Under the pieces are notes generated by a model. It was not told the DNA's origin, did not search any database, and was given only the letters and a program-made list of their open reading frames with translations. Shown here one piece after another: positions 1-64,000 of a stretch of DNA of 64,000 bases. The stretch lies in contig CAVVHS010000006.1 of the NCBI GenBank assembly GCA_963748215.1, forward strand, positions 128,001 to 192,000, given 5' to 3'. Numbering within the stretch: the stretch's first letter is position 1; each line of letters begins with the position of its first letter. This stretch comes from an uncultured Gammaproteobacteria bacterium. Its GTDB lineage: Bacteria; Pseudomonadota; Gammaproteobacteria; UBA9214. Both the position numbers and the translations under genes were made by a program.

Positions 1-249
1 CAGCGGCTCGCCGACGTGCTGGGGCCTGGCCGCGGCAATCACCAGCAGCACCCAGGCCAGGGTCGCCAGGACCAGGCGCAGGCGGTTGGGTGATGTTCGG
101 GTCGGGGAGCCCGTGGCCGCCAGTGCGCCGTCGAACGGCAGTTTCAGGGCCGGTTCCTGTCGGGGAGTGGCGCGCGGCCATACCCGGGCAACGATAAACG
201 GCAGGGGCAGGACAGCCAGGGCCCAGAGCCAGGCAAACTCGATAGTCAT
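1..249 (-). CDS. vWA-domain protein (BatA-like), 5' part; runs off the window start
   Basis: Manual translation MTIEFAWLWALAVLPLP...LAWVLLVIAAARPQHVGEP matches the BatA N-terminus. ATGA overlap with the DUF4381 stop. Not in the ORF track. Confidence 0.85.
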   Translation of the reverse strand, partial: MTIEFAWLWALAVLPLPFIVARVWPRATPRQEPALKLPFDGALAATGSPTRTSPNRLRLVLATLAWVLLVIAAARPQHVGEPL

Positions 250-728
250 GCGCATCTCCCCAGGTTTTGTGTTATCCACTGGCGCGCCAGGGTGATAAGG
301 GCCTCGTTGTCGATGCCTGTCACGTTGTGCAGGGAGCGGTAGGGTGCGCTTGCCAGCACGTTGCCGGCGCCGTTGATGAAGGCGCCATTGCCACCGGTGC
401 GGTCGAGAAACGCCAGCCAGGCATTGCCCGTGAGCGGGGCGACCTCGCGACGGTCAAAGCACATCAGCGCCACCCGGCGCAGCAGGGTGGAAACCCGCGT
501 CGCTACCTGGGCCGGACTGTCTGTGGATAATGATTCCAGTTCACTCAGGATGCGCATACGGCGCCGGCGCCGGCGCCAGGCGGCGGTCAGGCGCCAGCCG
601 CTGTATATCAGCGCACCGAGTATCAACGCCGCCAGCACCCACCAGCCCGGTGCGGGTGGCCAGAATTCCGGTGGCGGGGCGGCCATGATGTCGTGCAGGT
701 CGATCCCTGCCAGCGGTGAGGGCGTCAT
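246..728 (-). CDS. DUF4381 family membrane protein
   Basis: LHDI...WPPAPGWW and LTGNAWLAFLD motifs; usual position in moxR-DUF58-DUF4381-batA operons. Confidence 0.85.
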   Translation of the reverse strand: MTPSPLAGIDLHDIMAAPPPEFWPPAPGWWVLAALILGALIYSGWRLTAAWRRRRRRMRILSELESLSTDSPAQVATRVSTLLRRVALMCFDRREVAPLTGNAWLAFLDRTGGNGAFINGAGNVLASAPYRSLHNVTGIDNEALITLARQWITQNLGRCA

Positions 729-1672
729 GCGGCGTCCCGCTCCGCTGCCTTTGGCCGGGTCAGCTGCTGGCGCAGGCGCTGGCCGACGTCATCCGCCGTG
801 CCGAGCTGAAGCAGCGGTACGGCGCACTGTTGCATCAGTTCACTGGCACGCTGGCGCCGTTCGGCGAAATGACGGGTCCAGGCATCGCGCTGTGCTGCGG
901 AACGCGTGTCAAGTACGCCGCGCCGGTTTCCGGTCATCACCGGGTAGCGTCCGGGCGCGGGTGTCTGTAACTCGAGACGATCCAGGATCTGGCAGGCAAC
1001 GACGTCATTGTGCCTGCGCAACAGTTGCAGGTGACGTTTGCTGTCGCTGTCGAGGTGATAGAAATCGCTGAACATGAAGACCAGGCTGCCCGGGCGTGTC
1101 ACACGGTGCAGGCGCAGCAGTGCGGCGCTGAAACTGCCGGCGGCGTGCTGCAGATCAGTGCCGGCGTTGGCCGGGTCGGCAACGCTCATCAACTCGCGAA
1201 TCAGGTGCAAGGCGCCACGCTGGCCGCGTGTGGGGCGCAGTTCATGGTGCTGGCCGTTGTAAAGCAGTGCGCCGACGCGATCACCGTTCTGTACGGCTGC
1301 CCAGGCAACCAGCGCGGCCGCACGGGCAACGATAATGCTCTTGAAGGCACCCTCGGTGGCGAAGAACATCCCCGGTCCGAAATCGGCCAGGATGACCACG
1401 GGCCGTTCCCGTTCTTCCTGATAGACCTTGACATGGGCGCGTCCTGATCGTGCCGTGACCCGCCAGTCCATGTTGCGCACGTCGTCGCCGGACTGGTAGC
1501 TGCGTGACTCGGCATAGTCCATGCCGCGTCCGCGAAACGGCGAGCGATGATCGCCGGCGATTGCGCTTTGCACTGTCTGCCGCGGGTGCAGGGGCAGGTT
1601 GCCTGCCTGCAGACGCAGACCGATCAGTTCTTCACGGCTGGGCTGGACGCCGTTGGATAGTGGTTGTCTCAC
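725..1672 (-). CDS. DUF58 family protein
   Basis: GRGMDYAESRSYQSGDDVRNMDWRVTAR, MFSDF motifs. Confidence 0.92.
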   Translation of the reverse strand: MRQPLSNGVQPSREELIGLRLQAGNLPLHPRQTVQSAIAGDHRSPFRGRGMDYAESRSYQSGDDVRNMDWRVTARSGRAHVKVYQEERERPVVILADFGPGMFFATEGAFKSIIVARAAALVAWAAVQNGDRVGALLYNGQHHELRPTRGQRGALHLIRELMSVADPANAGTDLQHAAGSFSAALLRLHRVTRPGSLVFMFSDFYHLDSDSKRHLQLLRRHNDVVACQILDRLELQTPAPGRYPVMTGNRRGVLDTRSAAQRDAWTRHFAERRQRASELMQQCAVPLLQLGTADDVGQRLRQQLTRPKAAERDAA

Positions 1673-2679
1673 GACACCGGCACCCGCTCGATGAGTTCAC
1701 TGATAATGCGGTCGGCATCGACCCCTTCCGCCTCGGCCTCGAAGGACACCAGGATGCGGTGGCGCAGGGTATCGTAGGCGACTGACTGCACATCGTCCGG
1801 TGACACATAATCGCGGCCCTGCAGCCAGGCCCGGGCACGTGCGCAGCGGTCGAGTGCAATGGTCCCGCGCGGGCTGGCGCCGTAACTGATCCAGCGCGCC
1901 AGGTCGTCGCTGTAGGCCTGGGGATTGCGGGACGCCAGCAGCAGCTGGACCAGATATTCCTCCACGGCGGGCGACATGTGCATGTCCAGGACCTGCCGTT
2001 GTGCATCGAAAATCTGCTGCTGGGTGACGACGGCAGTGTGTTTGGCGCTGGTCGTCGTGGCCTGCAGTGCGCGGCGGCGCGCCAGGGCCAGAATACGTTT
2101 TTCGGCATCGATCTGCGGGTAGCCAATGCGTATATGCATCAGAAAGCGGTCGAGTTGTGCTTCCGGGAGCGGGTAGGTGCCTTCGTGTTCAATCGGGTTC
2201 TGTGTGGCCATCACCAGGAACAGCCGGGGCAGACGGTACGTGGTCTGTCCGACGGTGATCTGGCGCTCACCCATCGCTTCCAGCAGTGCTGACTGCACCT
2301 TGGCCGGTGCGCGGTTGATTTCGTCGGCCAGCACCAGGTTGTGGAATATCGGCCCCTGCTGGAAGCTGAAACTGCTGTCCTGCGGGTGATACACATCGGT
2401 ACCGGTCAGGTCGCCGGGTAACAGGTCAGGCGTGAACTGCAGGCGGTGGAAATCGCCGTCTATGCGCGCGGCCAGTTCCTTGATGGCGGTGGTCTTTGCC
2501 AGCCCGGGTGCGCCTTCCACCAGCAGGTGGCCGTCGCCCAGCAGTGCGATCAACAGATGCTCGACCAGGGCCTCCTGCCCGATGATGCATTCTTCCAGTT
2601 CCATCCGCAGGCGCCTGAAAGCGGCCTGGGCGGTATGCGCCAGCGGTGATTCTGTTTGCGATGCCGTATCAGTGTTCAT
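1669..2679 (-). CDS. moxR: MoxR family AAA+ ATPase
   Basis: GAPGLAKT, RLQFTPDLLPGD, DEINRA, ATQNPIE, YPLPEAQLDRF. Confidence 0.95.
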   Translation of the reverse strand: MNTDTASQTESPLAHTAQAAFRRLRMELEECIIGQEALVEHLLIALLGDGHLLVEGAPGLAKTTAIKELAARIDGDFHRLQFTPDLLPGDLTGTDVYHPQDSSFSFQQGPIFHNLVLADEINRAPAKVQSALLEAMGERQITVGQTTYRLPRLFLVMATQNPIEHEGTYPLPEAQLDRFLMHIRIGYPQIDAEKRILALARRRALQATTTSAKHTAVVTQQQIFDAQRQVLDMHMSPAVEEYLVQLLLASRNPQAYSDDLARWISYGASPRGTIALDRCARARAWLQGRDYVSPDDVQSVAYDTLRHRILVSFEAEAEGVDADRIISELIERVPVS

Positions 2680-2828
2680 GCCTTTCCCTCGGTTGCTGTG
2701 TGAACAGACTGTCGAATGCTATGGCAGCAGGCTACTTGAAAAGTGCCACGGGATCAGGGGCACACAGGATTAAATCTTTGTAATGAAACGGCCCGTGAAG
2801 GGTGTGGCGTGGCTGTTTCTGCCGTTAC

Positions 2829-4202
2829 TCAGGCCGGGACGGCGGGCGGGAAGCGAATGCAGACACACAATCCTGGATGATTGTCCTGCAACCGGATGTC
2901 GAGGTGGTGCCGTTGCATGACCGCCTGTACCAGGCTCATGCCGAGACCGTTACCCGGCGTGGTACGGCTTTGCTCGAGTCTGAAAAAACGCTGGAAGACC
3001 TGTTCGCGCCGGGCTTCGGGGATGCCCGGGCCGCTGTCACACAGGCGCAGGCCGACAGCGTCGCCGTCTTTCTCCAGTGTCAGGCTGACGCTGCCGAAGG
3101 GCGGCGTGTACTTGATGGCATTGTCCAGCAGGTTGGCCAGCGCCTGGAACAGCAGGTCGCGGTCGCCCTGGAAGATCAGGCCGGTACCGATATTTGCGAC
3201 AAAACGGAGCTGCTTGTCCTCGGCCAGCGGTTCGTACAGTTCCATGACATCGTTGATCAGTACACCCATGTCGATCGGGGTGAAATCAGCAGCGTTTTCC
3301 TCGGATTCGATACGGGCGATGCGCAGCAGGGCGTTGAAGGTGTTCAGCAGCGCATCGGCTTCCTCGAGTGCCTGTTCCAGTGCCGGGCGGCGGGTGTCAC
3401 CGGCACCGCTGTCAAGCTGAAGTTCCTCGATGCGGTTGCGCAGGCGTGCCAGCGGCGTGCGCAGGTCATGGGCAATATTGTCCGAGACCCGGCGTACGCT
3501 TTCCATGAGCAGTTCGATCTGGTCGAGCATGTTGTTCAGGTTGTCTGCCAGCATGTCGAACTCGTCGCCGGTGTGACGGCTGGGTATGCGACGACTGAGA
3601 TCGCCGGACATGATGACACGGCTGGTCTGATTGATGGCTTCGATGCGGTGCAGCGTGCTGCGTCCCATCATGATGCTGCCCAGGCTGCCCAGTATCAGCA
3701 TGATGCCCGCGGCCCAGACCAGGCTCATGCTGATGCGGTGCCGGGTGATTTCCAGATCATGTATATCCCGTCCGACCAGCAGCAGGAAGCCCCCGGACAG
3801 TCGAAACAGGCGTGCGCGTGCGCGATGCGGCTGGGCATCGCTGGTGTCTTTCAGATCGAACTCCAGCCAGCCGGCGTGCATATCGGCGTTGACCGGCCAG
3901 CTGTCGATGTTGCCGACCAGGGGGGCCAGGCTCTGGTCGGTTAACAGATAGACCGAGGCACCTGCCGGGCGGCGTGAGAGGCGTTCACTGATTAATTGTG
4001 TCAGGCCGGCAAGCCCGTCATGCTGATATTGCTCCGTCAGGTCCAGAATCTCGATCTCGATCGTCTTGTCCGTCTGGGAAGAGATATAGCTGACGGTCGA
4101 CCAGTAGATGAAGCCCAGCAATACCAGGACCGAGCTGCCGAACAGCAGCATATAAACCAGCGCCAGCCGAAAGGTGGAGCTGTGTACAAACCGGGTATCC
4201 AT
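2829..4202 (-). CDS. Membrane sensor histidine kinase (HAMP-HisKA-HATPase)
   Basis: Two TM segments, IAHDLRTPL H-box, NLLDNAIKY, DSGPG, GNGLG. Confidence 0.95.
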   Translation of the reverse strand: MDTRFVHSSTFRLALVYMLLFGSSVLVLLGFIYWSTVSYISSQTDKTIEIEILDLTEQYQHDGLAGLTQLISERLSRRPAGASVYLLTDQSLAPLVGNIDSWPVNADMHAGWLEFDLKDTSDAQPHRARARLFRLSGGFLLLVGRDIHDLEITRHRISMSLVWAAGIMLILGSLGSIMMGRSTLHRIEAINQTSRVIMSGDLSRRIPSRHTGDEFDMLADNLNNMLDQIELLMESVRRVSDNIAHDLRTPLARLRNRIEELQLDSGAGDTRRPALEQALEEADALLNTFNALLRIARIESEENAADFTPIDMGVLINDVMELYEPLAEDKQLRFVANIGTGLIFQGDRDLLFQALANLLDNAIKYTPPFGSVSLTLEKDGDAVGLRLCDSGPGIPEARREQVFQRFFRLEQSRTTPGNGLGMSLVQAVMQRHHLDIRLQDNHPGLCVCIRFPPAVPA

Positions 4203-4879
4203 CAGGCGGGGGTTTTCAGGCAGTAGCCGGCACCGCGCACTGTGTGCAACATGGGCGTATCGAAATCCTTGTCGATCTTGCTGCGCAAGCGGCTGATGTG
4301 AACATCGATGACATTCGTCTGGGGATCGAAGTGGTAGTCCCAGACGTTCTCCAGCAGCATGGTGCGCGTGATCACCTGGTCGGCGTGACGCATCAAGTAC
4401 TCCAGCAGGCGAAACTCGCGCGGTAGCAGCTCGATAACCGTGCCATCGCGGGTGACAACACGGGACAACAGGTCAAGTTCCAGCGGACCGACGCCGAGCC
4501 TGGTGCTGCCGGCGTCATGGTCACTTCGGCGATTCAGGGCTTCCAGTCTCGCCAGCAGCTCGGCGAAGGCAAACGGCTTGATCAGATAGTCATCGGCGCC
4601 GGCACGCAACCCGTCAATCCGGTCATTGACGTCGGCCAGCGCACTGAGAATCAGCACCGGTACCTTGTTCTGGCTGGCGCGCAGTTTGCCGATCAGTGTC
4701 AGGCCATCCTGTTCCGGCAGCATGCGGTCTATAATCAGCACATCATAGGCTTGTAACTCGGCCAGCTGCTGGCCCTGCAGGCCATCGACCGCATGATCAA
4801 CCTGGTGACCGTGCCCGACCAGGTTCTTTAGTATATAGGCGGAGGTGTCGGTATCGTCTTCTACAACGAGGATGCGCAT
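4202..4879 (-). CDS. OmpR-family response regulator
   Basis: MRILVVEDD start, DRMLP, KPF, winged-helix HTVRGAGY; coupled to the kinase. Confidence 0.95.
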   Translation of the reverse strand: MRILVVEDDTDTSAYILKNLVGHGHQVDHAVDGLQGQQLAELQAYDVLIIDRMLPEQDGLTLIGKLRASQNKVPVLILSALADVNDRIDGLRAGADDYLIKPFAFAELLARLEALNRRSDHDAGSTRLGVGPLELDLLSRVVTRDGTVIELLPREFRLLEYLMRHADQVITRTMLLENVWDYHFDPQTNVIDVHISRLRSKIDKDFDTPMLHTVRGAGYCLKTPA

Positions 4880-5096
4880 AGCCTGTCTGACCATCACTGA
4901 TTTATTGCCCAGTATAAGCAACAATACGGATAGCGTAGTATGCCGCCTACCGGGAAAATCTGCGTGACGGCGGCCTGCCTGATAACGGGTGTCGTTTATG
5001 TCACCTTTCGGGCTCTCTCATTACATGAACCGGGATATCTATGTCATGGCCCACCCCGCCCCGTGATTTTGAATACAGCGGCAAGGGAAGCTCTGG

Positions 5097-6992
5097 ATGA
5101 CCAGCGACGTTGCAACAGCTGAAGCGCCACCGTCGCCGAATCGCGAGGCCACGGTGGCCGCCCTGGGGGTGGTGTTCGGTGACATCGGTACCAGTCCGTT
5201 GTATGCCTTGCGCGAAAGCTTCGGCGGCGCCGGTGCGCCGGTGCTCGACCGGCCCGATCTGCTGGGCGTGCTGTCGCTGATTATATGGGCGCTGGTGCTG
5301 GTGATATCGATCAAGTACCTGGTCTTCATCCTGCGCGCCGACAACCAGGGGGAGGGTGGCATAATCGCACTGGTCGCACTGCTCAATCCCTGGCGCAGCA
5401 AACCGGTTGAGGCACGTTACTGGCTGATGCTCCTGGGTTTGTTCGGTGCCTGTCTGCTGTATGGTGACGGGACCATAACGCCCGCCATTTCGGTGCTGAG
5501 CGCCGTCGAAGGCCTGCACATTGCTGCGCCGGGGCTGGCCGCCTACGTGGTGCCGGTCACGATCACGATCCTGATCGGCTTGTTTGCCGTGCAACGCTAT
5601 GGCAGCGGCAGGATCGGTCATTTGTTCGGGCCGGTGATGCTGTTGTGGTTTGTGGTGCTGGCGCTGCTGGGGCTGCGCGGTATTGTCATGGAACCGGCTG
5701 TGCTCGAGGCGTTCAACCCCTGGCATGCCATGGTGTTCTTCGCCAACAACGGCATGACCGGTTTTCTCACCCTGGGCGCGGTGTTCCTGGTGGTGACGGG
5801 CGGCGAGGCGCTGTATGCCGACCTCGGACATTTTGGTGTGGCGCCCATCCGGCGCGCCTGGTTCCTGGTCGTGTTCCCGGCGCTGGTATTGAATTACCTG
5901 GGACAGGGTGCGCTGCTGATGCAGCAGCCGGGGGCCATTCAGGCGCCGTTCTTCCACCTGGCGCCGGACTGGGCGGCCATGCCGCTGGTGCTACTGGCCA
6001 CCGTGGCGACGATCATCGCCTCGCAGGCGGTAATCAGCGGCACCTTTTCGCTCACCCGCCAGGCGATCCAGCTCGGACAGTTGCCGCGCATGCAGGTGAT
6101 TTTCACGCAGGCGGAAGAATCCGGCCAAGTGTATCTGCCGCTGGTCAACTGGCTGCTGATGGCGGCCTGCGTGGCGCTGGTCGTGGGTTTCGGCAGCTCG
6201 GATGCGCTGGCCTCCGCCTACGGGGTGGCCGTGTCCATGGACATGGTCGTGACCACCTTGCTGGCCGTGGCGGTGGCGTGGCGTTTCGGCTGGCGTCCGA
6301 TACTGGCGGTGCTTGCCGGCGTGCTGTTCCTGATCATCGACAGCGCATTTCTCGGTGCCAACCTGGTGAAGATACCCGACGGCGGCTGGTACGCGCTGCT
6401 GATTGCCGGGCTGATTTTCCTGCTTATGTGGAGCTGGCGCGCGGGCCGGGCCCTGCTGGCGGCGCGGCTGGCGGAACGCTCGACCACCCGGGAGGTATTT
6501 TTACAGCAGATCGAGACCGATCCACCGTATCGCGTTCCCGGCACCGCAGTCGTCCTGACCAATCATGACGAGTCGATAGTGCCAGTTGCACTCATGCATC
6601 ACATGGCGTGCACGCATGTGTTGCATGAACGGGTCATCTTTCTTACCGTGGTCACAGCCGACCGGCCGCACGTGCCTTCTGCTGAACGCCTGGATTTCGA
6701 AAATCTCGGTTTGGGCGTTATGCGCATGCGTCTTCACTACGGTTTCTCGCAACCACCGAATATCCCGCTTGCGCTCAAGTTTGGCGAACACGTCGGGATT
6801 CCGCTTGATACCGAGTCGATTATCTACATCCTCGGGCGTGTAACGCTGATTGCCAGGCGCGATGTGCCCGGCCTGCCTTTCTGGCAGGAACGGATCTTTG
6901 TCTGGCTGGCACGCAATGCCGCCCGCGCCACAGCCTACTATCACCTGCCGGAAGAACGGGTGCTGGAACTCGGCCTGCAGGTAGTATTGTGA
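5097..6992 (+). CDS. kup: KUP/HAK/KT potassium transporter
   Basis: GVVFGDIGTSPLYA, RADNQGEGG, GGEALYADLGHFG, ASAYGVAV. Confidence 0.96.
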   Translation: MTSDVATAEAPPSPNREATVAALGVVFGDIGTSPLYALRESFGGAGAPVLDRPDLLGVLSLIIWALVLVISIKYLVFILRADNQGEGGIIALVALLNPWRSKPVEARYWLMLLGLFGACLLYGDGTITPAISVLSAVEGLHIAAPGLAAYVVPVTITILIGLFAVQRYGSGRIGHLFGPVMLLWFVVLALLGLRGIVMEPAVLEAFNPWHAMVFFANNGMTGFLTLGAVFLVVTGGEALYADLGHFGVAPIRRAWFLVVFPALVLNYLGQGALLMQQPGAIQAPFFHLAPDWAAMPLVLLATVATIIASQAVISGTFSLTRQAIQLGQLPRMQVIFTQAEESGQVYLPLVNWLLMAACVALVVGFGSSDALASAYGVAVSMDMVVTTLLAVAVAWRFGWRPILAVLAGVLFLIIDSAFLGANLVKIPDGGWYALLIAGLIFLLMWSWRAGRALLAARLAERSTTREVFLQQIETDPPYRVPGTAVVLTNHDESIVPVALMHHMACTHVLHERVIFLTVVTADRPHVPSAERLDFENLGLGVMRMRLHYGFSQPPNIPLALKFGEHVGIPLDTESIIYILGRVTLIARRDVPGLPFWQERIFVWLARNAARATAYYHLPEERVLELGLQVVL

Positions 6993-7017
6993 TGCAGGGG
7001 ATGTAAATGTGTGATTA

Positions 7018-7332
7018 ATAATGGCCACGGAATCCACGGAAGAACACGGAAAAATCAAATGCAGGGTGCTTTTGCGTGCAGGAGCGCATCGCATGGTCAC
7101 TCTCGGCATGGCCCAGGCCAGTATCTCGACCGCTGCGCGGTCTCACCTTCTCCATGCCTCTCGTGACACTCGTACTTCCCTGTCATCGCGCAAACAGGAG
7201 GTGACCGGTTCGGCCGCATACGCGGTCCGCTCCTGCAGGCAGGGGTTCGGGAAAGCGCGCTGGATAATGGCTACGGAATGACGCAGAACGAACAAAATCA
7301 TTCCGTGTTCTACCGTGGATTCCGTGGCTATT
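7018..7332. repeat. CACGGAA-triad repeat copies: forward at 7018 (with REP-like tail), degenerate forward at 7264, inverted at 7301-7332
   Basis: ATAATGGCCACGGAATCCACGGAAGAACACGGAAA, which recurs at 10745, 22977 and within 32560-33055. Confidence 0.85.
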
Positions 7333-7408
7333 GTTTAATAGGCATTGGCCACCGACACCTGCGCTGGCATTGGCGTTTGTGTCCGGCACATATCAGCTGG
7401 GAGTGTTT

Positions 7409-9959
7409 ATGAGCGAACAGGGACAAACCGGTTACCCGAAGGAGCTGCTCCTGACCACGGACGTGGAAGGATTCAATGCCCTGGCCGAGCTGGCGCTGGA
7501 TATGCGCTCGTCGTGGAATCATGCCACCGACCAGGTGTGGCGGCAGCTGGATCCCGTGCTGTGGGAGCTCACGCAGAACCCCTGGGTTGTCCTGCAGACG
7601 GTCTCGCGGGAGAAACTCGAGCGGTGTCTGGCCGATCCCGCTTTCCGCAAGCAACGTTGACGACCTGGTGCAAGCCAGGCGGGATGCGGCGGAGGCACCT
7701 GCGTGGTTTCAGCAAACCTGCCCGCAAGCGCCGCTGAGCTGTGTTGCCTATTTCAGCATGGAATTCATGTTGAGCGAAGCCTTGCCCATCTACTCGGGCG
7801 GGCTCGGCAACGTGGCCGGCGATCAGCTCAAGGCCGCCAGCGATCTGGGCGTGCCGGTCGTCGGCGTGGGGCTGCTCTACCAGCAAGGCTATTTTCGCCA
7901 GGTGATCGACAAGGACGGCGCGCAACAGGCCGCTCTTCCCGTACAACGATCCCGGACAGTTGCCGATCACGCCGTTGCGCCAGGCGAACGGCGAGTGGTT
8001 GCGGCTGGAGATCGCCTTGCCCGGTTACTCGGTCTGGCTGCGCGCCTGGCAGGTTCAGGTCGGTCGCGTGAAGCTGTACCTGCTGGACAGCAATGACGCG
8101 GCGAATTACCCTGCGCATCGGGGCATTACCAGCGAGCTGTACGGCGGCGGGCCGGAGCTGCGCCTGAAACAGGAGATGCTGCTCGGGATCGGCGGCTGGC
8201 GCTTGCTCGCGGCGCTCGGCATTCAGCCGGACGTCTGTCACCTGAACGAAGGGCATGCGGCCTTTGCCGTGCTGGAACGCGCCCGCAGTTTCATGGAAGA
8301 GACCGGACAGCCCTTCGAGGTCGCACTGGCGTCAACGCGCGCGGGCAATCTCTTCACCACCCACACGGCGGTGGCCGCGGGCTTCGATCGTTTCGCGCCG
8401 GCGCTCATCGAGCAATATCTCGGTGGTTATGCCGAACAGAAGCTCGGCATCACGCTCCACGATTTGCTGGCCCTGGGCCGCCAGAACCCGAACGACGCGT
8501 CGGAACCTTTCAACATGGCCTATCTGGCGATCCGCGGCAGCGGGGCGGTCAATGGCGTGAGCCGCCTGCATGGCAGGGTGAGCCGGCATCTGTTCGAGCC
8601 GCTCTTTCCGCGCTGGCCGACGGACGAAGTGCCGGTCGGACACGTGACCAACGGCGTCCACATGCCGACCTGGGACTCGGCGGCGGCCGATGATCTCTGG
8701 ACGGAGGCCTGTGGCAAGGACCGCTGGCTGGGGACGACGGAAACCCTGGAGCAGGACATTCGCCGTGTCTCCGACGCCAGTCTCTGGCAATTTCGCACCG
8801 CCGCCAGCGCAGCGCTGGTTGACTATGCCCGCGAACGCTTGTCCCGGCAACTGGCCGCGTCCGGCGCGTCGCCCGAGGCGGTTGACGCGGCCAGGCATCT
8901 GTTCGATCCCAATACCCTGACGCTGGGCTTTGCACGCCGTTTCGCAACCTACAAGAGACCCAACCTGCTGCTGCACGACCCGGAGCGACTGCTGCGCCTG
9001 CTGACCAATCCGCAGCGCCCGGTGCAGCTCATCATGGCCGGCAAGGCCCATCCGGCGGACCAGGCGGGGCAGGCGCTTGATTCAGCAATGGATACAATTC
9101 ATCCGGCGACCCGAGGTGCGTCCCCATGTGATCTTCCTCAGTGACTACGACATGCATCTGACCGAGCATCTGGTGCAGGGCGTGGATGTCTGGCTCAACA
9201 CGCCGCGTCGCCCCTGGGAGGCGTGCGGCACCAGCGGCATGAAGGTGCTGGTCAATGGCGGCATCAATCTGTCGGAACTGGACGGCTGGTGGGCGGAAGC
9301 CTACACGCCGGAAGTCGGCTGGGCACTGGGGGATGGCCAGGAACATGGTGACGATCCTGCCTGGGATGCTATGGAAGCCGAAGCCCTCTACGATCTGCTC
9401 GAGCGCGAGGTGATCCCCGAGTTTTATACCCGCGACGAACAGGGCATCCCCAGCGCCTGGGTGGCACGGATGCGTGAAAGCATGGCGCGGTTGACACCGC
9501 GCTTTTCCACCAACCGCGCGGTGCGCGAATACACCGAGCAATACTATCTGCCGGCTGGCCGCGGCCTACCGTGAGCGGGCCAGTAACAAGGGCGCAATCG
9601 GCGTGGAGCTGGTGAACTGGCGGCGCACGCTGGAGCAACAATGGACCACGCTGCGTTTCGGCGAATTGAAGCATGAAACCCGTGGCGAGCAGCACGTCTT
9701 CGAGGTCCAGGTCTATCTCGATGATCTCGATCCGGCGGTCGTGCGGGTCGAGCTGTATGCCGATGGTATTGACGGTGACGCACCCGAGCGGGTGGCGATG
9801 CAGCGCGTGCGAGAACTGATAGGGGCAAACAACGGCTACGCCTACCGCGTGGAGGTGCCTGCCACCCGCCCTGTGACGGACTATACGGCACGCGTCATAC
9901 CGCACCGCGACGCGGCAGCAGTTCCTCTGGAAGCGGCTAATATCCTGTGGCAACAATAA
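7409..9959 (+). pseudogene. glgP: Alpha-glucan (glycogen) phosphorylase split by four +1 frameshifts (pseudogene or sequencing error)
   Basis: YFSMEF, YSGGLG, HLNEGH, ARRFATYKR and EACGTSGMK lie in five successive frames. Shifts near 7652, 7930, 9078 and 9558. Confidence 0.85.
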
Positions 9960-9971
9960 TCCAGTGCGAAC

Positions 9972-10445
9972 ATGAGCATCCCCGTACCCACGCTGCATGA
10001 TTACGCAGCCGAAGTCTCCGAACATTCGTCTGTACGAAGGGGTTTCCCGTTGCCGCTGGGAACCCGTGCCTATCGCGGGGGCGTCAACTTCGCCTTGTTC
10101 AGCCGTCATGCCAGCCGTGTCAGGCTGGAATTGTTTGACCAGGCCGCAGATGTAACGCCGTCCCGGTTTGTCGATTTCGGTCCGGTGCGCAACCGTATGA
10201 GTGATATGTGGCACGTCTGGCTGAAGGATATACGGCCTGGCCAGCTGTATGCCTATCGCGTGGACGGCCCGTATCAACCCCGGGAGGGTCATCGCTTCAA
10301 TTTCCACAAGCTGCTGCTCGACCCCTTTGCAACGGCGATAGCAGGGATGCCCGACTGGGATTTCGGGCCGGCGCGCGGATACGACCCGTCGGCACCGGAA
10401 CCGGACCTGGTTTGTTCCCTGCTGAACGACGCCGGTGCCATGTAA
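9972..10445 (+). pseudogene. glgX: Glycogen debranching enzyme, N-terminal fragment only
   Basis: GVNFALFSRHA, GQLYAYRVDGPY, HRFNFHKLLLDPFA; stops before the catalytic domain. Confidence 0.85.
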
Positions 10446-10446
10446 A

Positions 10447-10614
10447 AAAAAGCACGCGCCCTGGTATGTGGTCACTGCGGATGACGAGGAGAACGCCCGG
10501 CTGATTATTTCCCGGATTATTCTCGATGCATTCAGGAAACTGGACATACATTATTCGGAAACCAATGCAAAGCGCTGGCAGGAATTGCAGTCGATACGTC
10601 AGCAGCTGGTGAAG
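10447..10614 (+). pseudogene. Polyphosphate kinase 2 family, C-terminal fragment
   Basis: KHAPWYVVTADDEENARLIISRII is typical of a PPK2 C-terminus; no N-terminal part. Confidence 0.75.
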
Positions 10615-10656
10615 CACGGTTCGGCTGGCAACCGAGCTGGATGTTGTAGAACCAAC

Positions 10657-10828
10657 GTAGGGTGCGCTGTGTGCACCATTGCCGGTGTGTGAAACGCACC
10701 CTGCATTCTGTATGCCATGGCGTGAAAGGTGAAAGGTGGACTGCATAATGGCCACGGAATCAACGGAAGAACACGGAAACACTAAATGCAGGGCCCCGTT
10801 GTGTGCAGGAGCGCTTCGCAAGCGCGAT
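10657..10828. repeat. Composite repeat: inverted GTAG REP pair, GTGAAAG heptamers, CACGGAA triad, second REP
   Basis: GTAGGGTGCGCTGTGTGCACC...AAACGCACCCTGC; GTGAAAGGTGAAAG; ATAATGGCCACGGAATCAACGGAAGAACACGG; GCAGGAGCGCTTCGCAAGCGCGAT. Confidence 0.85.
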
Positions 10829-10830
10829 CT

Positions 10831-11323
10831 TTTGACGGGTATAAACAGAAATAGCAGGGAGCCGGGCGTGGCAAAGTGATCCGACGTCGAGACCTTCTGT
10901 GCCCTGCGGCTGTTCATCGACTCCTGGCGCTGGGAAGGTGTGCCCTGGTATCTGCGTTCCGGCAAATGTCCGGCCGCAACCGCGGCCGAGGTCCTGGTGG
11001 AACTGAAACCGCCACCGCAACGGCTGTTCGACGATTCTCTGCCTGCGGCCGGGCGGGCCAATTACCTGCGCTTCCGTATGTCACCCGACTCCGCCGTCGC
11101 CCTTGCCGCGCGCGTCAAGCGCGCAGGCAAGGAGTTTGTCGGCGACCAGCGTGAGCTGTACCTGTCTGAGGAACAGGCGGGGGAGGAAACACCCTACGAG
11201 CGGCTGCTGGGTGACGCCATGGCCGGAACCGGAGCACTCTTTACCCGCGAGGATGCGCTTGAAGCCGCCTGGCACCAGCGACTGAATTGGACGGGCGCAG
11301 ATTCGGTATTCACCATGCCTTGA
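10831..11323 (+). pseudogene. zwf: Glucose-6-phosphate dehydrogenase, C-terminal fragment
   Basis: SDVETFCALRLFIDSWRWEGVPWYLRSGK, YERLLGDAM, FTREDALEAAW; upstream in-frame TGA and no N-terminus. Confidence 0.85.
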
Positions 11324-11436
11324 AAAATTTCCGGTAGTAATCAGTTCACGACTGCAATTTGCAGAATGCAGAATAGTGTTTAATCAGAAATTCCTGAACG
11401 TCGGCAAAGGCCTGGCCTGTGCCGGAACGCTGCAGA

Positions 11437-11706
11437 CTAAGCGTACTTCTCGCGAAAGGCATTCAGGACATCATCCACCGTTGCATAACAGGCATCCCCG
11501 CAAACCAGATCGGTAAGCACGGAGTGATCCAACTCGATCCTGACGTCATCCGGGACATTGGCAAAGACCAGGCGGATACCCTGTTCCCTGAACAGGCCGC
11601 AGATCGAAAGCAGGGTCTCGGCCGCGATAAAAGTTACATCGTCGACGGCAGCGGCATCGATGCAGAACCAGGCCGGTGACAGTTGCGAAAATATCGCCGT
11701 ATCCGA
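11437..11706 (-). pseudogene. STAS-domain remnant of a SulP-type anion transporter
   Basis: Manual translation WFCIDAAAVDDVTFIAAETLLSICGLFREQGIRLVFANVPDDVRIELD...YATVDDVLNAFREKYA*. No start codon; not in the ORF track. Confidence 0.7.
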
Positions 11707-11721
11707 TCATGAATCCGGATG

Positions 11722-11755
11722 TCAGACCGTTCGGTTCATCAGACCGTTCGGTTCA
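11722..11755. repeat. Perfect 17-bp tandem duplication TCAGACCGTTCGGTTCA x2
   Basis: Seen directly. Confidence 0.9.
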
Positions 11756-11869
11756 ATTGCTGGGCTGCCGGACACCCTGTGCAGACGCTTGCATGATCGG
11801 GACTTCGTTAACTGCGCACTTCGACTGGGATCCTTGCTAATATGCAGCAGTCAATCAAGGACAGTATTT

Positions 11870-14374
11870 ATGACATACTTTGCCAGAACAGTTTCCGATC
11901 ATCACACACCCTTGGGTGGTGTGTACCGGCTGGTGCTCGGTATCTGCCTGTTCCTGCTTTGCACCGGCTGGGCCGTGGCTGCGGAACCCGAGGCAAGTGC
12001 GCCATCCAAGGCAAGTGCACCGTCTCAGGCAAGTGCGCCACCCTTAATGCCTGTTACGTTGTCGGATATCCCGACGCGGGCATCCGCCGAGCGTACTTCC
12101 CTCGATCAGGCCGAAGGGTTGCTTGCACGATCTCCGGCATTCGACCAGATTGAAAACGATCTACTGGATCTGGAGCGCACAACAACACAGGAACTGGTTT
12201 CCCTCGGCCCGGCACTTGCCGCCGCCTCTTCACGCGAAGCAATAGCTGAGATCGGAAAAAAGTGGCTTGATCTCGACGCTTCGCTGGAGGAATCGGAGAG
12301 CAATTTGCAAAAACGGACCAGTGTCATTCAACTGGAAACCGGTCGACTCGATGTGACGCGAACGATCTGGGAACTGACTGTCAAGGAGGCACAGGATGAC
12401 AAGGCGCCGGATGAGGTTGTGAACCTCGCGCGCGCAACCGCTGATGACGTTGACAAGGTATACAAGTCACTCCGGAAAATGCAGGATCGTGCACTCGCAC
12501 TTCAGGCCAAGGCCGGTCGTGCGCGTGCAGTCGTGCAGGAATCCCTCGGCAGAATCAGCACCGAGGAGGCGAACCTGTTAAATAACCTCGTACGTCGTGA
12601 ACGACCACCGTTGTGGAGTGAGGCAGTCGTACAAACCAATTTTTCAGATTTGCTTGCCAGGGCTGAACACGAGATAGCAAAATGGGTGTCGAGTATCGAT
12701 TCCGTAGTACGCAGTCAGTATGACCGGCTCGGCTTTCAGGTCTTTTTTCTGCTGGTTTTAACCCTGATCCTGCGTCGATCACGCAGGGCAGCGCGGGCAT
12801 GGAAGGAGGCTGATCCCCTTCTTGCAAAGGGGATGTCGCTATTCGAGCGGCCATTTGCACTCGCAGCATTGCTGGTCTTGATGTCAACACCCTGGTTCTA
12901 CACCTATGCACCGCCAGCCCTGACTGATGCGACCGGGCTCCTGCTGGTCTTTCCCGTACTGGCCCTGGTCCTGCCATTGCTGGAAGCATCTACCCGGTCG
13001 GCACTGATTTTGCTGGCGATACTCTATGTCGTGGATCAGCTGCGTGATTTGCTCGATGCGGCACCCCTGGTGGCACGCCTGATCTTCATTCTGGAGATGA
13101 TCGTGGCAATCGGCATCATCATCTGGGTGATTCGTTCGAAATCATGGCAAGGTGATGCCAAATCAAAACAGGCGGGTCGTTGGCAGAGCATCATTCGAGT
13201 CGGGCTCAATGCCGCGCTGCTGCTGCTTGTTGTCGCAACACTCACGGCCATTACAGGTTATGTGCGCCTTGCGGTACTGATCGGTTCCGGGGTTCTGAAC
13301 AGCATCTATCTGGCGCTGTTGCTGGCTGCACTCGAGCGTACTGCCGATTCAATCTTCAGGCTTGCATTGCATAGCCGTGCCGCCCAGTCCCTGAACGTGA
13401 TAAGGGTGCGAACCGCGCAGTTAAACCGGCGTCTTGGCATTGTGTTCAGAATGCTTGTTGTGGCTGCCTGGGTGCTGGTGACGCTTGATCTTTTCGCTCT
13501 GCAGGGCTATGTCCTGGGTATTATCAAGGGAATCTTCCTTGCCGAATTCCGTGCTGGAGCCATTGCCGTTTCACTCGCGGACGTGCTGGCGTTTGGTGTA
13601 ACGATCACCGCGGCAATCCTGCTTGCACGATTTATCGTGCTGGTGCTGGATGAAGATGTATATCCGCGGGTGGAGCTGGGTCGTGGTGTGTCTTTTGCAA
13701 TTTCGTCGGTTATCAAGTACGGAATCGTCGTGATCGGATTTCTGGTGGCGGTAGGTGCAATGGGTATCGGGATGGACCGGATTACCATCCTGCTGGGTGC
13801 GTTTGGCGTGGGTCTCGGTTTTGGCCTGCAGACCATCGTCAACAATTTTGTCTCCGGTATGATCCTTATTTTCGAACGGCCCGTACAAATCGGCGATTCG
13901 GTAGAGATCGGTTCTGTCAAGGGGAAGATAACCAGGATCGGCATTCGGTCGAGCACGGTGCGCAGTTTCGAGGGTGCCGACATCACGGTACCAAACGGAA
14001 CACTGCTTTCGGACGCACTGACTAACTGGACCCTGACAGATCGAAACCGCCGCATCGAGATAACAGTCGGCGTCGCCTACGGGACGGATCCGGATACGGT
14101 TGTCGAGGCATTGCACGCCGCACTGAACGGGCAGGAGGGCTTGCTTCAGGAGCCGGCGCCCCAGGTGGTTTTCGATGGATTCGGTGATAACAGCCTTGAT
14201 TTTATCCTGCGTGCCTGGGTGTCGGACAATGATCAGTATGTGCCGATTCGAAGCCGTGTCGCACTGGCCACGAACCGCGAACTCAAAGCACGCGGAATAG
14301 AGATCCCGTTTCCCCAGCGTGATATTCACCTTCGTTCGGTAGCGCCGGATGTGCGGCTACAGGGCAATAGCTGA
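11870..14374 (+). CDS. Large MscS/MscK-type mechanosensitive channel
   Basis: Signal peptide, coiled periplasmic region, many TMs, GLGFGLQTIVNNFVSGMILIFERP, IPFPQRDIH; AAGGA before ATG 11870. Confidence 0.92.
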   Translation: MTYFARTVSDHHTPLGGVYRLVLGICLFLLCTGWAVAAEPEASAPSKASAPSQASAPPLMPVTLSDIPTRASAERTSLDQAEGLLARSPAFDQIENDLLDLERTTTQELVSLGPALAAASSREAIAEIGKKWLDLDASLEESESNLQKRTSVIQLETGRLDVTRTIWELTVKEAQDDKAPDEVVNLARATADDVDKVYKSLRKMQDRALALQAKAGRARAVVQESLGRISTEEANLLNNLVRRERPPLWSEAVVQTNFSDLLARAEHEIAKWVSSIDSVVRSQYDRLGFQVFFLLVLTLILRRSRRAARAWKEADPLLAKGMSLFERPFALAALLVLMSTPWFYTYAPPALTDATGLLLVFPVLALVLPLLEASTRSALILLAILYVVDQLRDLLDAAPLVARLIFILEMIVAIGIIIWVIRSKSWQGDAKSKQAGRWQSIIRVGLNAALLLLVVATLTAITGYVRLAVLIGSGVLNSIYLALLLAALERTADSIFRLALHSRAAQSLNVIRVRTAQLNRRLGIVFRMLVVAAWVLVTLDLFALQGYVLGIIKGIFLAEFRAGAIAVSLADVLAFGVTITAAILLARFIVLVLDEDVYPRVELGRGVSFAISSVIKYGIVVIGFLVAVGAMGIGMDRITILLGAFGVGLGFGLQTIVNNFVSGMILIFERPVQIGDSVEIGSVKGKITRIGIRSSTVRSFEGADITVPNGTLLSDALTNWTLTDRNRRIEITVGVAYGTDPDTVVEALHAALNGQEGLLQEPAPQVVFDGFGDNSLDFILRAWVSDNDQYVPIRSRVALATNRELKARGIEIPFPQRDIHLRSVAPDVRLQGNS

Positions 14375-14646
14375 AATCGCGGACGCAAAAAGGTCGCGGA
14401 CGCGATGTTGTTTATTTGCCGATGCTCGGAATGCAAATGCGCTTGGGCATAATGAGAAATAATACCTGTCATTGCCGTATTGCAGCCGGAACTCGCAATT
14501 ATTTACACGATATTACCCCGTGGGCGAGCTTCGACACCTTGTGCTTGTCTAGATTATTGTCATCAGGTGATACTGCCCATTCGACCATGGATTAACGTCA
14601 AACGACCTGCTGCCCGAGACAAACTGACAAACACCGGGAGAAGATC

Positions 14647-15699
14647 ATGAGAAAGTGTATCTGGCTTGCACTACTGCTGGCGCTCTGGTCCGTGCTGGCG
14701 CCTGCGGAAACCCTGCGGGTTGGTGTCAAGCCAGTGCCGCCCTTTGCCATGTCAGACGGGCAGGGTGGCTGGATCGGTATTTCGGTGGAGTTGTGGCAAC
14801 GAGTCGCGGCTCAACTGGGCTGGCAGACCCAATGGGTGGCCATGGATAGCCCCCGTGCGCAAGTCGAAGGTCTGGCCGCGGGCCGTATCGATGTGGCGGT
14901 GGGGGCGTTGTCCATGACACCGGAGCGGGAGGCGGTCATTGATTTCAGCCACCCGTTCTATTCCACTGATCTCGCCATCGCCACCCCGATGCACAGGGGC
15001 AGCTGGGTCGGCGTGGTGAAGCAACTGCTGTCGCCGGCCTTTCTGAGCGCCGTGGGTGTGCTGGTCCTGTTGCTGCTGGCGGTGGGTGCCCTGTTATGGC
15101 TGGTCGAACACAGGCGCAATCCCGGGCAGTTCGGCGGTTCCATCCCTGAAGGTATTGGTAGCGGTTTCTGGTGGTCGGCAGTGACCATGACCACGGTGGG
15201 CTATGGCGATAAGGCACCGGTCACCGCCACAGGCCGCGTACTGGCCACCATCTGGATGTTTTTCAGCATCATTACGATTTCGGGTTTCACCGCCGCCATT
15301 GCCTCCTCCATTACCGTCAACCAGCTCAGTACCGCCGTACACGGGGTGCATGATCTGGAGCGGGTACGTTGTGTCGCTGTGGAGGGTTCCACCGGCGAAC
15401 AATTCCTGCGCAAGCGGGGGATCCGCACGCGGCTGGTGGCAACACCTGCCGAGGGGCTGGCGCTATTGAGAAATGGTACAGCGGATGCGCTGGTCTACGA
15501 TGAGCCAGTGCTGCGTTTCCTGCTGAAGGATGCCGAACCCGGGATCGAGATCCTGCCGCAGTCCATCGAGCGGCAGTACTACGCCTTCGGCATGAAGCCC
15601 GGCTTCGCGCAGCACGAGATTCTCAACCGCACCCTGCTGGAAGATACCGGTGACAGCGAGTGGCAGGAAATTCTCAATCGTTACCTGGGCACGCGTTGA
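14647..15699 (+). CDS. GluR0-like ligand-gated K+ channel (substrate-binding S1-M1-P-M2-S2)
   Basis: Amino-acid SBP halves (PPF, SMTPEREAVIDFSHPF) flank FWWSAVTMTTVGYGD. Confidence 0.9.
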   Translation: MRKCIWLALLLALWSVLAPAETLRVGVKPVPPFAMSDGQGGWIGISVELWQRVAAQLGWQTQWVAMDSPRAQVEGLAAGRIDVAVGALSMTPEREAVIDFSHPFYSTDLAIATPMHRGSWVGVVKQLLSPAFLSAVGVLVLLLLAVGALLWLVEHRRNPGQFGGSIPEGIGSGFWWSAVTMTTVGYGDKAPVTATGRVLATIWMFFSIITISGFTAAIASSITVNQLSTAVHGVHDLERVRCVAVEGSTGEQFLRKRGIRTRLVATPAEGLALLRNGTADALVYDEPVLRFLLKDAEPGIEILPQSIERQYYAFGMKPGFAQHEILNRTLLEDTGDSEWQEILNRYLGTR

Positions 15700-15774
15700 A
15701 GGGGTGACGGATGCGTCTCCCGCAGTTTGTACAACGCAGGCAATGATCGGATCGAAGCACCAGCTGCGGCAGCC

Positions 15775-16160
15775 TCAGTGCCCGGACAAAGCCGCAGGGC
15801 GGTGTGGCGCGGCTGGTGCGGGCCGTCTCAGTAGCCACACCAGCGGTGCCATGAGGATGAAACTCCAGGTCACCAGCGTGAAGGCGTCTACAAAGGCGAG
15901 CATGCTGGCCTGGCGGCTCAGTTCACCGGCAAGCATCCTGGCGGCGAGGGGATCATCCATTGTCAGGCCATGCGCGTTCAGCCACAGTTACAGGTCCAGG
16001 TTGAAACGGTTGATGTGTCCTCCGATCACCTCCCAGTGATGCTGGGTGCGGCGGGTCAGTACCGTTGCCACGATGGAAATGTCGATGGAGCTGCCGATGG
16101 TGCGCATCAGATTGAACAGGCCGGTGACCTCGGCGGCGGTTTCCCGCGGCAGGGTGTCTT
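15775..16160 (-). pseudogene. DHA2 (EmrB/QacA-type) MFS efflux permease, C-terminal fragment
   Basis: AAEVTGLFNLMRTIGSSI...QASMLAFVDAF; internal TAA and no N-terminus. Confidence 0.75.
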
Positions 16161-16351
16161 CCACCTTCCAATCACCGGCTGGGGTCTGGTCTGTCAGGGT
16201 TTGTCAGCACGGGTTGCAAATCACGACCAGCCAGGCAGCGAGACACAGGTAAATGTCGTCTTGTCCAAATTGTATTTCCCGGTCACCTTCCGGGCACGAT
16301 GCTGTTTCAGTTAACATGGGATGCCAATTCCGGCTACCCGGTGAATATGGA

Positions 16352-16951
16352 ATGACAGCTTCTTCGATGGAAAACTCCCGACACTCCTTCCTCACGCGCC
16401 TGTTTCACATGGCGCTGGCGACGGCGGTCATCGTTCAGGTGCTCTCGAGCCTGTTGATGACCGCGCCTCTGGAGGACAGGCAGGAGGACTGGCTGTTCGA
16501 GGTGCATGAATTCTCCGGCATCACGGCGCTGTTCCTGGTGGCGGGTTTCTGGCTGGTTGTGGCTCTCCGTCGCCGCGGCACACCTGTCGCCATTCTGTTT
16601 CCGTGGTTCTCGGCAACGGGACGCCGGGCGCTATGGGAAGACCTCGTTGATCACTGGCAACATATCAAGCGACTCGGGCTGCCGGATTTTCGTGCCGAGA
16701 GCCCGCTGGCTTGCGCCGTACACGGACTCGGTCTGCTCCTGGTAACAGCCATGGCTGCCAGCGGGGCGCTGTTTTTTCTCGCGATGATCCTCGAGGCCAA
16801 GACCAGCCTCTGGGCAACCATTGATATCGAGGTCCATCAGGTACTTGCAAACCTTGTCTGGGCGTATCTGATAGGCCATGCAAGCCTTGCCGTGATTCAG
16901 CACCATTTAAAGAATATGCGTCTCAGCGAGATGTGGTCGCTGCGGAAATGA
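16352..16951 (+). CDS. Cytochrome b561-like di-heme membrane protein
   Basis: Four TMs with His in RLFH, EVHE, EVHQ and GHA. Confidence 0.8.
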   Translation: MTASSMENSRHSFLTRLFHMALATAVIVQVLSSLLMTAPLEDRQEDWLFEVHEFSGITALFLVAGFWLVVALRRRGTPVAILFPWFSATGRRALWEDLVDHWQHIKRLGLPDFRAESPLACAVHGLGLLLVTAMAASGALFFLAMILEAKTSLWATIDIEVHQVLANLVWAYLIGHASLAVIQHHLKNMRLSEMWSLRK

Positions 16952-17056
16952 ATGTAATGCTGCCCCGTTCTGCCACTGTAAGCAAATCGGCATACTGGCT
17001 CGAAGACGCGACTTGACGCGCGCTTTCGCCGTCTTCGTTCTACAGTGCCTACACAG

Positions 17057-17325
17057 GTTCGCATCACCTGCATACAGTACGTAGGGTGCGTTTCACGCAC
17101 CGTTAATGGTGCGCATAGCGCACCCTACACCGGCTCTACCGTACTTCCATGTGTTCGCACCACCTGCATACAGTACGTAGGGTGCGTTTCACGCACCGTT
17201 AATGGTGCGCATAGCGCACCCTGCACCGGCTCTAACGTACTTCCATGAGTTCGCACCACCTGCATACAATACGTAGGGTGCGTTTCACGCACCGCTAATG
17301 GTGCACATAGCGCACCCTGCACCGG
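17057..17325. repeat. Tandem array of ~3 x 96-bp units, each with an inverted GTAG REP doublet
   Basis: GTAGGGTGCGTTTCACGCACC at 17081, 17177 and 17273, each followed by GGTGCRCATAGCGCACCCTRC. Confidence 0.92.
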
Positions 17326-17343
17326 TAATGGCCGCACGCAAGA

Positions 17344-18762
17344 TCAGCGCGCCTCGCGCAGTATGAGCGCGGCGAGCGCCTTGTAATCGCCGCCGAAGTG
17401 ATGGCCGCCGGACATTTTGTGTACCTTGAATTGTTGCGGGTCGAGATCGGGGCACAACGGCGCCGGTTCGTCCGCGCCGTAGATGCACAGCAGGTTGTCG
17501 TGTGCCAGTTTCTCAACCTCCGGTTTCACCTGATAGGAGGCATCCTTCATGCTGCCGGGCAGCCAGTCACTGACGCGGAACTCGAACTCGATGCCGTGCT
17601 CGGCACCGAGCAGTGCGATCAGTGATACACGGGCGAACAGTTCCGGCGGCAGGCGACTGGCCATGAACGGCAGCACGTCGGCGCCGCGCGAATAGCCGAT
17701 CAGCAGCACCTTGTCCATGTCCCAGGCTGTGAAGTAATGGCGCAGGATGTCCTGCAGCGCGCGCCCGATCTCATCCGGTGTGCGTTTGGTCCAGAAATAG
17801 TGCAGGGAATCGAGCCCGACCGTGGGGATGCCCTCGGTAGCCAGATTCTCGGCCAGGGATTTATCGATACTGGCCCAGCCGCCATCGCCGGAGATGATCA
17901 CGGCAAAGGTCTTGCCCGGCTGCTTGACGGGAACCTCGACCAGCGGCAGGTCCTTCAGCCCGGCGGGTGTGACGGATGCCGGTGGGTGCATACCGGCCAC
18001 CAGCTGCCTGAAGCTGTCCCGGAATTGCGGCATCCAGTTGCCCTGCACGGAAAAGCCATGGCCCACGCCTGGCAGGCTGACGAGCCGGGCCTGACCTGTC
18101 TGTGCGACGAACTTCGCAGTGGCAGCAGGGGCGCAGACCTGGTCACTGTCGCCCTGGAAGGCGATCCAGGGGGTCGGCAGCTCCGGTGCTGGCAGGAAGG
18201 AATACCCCTTGCCCTGTGGGCCGGTCGTAAACTTCAGACCACTGCCGCGGCACAGCGGTTTGCCCAGCGGCAGGTTGGGACAAAACCCCAGGCTGATGCC
18301 ACCATGGAAGGTGTTCGGCGGTGCCTGTGCCAAGGTGGCATACACCAGCGTGGCACCGGACGAATAACCGACCAGTACCGGCTCGACATAGTCAGGATAG
18401 CCATAGTGTTTTTGCAGGAACTGGCTCAGGCCCTCGAAATCCGCCGCCGGGTAGCTGCAGGCATCCTTGTCGGTCGCCAGTCGCTTGAGATAGGCGGTGA
18501 CATCGATGCCGGCGACCAGTGCATCCAGGCCGGCCAGCGCCCGGGCCATGTCGATCACGCCCGGATTCCAGCCGCCATCACCGGAGACAAACAGCACCAC
18601 GTGTTTGGGTTGTGCCGAATTGCGATAGATATGGACGTCTCCGAATCGCCCAAACTGGAATGTTTCCTCCGGCAGTGGTCCTGAGCAGGCCGTGGCGTTC
18701 ACGAGTGCGGTCAGGATCAGGAGGTTCAGGAGATGCCGGTAAGCCATTCGAGTGGTATTCAT
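17344..18762 (-). CDS. AcvB/VirJ family aminoacyl-phosphatidylglycerol hydrolase
   Basis: Two alpha/beta hydrolase halves with SGDGGW; GYSSGA and GYSRGAD; C-terminal GGHHFGGDY. Confidence 0.9.
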   Translation of the reverse strand: MNTTRMAYRHLLNLLILTALVNATACSGPLPEETFQFGRFGDVHIYRNSAQPKHVVLFVSGDGGWNPGVIDMARALAGLDALVAGIDVTAYLKRLATDKDACSYPAADFEGLSQFLQKHYGYPDYVEPVLVGYSSGATLVYATLAQAPPNTFHGGISLGFCPNLPLGKPLCRGSGLKFTTGPQGKGYSFLPAPELPTPWIAFQGDSDQVCAPAATAKFVAQTGQARLVSLPGVGHGFSVQGNWMPQFRDSFRQLVAGMHPPASVTPAGLKDLPLVEVPVKQPGKTFAVIISGDGGWASIDKSLAENLATEGIPTVGLDSLHYFWTKRTPDEIGRALQDILRHYFTAWDMDKVLLIGYSRGADVLPFMASRLPPELFARVSLIALLGAEHGIEFEFRVSDWLPGSMKDASYQVKPEVEKLAHDNLLCIYGADEPAPLCPDLDPQQFKVHKMSGGHHFGGDYKALAALILREAR

Positions 18763-18805
18763 TTACGTTTTCCCGGTAACACTGAAAATGGATAGGACGA
18801 TGCGG

Positions 18806-19450
18806 CTAGACGCCACGGTCGATCCGGTGCAGGGCGGTGATCATCACCAGCGTTCCGGCCAGCAGCCAGAGCGGACCGAACAGCCACAGGGCCAGGGGGA
18901 TGGCCAGGTAATAGGCACGCATACCCAGCGTGTAGTGAATGCCGCCCCGGTCGAGGATGGTGGCGACATCCTCGACCGATATGTCGGGATGCATGTCCGG
19001 CGGCAGGTTGATCATGAAACAGGTGTGGTTGTAGTAGCGCACGGCGAGGGTGAAGTTGAAAAATGCAAACAGGAAGTCGACGCCCAGCAGGATGAGCTTG
19101 CCGATCCACAGCCCGGGGTGATCACTGCCGAAATGGCTGATCAGCAGCGACAGCTCGCCCTGCTTGTCCGCGGTCACCGCCAGGTTGAATATGCCCAGCC
19201 CGATGAGGATCGCGGTGGACGCCAGGAAGGTGGCCGCCATGGTCCAGTTACGCAGGGTCTGCACGGCCAGGATATCCCGGTTGTCCCGCATCATGGCGTG
19301 CACCCACAGCGTACGGACGCGTGCGGCGAGTCCCATCGAGGTACTCAGCGGATCATGCCGGACCTTGTGGTACAGGTGGACATGGTAGATCACCAGCAGC
19401 AGCAATGCCGCCGGGCTCAGGCCGTATTCGATATGACTCAGAATTTCCAC
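18806..19450 (-). CDS. DUF599 family membrane protein
   Basis: ILAVQTLRNWTMAATFLASTAI, LGMRAYYLAIPLALWLFGP; GTG start after GAGGACAGGA. Confidence 0.85.
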   Translation of the reverse strand: MEILSHIEYGLSPAALLLLVIYHVHLYHKVRHDPLSTSMGLAARVRTLWVHAMMRDNRDILAVQTLRNWTMAATFLASTAILIGLGIFNLAVTADKQGELSLLISHFGSDHPGLWIGKLILLGVDFLFAFFNFTLAVRYYNHTCFMINLPPDMHPDISVEDVATILDRGGIHYTLGMRAYYLAIPLALWLFGPLWLLAGTLVMITALHRIDRGV

Positions 19451-19466
19451 GTCGCGATTCCTGTCC

Positions 19467-22145
19467 TCAGTTCGATTTGAAGAAGATGCGCTGATAGCCG
19501 CCCGCAATCAATGCCGCGCTGTCGATCAGCAGCATGGGCAGGGGAGTAAGCAAGGGGTAGGCCAGGTAGGCGCTATGCCACTCGGGTTTGAACTTGTCCT
19601 TGAAGCTGCGCAAACCCTTGTAATTGTAGAAGCGGTTGCCGTACTCGTAGGCCAGGCGGGCAACACGCTCGCCGGCGCGTGCGTAGCGTGTTTCGCCGAC
19701 ACCGACCAGCGGCGCCATCCCCAGGTTGAAGTAGTGATAGCCCTGTGCCTGCGCGTACAGGATCAGTTCGGCAAACAGCAGGTCCATGGTGCTGTGCGGT
19801 GCATTCGGGTGATGCCGCATGAGATCGATGCTCAATTGCGAGCGACTGCCGTAGTCCGGCATCAGGTTGGCGAATGCGACGATGCGCTCGTTCACCCTGA
19901 TCACGGCAATGGGACTGCGTGCCAGGTAGACTTCATTGTAATTGCCTAGCGAGAAGCCTTTTTCCGCCACGCTGCGTTCCTGCAGCCAGGCATCGGAGAC
20001 GGTGCGCAGTTCCGACCACAGCGCCTGGTCCAGTGGCTGCTCGAGTAACTCGAATTGCGCGCCGTCACGCCTGGCACGGTTGACGCCATGACGCAGTGCT
20101 TCACCGCGCTTGCCCGACAGGGTGAAGTTTTCCAGCCTGACCATGGCTGTTTCACCCAGTTTGAACAGGGCAAAGCCGGCATCATGGAAGCGGTGCATGT
20201 GCGACTCGCTGATTTCATAGAAACAGGGTGTCAGGTCGTGCCGGTCAGCGTAGTCGCGAAAGGCGATGATCGCGGCATCGAACGCCGCCGGATCGCCGCA
20301 GGGATCACCCAGTGCAAACAGGCGGTCGCGCATCAGGCCGTATTGAATGAACGCCTTGTGGTCGGGAGACCACAACAGGTACTTGTCGCCGAGAAACACC
20401 AGGTGGGCGAATTCACTGCCGCCGTACTGGTTCAGCACGGCTTCCGCCTCGGCCAGTGCCCCGATATCCGGCCTGGCGGGCACGACCTGCGGGCGTTTGT
20501 AGAATGACCAGCCGATGAACGCAGTGGCCGCTGCCGCGGCAATGAGCAGGCCGCGCGCAAAACGCGGCGCCTCCAGCGACGGGGCGAAGCGTGACAGATA
20601 CTCCCATCCCCAGGGTATCGTGCCGTGGACCCAGTCACCGAGCCAGGCAAAAGCGATGACGGCGATGACCAGTCCCGCCAGCCACAGCAGGCTGCGTGCG
20701 CCGAGCAGCGGATAACTGTCACGGTAAAAGCGGCTGCGCTGGCGCCTGAGCAGCAGTGCAACTATGAGCAGGATCGAGGCCTCTTCGTAATCGATGCCCT
20801 TGATAAAGCTGAGCAGGGCGCCGCTGATGAGCAGGACCTGGGTCAGGGTGTAGGCACTGCGCACCTGTTCCGCGATGCCGCGCGACAACGCGATCAGCAG
20901 CACGCCGGTGGCCACCGACAGCATGTGCGAAATCTCCATGGCGGCGGGTGGCAGGTAGCGTTGCAGGATAACGAGGCGGTCCGCCAGGGTGGGAAAGGCG
21001 GCGGAGGCGAGCAGCACCACACCGCCGCCGAAGGTCAGGTAGGCCAGTATCCGCACGCCGAGCGAGGCCAGCACATTGAGCGGCAGGCCCAGCAGGTCTG
21101 CCAGCCGGCTTTCGCGCCACTGGCGCACCAGCGCCACACGCTGCCAGGCTTCCGGGAGCATCAATTTGTCCGCGCCCAGATAGACGGCAATCAGCCAGGG
21201 CACCAGGTAGTAGCACAGGCGATAGACGAGCACGCCCGAGACCAGGTGTTCCGGGCTGCGGGCAAATGGTGCCAGCAGGACCACCAGCGCGGTGTCGAAG
21301 ACACCGAGGCCGCCGGGGATCAGGCTCAGGATCCCCAGCGTGGAGGCCAGTACAAAACCGGCAAGAAACTGTGGCCAGGGTACGGCGGCATTGCCGAATT
21401 CGAGCGCAATCCAGGCCGTGGCAGCCGCCAGCAGCCAGTCCAGGGTCGAGATGGCGATCAGCGCTGCAAGCGAGGTTCCTGGCTGCGGTCGAAGGTCGTG
21501 CAGCAGGCGCGAGAACAGGCCCTTGTACAGCGCAAGTACATACATCGGGAGATACATCGCGAACGCGCCGAGCGCCAGCCAGGCAGCCCAGACCGGGACG
21601 GGTAGCCGATCGAGTCCCGGTCCGACGCCGAGCAGCAACGGCCAGCTCAACACGGCCAGGCCGGTCGGTACCGAGGCCATGATCAACGCGGAAAACGCGG
21701 CGGCACGCCGGGTCTCGACCTGTTCACGTCCCAGCAGCAACAGGCGGATGCCCGAGCCCGCCAGGCCCGACAGGCCGATCAGGTTGTTGAACGCATTGGC
21801 GATCCAGGCGTTACGAACCAGCGTGCGCAGCGGCAGCCGGATAGCGAAGCTGCGTGCCGCGTGCCAGTCATACAGGCTCATGGCCAGTACCCCGGTCAGG
21901 GCGACGAGCTGGATGAGCAACAGGTGGGGGAGGGTGAGCGCCTGCAGACCGGCGCGCACGGCATGAATATCCAGGCCGTGCAATTCACGGCCGGCCAACA
22001 CGGCGACCAGTACCAGGAAGACTGCCGGCAGTGCGCGCCGAATCCAGCGCAGGCGCTGCGGCTGCGTTGCGTCGCCTGTATCGCCGGGTTCCGGGTGTTG
22101 CCCTGATCCGATCCCGCCTTCGAGTTCAGTTTCTTTTTGCGTCAT
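19467..22145 (-). CDS. mprF: Bifunctional aminoacyl-phosphatidylglycerol synthase/flippase MprF
   Basis: IPGGLGVFD, YRLCYYLVP, LGDPCGD, EKGFSLG, FYNYKGLRSFKDKFKPEW. Confidence 0.95.
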   Translation of the reverse strand: MTQKETELEGGIGSGQHPEPGDTGDATQPQRLRWIRRALPAVFLVLVAVLAGRELHGLDIHAVRAGLQALTLPHLLLIQLVALTGVLAMSLYDWHAARSFAIRLPLRTLVRNAWIANAFNNLIGLSGLAGSGIRLLLLGREQVETRRAAAFSALIMASVPTGLAVLSWPLLLGVGPGLDRLPVPVWAAWLALGAFAMYLPMYVLALYKGLFSRLLHDLRPQPGTSLAALIAISTLDWLLAAATAWIALEFGNAAVPWPQFLAGFVLASTLGILSLIPGGLGVFDTALVVLLAPFARSPEHLVSGVLVYRLCYYLVPWLIAVYLGADKLMLPEAWQRVALVRQWRESRLADLLGLPLNVLASLGVRILAYLTFGGGVVLLASAAFPTLADRLVILQRYLPPAAMEISHMLSVATGVLLIALSRGIAEQVRSAYTLTQVLLISGALLSFIKGIDYEEASILLIVALLLRRQRSRFYRDSYPLLGARSLLWLAGLVIAVIAFAWLGDWVHGTIPWGWEYLSRFAPSLEAPRFARGLLIAAAAATAFIGWSFYKRPQVVPARPDIGALAEAEAVLNQYGGSEFAHLVFLGDKYLLWSPDHKAFIQYGLMRDRLFALGDPCGDPAAFDAAIIAFRDYADRHDLTPCFYEISESHMHRFHDAGFALFKLGETAMVRLENFTLSGKRGEALRHGVNRARRDGAQFELLEQPLDQALWSELRTVSDAWLQERSVAEKGFSLGNYNEVYLARSPIAVIRVNERIVAFANLMPDYGSRSQLSIDLMRHHPNAPHSTMDLLFAELILYAQAQGYHYFNLGMAPLVGVGETRYARAGERVARLAYEYGNRFYNYKGLRSFKDKFKPEWHSAYLAYPLLTPLPMLLIDSAALIAGGYQRIFFKSN

Positions 22146-22166
22146 GGGTTTGATTCAGGGTTATGC

Positions 22167-22736
22167 TCATGAAGCGCTGTGTGTGGAGCGCCGCCGCCGG
22201 TACCAGTGCACCAGCCAGAGCAGGGTGCCGACTCCGATAATTGACGCCATCAGCGCGAGTTCATAGTGCTTGATGTCGCCCACCAGCACTTCCACGGCCT
22301 GGCCAAAATAGTAACCGGCGAGACCAAAACAGATGGCCCAGATGCCGGCGCCGAGCAGGTTGAGCAGGGAGAAGCGCAACCAGGAAACGTCACTCATGCC
22401 GATTGCGATGGGTGTCACCGTGCGCAGGCCATACAGAAAGCGGAACCCGAGGATAAGCAGCATCTGGTGTCGCTCCAGTTTATCCAATACCCGGTCCATG
22501 CCTGCAAGCCAGGCCGGGTGACGCGCCAGCAGGCCCTTGCCATGGCGCCGGCCGAGAAAGAAATAGAGTTGATCGCCGAACAGTGTTCCGCAAAATCCAC
22601 ACGCAATCACCCAGTCCAGCGACAGGTAACCCAGGTGCGCAACGACACCGCCCAGCACCATGACGGTTTCGCCTTCCAGGAAGGTGCCGACGAGGAGGAT
22701 CGGGTAGCCATAGCTTGTCAGCAATGATTCCAGCAT
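22167..22736 (-). CDS. DedA family membrane protein
   Basis: GTFLEGETV, GDQLYFFLGR, RFLYGLR. Confidence 0.92.
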   Translation of the reverse strand: MLESLLTSYGYPILLVGTFLEGETVMVLGGVVAHLGYLSLDWVIACGFCGTLFGDQLYFFLGRRHGKGLLARHPAWLAGMDRVLDKLERHQMLLILGFRFLYGLRTVTPIAIGMSDVSWLRFSLLNLLGAGIWAICFGLAGYYFGQAVEVLVGDIKHYELALMASIIGVGTLLWLVHWYRRRRSTHSAS

Positions 22737-22921
22737 GATGGATAAAGCTTAACCCCCATCGATGCTTGTGAATACTCTCCAATTCTTCATATGCCAGGTT
22801 GGCTGGATTAACTCGACTGCCGCCCGGTTGCTTATGATTCTTTTTTACGGAATGTTTACGGGTGCTGTTACAGGGTGTCGGGTTGCAGGCTATCCTGCCA
22901 CTACGCAGCTGAACAGCCAGG

Positions 22922-23927
22922 TGTAGGGTGCGTTTTACGCACCGGCAGCGGTGCACGAAGTGCAGCCTACAAAAAATAATGGCCACGGAATCCACGGAAG
23001 AACACGGAAAAATAATCCTACCTCCTTCAGGCACACAAGAGCCGGTACATGAAGGAGCGCATCTCGTGCGCGATGATAATGGCCACGGAACCACACGGAA
23101 GGACACGGAAATGCGACCGTAGGGTGCGTTTTACGCACCGGGAACGGCGCCCGGGGTGCCTCCTGCAGCTGACGTGGGGCGTGAGAGGTGAGACGTGAGA
23201 CGTGAAAAGAAAAATGGCCACGGAAGCACACAGAAATACACGGAAAGGATGTAGGATGCACTCTGTGTACCATTGAGTAAGACGTGAAAGGTGAAACGTG
23301 AATTATGGGCGCGATGATAATGGCCACGGAATCCACGGAATAACACGAAAAAATTAATCAGCCACGGGGCGTAGGGTGCGTTTTACGCACCGGGAACGGC
23401 GCCCGGGGTGCCTCCTGCAGCTGACGTGGGGCGTGAGAGGTGAGACGTGAGACGTGAAAAGAAAAATGGCCACGGAAGCACACAGAAATACACGGAAAGG
23501 ATGTAGGGTGCACTCTGTGTACCATTGAGTAAGACGTGAAAGGTGAAACGTGAATTATGGGCGCGATGATAATGGCCACGGAATCCACGGAATAACACTC
23601 CTAAAAATTAATCAGCCGCGGGGTGCAGGGTGCGTTTTACGCACCGGGAACGGCGCCCGGGGTGCCTCCTGCAGCTGACGTGGGGCGTGAGAGGTGAGAC
23701 GTGAGACGTGAAAAGAAAAATGGCCACGGAAGCACACAGAAATACACGGAAAGGATGTAGGATGCACTCTGTGTACCATTGAGTAAGACGTGAAAGGTGA
23801 AACGTGAATTATGGGCGCGATGATAATGGCCACGGAATCCACGGAATAACACGAAAAAATTAATCAGCCACGGGGTGCAGGGTGCGTTTTACGCACCGGG
23901 AACGGCGCCCGGGGCGCCTCCTGCAGC
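22922..23927. repeat. Composite repeat region containing 3.2 tandem units of 252-254 bp
   Basis: Units start at 23119, 23371, 23625 and 23877 (GYAGGGTGCGTTTTACGCACCGGGAACGG) and are near-identical. Confidence 0.95.
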
Positions 23928-24179
23928 GCTGTTGCCTGCGGACGACTCACATCACGTCACGCGCACCTGATCATCGGCCAATGGCCAGGCAGCGCCATGC
24001 GGCGGCGTCGGTACAGGGTCAGGCGTTTTATTGATGCTTGTCATTGCATCCTGCACAGCGCCGTCCACAATGACAGTTGACTCCCGATGCGCTATGTACA
24101 ACTTGATCCGGGCAGCCGCGCAGGCTATTGGCTTGCACTGTATTGTTATCGACAGCAACCGCGACAGAGGATGAACCAC

Positions 24180-24548
24180 ATGACAACAGACATCGATCCG
24201 GTACTGGGTACCTGGTACCGGCACCTCGACAAGGGGCAGGAATTCTGCGTCGTCGCTATCGAGGACGCCGACGGCGTCGTCGAAATCCAGCATTTCGATG
24301 GCAGCATCGAGGCCATTGACCCGGATGCATGGTACGAGCTGGACATCGAAACGACGGAGGCACCGGAGAACTGGGCCGGCGCGCTCGATATCGCCGAACG
24401 CGACGATCTCGGCACGGAGGTCACCGATACCAGCGCCGCGGACTGGCGTGCGCCGCAACAGGAACTCGGACATACCGTCGGCAACGAGGCGCTGATCGCC
24501 GACGAGGCAGAAGAGTGGGAAGAGACGTCGCGGGAGGGCGAAGAATGA
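24180..24548 (+). CDS. Acidic hypothetical protein (DUF6763-like)
   Basis: DPVLGTWYRHLDKGQEFCVVAI...EIQHFDG; GAGG RBS; family name from recollection. Confidence 0.7.
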   Translation: MTTDIDPVLGTWYRHLDKGQEFCVVAIEDADGVVEIQHFDGSIEAIDPDAWYELDIETTEAPENWAGALDIAERDDLGTEVTDTSAADWRAPQQELGHTVGNEALIADEAEEWEETSREGEE

Positions 24549-24567
24549 CACAAGCCGGGAGACAGTC

Positions 24568-24957
24568 ATGCTGACACAAGATCAGACCAGTGAATTCAGG
24601 AGGATCCTGAAACAGCGTTTCCTGGAGGAGCGCGAACAGGTTCGCCAGGCCCTGTTGCAATCGGACCAGCAAAGCCATGCGGAACTCGCCGGAGAGGTTC
24701 ACGACAGCGAGGAGGTCGCGCTGGCGGACCTGCTGGTCGATGTGGCGCTGGCCGGCATCGATCGGCATATCGTTGAAATCCGCGCTATTGACGCCGCCCT
24801 GCTGCATATCGCGCAAGGCAGTTACGGGGTCTGTACCGATTGTGGTGAGGCGATCGACCTCCAGCGTCTGCGGGCGGCCCCGACGGTGCAGCGCTGCGTA
24901 CCCTGCCAGACCCGTTACGAAAATCGCGACCGGACGCTGCACAACACATCGCTGTGA
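24568..24957 (+). CDS. TraR/DksA C4-type zinc-finger protein
   Basis: DAALLHIAQGSYGVCTDCGEAIDLQRLRAAP...RCVPCQ. Confidence 0.92.
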   Translation: MLTQDQTSEFRRILKQRFLEEREQVRQALLQSDQQSHAELAGEVHDSEEVALADLLVDVALAGIDRHIVEIRAIDAALLHIAQGSYGVCTDCGEAIDLQRLRAAPTVQRCVPCQTRYENRDRTLHNTSL

Positions 24958-25132
24958 GTGCCGGCAGTCCCGTCGGGTCATCGTGAGTTGCGCGCACGAC
25001 CCGCGGAGGTCAGGTACTGGCGTCGCTGCAGCGCCATTCCGGCGCCGGTCGTTGCGACGAATCGATGCGCTTCAGCTGCGCGTCGCTCCCGATGCACGGG
25101 GGCCGGCTGGCCGGCCCGGTGTGTAATGCGGG

Positions 25133-26590
25133 CTAGCTCCCCAGCGTAATCACCCGGATCAGGTCGGTGCCGCCGGCCTGCTGGTGGTGGCCGGCCGTCG
25201 ACACCACGATGTCGCCGGCCTGCAGGTAGCCCAGCGCCTTGCCCTGTTCGATGGCGAAGTCGAGACGCGCCCGGTCACCGGGTTCGCCGTTGTAGAGGAT
25301 GGGGATGACGCCCCAGTTCATGGCCAGCTTGCGTGCCACCCGGGTGGACGAGGTAATGGCGAGAATGGGAATGTCAGGGCGGTATTTCGAGATGAGTCGC
25401 GAGGTGAAGCCGGTCTCGGTCAGGCTGATGATTGCCGCTGCCTTGAGGTGCGTGGACATGCTGACCGCGGCCTGGCTGACGGCCTCGGTCACCACGTTCG
25501 AGGGATTCGGCTTGATGCGCTGCAGGTAGCCGTAATCACCCAGCGAGGCCTCCGCGCGCCGCGCGATGGTGGCCATGGTGATGACGGCCTCCACCGGGTA
25601 CTTGCCGACGGCGGTTTCGCCCGACAGCATGACGGCCGAGGTGCCGTCCAGGATGGCATTGGCGACGTCGCTGGCCTCGGCCCGGGTCGGTTTCGGGTTG
25701 TGTTCCATCGAGGCCAGCATCTGCGTGGCGGTGATGACGGGTTTGCCTTCGGCCACGGTGGTGCGAATGATGAGTTTCTGCGTGGCGGGGACATCGGCCA
25801 GCGGCAGCTCCACGCCCATGTCGCCGCGCGCCACCATGATGCCGTCAGCGGCGCTCACGATTTCCTGCAGGTTGGCGACGCCGGCCTTGTTCTCGATCTT
25901 GGCGATGATGGGAATGTTGACGCCTTTCTCGATAAGGATTTCGCGCATCTTGTAGATGTCGTCGGCGGACTGGATGAAGGACGCGGCGATGTAATCGACA
26001 TCGTTCTCGGCCGCGAATCCCAGCTCCCGCACCACATCCTCGCGGTTTTCCGGGCTGACGGCGCTCAGCGCCAGCCGGGTCTCGGGCAGGTTTACGCTCT
26101 TGCTGTTGCCCAGCCAGCCGCCATGGACGACCCGGCAGTTGATGGCGCTGCCGTTGACGCCGGTAGCCACCAGCTCGATGGCGCCGTCATCGATCAGGAT
26201 CTGTGTGCCGGCACTGACTTCCTCGGCCAGCTTTCGGTAGGTGACCGACACGCCGCTGGCATCGCCGGTACGCTTCTCTGTTGACAGGGTGAAACTGGCG
26301 CCCGGCAGCAGCTCGACCGGCCCGCCATCCAGTATGCCGGTGCGGATCTCGATGCCGCGGGTATCGATCATGATGGCGATGTTGATGCCGACCTGTTCGG
26401 CCGCTTCGCGCAGCAGCACGATCTGTTCCTTGTGTGCCTCAAGGCTGCCATGCGAGAGGTTCAGGCGCGCCACGTTCATGCCGGCCCGGATCATGGCGGC
26501 GAGTTTGTCCAGCGAACTGCATGCCGGTCCGATGGTGGCGACGATCTTGGTTTTGCGCTGGCTGGAGAGGCCGGTTGTGGAGTTGGTCAT
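25133..26590 (-). CDS. pyk: Pyruvate kinase
   Basis: RKTKIVATIGPA, ARLNLSHG, MVARGDMGVE, PTRAEASDVANA, MLSGETA. Confidence 0.96.
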   Translation of the reverse strand: MTNSTTGLSSQRKTKIVATIGPACSSLDKLAAMIRAGMNVARLNLSHGSLEAHKEQIVLLREAAEQVGINIAIMIDTRGIEIRTGILDGGPVELLPGASFTLSTEKRTGDASGVSVTYRKLAEEVSAGTQILIDDGAIELVATGVNGSAINCRVVHGGWLGNSKSVNLPETRLALSAVSPENREDVVRELGFAAENDVDYIAASFIQSADDIYKMREILIEKGVNIPIIAKIENKAGVANLQEIVSAADGIMVARGDMGVELPLADVPATQKLIIRTTVAEGKPVITATQMLASMEHNPKPTRAEASDVANAILDGTSAVMLSGETAVGKYPVEAVITMATIARRAEASLGDYGYLQRIKPNPSNVVTEAVSQAAVSMSTHLKAAAIISLTETGFTSRLISKYRPDIPILAITSSTRVARKLAMNWGVIPILYNGEPGDRARLDFAIEQGKALGYLQAGDIVVSTAGHHQQAGGTDLIRVITLGS

Positions 26591-26784
26591 TCGGGATGTA
26601 CCGCCTGCTGGGAATGTCAGATGAAGGGTAAGTATTTGCGGATATTCTACTGCTAATTTGGTGCCCGCAGTATGTTTATTGCGGGCCGAATGCCGCACTG
26701 CTGCGCGCCGGGAGCTGTGACGGCCGGGTGAGCGCCGTTAGGTTCAGGACAGAACATTCCTGCCGGCAGGTTTTTCGCCAGTAC

Positions 26785-28041
26785 TCACACGGAACCGGCC
26801 AGGCTGCTGGCCAGTTGCAAGGCAATGAATGCCAGTGCGCCTGCCGCCCCGACCGCGGGCACCCAGCGGTACACCGAGAAGCCCTGGTAGCTGTCCGCGG
26901 CGCGGCGCTTGATGCGCCACAGTGACAGGTTGACCAGTACGAATACCAGCAGGATGAAGAAGCTGGTGGCGCGGGCCAGGCTTTCCAGTGGCAACCAGAG
27001 CGCCATGAGCATGACGAGCAGTGTCACCAGCCCGGTGGCGAGCACGGGCGTGCGCGTGGCCGGGTGCACCCGCGCCAGCCAGGGCGGTGCCCAGCCCCGG
27101 TTGCCCATGCCGTAGCAGACACGCGAGGCCATGATGATCTGGATCAGCGCGCCATTGACCACGGCGATCATACTGATTGCCGCGATCAGCAGCGGATCCG
27201 CCTGGCTTGCCTGCTGGTAGATGTAGGCCAGCGGCGCATCGGAAGCGGCCAGCTGCGCGGGTGTGACCACACTCACCGCGACCACGGCCACGGCGAAATA
27301 CAGCAGTGTTGAAATGCCCAGTGCCGTCAGGATCGCGCGCGGCAGGTTGCGCTGTGGCTGCCGCACCTCTTCCGCGACATTGACCATGTCCTCAAAACCG
27401 ATAAAGGCGTAGAAGGCGAGAAATGCACCGAGAAAAATGCCCCGCGCGCTGCCGGCATCCACGGGTGATGTCAGCGCCGACAGGGTGTTGAGCAGGGTCG
27501 TGGAATCCGGTCGCGCGACCCACAGGATCAGCAGCAGGCCGGCAATTTCCACCACCGTCATCACGGCCGCGACGAGGATGGACTGGGTGATGCCCCAGGC
27601 GGCAAGCGCACCCAGGCAGGTCACCAGCAGCACGATCGCCGGCAGCGCCGGAAACGGGGTAAAGACCTGCAGGTAGCCGGTGAAGCCGCGCGCGATGGTG
27701 GCGGCCGACACGATTCCGGCCATGATAATCAGCAGGCCGGTCAGGATGGCCAGCGGGCGGATGCCGAGGCCATCCTGTATATAGACGACTTCGCCGGCGC
27801 TGAACGGGTAGCGTGCCGAGAGCTCGGCATAGCTGAACGCCGTAAACCCCGCCAGCAGCGACGCCAGCAGGAAGGACAGCGGTGCCTGGTAACCCGCATA
27901 GGCGGCGACCTTGCCGATCAGGACATAGACGCCGGCGCCGAGAATATTGCCCAGCCCGTAAAAGATCACCAGCGACAGCGACAGCGAACGCCGCAGCGCC
28001 GGCTGCGGCTTGTTGGCGGGATCGTTACCTGTGCTGTGCAT
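26785..28041 (-). CDS. APC family amino-acid permease
   Basis: YGLGNILGAGVYVLIG, SYAELSARYP, FYAFIGFEDMVNVAEE; start codon uncertain. Confidence 0.9.
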   Translation of the reverse strand: MHSTGNDPANKPQPALRRSLSLSLVIFYGLGNILGAGVYVLIGKVAAYAGYQAPLSFLLASLLAGFTAFSYAELSARYPFSAGEVVYIQDGLGIRPLAILTGLLIIMAGIVSAATIARGFTGYLQVFTPFPALPAIVLLVTCLGALAAWGITQSILVAAVMTVVEIAGLLLILWVARPDSTTLLNTLSALTSPVDAGSARGIFLGAFLAFYAFIGFEDMVNVAEEVRQPQRNLPRAILTALGISTLLYFAVAVVAVSVVTPAQLAASDAPLAYIYQQASQADPLLIAAISMIAVVNGALIQIIMASRVCYGMGNRGWAPPWLARVHPATRTPVLATGLVTLLVMLMALWLPLESLARATSFFILLVFVLVNLSLWRIKRRAADSYQGFSVYRWVPAVGAAGALAFIALQLASSLAGSV

Positions 28042-28175
28042 GGGGGGCAGGCTGCGGGTTCGGTCTGCCAAGTGTATGGAAATGGCGGACATCGACAAGC
28101 CCCGCGCCGGCATTGACGTAGCGGCGCAGACGCAGGTACGGTAGCCGGAAAGGTGGCAGGCAGGGCTTGCAGGGT

Positions 28176-28841
28176 ATGTCTATGAAGCAACGTGACATGA
28201 TCAGTGATATCGAGGCCGAGGTGCGTTACACGCAGCATCTCATTGGTCGCGAGGCCCTCGATCCGCGCGTGATGCAAGCCGTTGCCGAGGTGCCGCGTGA
28301 CCGGTTCGTGCCCGACAACCTGCGCAAGGCGGCCTTCGACAACGGTCCGCTGCCGATCGGTCATGGCCAGACCATTTCACAACCCTACATCGTGGCGCTG
28401 ATGACCGACCTGCTGCGGCCCGGGGCCGGACAGCGCATCCTCGAGATCGGTACCGGTTCCGGCTACCAGGCCGCCATCCTGTCCCTCCTGTGCGAGCGCG
28501 TCTATACCGTGGAGCGGGTAGGGGAGCTGGGCGAGGCGGCTGCGCGCCGTCTGCAGTCACTCGGTTACCATAATATCGAGACGCGCGTCGGCGATGGTTA
28601 CGCGGGCTGGCCCGAGCATGCGCCCTACGACGGCATCATCGTGACCGCGGCGGCACCCTTCATTCCGCCGGCGCTGGTCGAACAGCTGGCGCCCGGCGGC
28701 AGGCTGGTCATCCCGGTCGGGGAAATGTACGGGCACCAGGAATTGCTGCTGGTGCAGAAAGACGCGGACGGTACCTTGCACCAGAAAGACATCCTCGGTG
28801 TCGCCTTCGTCCCGCTGGTGGGCAAGGAGCCTGTTTCATGA
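28176..28841 (+). CDS. pcm: Protein-L-isoaspartate O-methyltransferase
   Basis: GQTISQPYIVA, LEIGTGSGYQAA, APYDGIIVTAA, FVPL. Confidence 0.96.
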   Translation: MSMKQRDMISDIEAEVRYTQHLIGREALDPRVMQAVAEVPRDRFVPDNLRKAAFDNGPLPIGHGQTISQPYIVALMTDLLRPGAGQRILEIGTGSGYQAAILSLLCERVYTVERVGELGEAAARRLQSLGYHNIETRVGDGYAGWPEHAPYDGIIVTAAAPFIPPALVEQLAPGGRLVIPVGEMYGHQELLLVQKDADGTLHQKDILGVAFVPLVGKEPVS

Positions 28842-28994
28842 TGACCGGTGCCCGGGGTCTGCCGCGCTGCGAGGATCGGGGACCTGCGTGCCATGTGTCC
28901 GGTTCATGCAGGCGAACACTGGCTGACGGGGCCGCATGCCTGTATAACGTCAGCGGATGATATCCTCGCATCGAAACCTGCCCGGTTGAGCCCC

Positions 28995-30593
28995 ATGCAA
29001 CGGCGAATCGCAACCCGACTTTCGATCGTCCTGGTCATTATCGTGGCCACGAGCGCCATTCTCATGGGTATCGCGGTCACCCAGTCGGGTACCCACCTGC
29101 TGATCAATGCCTCCACGGCGCGGCTGGCCCAGGAAAGCAAGGTCGTGTCGATCCGCTTGCAGGATATTTTCGAGTTTGTGCGGCGCGATATCGAATTCCT
29201 GGTGCGCAGTCCGGCCGTGCATGCCGTGGTGAACGCCATGGACAGCGGCGTGGCAGATGCCGCCGAGGCCGCCGCTGTCGCACCGGCCAGGGCCCGACTG
29301 CAGGAGGTATTTGCGGCTTTACTCAACAATCACCCCTGGTATGTGCAGCTCCGCCTGATCGGGGCGGCCGATGAGGGCAGGGAACTGGTGCGTGTCGACC
29401 AGGTGCAAGGGCAGGTCCGGCGCGTGCCCGAAGCCGCGTTGCAGCGCGAGACCGAGCGTGAATACTTTCTGCAGATACTGGACAAGCCGCCAGGCGAGCT
29501 GTCCTGGTCTGAAATCGACCTGAACCGGGAGCAGGGACAGATCGTCGAACCCGCGCAGCCGGTATTGCGTGCCGGATTGGCGGTTGCAGGCAAGGATGGC
29601 AAACCCTTCGCTATTGTAATTATCAATCTCGATATACGCCGGGTGTTCGACGTGGCGCGGGAGATGGTTACACCCGATCTCACGCTCTACATCGCGAATC
29701 AGGTGGGTGACTATCTTTGTCACCCCGATCCGGACAAGACCTTCGGTTTCGAACGTGACCGGCGCTTTCAGATCCAGGATGACTTCACCGAGGCGGTGTT
29801 TCAGCCGAAGGCCGGTGGTGCCGGTGTGGTGCTGGAGGATGTCCTGCCTGCGGGTGCCGAGGAGCCGGTAGTGGCCTACGTCAGCCGCTTGCCGCTGGAG
29901 ACAACCAGTGGCAACGACCTGATGATTGCCCTGACCATGCCACGCGCGCTCATCCTCGCGGATGTGAACCAGGCCCGGCGCCGGAATGCGGCACTCATGA
30001 TCCCGTTCATACTGATCGGTGCCATGGTGGTGGTCTGGATGGTGCGGGTGTTTATCGCGCCGCTGGAACGGGTCACGCGTGAAGTCAGCCGTTACGCACC
30101 GGGCCGCCCCCCGCAATTGCCCGAGCAGAGCAGGCAGGATGAAGTGGGCCAGCTGGCGCAGGCCTTTGCCAGCATGGCCGGTCGTATCGAGCAGCAGGTA
30201 ACGGAGCTGGAGATGCAGGGCAAGCGTTTCCGGAGCCTGTTCGAGGCAGTGCCGGATGCCGTCCTGATCATCGACCAGGATGGCAGCGTGGAATATTCAA
30301 ATCCTGCAACGGAACGCCTGTTCGGCTATACGGCCGAAGAACTGCATGGCCGGAATATCAAGCTGTTGATGCCCGAACCGTACCGGGGACACCATGATGA
30401 TTATCTGCGACGCTACATGGCTGGCGGGGAAGCGCATATCATCGGTATCGGGCGCAAGGTCGTGGGCCTGCACAAGGACGGGAAGACCATGCCCCTGTAC
30501 CTGTCCATCGGCGAGTTCACATTGCAGGGTCGGCGCAAGTTCACCGGTATCCTGCATGATATCTCGGCGCATTCACGCGACCGGTCTGAGTAA
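28995..30593 (+). CDS. Membrane sensor: periplasmic Cache-like domain, HAMP and FixL-type PAS, with no output domain
   Basis: Two TMs, DEVGQLAQAFASM (HAMP), LMPEPYRGHHDDYLRRY...IIGIGR...HKDG (PAS); stops just after PAS. Confidence 0.85.
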   Translation: MQRRIATRLSIVLVIIVATSAILMGIAVTQSGTHLLINASTARLAQESKVVSIRLQDIFEFVRRDIEFLVRSPAVHAVVNAMDSGVADAAEAAAVAPARARLQEVFAALLNNHPWYVQLRLIGAADEGRELVRVDQVQGQVRRVPEAALQRETEREYFLQILDKPPGELSWSEIDLNREQGQIVEPAQPVLRAGLAVAGKDGKPFAIVIINLDIRRVFDVAREMVTPDLTLYIANQVGDYLCHPDPDKTFGFERDRRFQIQDDFTEAVFQPKAGGAGVVLEDVLPAGAEEPVVAYVSRLPLETTSGNDLMIALTMPRALILADVNQARRRNAALMIPFILIGAMVVVWMVRVFIAPLERVTREVSRYAPGRPPQLPEQSRQDEVGQLAQAFASMAGRIEQQVTELEMQGKRFRSLFEAVPDAVLIIDQDGSVEYSNPATERLFGYTAEELHGRNIKLLMPEPYRGHHDDYLRRYMAGGEAHIIGIGRKVVGLHKDGKTMPLYLSIGEFTLQGRRKFTGILHDISAHSRDRSE

Positions 30594-31085
30594 CAGGCCT
30601 TCGGCGCTTGCTTAGCAGGCAACAAAGACCACACCTTGTAGAATCTGACTGCCTCGACCTGGCGACTGTTGCTGCCCGCCTGCTGCAACACTTCTGAAAT
30701 CCGGGGCTCCCTCGAGGATCAGCCTGCCAGGCAGGGTTGAAGCAGCGGGCAGGATGCATGCCGCCAGTGTGCCGGGCGATGGCAATACTGCAAGTAAAGA
30801 ATCATATAAATACAATAAATGTATGTTAAATATAGAAAATGTTAATATTTAAGGATGCCGGCGCTTTCTGCCAGCATGATGCGCCGGCACGGACCGGCTG
30901 CCTGCGAATGACCCGGCTTGACCTATGGGGTGGTCGGGTGGTCTCGAAATCGTGTAATGTGATTCCGTCCGTCCTGTTCTGAACGACGGATTATCAGGGG
31001 CGTGTTGCGGAGTCCGTTACCGTCGGCTATCCGCGAGTCATGTTCCGGTCTGAAGCCAGCACAACCGTTGTGAGCGAGCAGTTAT

Positions 31086-32471
31086 ATGGAACAGAAAGTC
31101 TCGTTCGATGCCGACCTGATCAGGCGTTATGACTACGCCGGCCCGCGTTACACCTCCTATCCCACGGCGGTGCAGTTTCACGAGGGTTTCACCGAGGCCG
31201 AGTACCGGACTCACGCCCTGGCCACCAATGACAGCGGCCGGCCCCTGTCGCTGTATTTTCATATCCCGTTCTGCGCGCGCCTGTGCTTCTACTGCGCCTG
31301 CAACAAGGTGGTGACCAAGAACCGGGCGCATGCGCTGCCCTATTTGCAGGACCTGCACCGGGAAATCGCCATGCAGGGCGAGCTGTTCGATAACGACCGG
31401 CGTGTCGACCAGCTGCACTGGGGCGGGGGTACGCCGACCTTTCTGAGCCACGAACAGATGACCGAGCTCATGCAGGTGACGGCCAGGCATTTCAATCTGC
31501 GCGGCGATGACACCGGCGAGTATTCAATAGAGGTGGATCCCAGGGAGGCCGATGCAGAGACCATCGCGCTGCTGCGCGGTATCGGTTTCAACCGCATCAG
31601 CCTGGGTGTGCAGGATCTCGAGGAGCGTGTGCAGCGGGCGGTCAACCGGCTGCAGCCCGAAGAGCAGACGCTCGCCATCATGGACGCGGCGCGCGCACAC
31701 GGCTTCAAGTCCATCAACACCGACCTGATCTACGGCCTGCCGTTCCAGAGCGTGGAATCCTTTGCGCGGACGCTGGATCGCGTGATCGAGTTCGGCCCGG
31801 ATCGCCTGTCCGTCTTCAACTACGCGCATATGCCGCACCTGTTCAAGCCGCAGCGGCGCATCATCGAGACGGACCTGCCGTCGCCTGCCGAGAAGCTGGA
31901 GATACTCCAGCTCACCATCGAACGCCTGACCGGCGCGGGGTATGTCTATATCGGCATGGATCATTTCGCCAGGCCCGATGACGAGCTGGCCCGGGCCCAG
32001 CAGGAGGGCAGGCTGTACCGGAATTTCCAGGGCTATTCGACCCATGCCGGGTGTGACCTGGTCGCCATGGGCATCACCTCGATCGGCAGCGTCGGAATTA
32101 CCTATGCGCAGAATGTGAAAACCCTCGAGGCGTATCACGAACGCATCGACAGCGGGCACCTGCCGGTGTACCGGGGCGTGGTGCTCAGTGCGGACGATGT
32201 CCTCAGAAGGAATGTCATCACAGACCTTATTTGTCATTTTTACCTGGATATACACGTCATCGAGGAAAAATATCAAATCGCGTTCAACGACTATTTCAGC
32301 AGCGTGATCGGGCAGCTCGAGGCCATGCAGGATGACGGCCTGCTGACCGTCGACGCACAGGCGATCAGGGTGCTGCCGGCCGGACGCCTCTTGATCAGGA
32401 ATATCTGCATGGCCTTCGACAGCTATCTCCAGGGCCGGCCGGAGAAAAAAGCCTTCTCCAGGGTGATCTAG
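31086..32471 (+). CDS. hemN: Oxygen-independent coproporphyrinogen III oxidase
   Basis: GPRYTSYPTA, YFHIPFCARLCFYCAC, RNFQGY, FSRVI. Confidence 0.97.
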   Translation: MEQKVSFDADLIRRYDYAGPRYTSYPTAVQFHEGFTEAEYRTHALATNDSGRPLSLYFHIPFCARLCFYCACNKVVTKNRAHALPYLQDLHREIAMQGELFDNDRRVDQLHWGGGTPTFLSHEQMTELMQVTARHFNLRGDDTGEYSIEVDPREADAETIALLRGIGFNRISLGVQDLEERVQRAVNRLQPEEQTLAIMDAARAHGFKSINTDLIYGLPFQSVESFARTLDRVIEFGPDRLSVFNYAHMPHLFKPQRRIIETDLPSPAEKLEILQLTIERLTGAGYVYIGMDHFARPDDELARAQQEGRLYRNFQGYSTHAGCDLVAMGITSIGSVGITYAQNVKTLEAYHERIDSGHLPVYRGVVLSADDVLRRNVITDLICHFYLDIHVIEEKYQIAFNDYFSSVIGQLEAMQDDGLLTVDAQAIRVLPAGRLLIRNICMAFDSYLQGRPEKKAFSRVI

Positions 32472-32559
32472 CCTGCATTTCGCATTGGGGCAGGCGCTGT
32501 AAAAAATACCCGCTCTTCATTGCCGTGTTCGTATCGCTTTTAAGGATGTGTCTATTATT

Positions 32560-33055
32560 GTAGGAGCGCATCTTATGCGCGATAGATAATGGCCACGGAA
32601 GCACACGGAAGCACACGAAAATTACATGCAAGATGCGTCGAGACGTGAGACGTGAGACGTGAGTAGGGTGCGTTTTACGCACCGAACGGTGCACAAAGTG
32701 CACCCTACAAAAAATAAGGGCCACGGAATGCACGGAACAACACAGAAATGAGACCGTAGGGTGCGTTTTACGCACCGGCAGCGGTGCACGAAGTGCATCC
32801 TACAAAAATAAGGGCCACGGAATCCACGGAAGAACACGGAAAAATCAAATGCAAGACGCGTGAGACGTGAGACGAAGCTGTAGCACCAAACGGTGCACAA
32901 AGTGCACCCTACACCCTCTATTGAAGGTAGGAGCGCATCTCATGCGCGATCGATAATGGCCACGGAAGCGCATGGAATGACACGGAAAAATCAAATGCAA
33001 GACGCGTCGAGACGTGAGACGTGAGCATTAAATCGTAGGGTGCGCTGTGCGCACC
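32560..33055. repeat. Composite array of GTAG REPs, CACGGAA triads and GAGACGT heptamers
   Basis: About 15 modules in shuffled order, the same modules as at 22922-23927. Confidence 0.92.
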
Positions 33056-33222
33056 TGCAGGCGTGCATCAACGCACCCCGCATTCTATTCCCGCTCCCCG
33101 GCGCTCTCCTGAAGCGGTGGAAAATATCGGCCGCATGGCCGGTCGATCCGGGTTTGCCGTTGGATTATTCACCCTGTCCGGCTGTAACCCGTATCCCCCG
33201 GACAGAACCCGCAGCCGCCCGT

Positions 33223-34863
33223 TCAGTACTCCGGATAGAACATCAGGTCCGCTATCATTTGCTGCAGATCCTGCGGCTGTTCCGCGTCGGCCAGACCGGC
33301 ATCCCAGGCGGCACGCGCCACCTCCATGGCAATGGCGGTCGATACCCTGCGAATGTCGGTCAGGGGCGGGTACACCGTGCCCCTGGCAAGGTCCTGCCCG
33401 GAGACCATGGCCGCCAGGGCGCGAGCCGCCGCGAGGAACATGGCATCGCTGATGGTGCGCGCACGGCAGGCCAGTGTGCCGAGACCGATCCCGGGAAAGA
33501 CATAGGCATTGTTGCCCTGGCCCGGGCGCGAGATCCTGCCGTCGATCTCGACGGCGTCAAACGGGCTGCCGCTGGCGAACACCGCGCGCCCGTCACTCCA
33601 GCGGTAGGCCTGTTCGGCGGTACACTCGGCGCGCGAGGTGGGATTGGACAGTGCGAAAATCACCGGCCGTTCGTTGATCTGTGCCATCAGGCGGATGACC
33701 TGTTCGGTGAATATTCCGGGTGAGCCGGTCGCCCCGATCAGTACCTGGGGCCGCAGGTCGCGAATGGCGTCCACGAGACTGCGCGCGGGCACAGCGTGTG
33801 CGTAGTTGGCGAGATGCGCGGCGTGCGGGCCGTTGTCCTGCACTATCAGCCCGGAACGGTTCACGAACCACAGCCGGCTGCGCACCTGCCGTTTGTCCTG
33901 GCCGGCCTCGCATTGCGCGGCAACGATCAGGTCGGCGATCCCGGTGGCGGCGGAGCCGGCGCCGAGGAACAGGATGCGCTGGCCGGTGAAATCGGACCCG
34001 GTGATGCGGCACGCGGCCAGCAGGCCGGCCAGTACCACTGCAGCGGTGCCCTGGATGTCGTCGTTGAAGCACAGCACGCGTTCGCGGTAGCGATCCAGCA
34101 AGGCATAGGCGTTCGGTGTCAGGAAGTCCTCGAACTGGATCAGGGCAAGCGGGAACGCGTCCTGCACGGCCGCGACGAATTCGTCCACCAGTGACCGGTA
34201 GTCCGCGCCGCGCAGGCGCGGCCGGTCGATCCCGAGATAGAGCGGATCGCGGCGCAGGGTTTCGTTGTCGGTGCCGACGTCGAGCATCACCGGCATGCAT
34301 TGCTGCGGCGGAATGCCCGCGCAGGCGGTGTACAGCGCGAGCTTGCCGATCGGGATGCCCATGCCGTTGGCGCCCAGGTCGCCAAGCCCGAGGATGCGTT
34401 CGCCGTCGGTCACCACGATCAGGCGCACGTCCCGGGCCGGCCAGTTGTCCATGATGGTGCGTATCTGTCCGCGGTCCTGCGGGGTGATATAGAAACCGCG
34501 CGGCTGGCGGAAGATGTGCGCATATTCCTGGCAGGCCTGGCCGACCGTCGGCGTGTAGATCAGCGGCATGATCTCCTCGATGTGGTCGATCACCAGGCGG
34601 TAGAACAGACGCTCGTTGCGGTCCTGCAGGGCGAGCAGGAAGATGTAGCGTTCGATGTCATTTTCCTTGCGGCGCAGGTTGGCCAGTGCGCGTGCTTCCT
34701 GTGCCGCCAGGCTGGATACCCGCGCCGGCAGCAGGCCGCGCAGTCCGTAGCGGTCGCGCTCCGCCTCGGTAAATGCGGTACCCTTGTTGAATTCAGCTCG
34801 CTTCAGCAGGTCGTAGCCGCTCAGCAGCGGATGTAAAACCTGATGGTCGTCGGCCATGGCCAT
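33223..34863 (-). CDS. maeA: NAD(P)-dependent malic enzyme
   Basis: NKGTAFT, YTPTVG, TDGERILGLGDLG, FNDDIQGT, GAGSA, LSNPT. Confidence 0.95.
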   Translation of the reverse strand: MAMADDHQVLHPLLSGYDLLKRAEFNKGTAFTEAERDRYGLRGLLPARVSSLAAQEARALANLRRKENDIERYIFLLALQDRNERLFYRLVIDHIEEIMPLIYTPTVGQACQEYAHIFRQPRGFYITPQDRGQIRTIMDNWPARDVRLIVVTDGERILGLGDLGANGMGIPIGKLALYTACAGIPPQQCMPVMLDVGTDNETLRRDPLYLGIDRPRLRGADYRSLVDEFVAAVQDAFPLALIQFEDFLTPNAYALLDRYRERVLCFNDDIQGTAAVVLAGLLAACRITGSDFTGQRILFLGAGSAATGIADLIVAAQCEAGQDKRQVRSRLWFVNRSGLIVQDNGPHAAHLANYAHAVPARSLVDAIRDLRPQVLIGATGSPGIFTEQVIRLMAQINERPVIFALSNPTSRAECTAEQAYRWSDGRAVFASGSPFDAVEIDGRISRPGQGNNAYVFPGIGLGTLACRARTISDAMFLAAARALAAMVSGQDLARGTVYPPLTDIRRVSTAIAMEVARAAWDAGLADAEQPQDLQQMIADLMFYPEY

Positions 34864-35013
34864 AGCTCCTCGCGGCCGGTGCAGGCCGCAGCTGCTGCCG
34901 GCATTGTTGCCTGTGGCGGGGCGCGGGGCAGGCCGTCACCCCGGGCATGTGCCCGGGCGCGCAACACCGCGGAAGCCGTAATGTACCTGAAATGACCGGG
35001 TTTTGTGCGTTAC

Positions 35014-35027
35014 TTGACTGATATCAA
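35014..35027. promoter_or_regulatory. Putative FNR-family binding site
   Basis: TTGAC-TGAT-ATCAA (1 mismatch to TTGAT-N4-ATCAA) between divergent mae and ppk1. Confidence 0.5.
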
Positions 35028-35233
35028 CGTATATCATTCAATTGTGGGCTAACTAGTCATAGAAGCCCTGATTCGTTGAAAAATTTCCGTCATTGCGAGC
35101 GCGATGTACATGGATGTACAAGTGGCGCGTAAGGCATGGAGGAGGTGAAACCGGGAACCGGTTGAGAGACTGGCCTGGGCCATGCCGGGAGCGGCTAGTG
35201 CGGCAATCTCATGCCATGGAATCAGTTACTTAG

Positions 35234-35398
35234 GGAGGCTCTGATTAATTCGTCATTCCGGGCGTAGCCCGGACTTGATCCGGGGGGAGACCCGGAATCC
35301 AGGTGTTACAATTCAGGCCATTACTGGATTCCGGCCCCTGCCTTCGCAGGGGCAGGCTCTGAGCCGGAATGACGAGCATTGAATTAATCAGAGCTTCC
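35234..35398. mobile_element. IS5-like MITE carrying a CGTC-type REP doublet, nested in an older similar element (35061-35453)
   Basis: TIRs GGAGGCTCTGATTAATTC / GAATTAATCAGAGCTTCC (17/18 match); TTAG on both sides. Confidence 0.8.
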
Positions 35399-35484
35399 TT
35401 AGAGATTGCTTCGTCACTTTGATCCTTGCAATGTCGAATTAATCAGAGCGTCTTGAAAAATCAATCAGCGTCACGGGAGTCCAG

Positions 35485-37728
35485 ATGGCAACCAGTATTC
35501 ATTCGGTAACAACATCCGCAAAACCCGGTACCAAGCCGGCGACAAAGGATGCCGGGGCAGCAGGCACCGTCAAACCGGCGTGCAACATCGAGACGGACAG
35601 CCCGCAGTGTTACCTGAACCGGGAGCTGACCTGGCTCGAATTCAACCGCCGCGTAATGCATATGGCCGAGGACGAAGGCACGCCGCTGCTGGAACGCGTC
35701 AAGTATCTCGCCATCGTCAGCAGCAACATCGACGAGTTTTTCATGAAACGCATCGGCGGTCTGAAACAGCAGATCGCCGCGGGTATCCGCACACCGACTG
35801 TGGACGGGCGGACACCCTATGAACAGGTGATAGAGTGCCAGGCCGTGGTGCGCGATATCCACCAGCGGCAGAAGATTATCCTCGAACGCCTGCGTGAGCT
35901 GCTCAGGCATCATGATATTCGTATCGTGCCATATGCCGAACTGCCCGCGGATAAACAGGCGGCCCTTCGTGAAAACTTCAGCATCAATATATTCCCCCTG
36001 CTGACGCCACTGGCAATGGACCCGGGACACCCGTTCCCGTTTATCTCCAATCTCGCGCTGAACCTGCTGGTGACCCTGCGACACCCGGGTGGCAGTGCCA
36101 GCCATATAGCCCGTGTCAAGGTGCCGATCTCGGGGGATGTGGCGCCGCGCTTTATCAGTGTAGGCGATGGCAACACCTTCGTGACCCTGGATGATGTCGT
36201 CACGGCCAATATGGACATGCTGTTCCCGGGCATGGAGATTCTGTCCTGCGAGTTGTTCCGGGTGACCCGCAACGCCGTCGTGGAAGTCGATGAAGAAGAG
36301 GCGGATGACCTGCTGGAAATGATCGAATCCGAGCTGAGAGACCGCCATTTCGCACCGATCGTCCGCCTGCAGGTCGCGCATGGCATGAATCCCGTACATC
36401 GCGGCATGCTGGCCGCCGAGCTCGGGCTGGACGAGGAGGCGGACGTCTTCGAGGTCAATTCGCTCATGGGCATGCGCGACCTGTTCGAGATCGCATCCCT
36501 GGATATGCCGGAGCTGCACGATCCGGTGCATACCCCGATCGACCATACCCGCCTGGCGCATGACTCACGCAATATCTTCCACATCATTCGCGAGCACAAG
36601 GCACTGCTGCTGCAGCACCCCTATGAATCGTTTGCGACCAGCGTGGAGCGCTTCCTGCGCACCGCCAGCGAAGATCCCAAGGTGCTGGCGATCAAGATGA
36701 CGCTCTATCGCACCTCCGGGGAAGGCAAGGTCATAGAATCCCTGGTCCAGGCCGCCCTGAATGGCAAGCAGGTGGCGGTACTGGTCGAACTCAAGGCGCG
36801 CTTCGACGAGGCGAAGAACATCGGCTGGGCACGCCGACTCGAGCGGGTGGGTATCCACGTCACCTATGGTGTCGTCGGACTGAAGACGCACAGCAAGGTC
36901 ATTCTCGTGGTGCGCAAGGATTACAACGGTCTGCGCCGCTATGCGCACATCGGCACGGGCAACTACCATGCCGGTACCGCGCGAATGTACAGCGATCTCG
37001 GCATGCTGACCTGTGATCCGGACATTGCCCAGGACCTGACCGAATTGTTCAATTTCCTCACCGGCTATTCGCCACCGCCGCGTTACCGCAAGATACTTAC
37101 CTCGCCCTATGCCCTGAAAAAAGCGCTGCTCGAGAAAATCGAACGCGAGGTCAAAAACCACCGCCCCGAGTCGCCCGGTTTGATCCAGCTGAAGATGAAC
37201 GCACTCGAGGACGAGGACATCACCCGTGCGCTGTACCGTGCTTCCCAGGCGGGTGTCCGCATCGACCTGATCGTGCGGGATACCTGCCGGTTGCGGCCAC
37301 GTGTCCCGGGCCTGAGCGAGACGGTTCGCATTATCAGCGTGGTCGGACGTTTTCTGGAACACACCCGCATCTACTATTTCAAAAACAACGGCAGTGAAGA
37401 GTATTTCATCGGTTCCGCGGACCTGATGAAGCGTAACCTGGAAAGCCGAGTGGAAGTCGTCGCGCCGGTCGAGGAGCCGAAACTGCGCCAGGAGCTGCGC
37501 CTGATCCTGGATGCGCAGCTGTCCAGTCGCAGGAATGTCTGGGAAATGCAGTCCGATGGCAGCTACCTCGAGGTGCCGGACAGTGGCGAGAAGGAGTCAC
37601 GCAGTTGCCAGGACATCTTCATCGAACTGGCACAGAAACGTCAGGCGGCTGCACTCAAGCATCGGCAGGCCAAGCTGCGCAAGAAACTGCTGACGTACTT
37701 CCACAAGCGCGTGCAGAGCAACAAGTAA
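35485..37728 (+). CDS. ppk1: Polyphosphate kinase 1
   Basis: NRELTWLEFNRRV, HPFPFIS, HPYESF, ELKARFDE, LKTHSK, GRFLEH, SADLM. Confidence 0.97.
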   Translation: MATSIHSVTTSAKPGTKPATKDAGAAGTVKPACNIETDSPQCYLNRELTWLEFNRRVMHMAEDEGTPLLERVKYLAIVSSNIDEFFMKRIGGLKQQIAAGIRTPTVDGRTPYEQVIECQAVVRDIHQRQKIILERLRELLRHHDIRIVPYAELPADKQAALRENFSINIFPLLTPLAMDPGHPFPFISNLALNLLVTLRHPGGSASHIARVKVPISGDVAPRFISVGDGNTFVTLDDVVTANMDMLFPGMEILSCELFRVTRNAVVEVDEEEADDLLEMIESELRDRHFAPIVRLQVAHGMNPVHRGMLAAELGLDEEADVFEVNSLMGMRDLFEIASLDMPELHDPVHTPIDHTRLAHDSRNIFHIIREHKALLLQHPYESFATSVERFLRTASEDPKVLAIKMTLYRTSGEGKVIESLVQAALNGKQVAVLVELKARFDEAKNIGWARRLERVGIHVTYGVVGLKTHSKVILVVRKDYNGLRRYAHIGTGNYHAGTARMYSDLGMLTCDPDIAQDLTELFNFLTGYSPPPRYRKILTSPYALKKALLEKIEREVKNHRPESPGLIQLKMNALEDEDITRALYRASQAGVRIDLIVRDTCRLRPRVPGLSETVRIISVVGRFLEHTRIYYFKNNGSEEYFIGSADLMKRNLESRVEVVAPVEEPKLRQELRLILDAQLSSRRNVWEMQSDGSYLEVPDSGEKESRSCQDIFIELAQKRQAAALKHRQAKLRKKLLTYFHKRVQSNK

Positions 37729-38052
37729 TAAGGGCGTTTGACAATCGGTTGTCGGTACATCTCGACCGGCAGGCATGGTTAATCTTCTAGCCGGCCCGTT
37801 TGCATGTCCACGCTTGCCGCCGTGCAGGAGGATCTACGAGACGGATCGCCTCGGCCTGGGGAGGGAATATAAAAGAGAGATCATCGATGACTGCGAGCAG
37901 CGTGATCGAACTGTCCCCGGGGAATGGAAGCCGACCAGAAAATCCATTGCAGCCCTGGCGCAGTCAGATCCGTCGGTTGCCAGTAAAATCTTCATTATCA
38001 GGTTCCTTGTTTACCCGTGTTGTCTTGCCTGTCAGTTCCGCGCGGTATGACA

Positions 38053-38380
38053 TCATGCCGGATGTGCGCCACCGATGTTCAGGACATATTGCATAACGAT
38101 GTACGTAAAATACACGCCCAGCAACCACACGCCCTGCCAGCGGTAAAATACTCCGGCCGTGTTCATCGAGATAAATACCCGGAATGAGTACAGTATGATG
38201 AGCATGGCGGGGAAGTGGAAGTAGAAGAAATTGTCCGGTATCGCCAGCGGTGCCGTGGCAGTGGCCGCACCGATAACGAACAGGCAATTGAGGACATCGG
38301 CGCCGACAATATTGCCAACCGTGATCTCGGGATAACCCTTGCGCACCGCGGCAATCGCAGTCGTCAGTTCCGCAACGAGG
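38053..38380 (-). pseudogene. Ca2+/Na+ antiporter (YrbG-like), C-terminal fragment
   Basis: ELTTAIAAVRKG...GNIVGADVLN alpha-repeat; begins right after the upstream gene's stop; no N-terminus. Confidence 0.75.
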
Positions 38381-39094
38381 TCAGACGGCGGGCGCGCTGG
38401 TCAGGTGGTCGGCGTCAGCATCATCACCCGGGACCGGTGGGACGCTGATCGTTACCGGACCGTTTGACCAGGGCACCTTGATGCTGCCCGAACGCAGGAA
38501 CCCCGATTTCTTGCCAAGCTCATCGTAGCGTGTGCAGTTGCCGTCCCGGTCGAGGGTGAAATCCCCGATGTAGCGGTGCGAAACCTTCTGTTTTAGCTGG
38601 CTGGCGTAATCAAGGCCGAGAAAATGACTGACGAAGCCGCGGATGACGCCGGCATGCACGACCAGCAATATCGTGCTGTCAGGATGGCGTGCATTCTGTG
38701 ACAGCAGGAAATCGACGCTGCGCTTCTGCATCTGGCGGAAGCTTTCGCCTTCGGGGTAGACAAAGTCCGGGTCCTTCTTGTGTTGCGGGAGATGCTTCGT
38801 GACCCACTGCTTGCTTTTGTTGTACAGCGCACCGTAATTGACTTCATTCAGCTCCGCCGCATCGTGCACACAGAGGATGCTGTAATTGCGGGCATAGTGC
38901 ATGGCCGTGCGGCGTGCGCGTTCGAGGTGGCTGGAATAGACGCGATCGAAGCTGATTTCAAGCTCGCGCAGGCGGCCATCGATGTAGGCGATGTCGTCTC
39001 CCCAGTCCTTCGCGCGTGGTGCATCGCCCCAGCCCATGATCCGGCCGGAGGCATTCAGGAGGGTCTTGTAGTGCCTGACGACTATCGCGCGCAT
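38381..39094 (-). CDS. Histidine phosphatase (phosphoglycerate mutase superfamily)
   Basis: VVRHYKT (RHG variant), SSHLERARRT, LNEVNYG, PEGES, VVHAGVI. Confidence 0.88.
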   Translation of the reverse strand: MRAIVVRHYKTLLNASGRIMGWGDAPRAKDWGDDIAYIDGRLRELEISFDRVYSSHLERARRTAMHYARNYSILCVHDAAELNEVNYGALYNKSKQWVTKHLPQHKKDPDFVYPEGESFRQMQKRSVDFLLSQNARHPDSTILLVVHAGVIRGFVSHFLGLDYASQLKQKVSHRYIGDFTLDRDGNCTRYDELGKKSGFLRSGSIKVPWSNGPVTISVPPVPGDDADADHLTSAPAV

Positions 39095-39373
39095 ATTCAT
39101 CAAGTTAGCAAGTCAGGCGCGGCTTGTAAAAACATACCGACCGGTTGAAGCAATGCTGCGGGTGGCATTGCACCTCGCAGGCGTCACTGGCTGGATGCCA
39201 AGCGATTGAATAATATGGGCTTAAGTGGTGAATGTGCGGCTGCCCGCCCGGTAGGGGCGCGTCCGGTGCGGCCGCATGAAGAAAATGCCTGTCAAGCCGA
39301 ATTGCTAATGTACTATCGTCAGCGATAATCCGATTGTACCCCGCATTTGACGGGATCCGGCAAGGTGTCGCAT

Positions 39374-40564
39374 ATGGCAAAAACCGTTGTTATCAATCAG
39401 CCCGATGGCGACCGTACACCTTTTTTGCGCGGCATCCTCGTGCAATCGCTGATGAATGTCGGACTGCAATTCGACGAGGCCTACCCGCTGGCGCAGAAGG
39501 TACGCGACGAACTGCGCGACACCGAGGAAATCACCAGCACCGATCTGAAAAAGAAGGTGGCCGGGTTGCTGGAGGCACGGTTTGGCCGGAACCGGCGCAA
39601 AACATATGAAACACGGCCGGCTGACGAAACCGATGTCGTGGTGCATACGCCGACTCGCAGCGAGCCGTTTTCCGCCGGTCTGCTGGCCCATTCACTGGAA
39701 AGCTGCGCGATCGAACCGGATATCGCCCACGAGGGCGCGCGCAAGGTGTACGCATCCCTGCAGAAAACCGGGCACCGGGAAATCAACCACAAGACCCTGC
39801 GCAAGCTGATTTACCAGTGTCTGAAGGATCATTGTTCCCCTGAGTCTGCGGACCGCTATCTCTCGTGGCGCAGGTTCCAGAACAGCGGCGATCCGCTGAT
39901 CCTGCTGATCGGTGGTGTGACCGGCGCCGGCAAGAGCACCATTTCCTCGGAGGTGGCCTACCGGCTGGATATCGGTCGCATCCAGTCCACGGATATGATG
40001 CGCGAAATCATACGCGCCTACCTGACGCCCGAGGCGGTGCCGACGCTCGGTTATTCGAGCTTCGAGGCCTGGCGTGGCCTGGCCTCGCCGCTAGATGAGC
40101 AGAGCGGTGAAACCGAAAATCCGGTGATTGCCGGGTTTCTTTCCCAGTTCACTACCATCAAGCCGGCGCTGGTCGCCGCCATCGGCCGCGCAGTCAAGGA
40201 ACAGCACGACCTGATCATCGAGGGGGTGCATATCGTGCCCACCATGCTGGGCCTGGAGGATGCACGAAAACAGGCCATCGTCGTACCGCTCATGCTGGCA
40301 ACCATGGAAAAGTCGGCGCTGGAAAAGCAGCTCAAGCGCCGCGGCCGCGAGAAGAGCGGGCGGCGGGCATCGCGTTACCTGAAACACATCGATGATATCT
40401 GGGAGCTGCAGTCCTACCTGTTGAGCGAGGCCGACAACGCCGGTGTTCCCATCATCACCAACTGGCACATCGAGACCACCGTGCGCGAAGTGCTCAATCT
40501 GGTCATGGCCAAGGTCATGAAACGCTACCCGCCAAAATTCAACGACCTGGACTGGGAAAGCTAG
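39374..40564 (+). CDS. 2-phosphoglycerate kinase-like P-loop protein with two N-terminal ATP-cone-like domains
   Basis: PFLRGILVQSL and PFSAGLLAHSL repeats; YLSWRR...LILLIGGVTGAGKSTI, STDMMRE, SSFEAW, IIEGVHIVP. Confidence 0.85.
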   Translation: MAKTVVINQPDGDRTPFLRGILVQSLMNVGLQFDEAYPLAQKVRDELRDTEEITSTDLKKKVAGLLEARFGRNRRKTYETRPADETDVVVHTPTRSEPFSAGLLAHSLESCAIEPDIAHEGARKVYASLQKTGHREINHKTLRKLIYQCLKDHCSPESADRYLSWRRFQNSGDPLILLIGGVTGAGKSTISSEVAYRLDIGRIQSTDMMREIIRAYLTPEAVPTLGYSSFEAWRGLASPLDEQSGETENPVIAGFLSQFTTIKPALVAAIGRAVKEQHDLIIEGVHIVPTMLGLEDARKQAIVVPLMLATMEKSALEKQLKRRGREKSGRRASRYLKHIDDIWELQSYLLSEADNAGVPIITNWHIETTVREVLNLVMAKVMKRYPPKFNDLDWES

Positions 40565-40725
40565 CCCGGGATTTGCACGGGGCTACCGTGCCGCTATGCC
40601 GCTAAAATCAGCGCCCATGGCTTTCATCTCCCGCAAATCGGTATAGAATCGACCGCTGTTTAAAAAAATCAATCAGCCCGGTCAGCCGCATCCGCTGTCA
40701 TGACCGGCAGTTCAGGGGGCAAACC

Positions 40726-41205
40726 ATGGCAACGGCGCCAGCAACAAATCCGATACTCGTGCCTGTCGACTTTTCGCCGGATTCGGAAGCGGCTCTTGCC
40801 TGTGCCGCCGAACTTTCCACGCTGTTCAACGCTCCCTTGCTGGTCGTGCACGTCGTGCATGATCCGGGCGAGGCGCCCGGTTACTACGCAATCAAGGGCC
40901 ACAACAAGCACTTGCAGAAAATGGAGGACGTCGCTGCCGGTATGCTCAAGGAATTCATGAAATCGTTTTCCGAGGCGCACCCCGACCTGGTTGCTATCAG
41001 TACGGCTGAAACCAGTCTGGTCACCGGTCTGCCGGTCAACCGTATTCTCGAACTCGCCGACAAGTCCGCGGCGCGCATGATCGTGATGGGCAGCCAGGGA
41101 CGCACCGGGCTGGCGCGCGCGCTGCTGGGTTCCAAGGCCGAGCAGGTCGTGCGCCTGGCGCATATCCCGGTGACGATCGTCAAGTCTGACGAAAAACACG
41201 ACTAG
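40726..41205 (+). CDS. Universal stress protein
   Basis: ILVPVDFS, IVMGSQGRTG, LGSKAEQVV. Confidence 0.93.
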   Translation: MATAPATNPILVPVDFSPDSEAALACAAELSTLFNAPLLVVHVVHDPGEAPGYYAIKGHNKHLQKMEDVAAGMLKEFMKSFSEAHPDLVAISTAETSLVTGLPVNRILELADKSAARMIVMGSQGRTGLARALLGSKAEQVVRLAHIPVTIVKSDEKHD

Positions 41206-41365
41206 GAGCCTGTCGGACTTAGGTGTTCGTAGCGAGGCGAGTGGGAAAGGGAGAGCAAATGATCACGATTTTGAGGCGCATAGTGGTCCTACGTAACGAG
41301 AAATCGGGGACATTTGGGCCGCTTTCCCGCCGCCGCAGTAGAATCATCCTAAGTCCGACAGGCTC
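41206..41365. mobile_element. 160-bp MITE with perfect 18-bp TIRs and CTAG target duplication
   Basis: CTAG-GAGCCTGTCGGACTTAGG ... CCTAAGTCCGACAGGCTC-CTAG. Confidence 0.88.
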
Positions 41366-41393
41366 CTAGGGCAGCCAGGGAAGGAGAATCGAT

Positions 41394-43208
41394 ATGCCGG
41401 AAATGCACAGCCGCAGTCAGCTTGCACGGGCATGGCGTCAGACCGGGATGCTGCTGCTCGCTGCTGCAATCCTGCTGGCGGCAGCGCCGTCATGGGCTGC
41501 GGACGAGGCGGCGCTGGAAATGAACTGGGGCGGCATGGCCATGAACCTGCTGGGGGGGCTGGCGCTGTTCCTGTTCGGCATGGAACAGATGGCCGATGCC
41601 CTCAAGGCCGTCGCCGGCGAGCGCATGAAGATCGTGCTGGCCCGGTTGACCACCAACCGTTTCATGGGCGCGCTGACCGGCGCCTTCGTCACCGCGATCA
41701 TCCAGTCCTCGTCGGTCACCACGGTGCTGGTCGTCGGTTTCATCTCGGCCGGACTGATGTCCATGGCCCAGTCCATCGGCGTCATCATGGGCGCCAACAT
41801 CGGCACCACCATCACCGCCCAGATCGTTGCCTTCAAGGTTACCAAGGCCGCGCTGCTGATGGTTGCCGCCGGTTTCGCCATGCTGTTCTTCTCCTCCAAT
41901 GACAAGATCAAGCACTACGGCGGCATGCTCATGGGGCTGGGTCTGATCTTTTTCGGCATGAGCGTGATGAGCGACGCCATGTACCCGTTGCGCGCCTACC
42001 AGCCGTTCCTGGACCTGATGACGCAGATGGCGAACCCGTTGATCGGCATCCTGGTCGCGGCCCTGTTCACCGCCCTGGTGCAGTCGTCCTCGGCCACCAC
42101 GGGTATCGTCATCGTCATGGCCAGCCAGGGCTTCATCACGCTGCCCGCGGGTATCGCGCTGGCCTTCGGTGCCAACATCGGCACCTGCGTGACGGCGATG
42201 CTGGCCGCGATCGGCAAGCCCCGGGAAGCGGTCCGCGCCGCTGTCGTGCACGTACTGTTCAATGTCTTCGGCGTGCTGGCCTGGGTCGGCCTGATCGGCT
42301 GGCTGGCGGAGTTCGTCACCGCCATCTCGCCGGCCCATCCGGAACTGTCGGGAACCGCGCGCCTGGCCGCCGACACGCCGCGGCAGATCGCCAATGCGCA
42401 CACCTTCTTCAATATCGCGAATACCTTGCTGTTCATCGGTTTCACCGGCCAGCTGGCGCGGCTGGTCGAATGGCTGGTTCCGGACAAGCCGCTCGTGGAG
42501 GGGGCTGTTGCCGAGCCGCGCTACCTCGATGATTCGCTGTTCGAGACGCCATCGATCGCGCTCGACCGGGTGCGCCTGGAGATCGGTCATATCGGGGACC
42601 GGGTGCGGGACATGCTGGACCAGATCATGCCGGCGATCCTCGGCGGTGACCGTTCCGCGCTGCGCGACGTGGCCAGGATCGATGATGATGTCGATGTCCT
42701 GCACGGACATGTCGTCACCTACCTGGGGAAGATCAGTCGCAAGGAACTGACCGAAGACCAGACGCATCAATTCGTCAACCTGATGGCGGCTGCCAATGAC
42801 CTGGAGAACATCGGGGACGTGGTAGAAACCGACCTCGTACACCTGGGTAACCAGCGCATCAGTGAAGGGGTTTCGATCAGCCCGTCGACGCGGCAGGTGC
42901 TGACCGAGGTGCACAAGGCGGTTACGGCGGCGACGGACCTGGCAATCAGGGCCGTTGCCGAAAACAACCCGGATGCGGCACGCGAGGTGATCGGCATGAA
43001 AGAGGCTATCGGTGAGCTGGCGCAATCCGCGGCCATGCACCAGATCAAGCGCCTGGTCGCTGAAGAGCCGAACCGGCTCGCGGCCTACACTATCGAGATG
43101 GACATTATCGAGAAACTGAAGCGCACCTACTACTTCGCCAAGCGCATGGCGAAAACCCTCGACGTAGCGGTCGAGGAGCGCGCGGAGGAGGCGGAGGCGG
43201 CCGCCTGA
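41394..43208 (+). CDS. Na+/Pi cotransporter with C-terminal PhoU-like domains
   Basis: Two QSSS motifs, GANIGTT and GANIGTC, DLENIGD. Confidence 0.93.
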   Translation: MPEMHSRSQLARAWRQTGMLLLAAAILLAAAPSWAADEAALEMNWGGMAMNLLGGLALFLFGMEQMADALKAVAGERMKIVLARLTTNRFMGALTGAFVTAIIQSSSVTTVLVVGFISAGLMSMAQSIGVIMGANIGTTITAQIVAFKVTKAALLMVAAGFAMLFFSSNDKIKHYGGMLMGLGLIFFGMSVMSDAMYPLRAYQPFLDLMTQMANPLIGILVAALFTALVQSSSATTGIVIVMASQGFITLPAGIALAFGANIGTCVTAMLAAIGKPREAVRAAVVHVLFNVFGVLAWVGLIGWLAEFVTAISPAHPELSGTARLAADTPRQIANAHTFFNIANTLLFIGFTGQLARLVEWLVPDKPLVEGAVAEPRYLDDSLFETPSIALDRVRLEIGHIGDRVRDMLDQIMPAILGGDRSALRDVARIDDDVDVLHGHVVTYLGKISRKELTEDQTHQFVNLMAAANDLENIGDVVETDLVHLGNQRISEGVSISPSTRQVLTEVHKAVTAATDLAIRAVAENNPDAAREVIGMKEAIGELAQSAAMHQIKRLVAEEPNRLAAYTIEMDIIEKLKRTYYFAKRMAKTLDVAVEERAEEAEAAA

Positions 43209-43211
43209 ACG

Positions 43212-44492
43212 TCATGTGCCGGATTGCGGCGGCGGGTTATCCGCCGGCGCGGCAGTCTCGTCCCCGGCGATCCGCCTGATGCTGACCTGCTCGATGCGGC
43301 GCGGGGTGGCCGAACGTATCGTGACCTCGAGTCCATCGATCATGAACCTGTCGTCCGGGGCCGGAATGTTCTCGGAATGGGTCAATATCCAGAGATTCAC
43401 CCGGTCTGTCGGTTTTCCCGGCAGCTCGATCCCGAAATAGTCCTCGACCACCCGCAACTCGGTGGCACCCTGTACCAGCAGTTCGTTTACCGAGACGCCG
43501 GTTGTGCCGGCGGGCCCCTCGTCGCTTTCGTCGTAGATCTCTCCGACCAGTTCCTCCATCAGGTCTTCCAGTGTGACCAGCCCCCTGACCACGCCATGCT
43601 CGTCGACGACGATGGCGAAAATCTGTTTGCTGCGCCGGAATTTCGCGAACAGCTCGTCGATCGGCTCATACTGTTGTGCGAACAGCGGCTCATGAGCCAG
43701 GTCGCGCAGCGAGGCATCGAGCAGGCCCTTGTCGATCGCGCCCAGCAGATCGCGCAGGTGCAATACCTTGTACAGCCGGTCCCGGTGCTGTTCGTAGATA
43801 GGAATACGGGAATAGGGCGCCTCCACCACTGCCGACAGCACATCACGAACGGTCTGGCTGCCTTCCAGCGAAAAGACCGCGGTAAGCGGCGTCATCACGT
43901 CACGTACCTTCAGGTCGTTGAAAGCGAATACGCGCTCGATCAGCTCGCGTTCGCTGTGTTCGATGGTGCCTTCCCGTTCCCCGTGCTGCAGCATGCTGAT
44001 GAATTCCGATTCGGTCACGATCGGATCCCCTTCGTGGCTGCTCATGCCGTGGATCCAGGTTGTGAACCTGCCAAAAATCCATACCAGCGGGTAGATCAGG
44101 CGCATGAATCCCAGCAGTGGCACGGCGATAAACAGTGAAACCCGCTCGGAGTAGCGCGTGGCGAGGCTTTTCGGCGTGATCTCGCCGAATACCAGCACCA
44201 GCACGGTCAGTACCCCGACCGCCACGCCGGGGCCGGCGCTGCCGAGCCAGCGCGTGGCCACCACGGTAGCCAGTACGGAGGCTGCGATGTTGACGAGATT
44301 GTTACCGATCAGGATAGTGGTCAGCATGCGAGAGGGGTCTTTTTTCAACCGGTACAGCGCAGCCGCGCCGCGCCGGCCTTCACGGACCAGGCCCTCGACC
44401 CGCCCGATGGACAGGCTCACCAGGGCCGTTTCGGAACCCGAAAAGACGCCCGACAGGATCAGCAGTAATAACAGGGCGAGCGGTTCAGCCAT
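43212..44492 (-). CDS. CNNM/CorB-type membrane protein (DUF21-CBS-CorC)
   Basis: FSGSETAL, GNNLVNI, GEITPK, YSRIP, VTLEDLMEELVGEIYDE. Confidence 0.93.
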   Translation of the reverse strand: MAEPLALLLLLILSGVFSGSETALVSLSIGRVEGLVREGRRGAAALYRLKKDPSRMLTTILIGNNLVNIAASVLATVVATRWLGSAGPGVAVGVLTVLVLVFGEITPKSLATRYSERVSLFIAVPLLGFMRLIYPLVWIFGRFTTWIHGMSSHEGDPIVTESEFISMLQHGEREGTIEHSERELIERVFAFNDLKVRDVMTPLTAVFSLEGSQTVRDVLSAVVEAPYSRIPIYEQHRDRLYKVLHLRDLLGAIDKGLLDASLRDLAHEPLFAQQYEPIDELFAKFRRSKQIFAIVVDEHGVVRGLVTLEDLMEELVGEIYDESDEGPAGTTGVSVNELLVQGATELRVVEDYFGIELPGKPTDRVNLWILTHSENIPAPDDRFMIDGLEVTIRSATPRRIEQVSIRRIAGDETAAPADNPPPQSGT

Positions 44493-44719
44493 GCATAAGA
44501 TCTCTTGTGTCCGGTAGCAATTGAAATGATCGCCGGTTTTTTATCATCACCGGTAATGATTCTCGTTCAGTTGACGTAGATCATATCCAGTACGCTGACA
44601 GATGCAGTAGTTTACTACCGAATAAATATGCAACCATCTGTATTTTTTCTATAAATGAGCGTCGGTCCCGGTGGAGCTATCAGTGCCGGACGGATTTCAT
44701 TAAGCCACCCGGAGGAATT

Positions 44720-45592
44720 ATGCTTCACAAATCCTGTTTCATCGCACTGCTGGCCGGTACCTTGCTGGTTGGGACGGCCGCACAGGCACGCACCGAAATC
44801 CAGAACAAGGGCTCGGATACGCTGGTCAATGTGGCCCAGGCGTGGGCGGAAGCCTACCAGAAGGTCGACCCCGACGTGGCGATTGCGGTATCCGGCGGCG
44901 GTTCCGGAACGGGCATCGCCGCCCTCATCAACGGCACGGTGGATATTGCCAATGCCAGCCGCCAGATGAAAGACAAGGAGATGAAACTGGCCGAAGAGCA
45001 TGGCCACAAGCCGGTGGAGTTTATCGTGGGCTACGACGCACTGGCCGTATTCATCAACAATGCCAACCCGATCACCAAACTGTCCATCGCGCAGCTGCAA
45101 GAGATCTTCGGTCGTGGTGGCAAGACGACGAAGTGGACGGATATCGGTGTCACCGTGCCGGGCTGCAAGGACCAGGAGATTATCGTGGTCAGCCGGCAAA
45201 ACAATTCCGGCACCTATGCCTACTTCAAGGATGCCGTACTGGGCAAGAAGGGGAAATACCGCCAGGGCACCCTGGACATGCACGGTTCCAAGGACGTTGT
45301 CGACCTGGTCGAGAAAACGCCCTGTGCGATCGGCTACAGTGGCCTGGCCTACGCCACCGAGCACCTGAAGATGGTCTGCATAGAAAGCGGTGAGGATGGC
45401 AGCTGTGTGAATCCGAGCGTGGAAACGGCCAGTGACAACACCTACCCCATTGCACGGCCGCTGTTCATGTATACCAGTGGTGAACCGGCCGGTGCGGTCA
45501 AGACCTATCTTGACTGGATATTCAGTGACGAGGGTCAGTGCATCATCAGCAACAAGGGCTATGCGCCGGTGAAGAAGGTCACTTGCCAGTAA
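44720..45592 (+). CDS. pstS: Phosphate ABC transporter substrate-binding protein
   Basis: KGSDT, GGGSGTG, ANASR, SRQNNSGT, YPIARPL. Confidence 0.95.
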   Translation: MLHKSCFIALLAGTLLVGTAAQARTEIQNKGSDTLVNVAQAWAEAYQKVDPDVAIAVSGGGSGTGIAALINGTVDIANASRQMKDKEMKLAEEHGHKPVEFIVGYDALAVFINNANPITKLSIAQLQEIFGRGGKTTKWTDIGVTVPGCKDQEIIVVSRQNNSGTYAYFKDAVLGKKGKYRQGTLDMHGSKDVVDLVEKTPCAIGYSGLAYATEHLKMVCIESGEDGSCVNPSVETASDNTYPIARPLFMYTSGEPAGAVKTYLDWIFSDEGQCIISNKGYAPVKKVTCQ

Positions 45593-45710
45593 ACGGCGGC
45601 TGAGTGTGTCACTCGTCAGCTATCCGGCCCCTTTCTGCCTGCGCACTAACCGTGTATTCTCGCGCTGACTGTTTGCATTCTGAACGCGCAACCTGGCGGG
45701 AGTCATTACC

Positions 45711-46793
45711 ATGAGGCATTACGAGGAGCGGCTGGAGCATGACCTGAAGCGGATTCGCGATCGCATCGCGGACATGGCCGGCAGTGTCGAGAAGGCTGTC
45801 GCGAACGCCATTCATGCTTTCCAGACCGGCGAAAGCGAACTGGCCGCCGCGACGATTCTCGGCGATCACCCGATCAACCGCGCCATGCGCGAAATCGACC
45901 GCCTGTGTCATGCCTTTATCGCCGTGCATCTGCCGAGCGGTGCTCACCTGCGGCTGCTGTCTTCGGCGATCCGCGCCAATATCGCACTGGAGCGCATCGG
46001 CGACTACGCGGTCACGATTGCACGCGCATCCGGACAGCTGTCCGCGCCGCCGGGCGGCTTGATGGGACGCGAACTGGAACGTATCGCGACCGAGGCGACG
46101 GTGATGCTCGAGCAGTCCATCAAGGCCTTCAATACCCTGAACGCGGAACAGGCCAGGACAACGATGGTGCTGGAAAAGGAAATGGAGTATGACCTGGAAT
46201 CGGTATACTCGGAGCTGACCGCGAACCCGGATCGGGAGAAGGTCAAGGAATTGCTGGTGGTGTTCGTGGTGCTCACGCACCTGAAACGTGTGGCCGACCA
46301 GGCAAAAAACCTGTGTGAGGAAACCGTGTTCGCCGTCACCGGCGAGGGCAAGGTCCCCAAGGTCTATCACATCCTGTTTCTCGACGAGGACAACAGTTGC
46401 CTGGCCAAAATGGCCGAACTCGTCGCGCGCAAGACCTTCCCGGAAAGCGGCAGCTACAGCAGTTGTGGCAGAAACCCCGCTGCTGCACTCGATCCGAACA
46501 TGGTGCGGTTCCTCGAAAGCCGCGGTTTTGACCTGAGCGACGCAAGCCCCGCGCCGCTGGATCTGACGCACGCGGAACTGGTCGACAAGCATGTCATCGT
46601 GAGCCTGGAGGGGCCGGTCAGAAGCTATATACAGCAGCTTCCGTTCCACACCACGGCCCTGGAATGGAAGACCAGGCCTGTGCCAACCGGCAGTTTCGAG
46701 CAGCAGCCGGAGCCGTGGGAGGCGCTGTACCGGGATGTCGCGACCCGTATACGCGACCTGATTGAAATCCTGCGCGGGCCGGATGCGCCCTGA
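45711..46793 (+). CDS. phoU: PhoU fused to a degenerate LMW phosphatase/ArsC-like domain
   Basis: LERIGDYA and LKRVADQAKNLCE PhoU repeats; C-terminal ILFLDEDNSCLAKMAE. Confidence 0.88.
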   Translation: MRHYEERLEHDLKRIRDRIADMAGSVEKAVANAIHAFQTGESELAAATILGDHPINRAMREIDRLCHAFIAVHLPSGAHLRLLSSAIRANIALERIGDYAVTIARASGQLSAPPGGLMGRELERIATEATVMLEQSIKAFNTLNAEQARTTMVLEKEMEYDLESVYSELTANPDREKVKELLVVFVVLTHLKRVADQAKNLCEETVFAVTGEGKVPKVYHILFLDEDNSCLAKMAELVARKTFPESGSYSSCGRNPAAALDPNMVRFLESRGFDLSDASPAPLDLTHAELVDKHVIVSLEGPVRSYIQQLPFHTTALEWKTRPVPTGSFEQQPEPWEALYRDVATRIRDLIEILRGPDAP

Positions 46794-46809
46794 GAGGGGA
46801 CTGCTCGTG

Positions 46810-47724
46810 ATGGAGACACGCGCGACAGCCAGCTTTGATCGTCGGAACCTCGACTGGTATATCGACAAGTTTGTCCAGGTTGTGGTCTTCATCAGCGGCA
46901 TTTCCGCCATCATCTTCATTATCGGTATCTTTGCCTTCGTCACCAAGGAAGGCATCGGTTTCATACTGGATACCATGGATCCCCGGGAATTTTTCCTGTC
47001 CCAGTACTGGGAGCCCAGTGACGAGGATGCGCCGGAATACGGCATCCTGGCGCTGGTGGCCGGAACCGCCAGTGTTACCGGGCTGGCGCTGCTGGTGGCC
47101 ATTCCGTTTTCGCTCGGCGCGGCCATCTTTATCGGTGAATTCGCATCCGGCAAGACCCGGGAATTTCTGAAAATACTGGTCGAACTGCTGGCCGCGATCC
47201 CGTCGGTGGTGTGGGGCTTCATCGGGCTCACCATCATGAACCCGTTGATCATCAAGACGTTCGATGTGCCGGTCGGTTTGACTGTGCTCAATGCCGGTAT
47301 CATTCTCGGGCTCATGGTGGCGCCGATCATGACCTCGATTGCCGAGGATGCACTCAAGGCGGTGCCCGACCGCTACCGCGAGGCGGCGGAGGCGATGGGC
47401 GCGACCCGCTGGCAGGTCATCTTCAAGGTTGTGCTGCCGGCAGCGAAGAACGGTCTGCTCGGCGCTATCCTGCTGGGCATCGGCCGGGGCTTCGGCGAAA
47501 CCATGGCGGTGCTGATGACAACCGGCCACTCGGTCAACCTGCCGACCAGCGTGTTTGACTCGGTGCGTGCACTGACGGCGACCATTGCCGCCGAGCTCGG
47601 CGAGACAGCGGTCGGTTCCGAGCATTACCAGGTGTTGTTCACGATCGGTATCCTGCTGTTCGTCATTACCTTCGTTATCAACCTCACGGCTGACCTGGTC
47701 GTGCGTGGTATACGCAAGGGATAG
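46810..47724 (+). CDS. pstC: Phosphate ABC transporter permease
   Basis: ELLAAIPSVVWG, AMGATRWQ, GRGFGETMAV. Confidence 0.95.
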   Translation: METRATASFDRRNLDWYIDKFVQVVVFISGISAIIFIIGIFAFVTKEGIGFILDTMDPREFFLSQYWEPSDEDAPEYGILALVAGTASVTGLALLVAIPFSLGAAIFIGEFASGKTREFLKILVELLAAIPSVVWGFIGLTIMNPLIIKTFDVPVGLTVLNAGIILGLMVAPIMTSIAEDALKAVPDRYREAAEAMGATRWQVIFKVVLPAAKNGLLGAILLGIGRGFGETMAVLMTTGHSVNLPTSVFDSVRALTATIAAELGETAVGSEHYQVLFTIGILLFVITFVINLTADLVVRGIRKG

Positions 47725-47729
47725 CCATC

Positions 47730-48599
47730 ATGTTTACCGAAACAGAACTCAACGTCCGTAATAAACGCATCGAACGACTCTTTCGTATCCTGTTCCTGCT
47801 CATGACCGGCCTGCTGATACTGCCGGTACTTATCATCCTGGCCACCCTTGTCTACAAGGGAGGCCCGGTTATCTCCATCGATTTTCTGTTCACCTCGCCG
47901 ACCGACGGCATGACCGCAGGCGGCATCTTTCCGGCGCTGCTGGGCACGGTCTGGCTGGTTGCGGTGGCGCTGCTCGTATCGGTACCGATCGGCGTTGCGG
48001 CCGCTATCTACCTGAACGAATATGCGACCGACAACTGGTTTACCCGCATCATCAACCTCGCCATTATCAACCTGGCAGGCGTGCCCTCCATCGTGCATGC
48101 GCTGTTTGGCGTCGGCGCCTTCGTCATCTTTTTCGGTTTCGGCACCAGCATTCTGGCCGCCAGCCTGACGCTGGCGATCATGACCCTGCCGGTTGTCATC
48201 GTGGCGACCCGTGAATCCCTGCGTTCGGTGCCGATGGCATTTCGCGAGGCCTGCTGGAACATGGGTGCGACCCGCTGGCAGACCATCCGGCGCATCGTGC
48301 TGCCGAATGCCGTCAGCGGTATACTCACCGGCATAATCCTCGAGGTATCGCGTACCGCGGGCGAGACCGCGCCGATCATGTTTACCGGTGCCGTATTTTT
48401 CACCCCCTTCCTGCCACAGAGTGTCTTTGACCAGACCATGGCGCTGTCGCTGCATCTGTTCGTGGTGGCGACCCAGGTGCCGGGCGTACCGGAAAACCTG
48501 CCCTATGGCGTGGCACTGGTGCTGATTTCCATGGTGCTGCTGATGAACAGTCTTTCCATCGGTTTTCGCATGTACCTGCGTGGACGCAAGAAATGGTAA
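47730..48599 (+). CDS. pstA: Phosphate ABC transporter permease
   Basis: NLAGVPSIV, SRTAGETAP. Confidence 0.95.
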   Translation: MFTETELNVRNKRIERLFRILFLLMTGLLILPVLIILATLVYKGGPVISIDFLFTSPTDGMTAGGIFPALLGTVWLVAVALLVSVPIGVAAAIYLNEYATDNWFTRIINLAIINLAGVPSIVHALFGVGAFVIFFGFGTSILAASLTLAIMTLPVVIVATRESLRSVPMAFREACWNMGATRWQTIRRIVLPNAVSGILTGIILEVSRTAGETAPIMFTGAVFFTPFLPQSVFDQTMALSLHLFVVATQVPGVPENLPYGVALVLISMVLLMNSLSIGFRMYLRGRKKW

Positions 48600-49417
48600 C
48601 CGCAGGCACTCGCGCAACGCCGGCCGCAGGCGGGGCCGAACGGATGGCAGGGGAACCCGTCGCAAGCCCGACGCTCGAGGTCTCGAACCTGAGCATCCGC
48701 TACGGTAATCATGTAGCGCTGCGCGATATCAGTCTCGAGATCCAGAAGAACGAAATCTTCGGCATTATCGGTCCGGCAAATGCAGGCAAGACCTCGTTTC
48801 TGAAGTCGATCAATCGCATGGACATGTTCGATGGCGCCATGCATGTGGACGGGACGGTTCGTTTCAGCGGGGTATCAATCAATCACCTCAGGAATATCTA
48901 TGCCCTGCGCTCGCGTATCGGGGTGGTGTTTCCCTTGCCGGTGGGGCTGCCCCTGACAGTCTACGAAAACGTTGCCCTGGCACCGCGCCTGGCCGGTAAC
49001 AGCAACAAGGCCGACCTCGATGTCATCGTCGAACGCTGCCTGCAGCGCGCCGCGTTGTGGGACGAGGTCAAGGACCGGCTCGATTCGCTCGGCAGCCTGC
49101 TGTCAGGCGGGCAGCAGCAGCGGCTGACCATCGCGCGGGCGCTGTCGCAGGAACCTGAACTGCTGATGCTGGATGAATTCTCGATCGCAGTCGATCCGGT
49201 AACGACCATGCGCATCGAGGATGTGCTCAAGGAACTGAAGCACGAGATGACCATCATACTGGTCACCAACCTGGTGCAGCAGGCGCGCCGGCTGGCCGAC
49301 CGGACCGCGTTTTTCCTGGACGGGGAGTGCGTGGAGATCGGTGTCACGGAGGACCTGTTCGCCGGACAGGTCCAGGACAAGCGTACCCGCGACTACCTGG
49401 AAGGCAGGTTCGGCTGA
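48593..49417 (+). CDS. pstB: Phosphate ABC transporter ATPase, atypical copy 1
   Basis: GPANAGKT, ALWDEVKDRL, LSGGQQQR, LMLDEF; Q-loop and H-loop are substituted. Confidence 0.88.
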   Translation: MVTAGTRATPAAGGAERMAGEPVASPTLEVSNLSIRYGNHVALRDISLEIQKNEIFGIIGPANAGKTSFLKSINRMDMFDGAMHVDGTVRFSGVSINHLRNIYALRSRIGVVFPLPVGLPLTVYENVALAPRLAGNSNKADLDVIVERCLQRAALWDEVKDRLDSLGSLLSGGQQQRLTIARALSQEPELLMLDEFSIAVDPVTTMRIEDVLKELKHEMTIILVTNLVQQARRLADRTAFFLDGECVEIGVTEDLFAGQVQDKRTRDYLEGRFG

Positions 49418-50196
49418 TGAATGATGCAGCAGGGCAGTACGCCATACAGACACGCAAGCTCAATCTCTGGTACGGGACCTTCCAGGCCCTGTTTGATGTG
49501 GACCTCTCTATCCGGAGCGGCCGGATCACGTCCCTGATCGGGCCATCGGGCTGCGGGAAATCGACCTTCCTGCGCAGCATCAACCGCATCAACGAGCGTC
49601 TCGGTTATGCCCGCATTGAGGGCGCCATCGATGTGCTGGGCCACAACGTCTATGCGCCCGACGTCGAGCTGGTGCAGGTACGCAAGCAGGTCGGCATGGT
49701 GTTCCAGCGTCCCAACCCGCTGCCGATCTCGATCCGGGAGAATGTGCTGTTCGGACACACCCTGCATTCCGGCCAGGGCAAGGGATCGCGCAGTGAGCGC
49801 GATGACATCGTGGAATCGGCACTGAGTCAGGTATTGCTCTGGGACCAGGTCAAGGACCGGCTTGACGACAGGGCCATCGGGCTGTCACTCGAGCAGCAGC
49901 AGAAGCTGTGTATAGCACGCCTGCTGCCGGTCAAGCCCGCCGTATTGCTGATGGATGAACCCTGTTCGGCGCTGGATCCCAAGGGTACCGAGGCAGTGGA
50001 AGAACTGATCTGGGAATTGCGCGGGCAATACACGATCCTGATCGTGACCCACAATATGGCCCAGGCAAGGCGTGCCAGCGAAGAGTGCATCTTCATGCTG
50101 ATGGGCAAGGTCATCGAGCATACCGCGACCGATAAACTGTTCGTGACGCCGAAGTCCAGCGAGACTGCGGATTATATCGAGGGTCGTTACGGCTGA
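49417..50196 (+). CDS. pstB: Phosphate ABC transporter ATPase, copy 2
   Basis: GPSGCGKS, VFQRPNP, MDEPCSALDP, VTHN; signature reads LSLEQ. Confidence 0.92.
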   Translation: MNDAAGQYAIQTRKLNLWYGTFQALFDVDLSIRSGRITSLIGPSGCGKSTFLRSINRINERLGYARIEGAIDVLGHNVYAPDVELVQVRKQVGMVFQRPNPLPISIRENVLFGHTLHSGQGKGSRSERDDIVESALSQVLLWDQVKDRLDDRAIGLSLEQQQKLCIARLLPVKPAVLLMDEPCSALDPKGTEAVEELIWELRGQYTILIVTHNMAQARRASEECIFMLMGKVIEHTATDKLFVTPKSSETADYIEGRYG

Positions 50197-50223
50197 CCGG
50201 CAACGGGCCGGCGCGTGCCTCAC

Positions 50224-50802
50224 TCAGGTCAGCCTGTGTTTGTCCTCGTGCCCGATGCTGTCGCGGGGCCACCATTCGGCAGTTGCCGCATCAGCCTCGT
50301 TACCGCCGCCGTCGCCGGCCGGCGCCTTGACGATGGTGACCGGCACGCGGCAGTGCTGCATCACCTCGGTCGATACCGATCCCGCGGCCATGCGCGCCAG
50401 CCCGGTACGCCCATGCGTACCCATCACGATCAATCCGGCCTGTTCACGCACGGCGATTTCCTGGATGCGTGCCGCGGGCAGTCCGCTGACCAGCAGCAGC
50501 TGCGGTTCGATCGACCCGCCGGCATCGTGGCAATCGCCGCATACACCGGCGACGAATTCCCTGAGCATGTCGCGGGCGATGTCCTCGACCGGCCGCAGCG
50601 TCCCCGGCGCACCGTTACTGCGGTAGAACCCCGCTTCGTTGCCCGCTTCGTGGACCACATGCAGTACCAGCATCGGTGCATTGACGCAGCGGATGAGGTT
50701 TGTCGCGAACTGCAGGGCGGCGTGCGAGCAGGATGAAAAATCCACCGGTACCAGGACCGGGTGTGCCGTCGGCGCGGCCGTAGATGATGTGTGTGCTTGC
50801 AT
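50224..50802 (-). CDS. Universal stress protein
   Basis: VLVPVDFS, IVMGTHGRTG, GSVSTEV; GGAG before ATG 50802. Confidence 0.92.
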   Translation of the reverse strand: MQAHTSSTAAPTAHPVLVPVDFSSCSHAALQFATNLIRCVNAPMLVLHVVHEAGNEAGFYRSNGAPGTLRPVEDIARDMLREFVAGVCGDCHDAGGSIEPQLLLVSGLPAARIQEIAVREQAGLIVMGTHGRTGLARMAAGSVSTEVMQHCRVPVTIVKAPAGDGGGNEADAATAEWWPRDSIGHEDKHRLT

Positions 50803-50888
50803 GTCAGTCACTCCATGCAGTCTGGCTGTCGGGCCGCTGGCCTGTCAGGAAGGCGCAGCGGATGATAGCGGTACTCTAGCAGCGCAGT

Positions 50889-50917
50889 GTTACGGGAGTG
50901 TTACAGCTGTGTGACAG
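50889..50917 (-). promoter_or_regulatory. PHO box (three heptamers, 11-bp period) upstream of the USP gene
   Basis: Minus strand reads CTGTCAC-ACAG-CTGTAAC-ACTC-CCGTAAC, then 10 bp, then -10-like TAGAGT. Confidence 0.7.
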
Positions 50918-51025
50918 GTCCGGCGGGGCAGGGATACGGTGTGCGTTCAGCTCAGCGGGGCGATGCACAGCGTGCACGCTGCGGAATGCAGGTGCGGCAA
51001 GATGCGTTCCACGCACCGGGCAGTG

Positions 51026-52576
51026 CTATTTCTTTTCCAGCCTTTGCTCCAGCCGGTCGGCGACGTTCCTGATCACCTTGATGCGCGCATAGCGCTTGTC
51101 GTTGCCCTCGACCAGGGTCCAGGGCGCGTTGATGGTGCTGGTGTGCTGCACCATGTCATGTACCGCGTGTTCGTAGTCTTCCCATTTTTCGCGGTTGCGC
51201 CAGTCTTCATCGGTCAGCTTCCAGCGCTTGTAGGGGATCTTCTCGCGTGCCTCGAAACGGGCCAGCTGCTCGTCCTTGGTGATGTGCACCCAGTATTTCA
51301 CGAGCACGATGCCATGCTCGATGAGCTGGTCCTCGAAATCGTTGATCTCGGCATAGGCACGCCGCCAGGTATTTTCATCGGCATAGCCTTCCACCCGCTC
51401 GACCAGTACGCGCCCGTACCAGCTGCGGTCATAGATCGTGAGTTGTCCGGCACTGGACAGGCGCCGCCAGAAGCGCCACAGGTAGTGGTGGGCGCGCTCC
51501 TCGTCGGTCGGTGCGGCGAACGGCAGGACCCGGTAATTGCGCGCATCCAGCGGCCCCGTGATGCGACGGATGCCACCGCCCTTGCCGGCGGCGTCCGGAC
51601 CTTCGAATACCAGGATGGTAGAGACTTTTTTCTCCAGCGCCGCCCGGCACAGCTTGCTGAGCCGGGCCTGCTGTTCCTTGAGCTGGCGCTGGTAGTCCTT
51701 TTTGCCCAGATGCTTCGACATGTTCAGCGTGCTCAGTACCGTCAGCACCGGCGCTGTCACAACCGCGGGCTGTGGTGCATCCGGTTCGACCGCGTCGGTG
51801 GTCTCTTGCGCATTGTGCGTGTCGACGGACTTGATCCGGTTGCGTGCCTCGCGCTCCCAGCGCACCTCGTCGAGCCGCTTGCGCACGGCGTCGCGGATGA
51901 TTGTGCCGACAGTCAGGCTGCGGTAATTGGCGTCCTCGCCCTCGACGATGGTCCAGGGCGCGCGCCCGGTGCTGGTACGCATGATGGTCCGTTCCGCGGC
52001 CTCGATGAAACGCTCGTACATGTCCCAGTGTTTCCAGTCGCGTTCCGTCACGCGCCATTTGGTCAGGGGATCCTTTTCGAGATTTTTCAGGCGCCGCTTC
52101 TGGGCGCTCTTGCTGAGGTGCATCCAGAACTTGAGCAGGACGACGCCGTCCTCGGTCAGCGCATTTTCGAACGCCACGATACGGTCCAGGCTGTCCACGA
52201 ACTGGGGCAGGTCCAGCTTGCCGTAGACGCGGTCCAGCACCGGCCGCGAGTACCACGAACTGAGAAACAGGCCGATGCGGCCCTTGGCGGGAAGATCACG
52301 CCAGAATCGCCAGTATTCAGGTCGATCGCTCTCTTCCTGGGTGGGTTCGTTGTAGGCGCGCGTGACGAGCCAGCGCGGGTCCATCCATTCATTGAGCAGG
52401 TTGACGGTCTGGCCCTTGCCGCCACCGTCCACGCCGGCGAACACGATAATGACCGGAAACTCCGCGAATTCACGCAGCTCCTGCTGCAGTTCCAGCAGTT
52501 CCTGGCGCAGCACGGGTTCGCGTTGCTTGTATTCCTCTTTCGATACGGTGGAACCGACTTCGGCTGCCTCGAACAT
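51026..52576 (-). CDS. Polyphosphate:AMP phosphotransferase (two-domain class II PPK2)
   Basis: MFEAAEVG start; GVDGGGKG and EGPDAAGKGG Walker A motifs; DRSWYGRVLVERVEG. Confidence 0.93.
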   Translation of the reverse strand: MFEAAEVGSTVSKEEYKQREPVLRQELLELQQELREFAEFPVIIVFAGVDGGGKGQTVNLLNEWMDPRWLVTRAYNEPTQEESDRPEYWRFWRDLPAKGRIGLFLSSWYSRPVLDRVYGKLDLPQFVDSLDRIVAFENALTEDGVVLLKFWMHLSKSAQKRRLKNLEKDPLTKWRVTERDWKHWDMYERFIEAAERTIMRTSTGRAPWTIVEGEDANYRSLTVGTIIRDAVRKRLDEVRWEREARNRIKSVDTHNAQETTDAVEPDAPQPAVVTAPVLTVLSTLNMSKHLGKKDYQRQLKEQQARLSKLCRAALEKKVSTILVFEGPDAAGKGGGIRRITGPLDARNYRVLPFAAPTDEERAHHYLWRFWRRLSSAGQLTIYDRSWYGRVLVERVEGYADENTWRRAYAEINDFEDQLIEHGIVLVKYWVHITKDEQLARFEAREKIPYKRWKLTDEDWRNREKWEDYEHAVHDMVQHTSTINAPWTLVEGNDKRYARIKVIRNVADRLEQRLEKK

Positions 52577-52678
52577 CCATCATCCTCCTGCGTGACTCGT
52601 CCGGCGTGGTCCGCCGGTTACCTACACAACCTGAAACAGTTATAACACATGACAGTCGGCAGGCCAGATACACGTGCC

Positions 52679-53347
52679 TCAGTCCGCCGCGACCGGTTCC
52701 GTGCAGTGCACTGAATCATGACGCGGGTTGTTGACCAGCCGGCTGACCGGCCAGGCCTCCAGCGCGGTGGCGGTCCAGGGTGCGAGCATGGCCAGGAGTT
52801 GTGCTTGGTCCGTGTTGGCCGGGTCCAGCCACGCGGCGTACTGCGCCGGGGCCAGGATCGCCGGCATGCGCGCATGGATCGGCGCCATCAGCCGGTTGGC
52901 CGCGGTCACGATGAGGGTGCAGGTCTCCAGTGCCTGGTCGTCATGCTGCCAGTGCTCCCAGAGGCCGGCAAAGGCAAACAGGCCGCCGTGCTGCATATGG
53001 ATGTAGTGGGGTATCTTGTTGTCGTCCTGCTGCTGCCACTCGTAGAAGCCGGTGGCCGGGATCAGGCAGCGCCGCTGCCGGAAGGCGGCGCGGTAGGCAG
53101 GCTTCTCGGCGACCGTCTCGGCACGGGCATTGATGGTGCTGTATTTCGTTTTCGGTTCCTTCGACCAGGCCGGTACCAGGCCCCAGCGCAGCAGCACGCA
53201 CTCGCGCCCGCCCGCGCCCTGGCGCACCACGGCGATATCCTGTGACGGCGCGATATTGTAGCGCGGTGCAAGGGCCGGCGCGTCCGCCAGGCCGAAATGA
53301 CTGGCCAGCGTGTCCGGCAGTGCATCCAGCGAGAAGCGGCCACACAC
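52679..53347 (-). CDS. SOS response-associated peptidase (SRAP/YedK abasic-site protein)
   Basis: MCGRF N-terminus, RYNIAPSQ, INARAET, GFYEW, IHARMP. Confidence 0.95.
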   Translation of the reverse strand: MCGRFSLDALPDTLASHFGLADAPALAPRYNIAPSQDIAVVRQGAGGRECVLLRWGLVPAWSKEPKTKYSTINARAETVAEKPAYRAAFRQRRCLIPATGFYEWQQQDDNKIPHYIHMQHGGLFAFAGLWEHWQHDDQALETCTLIVTAANRLMAPIHARMPAILAPAQYAAWLDPANTDQAQLLAMLAPWTATALEAWPVSRLVNNPRHDSVHCTEPVAAD

Positions 53348-53410
53348 GGGTCTTACCTGCTATCCATTGGACCGTGCCTGCAACCGAAGGTCATGTGAAT
53401 ACATTCCGCT

Positions 53411-54220
53411 TCAGCGTACCAGCAGCACCGGACGGTCCAGCGTTTCCTGGAAGCGTTCGAGGCCGCCCAGCTGCCACATATCCTGGCCGGCTTCAGCGAT
53501 CAGCAGCCCGGTGCCGGCGGCCTGTGCCGCCTGCATCAGCCGCTGCATGTCACAGCCACCGAGCGGCACCAGGCGGGCCGCCTGGTCGAGCGTGCCGAGC
53601 AGGGTATGCAGCCTTTCCTCCAGGCGCAATAGCCGGTCCGAGCCGCCTTCGGGCAGGAATACCGTGAGGTTGGTGCCCAGGTCCCTGGCCAGGCGGGCGG
53701 CGGTGGTGATGGCCCGGGTCGCCGGTTCCGACAGGCCCGCGAGGACGCCGATGCCGGCGAGGGGTGTGCCGACCGGCGGTGGGCGCACTGCCCTGGCCCA
53801 GTGGCGGCAGGAGGCCAGCGCGCTGAGCCTGCCCAGGCTCAGGATGTCGGCGCTAAAGGCGCGGGTGAGTGCCTCGGTCCCGGTATGGCCGCGCCAGACC
53901 TGGAACGTCCAGGGCACGTCCAGCTTGCTGGCTTCCTGCTCCAGCAGGGTACGCGCCTGGCGTGCCATGGCGCGCAGCTGGCGTTCCATGCGCTGGCTGC
54001 TTACGGCCTGCTCCGCCAGTGACCAGGGGCTCAGTTCGCGCAGGAACGTCAGCCCGGCCAGCTGGATCAGGTTGATGTCCTCGATGAATACGCCCTCGAG
54101 CTCGGCACCCAGCGAGCCGGCCAGTCGCACGGCGATCGCCAGGGGCGCGCGGCTGCCCGGCGCCACGCCCAGGGTGACGACGATGCGCCGTGTCCCGGTT
54201 TGCATCGCGGCCGCGGTCAT
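53411..54220 (-). CDS. Conserved hypothetical protein, USP-like fold suspected
   Basis: RIVVTLG...LEGVFIED...RPVLLVR termini resemble tandem USP domains; ATGA overlap with the Lon-like gene. Confidence 0.65.
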   Translation of the reverse strand: MTAAAMQTGTRRIVVTLGVAPGSRAPLAIAVRLAGSLGAELEGVFIEDINLIQLAGLTFLRELSPWSLAEQAVSSQRMERQLRAMARQARTLLEQEASKLDVPWTFQVWRGHTGTEALTRAFSADILSLGRLSALASCRHWARAVRPPPVGTPLAGIGVLAGLSEPATRAITTAARLARDLGTNLTVFLPEGGSDRLLRLEERLHTLLGTLDQAARLVPLGGCDMQRLMQAAQAAGTGLLIAEAGQDMWQLGGLERFQETLDRPVLLVR

Positions 54221-56664
54221 GTCGCTGCGTCGTCCGGTGCCTGGTTCTGCCGGTTGCCGCCCCTGGCGGCGAAGGCCTGCAGCTTTTCGGCGTAGTACGC
54301 CAGCGTGTCCTCCACGCGGCGGTTGATGCTGCCTTCCGGAAAGCAGCCCGTGCTGTCGCGTGCTCCCGCCGGGACGCCGGTCAGCAATTCGATGCCGTCG
54401 TCGACCGTGTCGACGGCGTAGACGGCAAACTGTCCGGCCGTTACCGCCTGGCGGACGTCCTCGCGCAGCATCAGGTGCCTGACGTTCGATGCGGGGATGA
54501 TGACCCCCTGTTCGCCGCTCAGGCCGCGCAGCTTGCAGATATCGAAGAAGCCCTCGATTTTTTCGTTGACGCCGCCGATCGGCTGGATCTCGCCGTGCTG
54601 GTTGACCGAGCCGGTGACCGCCAGCGACTGCCTGATCGGTGCATCCGCGAGCGCCGACAGCAGGGCGTAGAACTCGGCGGAGGAGGCGCTGTCGCCTTCG
54701 ACCTCGCTGTAGGATTGCTCGAACACGAGGCTGGCGGAGACCGCCAGCGGACGGTCGGGCAGGTAGCGTGCGCCCAGCAGCGCGGTCAGGATGAAGACGC
54801 CCTTGGAATGGATCGGGCCGCCCAGTTCCACCTCGCGCTCGATGTCCACCACTTCCTTGTCGCCGATGCGTACCCGTGCCGTGATGCGCGTCGGCCGGCC
54901 GAACATGAAATTGCCCAGGTCGATCACCGAGAGGCCGTTCACCTGGCCGCTTTTTTCCCCGTCGGTAGCGATAAACAGGGTGCCGCGCCGCATTTCCTCG
55001 TTGATGTGTTCACGGATGCGGTCGACCCGGTAGACACCGGCGGCGATGGCCTGCTGCACGTCGTCCGCGACGACCGGATCATGATTGTGCTGCGTGGCCC
55101 AGTAATCCGCCTCGCGCAGCAGGTCGATAAGGCTGCGCGTGTGGGTGAGCAGTTTCTCGCCGTCGCCCAGCAGCCGGCCGCTGTGTTCGATGACGCGGGC
55201 GACCGCGGCGCGGTCGAAGCGGTGCAGGGCTTCCTGGCGAATCAGCGTGGCGATCAGCTGTGCATACGACTGCTGGGATTCCGGGGTGCGATCCATGCGG
55301 TAATCGAAGTCGACGGCGACCTTGAACAGTTCGCTGAACTCCGGGTCGTACATCGACAGCAGGTAATACAGGTGCGGCTCGCCGAGCAGGATTACCTTGA
55401 CGTCGAGCGGGATCGCTTCCGGTTCCAGCGACACGGTGCTGACCAGGCTCATCAGCTGGGCCAGCGACTCGATACGCATCTCGTTCGACTGCATTGCGCG
55501 TTTCAGCCCTTCCCAGGCATAGGGCTGGGTCAGCAGCTTGATGGCGTCGAGGATGAGGTAACCGCCGTTGGCGCGGTGCAGGGCGCCGGGGCGGATCATG
55601 GTGAAGTCGGTGACCAGCGCACCGAGCTCCGCGCGATGCTCGACGCGTCCGAGCAGGTTGTTGTAGCCCGGGTTGTCCTCGTAAACGACCGGTGCGCCGC
55701 TGTTTTCATCGCGGATGACGAAATCGTTGACCCGGTAGCGGTTATCCTGCTGTTCCCCGTCTGCACGCTGGCCGACCTCCATACCGAACAGCGAAAAGCC
55801 GGGTTTTTCGCCTTCCTCGCGCAGGAAATGACGGAAGTTCTCGATGACGTCCTTTTCCACTTCGTCGAAAAAGACGATCACATCCGGCAGTCCGCTGTAC
55901 GCCTTGCGCAGTGTGCTGATGAGGTGGGAGATCGCACTGGATGCCATCTCGCGGTTGAGCGTGCTCATGCGGTCGCGCATTTCCTTATGCCACTTCGGCG
56001 ACTCCTGCAGCATCTTGCGCAGCTGCTCGTGCAGCACATCGGTATCCTCGATAATGCGCTTGCGCTCCTCCTCGGGGAGCTTTTCGAATTCCTCCTGGTT
56101 GAGCGTGCTGTCGTTGCGCACCGGTGCAAGGGTGAAACCGGACGGGGTGTGGATGAGCGCGATGTGCCGCTTTTCCGCCTCGTCCTGCACCGCCTGCATC
56201 GCCTTTTCCTTGCGCTCGCTGAATTCCTCCTCGATCTCCTGGGCACGGGTGTGATACTCGTCGCTTTCGAAGAGGGTGGGGATGGTGGCGTGCAGGTCCT
56301 CGATAAGCTGGTTCATGTCGCGCTTCAGCTGGCCGCCCCGGGTGGGCGGCAGGCGCAGCTTGCAGGGCTTGTGCGGGTCGTGGAAATTATTGACATAACA
56401 CCAGTCCGGGGGCAGCGGCTCCTGGGCCGCCTGCTCGCGGGCATAGCGCTGCACCAGCGCATGCTTGCCGGTTCCCGTAGGTCCGAACGCGAACAGGTTG
56501 TAGCCCTTGTGCCGAATACCCATGCCGAAACGAACGGCATCCACGGCGCGCGGCTGGCCGATAATCTCGGTCAGGTCCTCCAGTTCGTCCGTGGTCAGGA
56601 AGCCGAACTGTTCCGGGTCACAGCGATGGAGGAGGGTTTCTGCATCCAGTCGTCTGACAGCCAT
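54217..56664 (-). CDS. Lon-family AAA protease (YcbZ/LonC-like)
   Basis: GPTGTGKH, GALHRANGGYL, EGDSAS Ser and IGGVNEKIEG Lys dyad. Confidence 0.92.
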   Translation of the reverse strand: MAVRRLDAETLLHRCDPEQFGFLTTDELEDLTEIIGQPRAVDAVRFGMGIRHKGYNLFAFGPTGTGKHALVQRYAREQAAQEPLPPDWCYVNNFHDPHKPCKLRLPPTRGGQLKRDMNQLIEDLHATIPTLFESDEYHTRAQEIEEEFSERKEKAMQAVQDEAEKRHIALIHTPSGFTLAPVRNDSTLNQEEFEKLPEEERKRIIEDTDVLHEQLRKMLQESPKWHKEMRDRMSTLNREMASSAISHLISTLRKAYSGLPDVIVFFDEVEKDVIENFRHFLREEGEKPGFSLFGMEVGQRADGEQQDNRYRVNDFVIRDENSGAPVVYEDNPGYNNLLGRVEHRAELGALVTDFTMIRPGALHRANGGYLILDAIKLLTQPYAWEGLKRAMQSNEMRIESLAQLMSLVSTVSLEPEAIPLDVKVILLGEPHLYYLLSMYDPEFSELFKVAVDFDYRMDRTPESQQSYAQLIATLIRQEALHRFDRAAVARVIEHSGRLLGDGEKLLTHTRSLIDLLREADYWATQHNHDPVVADDVQQAIAAGVYRVDRIREHINEEMRRGTLFIATDGEKSGQVNGLSVIDLGNFMFGRPTRITARVRIGDKEVVDIEREVELGGPIHSKGVFILTALLGARYLPDRPLAVSASLVFEQSYSEVEGDSASSAEFYALLSALADAPIRQSLAVTGSVNQHGEIQPIGGVNEKIEGFFDICKLRGLSGEQGVIIPASNVRHLMLREDVRQAVTAGQFAVYAVDTVDDGIELLTGVPAGARDSTGCFPEGSINRRVEDTLAYYAEKLQAFAARGGNRQNQAPDDAAT

Positions 56665-56754
56665 TCGTGGTTCCTGTTAGGGAGGTGATGAATCCGGCAC
56701 GCAACCGCCCCGGCTGGCGGGGCGTGCGTGGCAGAACTGTAGCACGTCCGCCGC

Positions 56755-56916
56755 TTATTCGGACGGCGGGGGTATTTCCGGCGGCGGTGCAGGCGGTGTT
56801 TCCGCAGGTGGCGCGGGAACCTCGGGCGGGTTACCGGGCGGCAGCTCCACGGGTAGTTCGGTCGGCGGTACCTCGGGTGGAACGCCGGGCGGGATTTCCG
56901 GTTCACCGTTTGACAT
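56755..56916 (-). CDS. 53-aa proline/glutamate-rich microprotein
   Basis: MSNGEPEIPPGVPPEVPP...; AGGAG RBS 9 nt upstream of the ATG. Confidence 0.7.
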   Translation of the reverse strand: MSNGEPEIPPGVPPEVPPTELPVELPPGNPPEVPAPPAETPPAPPPEIPPPSE

Positions 56917-56979
56917 GGTATTCAACTCCTGTGTGGATCGGCGACAGCCCTGATTCTCCGCGTGCGCAGAAGATCTGCC

Positions 56980-56993
56980 TTGATTACGATCAA
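56980..56993. promoter_or_regulatory. FNR-family binding site (perfect consensus)
   Basis: TTGAT-TACG-ATCAA between the divergent microprotein/Lon operon and nrdJ. Confidence 0.75.
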
Positions 56994-57150
56994 ATCCCGC
57001 CGCAAGTATCCCGCGTCGGGCGGCCATTGGGACCGGCATCGGCACCATCGCCGCCCGGTGAGCGTCCCGGGTCATCCGGGTACTCTGTTACACTGGTTCT
57101 CGAGCGCGTGCGAATGTCGTGCGCGCCGACGTTGCATGGACTGCAGGCAC

Positions 57151-58980
57151 ATGGTACATGCCGAGACAGACTGGCTGAAGACCCCGGTCGCCCGTCATAT
57201 CTGGGAAACCCGCTATCGCCTCGCGGCAGGCGGCGCGCACGTGGAATCCACCATCGAGGAAAGCTGGCAACGCGTCGCTCGCACGCTGGCCGCGGTCGAA
57301 CCCGCACAGTCCGGGCAGCGGGAACAGCAGTTCCTGGCGCTGTTGCGCGGCTTCCGCTTTCTCCCCGGTGGCCGCATCCTCGCGGGCGCCGGCAGCGGGC
57401 AGCGCGTCACCCTGTTCAACTGTTTCGTCATGGGGCAGATACGCGATGACATGGACAGCATCTTCGATGCGCTCAGGGAGGGCGCGCTTACCATGCAGGC
57501 CGGTGGCGGTATCGGCTATGATTTTTCGACGCTGCGGCCCGCCGGCAGCGCGGCGCATGCCAGCGGGCGCATCGCCTCGGGGCCGCTGGCCTTCATGCGC
57601 GTGTGGGACGCCATGTGCGCCACCGTGCTGTCCACCGGTGCGCGACGCGGCGCGATGATGGCCAGCCTGCGCTGCGACCATCCCGATATCGAGGCCTTCA
57701 TCGACGCCAAGCGCGAGCCGGGTCAGTTGCAGCATTTCAACCTGTCCGTACAGGTAACCGACGCCTTCATGCAGGCCGTCGAGGACGACGCCGACTGGCC
57801 GCTGGTGTTCCCGGTCGCATCGCTCGAATCCGCAGACGATGCGCACAGCGTGTTGCGCGCATGGCCCGGTTGCGAAGCGCCGGTCCCGTGCCGGGTACTG
57901 GCCAGCCGGCCGGCACGCGTGCTCTGGGAACGACTGATGCATGCCACCTACGACACGGCCGAGCCGGGCGTGCTGTTCGTGGATCGCATCAACGCCTGCA
58001 ACAATCTCGCCTACCGCGAAACCATCGCCACCACCAACCCCTGTGGCGAGATTCCGTTACCGCCCTATGGCGCCTGCAACCTGGGATCGCTGAACCTCAC
58101 GACGTTCGTGCGCGAGCCATTCAGCCCGCGGGCGGTGCTGGATCTGGATACACTGTGTGACGCCGCCGGCCTTGCCACCCGTATGCTCGACAACGTGATC
58201 GACTGTTCCGCATTTCCGCTCGAGCAACAGGCGGCGCAGGCGCGTGGCAGCCGTCGCCTCGGGCTGGGTATCACCGGGTTGGCGGACGCGCTGATCATGC
58301 TCGGCCAGCACTACGGCAGCGCGGCGGCGCAGGCAACCGCCGTAGCCGTGATGCAGGTCGTCTGTCACTCGGCCTACCGGGCCTCGATCGGTCTGGCGAG
58401 CGAGAAGGGCGCGTTTCCCTTTTTCGAACGCGATGCCTATCTCGCCAGCCGGTTCGTGCAGGCATTGCCTGACGATATCCGCGCCGGCATCGCCAGCCAC
58501 GGAATCCGCAACAGTCACCTGACGGCCATCGCGCCGACCGGGACCATCAGCCTGCTTGCCAACAATGTCTCCAGCGGCATCGAGCCGGTGTTCGGGATGC
58601 GCCACGGCAGAAAGGTGCTCGACACGGCCGGCGCCTATCACGACTTCGCTGTCGAGGATTACGCCTGGCGCGAATACCGGGACAGCGGCGGCGATACCCG
58701 GGCGCTGCCGGCCGCATTCGTGACCGCGCGCGAACTGCCGCCGCGCGCGCACCTTGACATGCAGGCCGCGTTGCAGCCCTTCGTCGACAGCGCGATTTCC
58801 AAGACCATCAACGTGCCGGAAGACTGTCCGTTCGACGCGTTCCGGGAGCTCTACGTGCAGGCCTGGCGGCGTGGCCTGAAAGGCTGCACCCTGTTCCGTC
58901 CGAACCCGGTGCGTGGCGCGGTGCTGGAGGCGCAGGCGCCGGACCTGCACTGCTGCTCGATCGAACGCGAGGGCGGGTGA
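57151..58980 (+). CDS. nrdJ: Adenosylcobalamin-dependent (class II) ribonucleotide reductase
   Basis: LFNCF, GGGIGYDFSTLRP, TNPCGE, ACNLGS, IAPTGT, SAISKTIN, GLKGCT; no small subunit nearby. Confidence 0.9.
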   Translation: MVHAETDWLKTPVARHIWETRYRLAAGGAHVESTIEESWQRVARTLAAVEPAQSGQREQQFLALLRGFRFLPGGRILAGAGSGQRVTLFNCFVMGQIRDDMDSIFDALREGALTMQAGGGIGYDFSTLRPAGSAAHASGRIASGPLAFMRVWDAMCATVLSTGARRGAMMASLRCDHPDIEAFIDAKREPGQLQHFNLSVQVTDAFMQAVEDDADWPLVFPVASLESADDAHSVLRAWPGCEAPVPCRVLASRPARVLWERLMHATYDTAEPGVLFVDRINACNNLAYRETIATTNPCGEIPLPPYGACNLGSLNLTTFVREPFSPRAVLDLDTLCDAAGLATRMLDNVIDCSAFPLEQQAAQARGSRRLGLGITGLADALIMLGQHYGSAAAQATAVAVMQVVCHSAYRASIGLASEKGAFPFFERDAYLASRFVQALPDDIRAGIASHGIRNSHLTAIAPTGTISLLANNVSSGIEPVFGMRHGRKVLDTAGAYHDFAVEDYAWREYRDSGGDTRALPAAFVTARELPPRAHLDMQAALQPFVDSAISKTINVPEDCPFDAFRELYVQAWRRGLKGCTLFRPNPVRGAVLEAQAPDLHCCSIEREGG

Positions 58981-59013
58981 GCGGCGAATGTGTCGGTGCG
59001 CAATCCGCCTGTA

Positions 59014-59027
59014 TTGATCCGGGTCAA
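59014..59027 (+). promoter_or_regulatory. Putative FNR-family binding site
   Basis: TTGAT-CCGG-GTCAA with -10-like TAACAT at 59051-59056 (class II spacing). Confidence 0.65.
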
Positions 59028-59120
59028 TGTGGTCGCGGGCCGTGTGGTTTTAACATCAAGCTGTAAAACAGTGATCAGACACCCGTGCCGTGCGGCACGC
59101 ACACACGATCAGGAGCACAC

Positions 59121-59480
59121 ATGAAACAACCCATCATCACAGTGGAGTTCGGCGCCCGGGCAGAAGGGGTCGATTACCAGGAGGAAAGCGTACCGATCCA
59201 CAGCCCGGAAGAGTTGTTCGCCTTCGTCGCGCCGGGTGGCGGCTGCGAGCGCATACCGGACGAGGTCGATGAAATCCAGATGGTGTTCCTGCATCCCGAA
59301 CATCCCAATCTCACCAACCCGGCAGCCGACGTGCGCGCGACCCTGCAGCTCGGCATGGTGTACTTTACCGGGCCGCTGGCGGAGATCAGTCGTACCGCGG
59401 AGGAGCTGATGGACCGCTACGGTCGCGGTGAGCTCTCGCAGTCCTTCATGCGTGTGGCCGGGCTCGAGCGCGCCACGTGA
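59121..59480 (+). CDS. Hypothetical protein (119 aa)
   Basis: AGGAG RBS and host-like codon usage; no family recognised. Confidence 0.75.
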   Translation: MKQPIITVEFGARAEGVDYQEESVPIHSPEELFAFVAPGGGCERIPDEVDEIQMVFLHPEHPNLTNPAADVRATLQLGMVYFTGPLAEISRTAEELMDRYGRGELSQSFMRVAGLERAT

Positions 59481-59538
59481 CACGTGCCGAAAGCCATTGC
59501 GCGCCACAGGTGTCCGGACGCCTGCGGCGCGCAACGGC

Positions 59539-61131
59539 ATGACCGGGATCCCCGCAGCGTCCCGCACCCTGATCGCCGCCCTGCAGCAGGCGGACGTATA
59601 CGATCACCCCGTGCAGGCGATCGAGTTGATCGAGACCCATATTTCCTGGGTCATCCTGACCGGCGACTACGTCTACAAGATCAAGAAACCCGTCGATCTC
59701 GGTTTTCTGGATTTCTCCACGCTGGCTAAACGCCATGACTGCTGCACGGAAGAGGTGCGCCTGAATCGCCGCCTGGCGCCGGACCTGTACCTCGGCGTGG
59801 TGGCCATCACCGGCACACCGGAACGACCGCAGCCGGGCGGGACGGGTGCGGTCATCGAGTACGCCGTGCAGATGGCGCAGTTTCCGCAGCAGGCGCAGTT
59901 CGACCGCATGCTGGCGCGCGGCGCGCTGAGGGCGGTGCACATCGATGCCGTGGCGCAGCTGATCGCCGATTTTCACCGCCAGGCAGATGTTGCCGCAGCG
60001 GACACCGCATTCGGTGATCCCGTGACGGTGTTCCGGCCGGTCGAGGAAAATTTCCGGCAGGTACGTGACTGCATCGGACAGGATGCCCCCGCGCTGGAAC
60101 AGCTCGCCGTGCTGGAACAGTGGAGCCGGAAGACCTTTGAGCGGCTGCGCAGCGTGATCGGTTCGCGCAAGGCCGGTGGCTTTGTGCGCGAATGTCACGG
60201 CGACCTGCACCTGCGCAACCTGGCCTGGGTCGATGACCGGCCGCTGGCATTCGACTGCATCGAGTTCAATCCGGCCTTGCGCTGGATCGATGTCATCAGC
60301 GAAGTGGCCTTCCTGGTCATGGACCTGCAGGACCACGAACGGGCGCAGCTGGCACGACGTTTCCTGAATGGTTATCTCGAACGCGGCGGTGATTACGCGG
60401 GTGTGCGCGTGTTGCCGTTCTACCTGGCCTATCGCGCCATGGTGCGCGCGAAGGTAGAGGCGATACGCGTGTCGCAACCGGGAACCGGCGGCGCCGGGCG
60501 GGACGCCGGCCTGGATGCATTTCACGGCTACCTTGAACTGGCGGGTCACTACACGGCGACCAGCCGGCCGGTGCTGCTCGTCACCCGTGGCCTGTCCGCC
60601 TCGGGCAAGACCACGCTGACGCAACCCTTGCTGGAACAGCTCGGTGCCATCCGCATTCGCTCGGACGTGGAGCGCAAGCGCCTGTTCGACCTGCCGGCGC
60701 AGGCCGACGGCCAGGCCGCCGTCGGGCAGGGGATCTACACCCCGGACGCCGGCCGCAGGACCTATGCCCGTCTCGCCGAACTGGCCGGTACCGTGCTGGA
60801 GGCGGGTTTTTCGGTGATCGTCGATGCCGCCTGCCTGAAGACGGACCAGCTGGCGCTGTTCCGCACACTGGCCGACAGGCACGGGGTCGCGTGTGTCATC
60901 CTGGAATTCCATGCCCCCGCTGACGTACTGCGCGCACGTATCGTGCAGCGTAAGAAGGGTGTCTCAGACGCGGACCTTGCCGTCCTGGAGCATCAACTGG
61001 CTAACTGGCAGGCACTGCCGGAATCCGACGCGGCCGGCTGCATCCGCATCGATACACAGGCCGCGTTCGATGCGGCTGTCGTGCAGGCGCGGATCGAGGT
61101 ATTGGGCGCCGTCAGCAGGTCCAGCCTCTAG
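59539..61131 (+). CDS. Bifunctional APH-like phosphotransferase / P-loop kinase (Rv2004c-like)
   Basis: ETHISWV, RECHGDLHLRN, FDCIEFN, GLSASGKT, RSDVERKRL. Confidence 0.9.
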   Translation: MTGIPAASRTLIAALQQADVYDHPVQAIELIETHISWVILTGDYVYKIKKPVDLGFLDFSTLAKRHDCCTEEVRLNRRLAPDLYLGVVAITGTPERPQPGGTGAVIEYAVQMAQFPQQAQFDRMLARGALRAVHIDAVAQLIADFHRQADVAAADTAFGDPVTVFRPVEENFRQVRDCIGQDAPALEQLAVLEQWSRKTFERLRSVIGSRKAGGFVRECHGDLHLRNLAWVDDRPLAFDCIEFNPALRWIDVISEVAFLVMDLQDHERAQLARRFLNGYLERGGDYAGVRVLPFYLAYRAMVRAKVEAIRVSQPGTGGAGRDAGLDAFHGYLELAGHYTATSRPVLLVTRGLSASGKTTLTQPLLEQLGAIRIRSDVERKRLFDLPAQADGQAAVGQGIYTPDAGRRTYARLAELAGTVLEAGFSVIVDAACLKTDQLALFRTLADRHGVACVILEFHAPADVLRARIVQRKKGVSDADLAVLEHQLANWQALPESDAAGCIRIDTQAAFDAAVVQARIEVLGAVSRSSL

Positions 61132-61361
61132 CCTGCATTACTCGCCGGGCGGCTGTTCCCAAATCGAGTGGGTAGATTGCCGTTACAGGGCCGAATCCAT
61201 TCGACCAACAATCTTGCCATCGGAAGCAATGCGTCTCGTCTGAATTGATGTGTTACCCACTCAATCAGGGGAAGATCCTTACGGGCATAGCCTCTCGACC
61301 CGGGCTATGCCCGTAAAAATGGCTCACCTTCTCCGGGATCCCGGTGAGAAATCCGGGCTAG
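61128..61361. mobile_element. Degenerate MITE-like element between convergent genes
   Basis: CTAGCCTGCATTACTCGCCGGG versus the reverse complement of the right end, CTAGCCCGGATTTCTCACCGGG (18/22); internal hairpin ACGGGCATAGCC...GGCTATGCCCGT. Confidence 0.65.
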
Positions 61362-61666
61362 CCGCCGCGATCATCCAGTTCCGTGGGCTGCCCGAGTGCG
61401 TGCTCGTAGGGATGATTGAGCGGTGTGTCGAGAAACGCCTTGCGGGTTTGCTCGGTTTCAAAATAGACGGTGAGCTTGCCATCCACGATGAACGGATGGC
61501 CCGCTACCGCGCCGATGTCGTGTCCGGTGATCGGATCGATGGTACCGATCATGTGATCCGGCTGATGCAGCAGGTGGCTCTGTTCCTGGTCACGTGGCAG
61601 CGGCGAGGTGGCAACCCAGTTGAGTTCCTCGAACCGCAGGGTATGTGCTGATGTATTGCTATTCAT
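61358..61666 (-). CDS. Hypothetical protein with a YHS/TRASH-like segment lacking Cys
   Basis: DPITGHDI...DGKLTVYFETEQTRKAFL; GGAGG RBS. Confidence 0.65.
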   Translation of the reverse strand: MNSNTSAHTLRFEELNWVATSPLPRDQEQSHLLHQPDHMIGTIDPITGHDIGAVAGHPFIVDGKLTVYFETEQTRKAFLDTPLNHPYEHALGQPTELDDRGG

Positions 61667-61744
61667 GTCGGTAACTCCTCCGCATGTGCGGCGGTGGCTC
61701 GGTGAACACAATGCTCACCGGCTCGGAATGCAAAAACAGGCGCA

Positions 61745-62254
61745 TCAAACGTGCAGGATGTCGAGGTGCCAGCCGACGCCGCCGGGCACCGCACCGGGGT
61801 GATGCCGGTGTACCAGCGATTCCACGTACGATACCTGCTGCACCGGTACGTCGACCATCAGCAGCAGTTCGCCATGATGAATGGCGTCGGTGAACTCCGA
61901 CAGGTGCACATTGGGAATGCGTGCTGTGAACACCACCCCGGCCGCGAACGTGACCAGCATGACTGCGGCGGGTATCAGCAGCGAGGTCCAGTGCACCTGC
62001 AGCAGCAACAGTCCGGCCGCTGCCAGCAGGGCAACGAAGAATATCGCCAGGTTACCGTCCCATAACCAGGTTTCCAGTCGTCCGCCGGTGTCCCTGAGCT
62101 GTTTGGACGTGGCAACCGGCAAATCGCCCGTCTCCATGCCCGGTCTTGTCACCACGTGCATGGTCTTGTAGCGGATGCCGCTGCTCGTCAGGTCATCGAT
62201 CACCGCGCGGGTATGGGCGGCATCGGGTAGCAGAAAATACAAACGACGTTTCAT
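61745..62254 (-). CDS. Hypothetical membrane protein (DUF1269-like)
   Basis: MKRRLYFLLPD, two TMs, GELLLMVDVP; GGAG RBS. Confidence 0.75.
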   Translation of the reverse strand: MKRRLYFLLPDAAHTRAVIDDLTSSGIRYKTMHVVTRPGMETGDLPVATSKQLRDTGGRLETWLWDGNLAIFFVALLAAAGLLLLQVHWTSLLIPAAVMLVTFAAGVVFTARIPNVHLSEFTDAIHHGELLLMVDVPVQQVSYVESLVHRHHPGAVPGGVGWHLDILHV

Positions 62255-62286
62255 AATTGACTCCACACCGGTCCGTGTATGGCCGG

Positions 62287-62622
62287 TCACTGCATGTAGG
62301 TTTTCGCTTCCTCACCCGGGTCGGGCAGTCCCGCGATGCGCCAGGCCTCGCGTTCGCTGCGAAACAGACGCTCCAAGCAATGCCTGCCGAGGTGGTGCTG
62401 GTTGCACAGGTGACTGAATGCCGGCGGTGCTGTGCCGAAGCGCCGATAATGTTCACGCAGGGCGTTAATGATCAGCCAGTGATCGTGCGTCAGTTCCGGC
62501 AGGCCGTCGCACTGCGCGAGAACGATGGCGACGTCCTCGGACCAGTCGCGCGGATCATCGAGAAAACCCTCGCTGCCCAGCAGGTCGCCGAGGTGTTCAA
62601 TCGAGTGTGTCATTTCAGCCAT
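62287..62622 (-). CDS. TusE/DsrC/DsvC-family protein lacking C-terminal Cys (RspA-like)
   Basis: EGFLDDPRDWSEDVA, ELTHDHWLII, AWRIAGLPDPGEEAKTYMQ; start uncertain. Confidence 0.85.
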   Translation of the reverse strand: MAEMTHSIEHLGDLLGSEGFLDDPRDWSEDVAIVLAQCDGLPELTHDHWLIINALREHYRRFGTAPPAFSHLCNQHHLGRHCLERLFRSEREAWRIAGLPDPGEEAKTYMQ

Positions 62623-62870
62623 CGTAATGTCACTGCAGTGCCTTCCACTGGCGTCACGGATGACCGGAAAGGCCTGCCTCCTGGGGTGGGAGCATGCACT
62701 AACACTAGGACATGTCTGCGCTTTGTCAAGGTGGTCCGCGTCGTGCGTCATTCGCGGCAACCCGGCGGATGCCGGTTTTTTAAGACAGCCGTTAAATTCC
62801 AGCCGGTTTAACCCCGTTCGCTGCCGCGCAACGTTTACAGCATGACAAGCCTACCCTCAAGGAGCGTGTC

Positions 62871-64000
62871 ATGACCTGTCTGAACCCAAAACACCTGGTG
62901 TTTTCCGTAACCGTTGTACTGCTGGCCGGCGCCTGCAGTGTCGAGACCGATGGGCGCAACAGCGCGTTCCGTCCAACCGACGTATCGCCGGTGCCTGTGC
63001 CGTCCGTGCCACCCGGGCAGGGTGTGATGCCGGCACGGGAAGACGACATGACCGGCGGCCAGGCGCGGCGCGCGCCGGCCGCACGCATGGCGCAGTTCAG
63101 CAGGCTCAAGGCGCAGCCCGTGCCGGATTTCCGCCAGGCCATGGAGCCGCTCAATCGCGAACACTACGCCCGCTTCAATGACAACCCGTTGCAGCGGGTC
63201 GACGCGCAGCCTTTTTCCACCTTCAGCATCGATGTCGATACCGGCGCCTACAGTAACCTGCGGCGCATGCTCAATGCCGGCAGCAGGCCGGTGCACGATG
63301 CCATTCGTACGGAGGAACTGGTCAACTACTTCAGCTACGACTACCCGCGCCCGGACCGGCGCGGTGCACCGTTCTCCATCACCACCGAGGTCGGTCCGAC
63401 ACCGTGGAATGCCGACACGCAGCTACTGCATATCGGCATCCAGGGCTACGATGTGCCGAAACAGGACTTGCCGGCGGCCAACCTGGTCTTCCTGGTCGAC
63501 GTGTCCGGTTCCATGCGCTCGCCGGACAAACTGGAGCTGCTCAAGTCGGGCCTGAAACTGCTGGCCCGGCAGCTCGACCAGGATGACCGCGTGTCGCTCG
63601 TGGTGTATGCCGGCGCCTCCGGCATCGTGCTGCAGCCGACGCCCGGCGATCAGACGGCAGCCATCACGGCGGCGCTGGATACGCTCACCGCCGGTGGCTC
63701 GACCAACGGCGGTGCCGGCATCCGGCTGGCCTATGCAGTTGCACGCCAGGCATTCATCAAGCATGGCATCAACCGTGTGATCCTGGCCACCGACGGGGAT
63801 TTCAATGTCGGCACCGTCGATTTCGAAATGCTCAAGCAGCTGGTCGCGGAACAGCGCGACAGTGGCATCGGCCTGACGACGCTCGGCTTCGGCAGCGGCA
63901 ACTACAACGACCAGCTGATGGAACAGCTGGCCGATGCCGGCAATGGCAACTACGCCTACATCGATACCCTGGGCGAGGCCGGCAAGGCGCTGGTGGACGA
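62871..64000 (+). CDS. YfbK-like vWA-domain lipoprotein, truncated by the window end
   Basis: AAGGAG RBS, lipobox LAGAC, PFSTFSIDVDTGAY, LVDVSGSM, ILATDGDFNVG; not in the ORF track. Confidence 0.9.
   Translation, partial: MTCLNPKHLVFSVTVVLLAGACSVETDGRNSAFRPTDVSPVPVPSVPPGQGVMPAREDDMTGGQARRAPAARMAQFSRLKAQPVPDFRQAMEPLNREHYARFNDNPLQRVDAQPFSTFSIDVDTGAYSNLRRMLNAGSRPVHDAIRTEELVNYFSYDYPRPDRRGAPFSITTEVGPTPWNADTQLLHIGIQGYDVPKQDLPAANLVFLVDVSGSMRSPDKLELLKSGLKLLARQLDQDDRVSLVVYAGASGIVLQPTPGDQTAAITAALDTLTAGGSTNGGAGIRLAYAVARQAFIKHGINRVILATDGDFNVGTVDFEMLKQLVAEQRDSGIGLTTLGFGSGNYNDQLMEQLADAGNGNYAYIDTLGEAGKALVD

What the first reader, a model, noticed from the sequence alone, without database searches (positions are those of the whole stretch)
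32560..33055. Intergenic arrays assembled from three unrelated repeat modules in shuffled order
Seen: the modules are R1 (GTAGGGTGCGTTTTACGCACC, with inverted partner R1r), R2 (GTAGGAGCGCATCTYATGCGCGAT), N (GGCCACGGAA-n-CACGGAA-n-CACGGAAA) and H ((GAGACGT)n). The order here is about R2-N-H-R1-R1r-N-R1-R1r-N-H-R1r-R2-N-H-R1. The same modules occur in other orders at 7018, 10657 and 22922, nearly always in the same orientation. Known: GTAG REPs are substrates of RAYT (TnpA-REP) HUH nucleases. From recollection, not verified: N-type and H-type repeats flank GxxExxY and four-helix-bundle genes. Inference: these may be empty recognition or recombination sites of a shared cassette-like system. No cognate enzyme lies in this window.
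Basis: partly seen in the sequence, partly recalled or inferred. Interest (0 to 1): 0.75.

Follow-up and report, generated by a model that had tools for sequence, protein, structure and literature searches.

The report
Stacked ends of small mobile elements
This repeat patch between two genes is a stack of leftover ends from three kinds of small mobile DNA elements, one known (REP repeats) and two apparently undescribed, whose gene-carrying versions elsewhere hold a tiny DNA-cutting enzyme or a small helical protein.

Summary
The order is not a free shuffle: the array is four diverged copies of R2-N-H-R1-R1r with deletions, and its junctions recur in other gammaproteobacterial genomes. R1 and R2 are GTAG-type REPs. 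N is the terminal arm of an inverted-repeat element: 116 of 152 N arms in other genomes face an inverted partner, and 2 of 100 such brackets hold a GxxExxY gene, a minimal PD-(D/E)XK nuclease fold. H-type heptamer arrays are the arms of four-helix-bundle (TIGR02436) genes. In several genomes the elements nest symmetrically as H[N..N]H; the window keeps only tandem left arms. Empty orthologous gene junctions carry no arms, so the modules are element ends rather than waiting recombination sites. One near-identical plasmid pair does swap an H-armed cassette for a REP dimer at the same junction. No cognate gene is in the window, and enzyme action is inferred, not shown. Verdict: a BIME-like mosaic that points to two REPtron-like element families I found in none of 10 literature searches.

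The parts
32560..32583 (+). R2 copy 1: GTAG foot, 2 unpaired nt, 6-bp hairpin, 3-nt tail (GTAG-1/2-type REP layout)
   Evidence: layout described in PMC3733652
32589..32621 (+). N arm 1 (triple CACGGAA unit): left terminal arm of GxxExxY-type elements, unpaired here
32638..32662 (+). H heptamer array 1: left-arm type of four-helix-bundle cassettes
   Evidence: compare
32663..32708 (+). R1/R1r inverted REP dimer (REPIN-like hairpin, z -4.5)
32717..32748 (+). N arm 2
32756..32803 (+). R1/R1r dimer 2 (z -3.6); 42 nt identical to the 22923 array
32811..32842 (+). N arm 3; part of a 41-nt exact match to the 7021 locus
32860..32875 (+). H array 2
32892..32912 (-). R1r whose R1 partner is largely deleted
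32927..32950 (+). R2 copy 2; 32926-32969 (the R2-to-N junction) is a 44-nt exact match to L033
32956..32988 (+). N arm 4
33007..33022 (+). H array 3
33035..33081 (+). R1 variant plus degenerate R1r, closing the array
31086..32471 (+). Left flank: hemN, oxygen-independent coproporphyrinogen III oxidase, reading into the array
   Evidence: TIGR00538 628 bits, cut-off 325
33223..34863 (-). Right flank: malic enzyme, convergent with hemN
   Evidence: NF010052 728 bits, cut-off 326
7021..7331 (.). Sister locus: complete inverted N...N bracket (about 250 nt inside, no gene), the usual non-autonomous form
10657..10828 (+). Sister array R1-R1r-H-N-R2
17039..17326 (+). Sister array: three 96-nt units, each with one R1 dimer, without N or H
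22923..23927 (+). Sister array with a 252-254 nt unit in about 3.2 tandem copies (R1, H, N, truncated R2)

Best explanation
The array is a fossil stack of element ends. Three families of REPtron-like elements share one design: a small gene between two repeat arms, with many gene-less arm pairs elsewhere. They are RAYT with GTAG REPs (R1, R2; known), the GxxExxY PD-(D/E)XK nuclease with triple-unit arms (N), and the four-helix-bundle protein with heptamer arms (H). SHOWN: the arm-gene associations, the gene-less inverted pairs, symmetric nesting of one family inside another, presence and absence at orthologous junctions, and junctions shared between genomes. INFERRED: the elements insert at gene ends and into each other's centres; one side of a nest was then lost and the remaining left-arm block was tandemly amplified, partly deleted and copied between loci by recombination, giving a polar BIME-like mosaic. 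INFERRED, least secure: the GxxExxY nuclease, acting in trans from elsewhere in the genome, cuts at or near N arms or their hairpin and spreads them by repair-based copying without a target duplication; the mover of H arms is unidentified.
For: 116 of 152 exact N arms have an inverted partner within 300 nt downstream, against 9 of 152 upstream and 2.1% in background windows (14 arms with short flanks were dropped). Arms co-vary within a pair (73 pairs, 0 of 2000 within-genome shuffles reach the score). Both GxxExxY genes found in the 127 loci sit inside N brackets (L041, L009). Gene-first test: 3 of 8 plasmid GxxExxY genes have inverted triple-unit arms and 2 of 8 have clear direct arms. 7 of 10 plasmid four-helix-bundle genes have inverted arms (one marginal) and 2 of 10 direct arms. 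Nests H[N..N]H occur in L016, L054 and L081, whose genome also has the four-helix-bundle gene with the same heptamer (L025), and in L073, L116 and L062. GxxExxY model pLDDT 95; best matches Cas4 SSO0001 (Z 8.5, rmsd 4.5, 101 aligned) and Hjc (Z 7.8, rmsd 3.0, 85 aligned); E36 and D65 invariant, E75-L-K77 and Q90/Y94 at 90% or more in 75 sequences. In 45 of 120 long homologs the domain is internal, for example in frame inside LepA and RecG with repeat-like peptides on both sides. Order grammar: R2>N 8 of 8, H>N 11 of 16, N>R1 19 of 31; 0 of 5000 shuffles reach the observed mutual information.
Against: No enzyme activity or movement was shown. 98 of 100 N brackets are gene-less, and no cognate gene is in the window; the rest of the genome was not available. 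Only L041 and L009 pair a gene with the window's exact N type, and no gene was found with the window's exact H heptamer (L025 has a related one). 3 of 8 plasmid GxxExxY genes had weak, one-sided or control-level arms, and 4 cassettes have direct rather than inverted arms, which the model does not explain. Control genes reached inverted scores of 53, 38 and 35 (the 53 and 35 border four-helix-bundle cassettes). The four-helix-bundle protein is Avd-like with no known catalytic activity (lack of catalysis recalled). The 17 arrays in the grammar test come from the window and 4 related genomes and are not independent. The enrichment background was mostly coding DNA. Loss of right arms is inferred only.
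Confidence: 0.66

Rival explanations
1. RAYT does all the moving: it cuts and rejoins single-stranded DNA at the REPs and drags neighbouring N and H arms along. GxxExxY and four-helix-bundle genes are passengers whose arms are not their substrates.
For: Every unit of the focal array contains a REP. TnpA-REP cleaves and rejoins REPs (PMC6006769). N pairs show no target duplication. 24 of 167 N arms have a GTAG hairpin within 200 nt against 5.7% background.
Against: 143 of 167 N arms, and 50 of 60 genomes, show no GTAG hairpin nearby (the finder misses bulged REPs, as it did at E. coli rayT). Arm type follows gene family. No PF01797 or PF05635 fusion appears among the 120 long GxxExxY homologs listed. 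This rival may still be right for the building of this particular array.
Confidence: 0.17
2. One reading: the modules are empty recognition or recombination sites of one shared, integron-like cassette system.
For: Strict polarity in three window arrays (15 of 16 N arms on +). Heptamer arrays lie near 22 of 167 N arms in 10 of 60 genomes against 1.4% background. Two plasmids 99.3% identical carry either an H-armed cassette or a nested REP dimer at the same cas6-cas4 junction.
Against: Bare junctions (cas6-cas4 L153, fabD-fabG L154, nrdB-nrdA L155; 74-86% identical relatives) have no arms. Genes sit between two arms of one type, not between mixed direct sites. I saw no shared core among R, N and H. 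No integrase hit among the 47 ORFs scanned, and no genes lie inside the window arrays. In the swap, 4 SNPs fall in the last 71 nt of cas6 against 2 in the 450 nt before, which ordinary recombination or co-conversion would explain.
Confidence: 0.1
3. The array is kept by the host as a 3' RNA structure (terminator or mRNA stabiliser) between convergent genes, and its mobile origin is incidental.
For: It lies between convergent hemN and malic enzyme genes; the whole region folds better than shuffles (z -4.25).
Against: Only 3 weak terminator-like sites against 1.2 expected, and no Rfam match. Sister arrays lie between co-directional genes (7021, 10657) and apparently divergent ones (22923). This does not explain the gene-arm associations, but it is not exclusive of the best explanation.
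Confidence: 0.05
4. Assembly artefact from collapsed or chimeric repeats.
For: The region is repeat-rich, and nearby genes look frameshifted (phosphorylase, glucan-branching-like and zwf pieces).
Against: The copies are diverged rather than identical, and the same junctions with the same linkers occur in independent assemblies.
Confidence: 0.02

Closest known systems
GTAG REPs, REPINs and REPtrons with RAYT/TnpA-REP (PMC3733652, PMC3116915, PMC6006769)
   Same: R1 and R2 are GTAG-footed hairpins; R1 forms inverted dimers; tandem clusters with flanks and insertion of one REPIN into or next to another are described. A RAYT flanked by the same R1 head and stem was found (L149).
   Different: N and H are not palindromic on their own and have no GTAG foot; their cognate genes are not HUH enzymes.
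BIMEs (E. coli) and NIMEs (Neisseria mosaic intergenic arrays)
   Same: Mosaic intergenic arrays of REPs with conserved extra motifs, in tandem.
   Different: Here the extra motifs can be traced to the arms of gene-bearing elements. Details of BIME and NIME motifs are recalled or seen only in search listings.
TIRtrons/TIRYTs (PMC3733652)
   Same: A single gene between terminal inverted repeats that also form a dispersed gene-less family.
   Different: The gene is a PD-(D/E)XK nuclease or an Avd-like helical bundle rather than a Y1 transposase; the arms are short tandem units.
Bacterial MITEs
   Same: Short non-coding elements bounded by inverted repeats; 12-640 nt between the arms.
   Different: No target-site duplication detected; no DDE transposase linked.
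PD-(D/E)XK mobile nucleases: homing endonuclease I-Ssp6803I, Rpn/YhgA, TnsA (all recalled, not tested)
   Same: Same fold superfamily, linked to DNA mobility.
   Different: PF13366 is listed as function unknown (PMC3424549); it is a stand-alone 120-aa protein with repeat arms and in-frame insertions, with no intron or intein seen.
Cyanobacterial STRR heptamer repeats (recalled)
   Same: Tandem heptamers in intergenic DNA; cyanobacterial four-helix-bundle genes carry such arms.
   Different: No paper in the library search tied them to this gene family.

Membership tests
GTAG REP / REPIN (R1, R2) | GTAG foot followed by a short hairpin, extragenic | tested here: met
GTAG REP / REPIN (R1, R2) | Inverted dimer folding as one hairpin | tested here: met
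   R1/R1r z -4.5 and -3.6; R2 occurs as singlets
GTAG REP / REPIN (R1, R2) | Same REP type flanks a RAYT gene | tested here: inconclusive
   R1-like head and stem flank RAYT homologs in 3 of 5 fetched loci, of 26 records hit, with longer loops than R1; no R2-flanked RAYT was seen
GTAG REP / REPIN (R1, R2) | Cognate RAYT in the same genome | not testable with these tools
   none in the window by tblastn with E. coli RayT; rest of genome unavailable
BIME-type mosaic | REPs alternating with conserved non-REP motifs in tandem units | tested here: met
BIME-type mosaic | Enterobacterial BIME extra motifs and host-factor binding (recalled) | not tested
   no call
TIRtron/TIRYT | Gene between inverted repeats that also form a dispersed family | tested here: met
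   N and H elements
TIRtron/TIRYT | Enclosed gene is a Y1 HUH transposase | tested here: not met
   genes are TIGR04256/PF13366 and TIGR02436
Classical MITE | Terminal inverted repeats, non-coding interior | tested here: met
   98 of 100 N brackets are gene-less for the families searched
Classical MITE | Target-site duplication | tested here: not met
   longest shared direct word in outer flanks 4.22 vs 4.20 shuffled, 98 pairs; a 2-3 nt duplication could be missed because the element ends are not fixed
Integron cassette array (attC) | ORFs between directly repeated sites | tested here: not met
   no family hit for ORFs overlapping the arrays; spacers are under 60 nt in the focal array
Integron cassette array (attC) | attC box structure and integron integrase | tested here: inconclusive
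   no integrase hit among 47 of 183 ORFs scanned; no attC model was available
CRISPR array | One repeat with unique, regularly sized spacers | tested here: not met
   spacers are themselves repeated modules; no Rfam match
PD-(D/E)XK nuclease (GxxExxY) | Fold and conserved acidic and lysine active-site residues | tested here: met
PD-(D/E)XK nuclease (GxxExxY) | Cleavage of N arms | not testable with these tools
   needs biochemistry

The most novel reading that the evidence does not exclude
GxxExxY (PF13366) is the mobiliser of a widespread, undescribed class of selfish elements: a 120-residue PD-(D/E)XK nuclease that recognises its own triple-unit inverted arms and spreads gene-less arm pairs and in-frame insertions without target duplication. 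Four-helix-bundle genes with heptamer arms form a second class. Together with RAYT/REP they make a nested community of minimal elements that insert into and replace one another at gene junctions, so that REP/RAYT is one of several enzyme-plus-repeat systems behind bacterial short repeats.
Probability: 0.45. Interest if true: 0.85.

Novelty: new variant of a known kind. Interest (0 to 1): 0.7.

Why it matters
The origin of most short bacterial intergenic repeats is unexplained, and RAYT is the main enzyme tied to them. This locus links two large protein families of unknown function (PF13366 GxxExxY, and TIGR02436/PF05635, which filled 7995 of 8000 candidates scored) to specific repeat arms. It gives a named enzyme and a named substrate that can be tested directly. 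It would also explain in-frame insertions in LepA and RecG and heptamer arrays in cyanobacteria, and could yield a very small site- or structure-specific nuclease.

Tried and rejected
blastn of the array against plasmids gave 2 chance 23-nt hits. No GxxExxY match in phage records. No Rfam match in the window. Of 7 ORFs picked by a G..E..Y regex only L041 was a real GxxExxY, and the regex missed L009, found later by tblastn. No RAYT was found in the 127 N-selected loci or the window. None of the fetched loci is orthologous to the window arrays (matches to the arrays were 69-90% identical over at most 308 nt), so filled and empty states of the window loci are untested. No target duplication. My REP finder returned nothing at E. 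coli rayT, L147 and L151, so its negatives are weak. R2 patterns were mis-specified and were corrected. Source records and flanks for the named GxxExxY homologs could not be looked up, so gene-and-arm co-occurrence in Marinobacter, Tamilnaduibacter and Oceanisphaera rests on names and one matching contig length. Metagenome and viral contig collections stayed unchecked. CRISPR, integron and artefact readings were considered and rejected as above. Polarity relative to replication or transcription was not resolved with only three polar arrays.

Full report
Observation. The stretch 32560-33081 lies between convergent hemN and malic enzyme genes. Sister loci are at 7021, 10657, 17039 and 22923. No Rfam family matches. 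tblastn with RayT, two four-helix-bundle proteins and two GxxExxY proteins finds nothing in the window.

Order. The focal array is four N-anchored units, each a subsequence of R2-N-H-R1-R1r; a 94-nt period is also detected. I parsed 17 arrays: 4 in the window (only the first 510 nt of the 22923 array) and 13 from 8 loci of 4 gammaproteobacterial MAGs, chosen because they held two or more module types. R2 is followed by N in 8 of 8 cases (one at 179 nt), H by N in 11 of 16 and N by R1 in 19 of 31. Mutual information with dimers collapsed is 1.08 against 0.46, with 0 of 5000 shuffles reaching it. These arrays are related, so this shows inherited junctions, not independent events. Linkers are shared across genomes, including a 44-nt exact match across the R2-to-N junction with L033. 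Some junction variety is real: both N-to-H and H-to-N occur.

What N is. Of 152 distinct arms with adequate flanks (14 dropped), 116 have an inverted partner within 300 nt downstream and 9 upstream; background is 2.1%. The 100 distinct brackets enclose 12-640 nt. The two arms of a pair resemble each other more than other arms of the same genome (73 pairs, 0 of 2000 shuffles). No target duplication was detected. Two brackets are filled, each by a GxxExxY gene (L041, TIGR04256 130 bits; L009, PF13366 109 bits), and these are the only GxxExxY genes found in the 127 loci. In the reverse test, all 8 plasmid records hit by protein were fetched: 3 have inverted triple-unit arms, 2 clear direct arms, and 3 are weak, one-sided or at control level. 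Among 120 close homologs, a few have N-terminal extensions that read as translated N arms, such as P0031. In the window 13 of 16 N arms are unpaired and only the 7021 locus is a full bracket.

The protein. An AlphaFold model from 75 sequences (pLDDT 95.4) matches PD-(D/E)XK nucleases: Cas4 SSO0001 Z 8.5 (rmsd 4.5, 101 aligned), BpuSI Z 8.4, Hjc Z 7.8; the top Foldseek hit is SSO0001, E 6e-5. These Z scores are tied and give the fold, not the function. Active-site-type residues are conserved. PMC3424549 lists PF13366 as function unknown with multiple transfers (passages). Among the 120 longer homologs listed, the domain is internal in 45, N-terminal in 46 and C-terminal in 29. In the 32 I printed, it sits in frame inside LepA, RecG, GatB and others, flanked by repetitive peptides that I read as translated arms (an inference, since no DNA was available). 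That is the behaviour of a mobile insert.

What H is. Two four-helix-bundle genes (TIGR02436, with a weak Avd hit) lay in the loci. L025 is bracketed by perfect inverted heptamer arrays related to H and sits between two genes that I recognise from recall as gmd and fcl. L041 has degenerate arms (inverted score 40, direct 42). Of 36 plasmid records hit I fetched 10, chosen for diversity: 7 have inverted arms (scores 36-66, the 36 within the control range), 2 direct and 1 one-sided. Thirty-six control genes scored 13-53 inverted, with the 53 and the 35 bordering such cassettes. In the genome of L025 the same heptamer brackets N pairs symmetrically, as H[N..N]H (L016, L054, L081), and so it does in L073, L116 and L062. 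A planctomycete locus shows a mosaic of many N-like and heptamer variants (L013). No gene with the window's exact H unit was found.

R1 and R2. Both are GTAG-footed hairpins, and R1 dimers fold as one long hairpin. R2 has the two unpaired bases and 3-nt tail described for GTAG-1 and GTAG-2 (PMC3733652). Of 5 non-E. coli RayT homolog loci fetched, 3 are flanked by R1-like REPs, L149 by several dimers with the same head and stem.

Filled and empty sites. Three bare orthologous junctions have no arms: cas6-cas4, fabD-fabG and nrdB-nrdA, in relatives 74-86% identical. Arms therefore seem to travel with the element. One pair 99.3% identical is informative: Anabaena 90 has an H-armed cassette at cas6-cas4, while Dolichospermum UHCC 0315A has a nested GTAG-REP dimer at the same place, each supplying the ends of the neighbouring genes. 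SNPs cluster just left of the junction, as expected for recombination or co-conversion. The window's own loci could not be compared between strains.

Mechanism. Most likely three element families of one design nest inside each other at gene ends. A one-sided remnant of such a nest was amplified in tandem, partly deleted and copied among loci, giving these polar arrays. Tandem REPIN clusters and REPINs inserted into or next to others are described (PMC3116915, passages). That GxxExxY itself mobilises N arms is the best guess from fold and anatomy but is untested. RAYT-driven carriage is the main rival, and the mover of H arms is unknown. Direct-arm cassettes and the strict polarity remain unexplained.

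Literature. Ten searches were made. GxxExxY occurs in 3 papers, once in each of the 2 listed (listings only). No listing tied these arms to either family. I read the abstract, background and part of the results of PMC3733652 (2 of 8 parts, plus passages) and passages of PMC3116915, PMC3424549 and PMC6006769; other papers were seen as listings only. I did not open figures or supplements, which hold the REP consensus tables, so R1 and R2 are not assigned to a numbered family. Subscription journals and database curator comments were not searchable, so prior notice of these links cannot be excluded. BIME and NIME details, STRR, Rpn, TnsA and I-Ssp6803I are recalled.

Verdict. A real feature: a BIME-like mosaic whose non-REP modules are arms of two apparently undescribed REPtron-like elements. 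New variant of a known kind, interest 0.7.

Noticed in passing
window 35080-35460: Nested set of CGTC-type REP hairpins inside another inverted-repeat bracket, between the malic enzyme gene and ppk1; similar CGTC-type elements sit inside N brackets in L017, L038 and L122.
   Followed up: partly
window 7094-7192 and 35098-35198; L068 3810-3888: A further repeat of about 90 nt (82% complementary between the two window copies) fills the 7021 N bracket and recurs in another MAG.
   Followed up: no
L141 822-1667 vs L152 523-792; L140; L153: The cas6-cas4 junction is a hotspot: an H-armed four-helix-bundle cassette, a nested REP dimer, a direct-armed cassette or a bare 23-nt gap in four cyanobacterial plasmids.
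   Followed up: yes
P0277, P0288, P0289, P0317, P0329, P0351 (LepA); P0275, P0299, P0300, P0303, P0332 (RecG); P0347 (GatB): GxxExxY domain inserted in frame at recurrent positions of housekeeping proteins, several named from Patescibacteria, with repetitive flanking peptides.
   Followed up: partly
L128, L135 (GxxExxY); L137, L140 (four-helix bundle): A minority of cassettes have direct rather than inverted arms, with the upstream arm flipped; some homolog N-termini suggest the same.
   Followed up: no
L085, L125, L019, L056, L071, L060: Another inverted-repeat family (not N, H or REP) brackets or borders N pairs, a further nesting layer.
   Followed up: no
L013, L047, L108: Ca. Laterigemmans baculatus has long polar mosaics of several N-like triple-unit variants and heptamers.
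   Followed up: no
window 7386-11323: Glucan phosphorylase, a CBM48 gene and zwf appear in pieces or truncated; either frameshifts from sequencing or pseudogenes.
   Followed up: no
window 17344-22736: A VirJ-family hydrolase, MprF and DedA cluster on the minus strand next to two of the arrays.
   Followed up: no
window 35485-52576: Phosphate and polyphosphate gene cluster: ppk1, Na/Pi symporter, pst transporter, PPK2-family transferase.
   Followed up: no
window 41199-41369; L045, L121: A stretch of about 170 nt, 84-85% identical to two other MAG loci and not one of the four modules.
   Followed up: no
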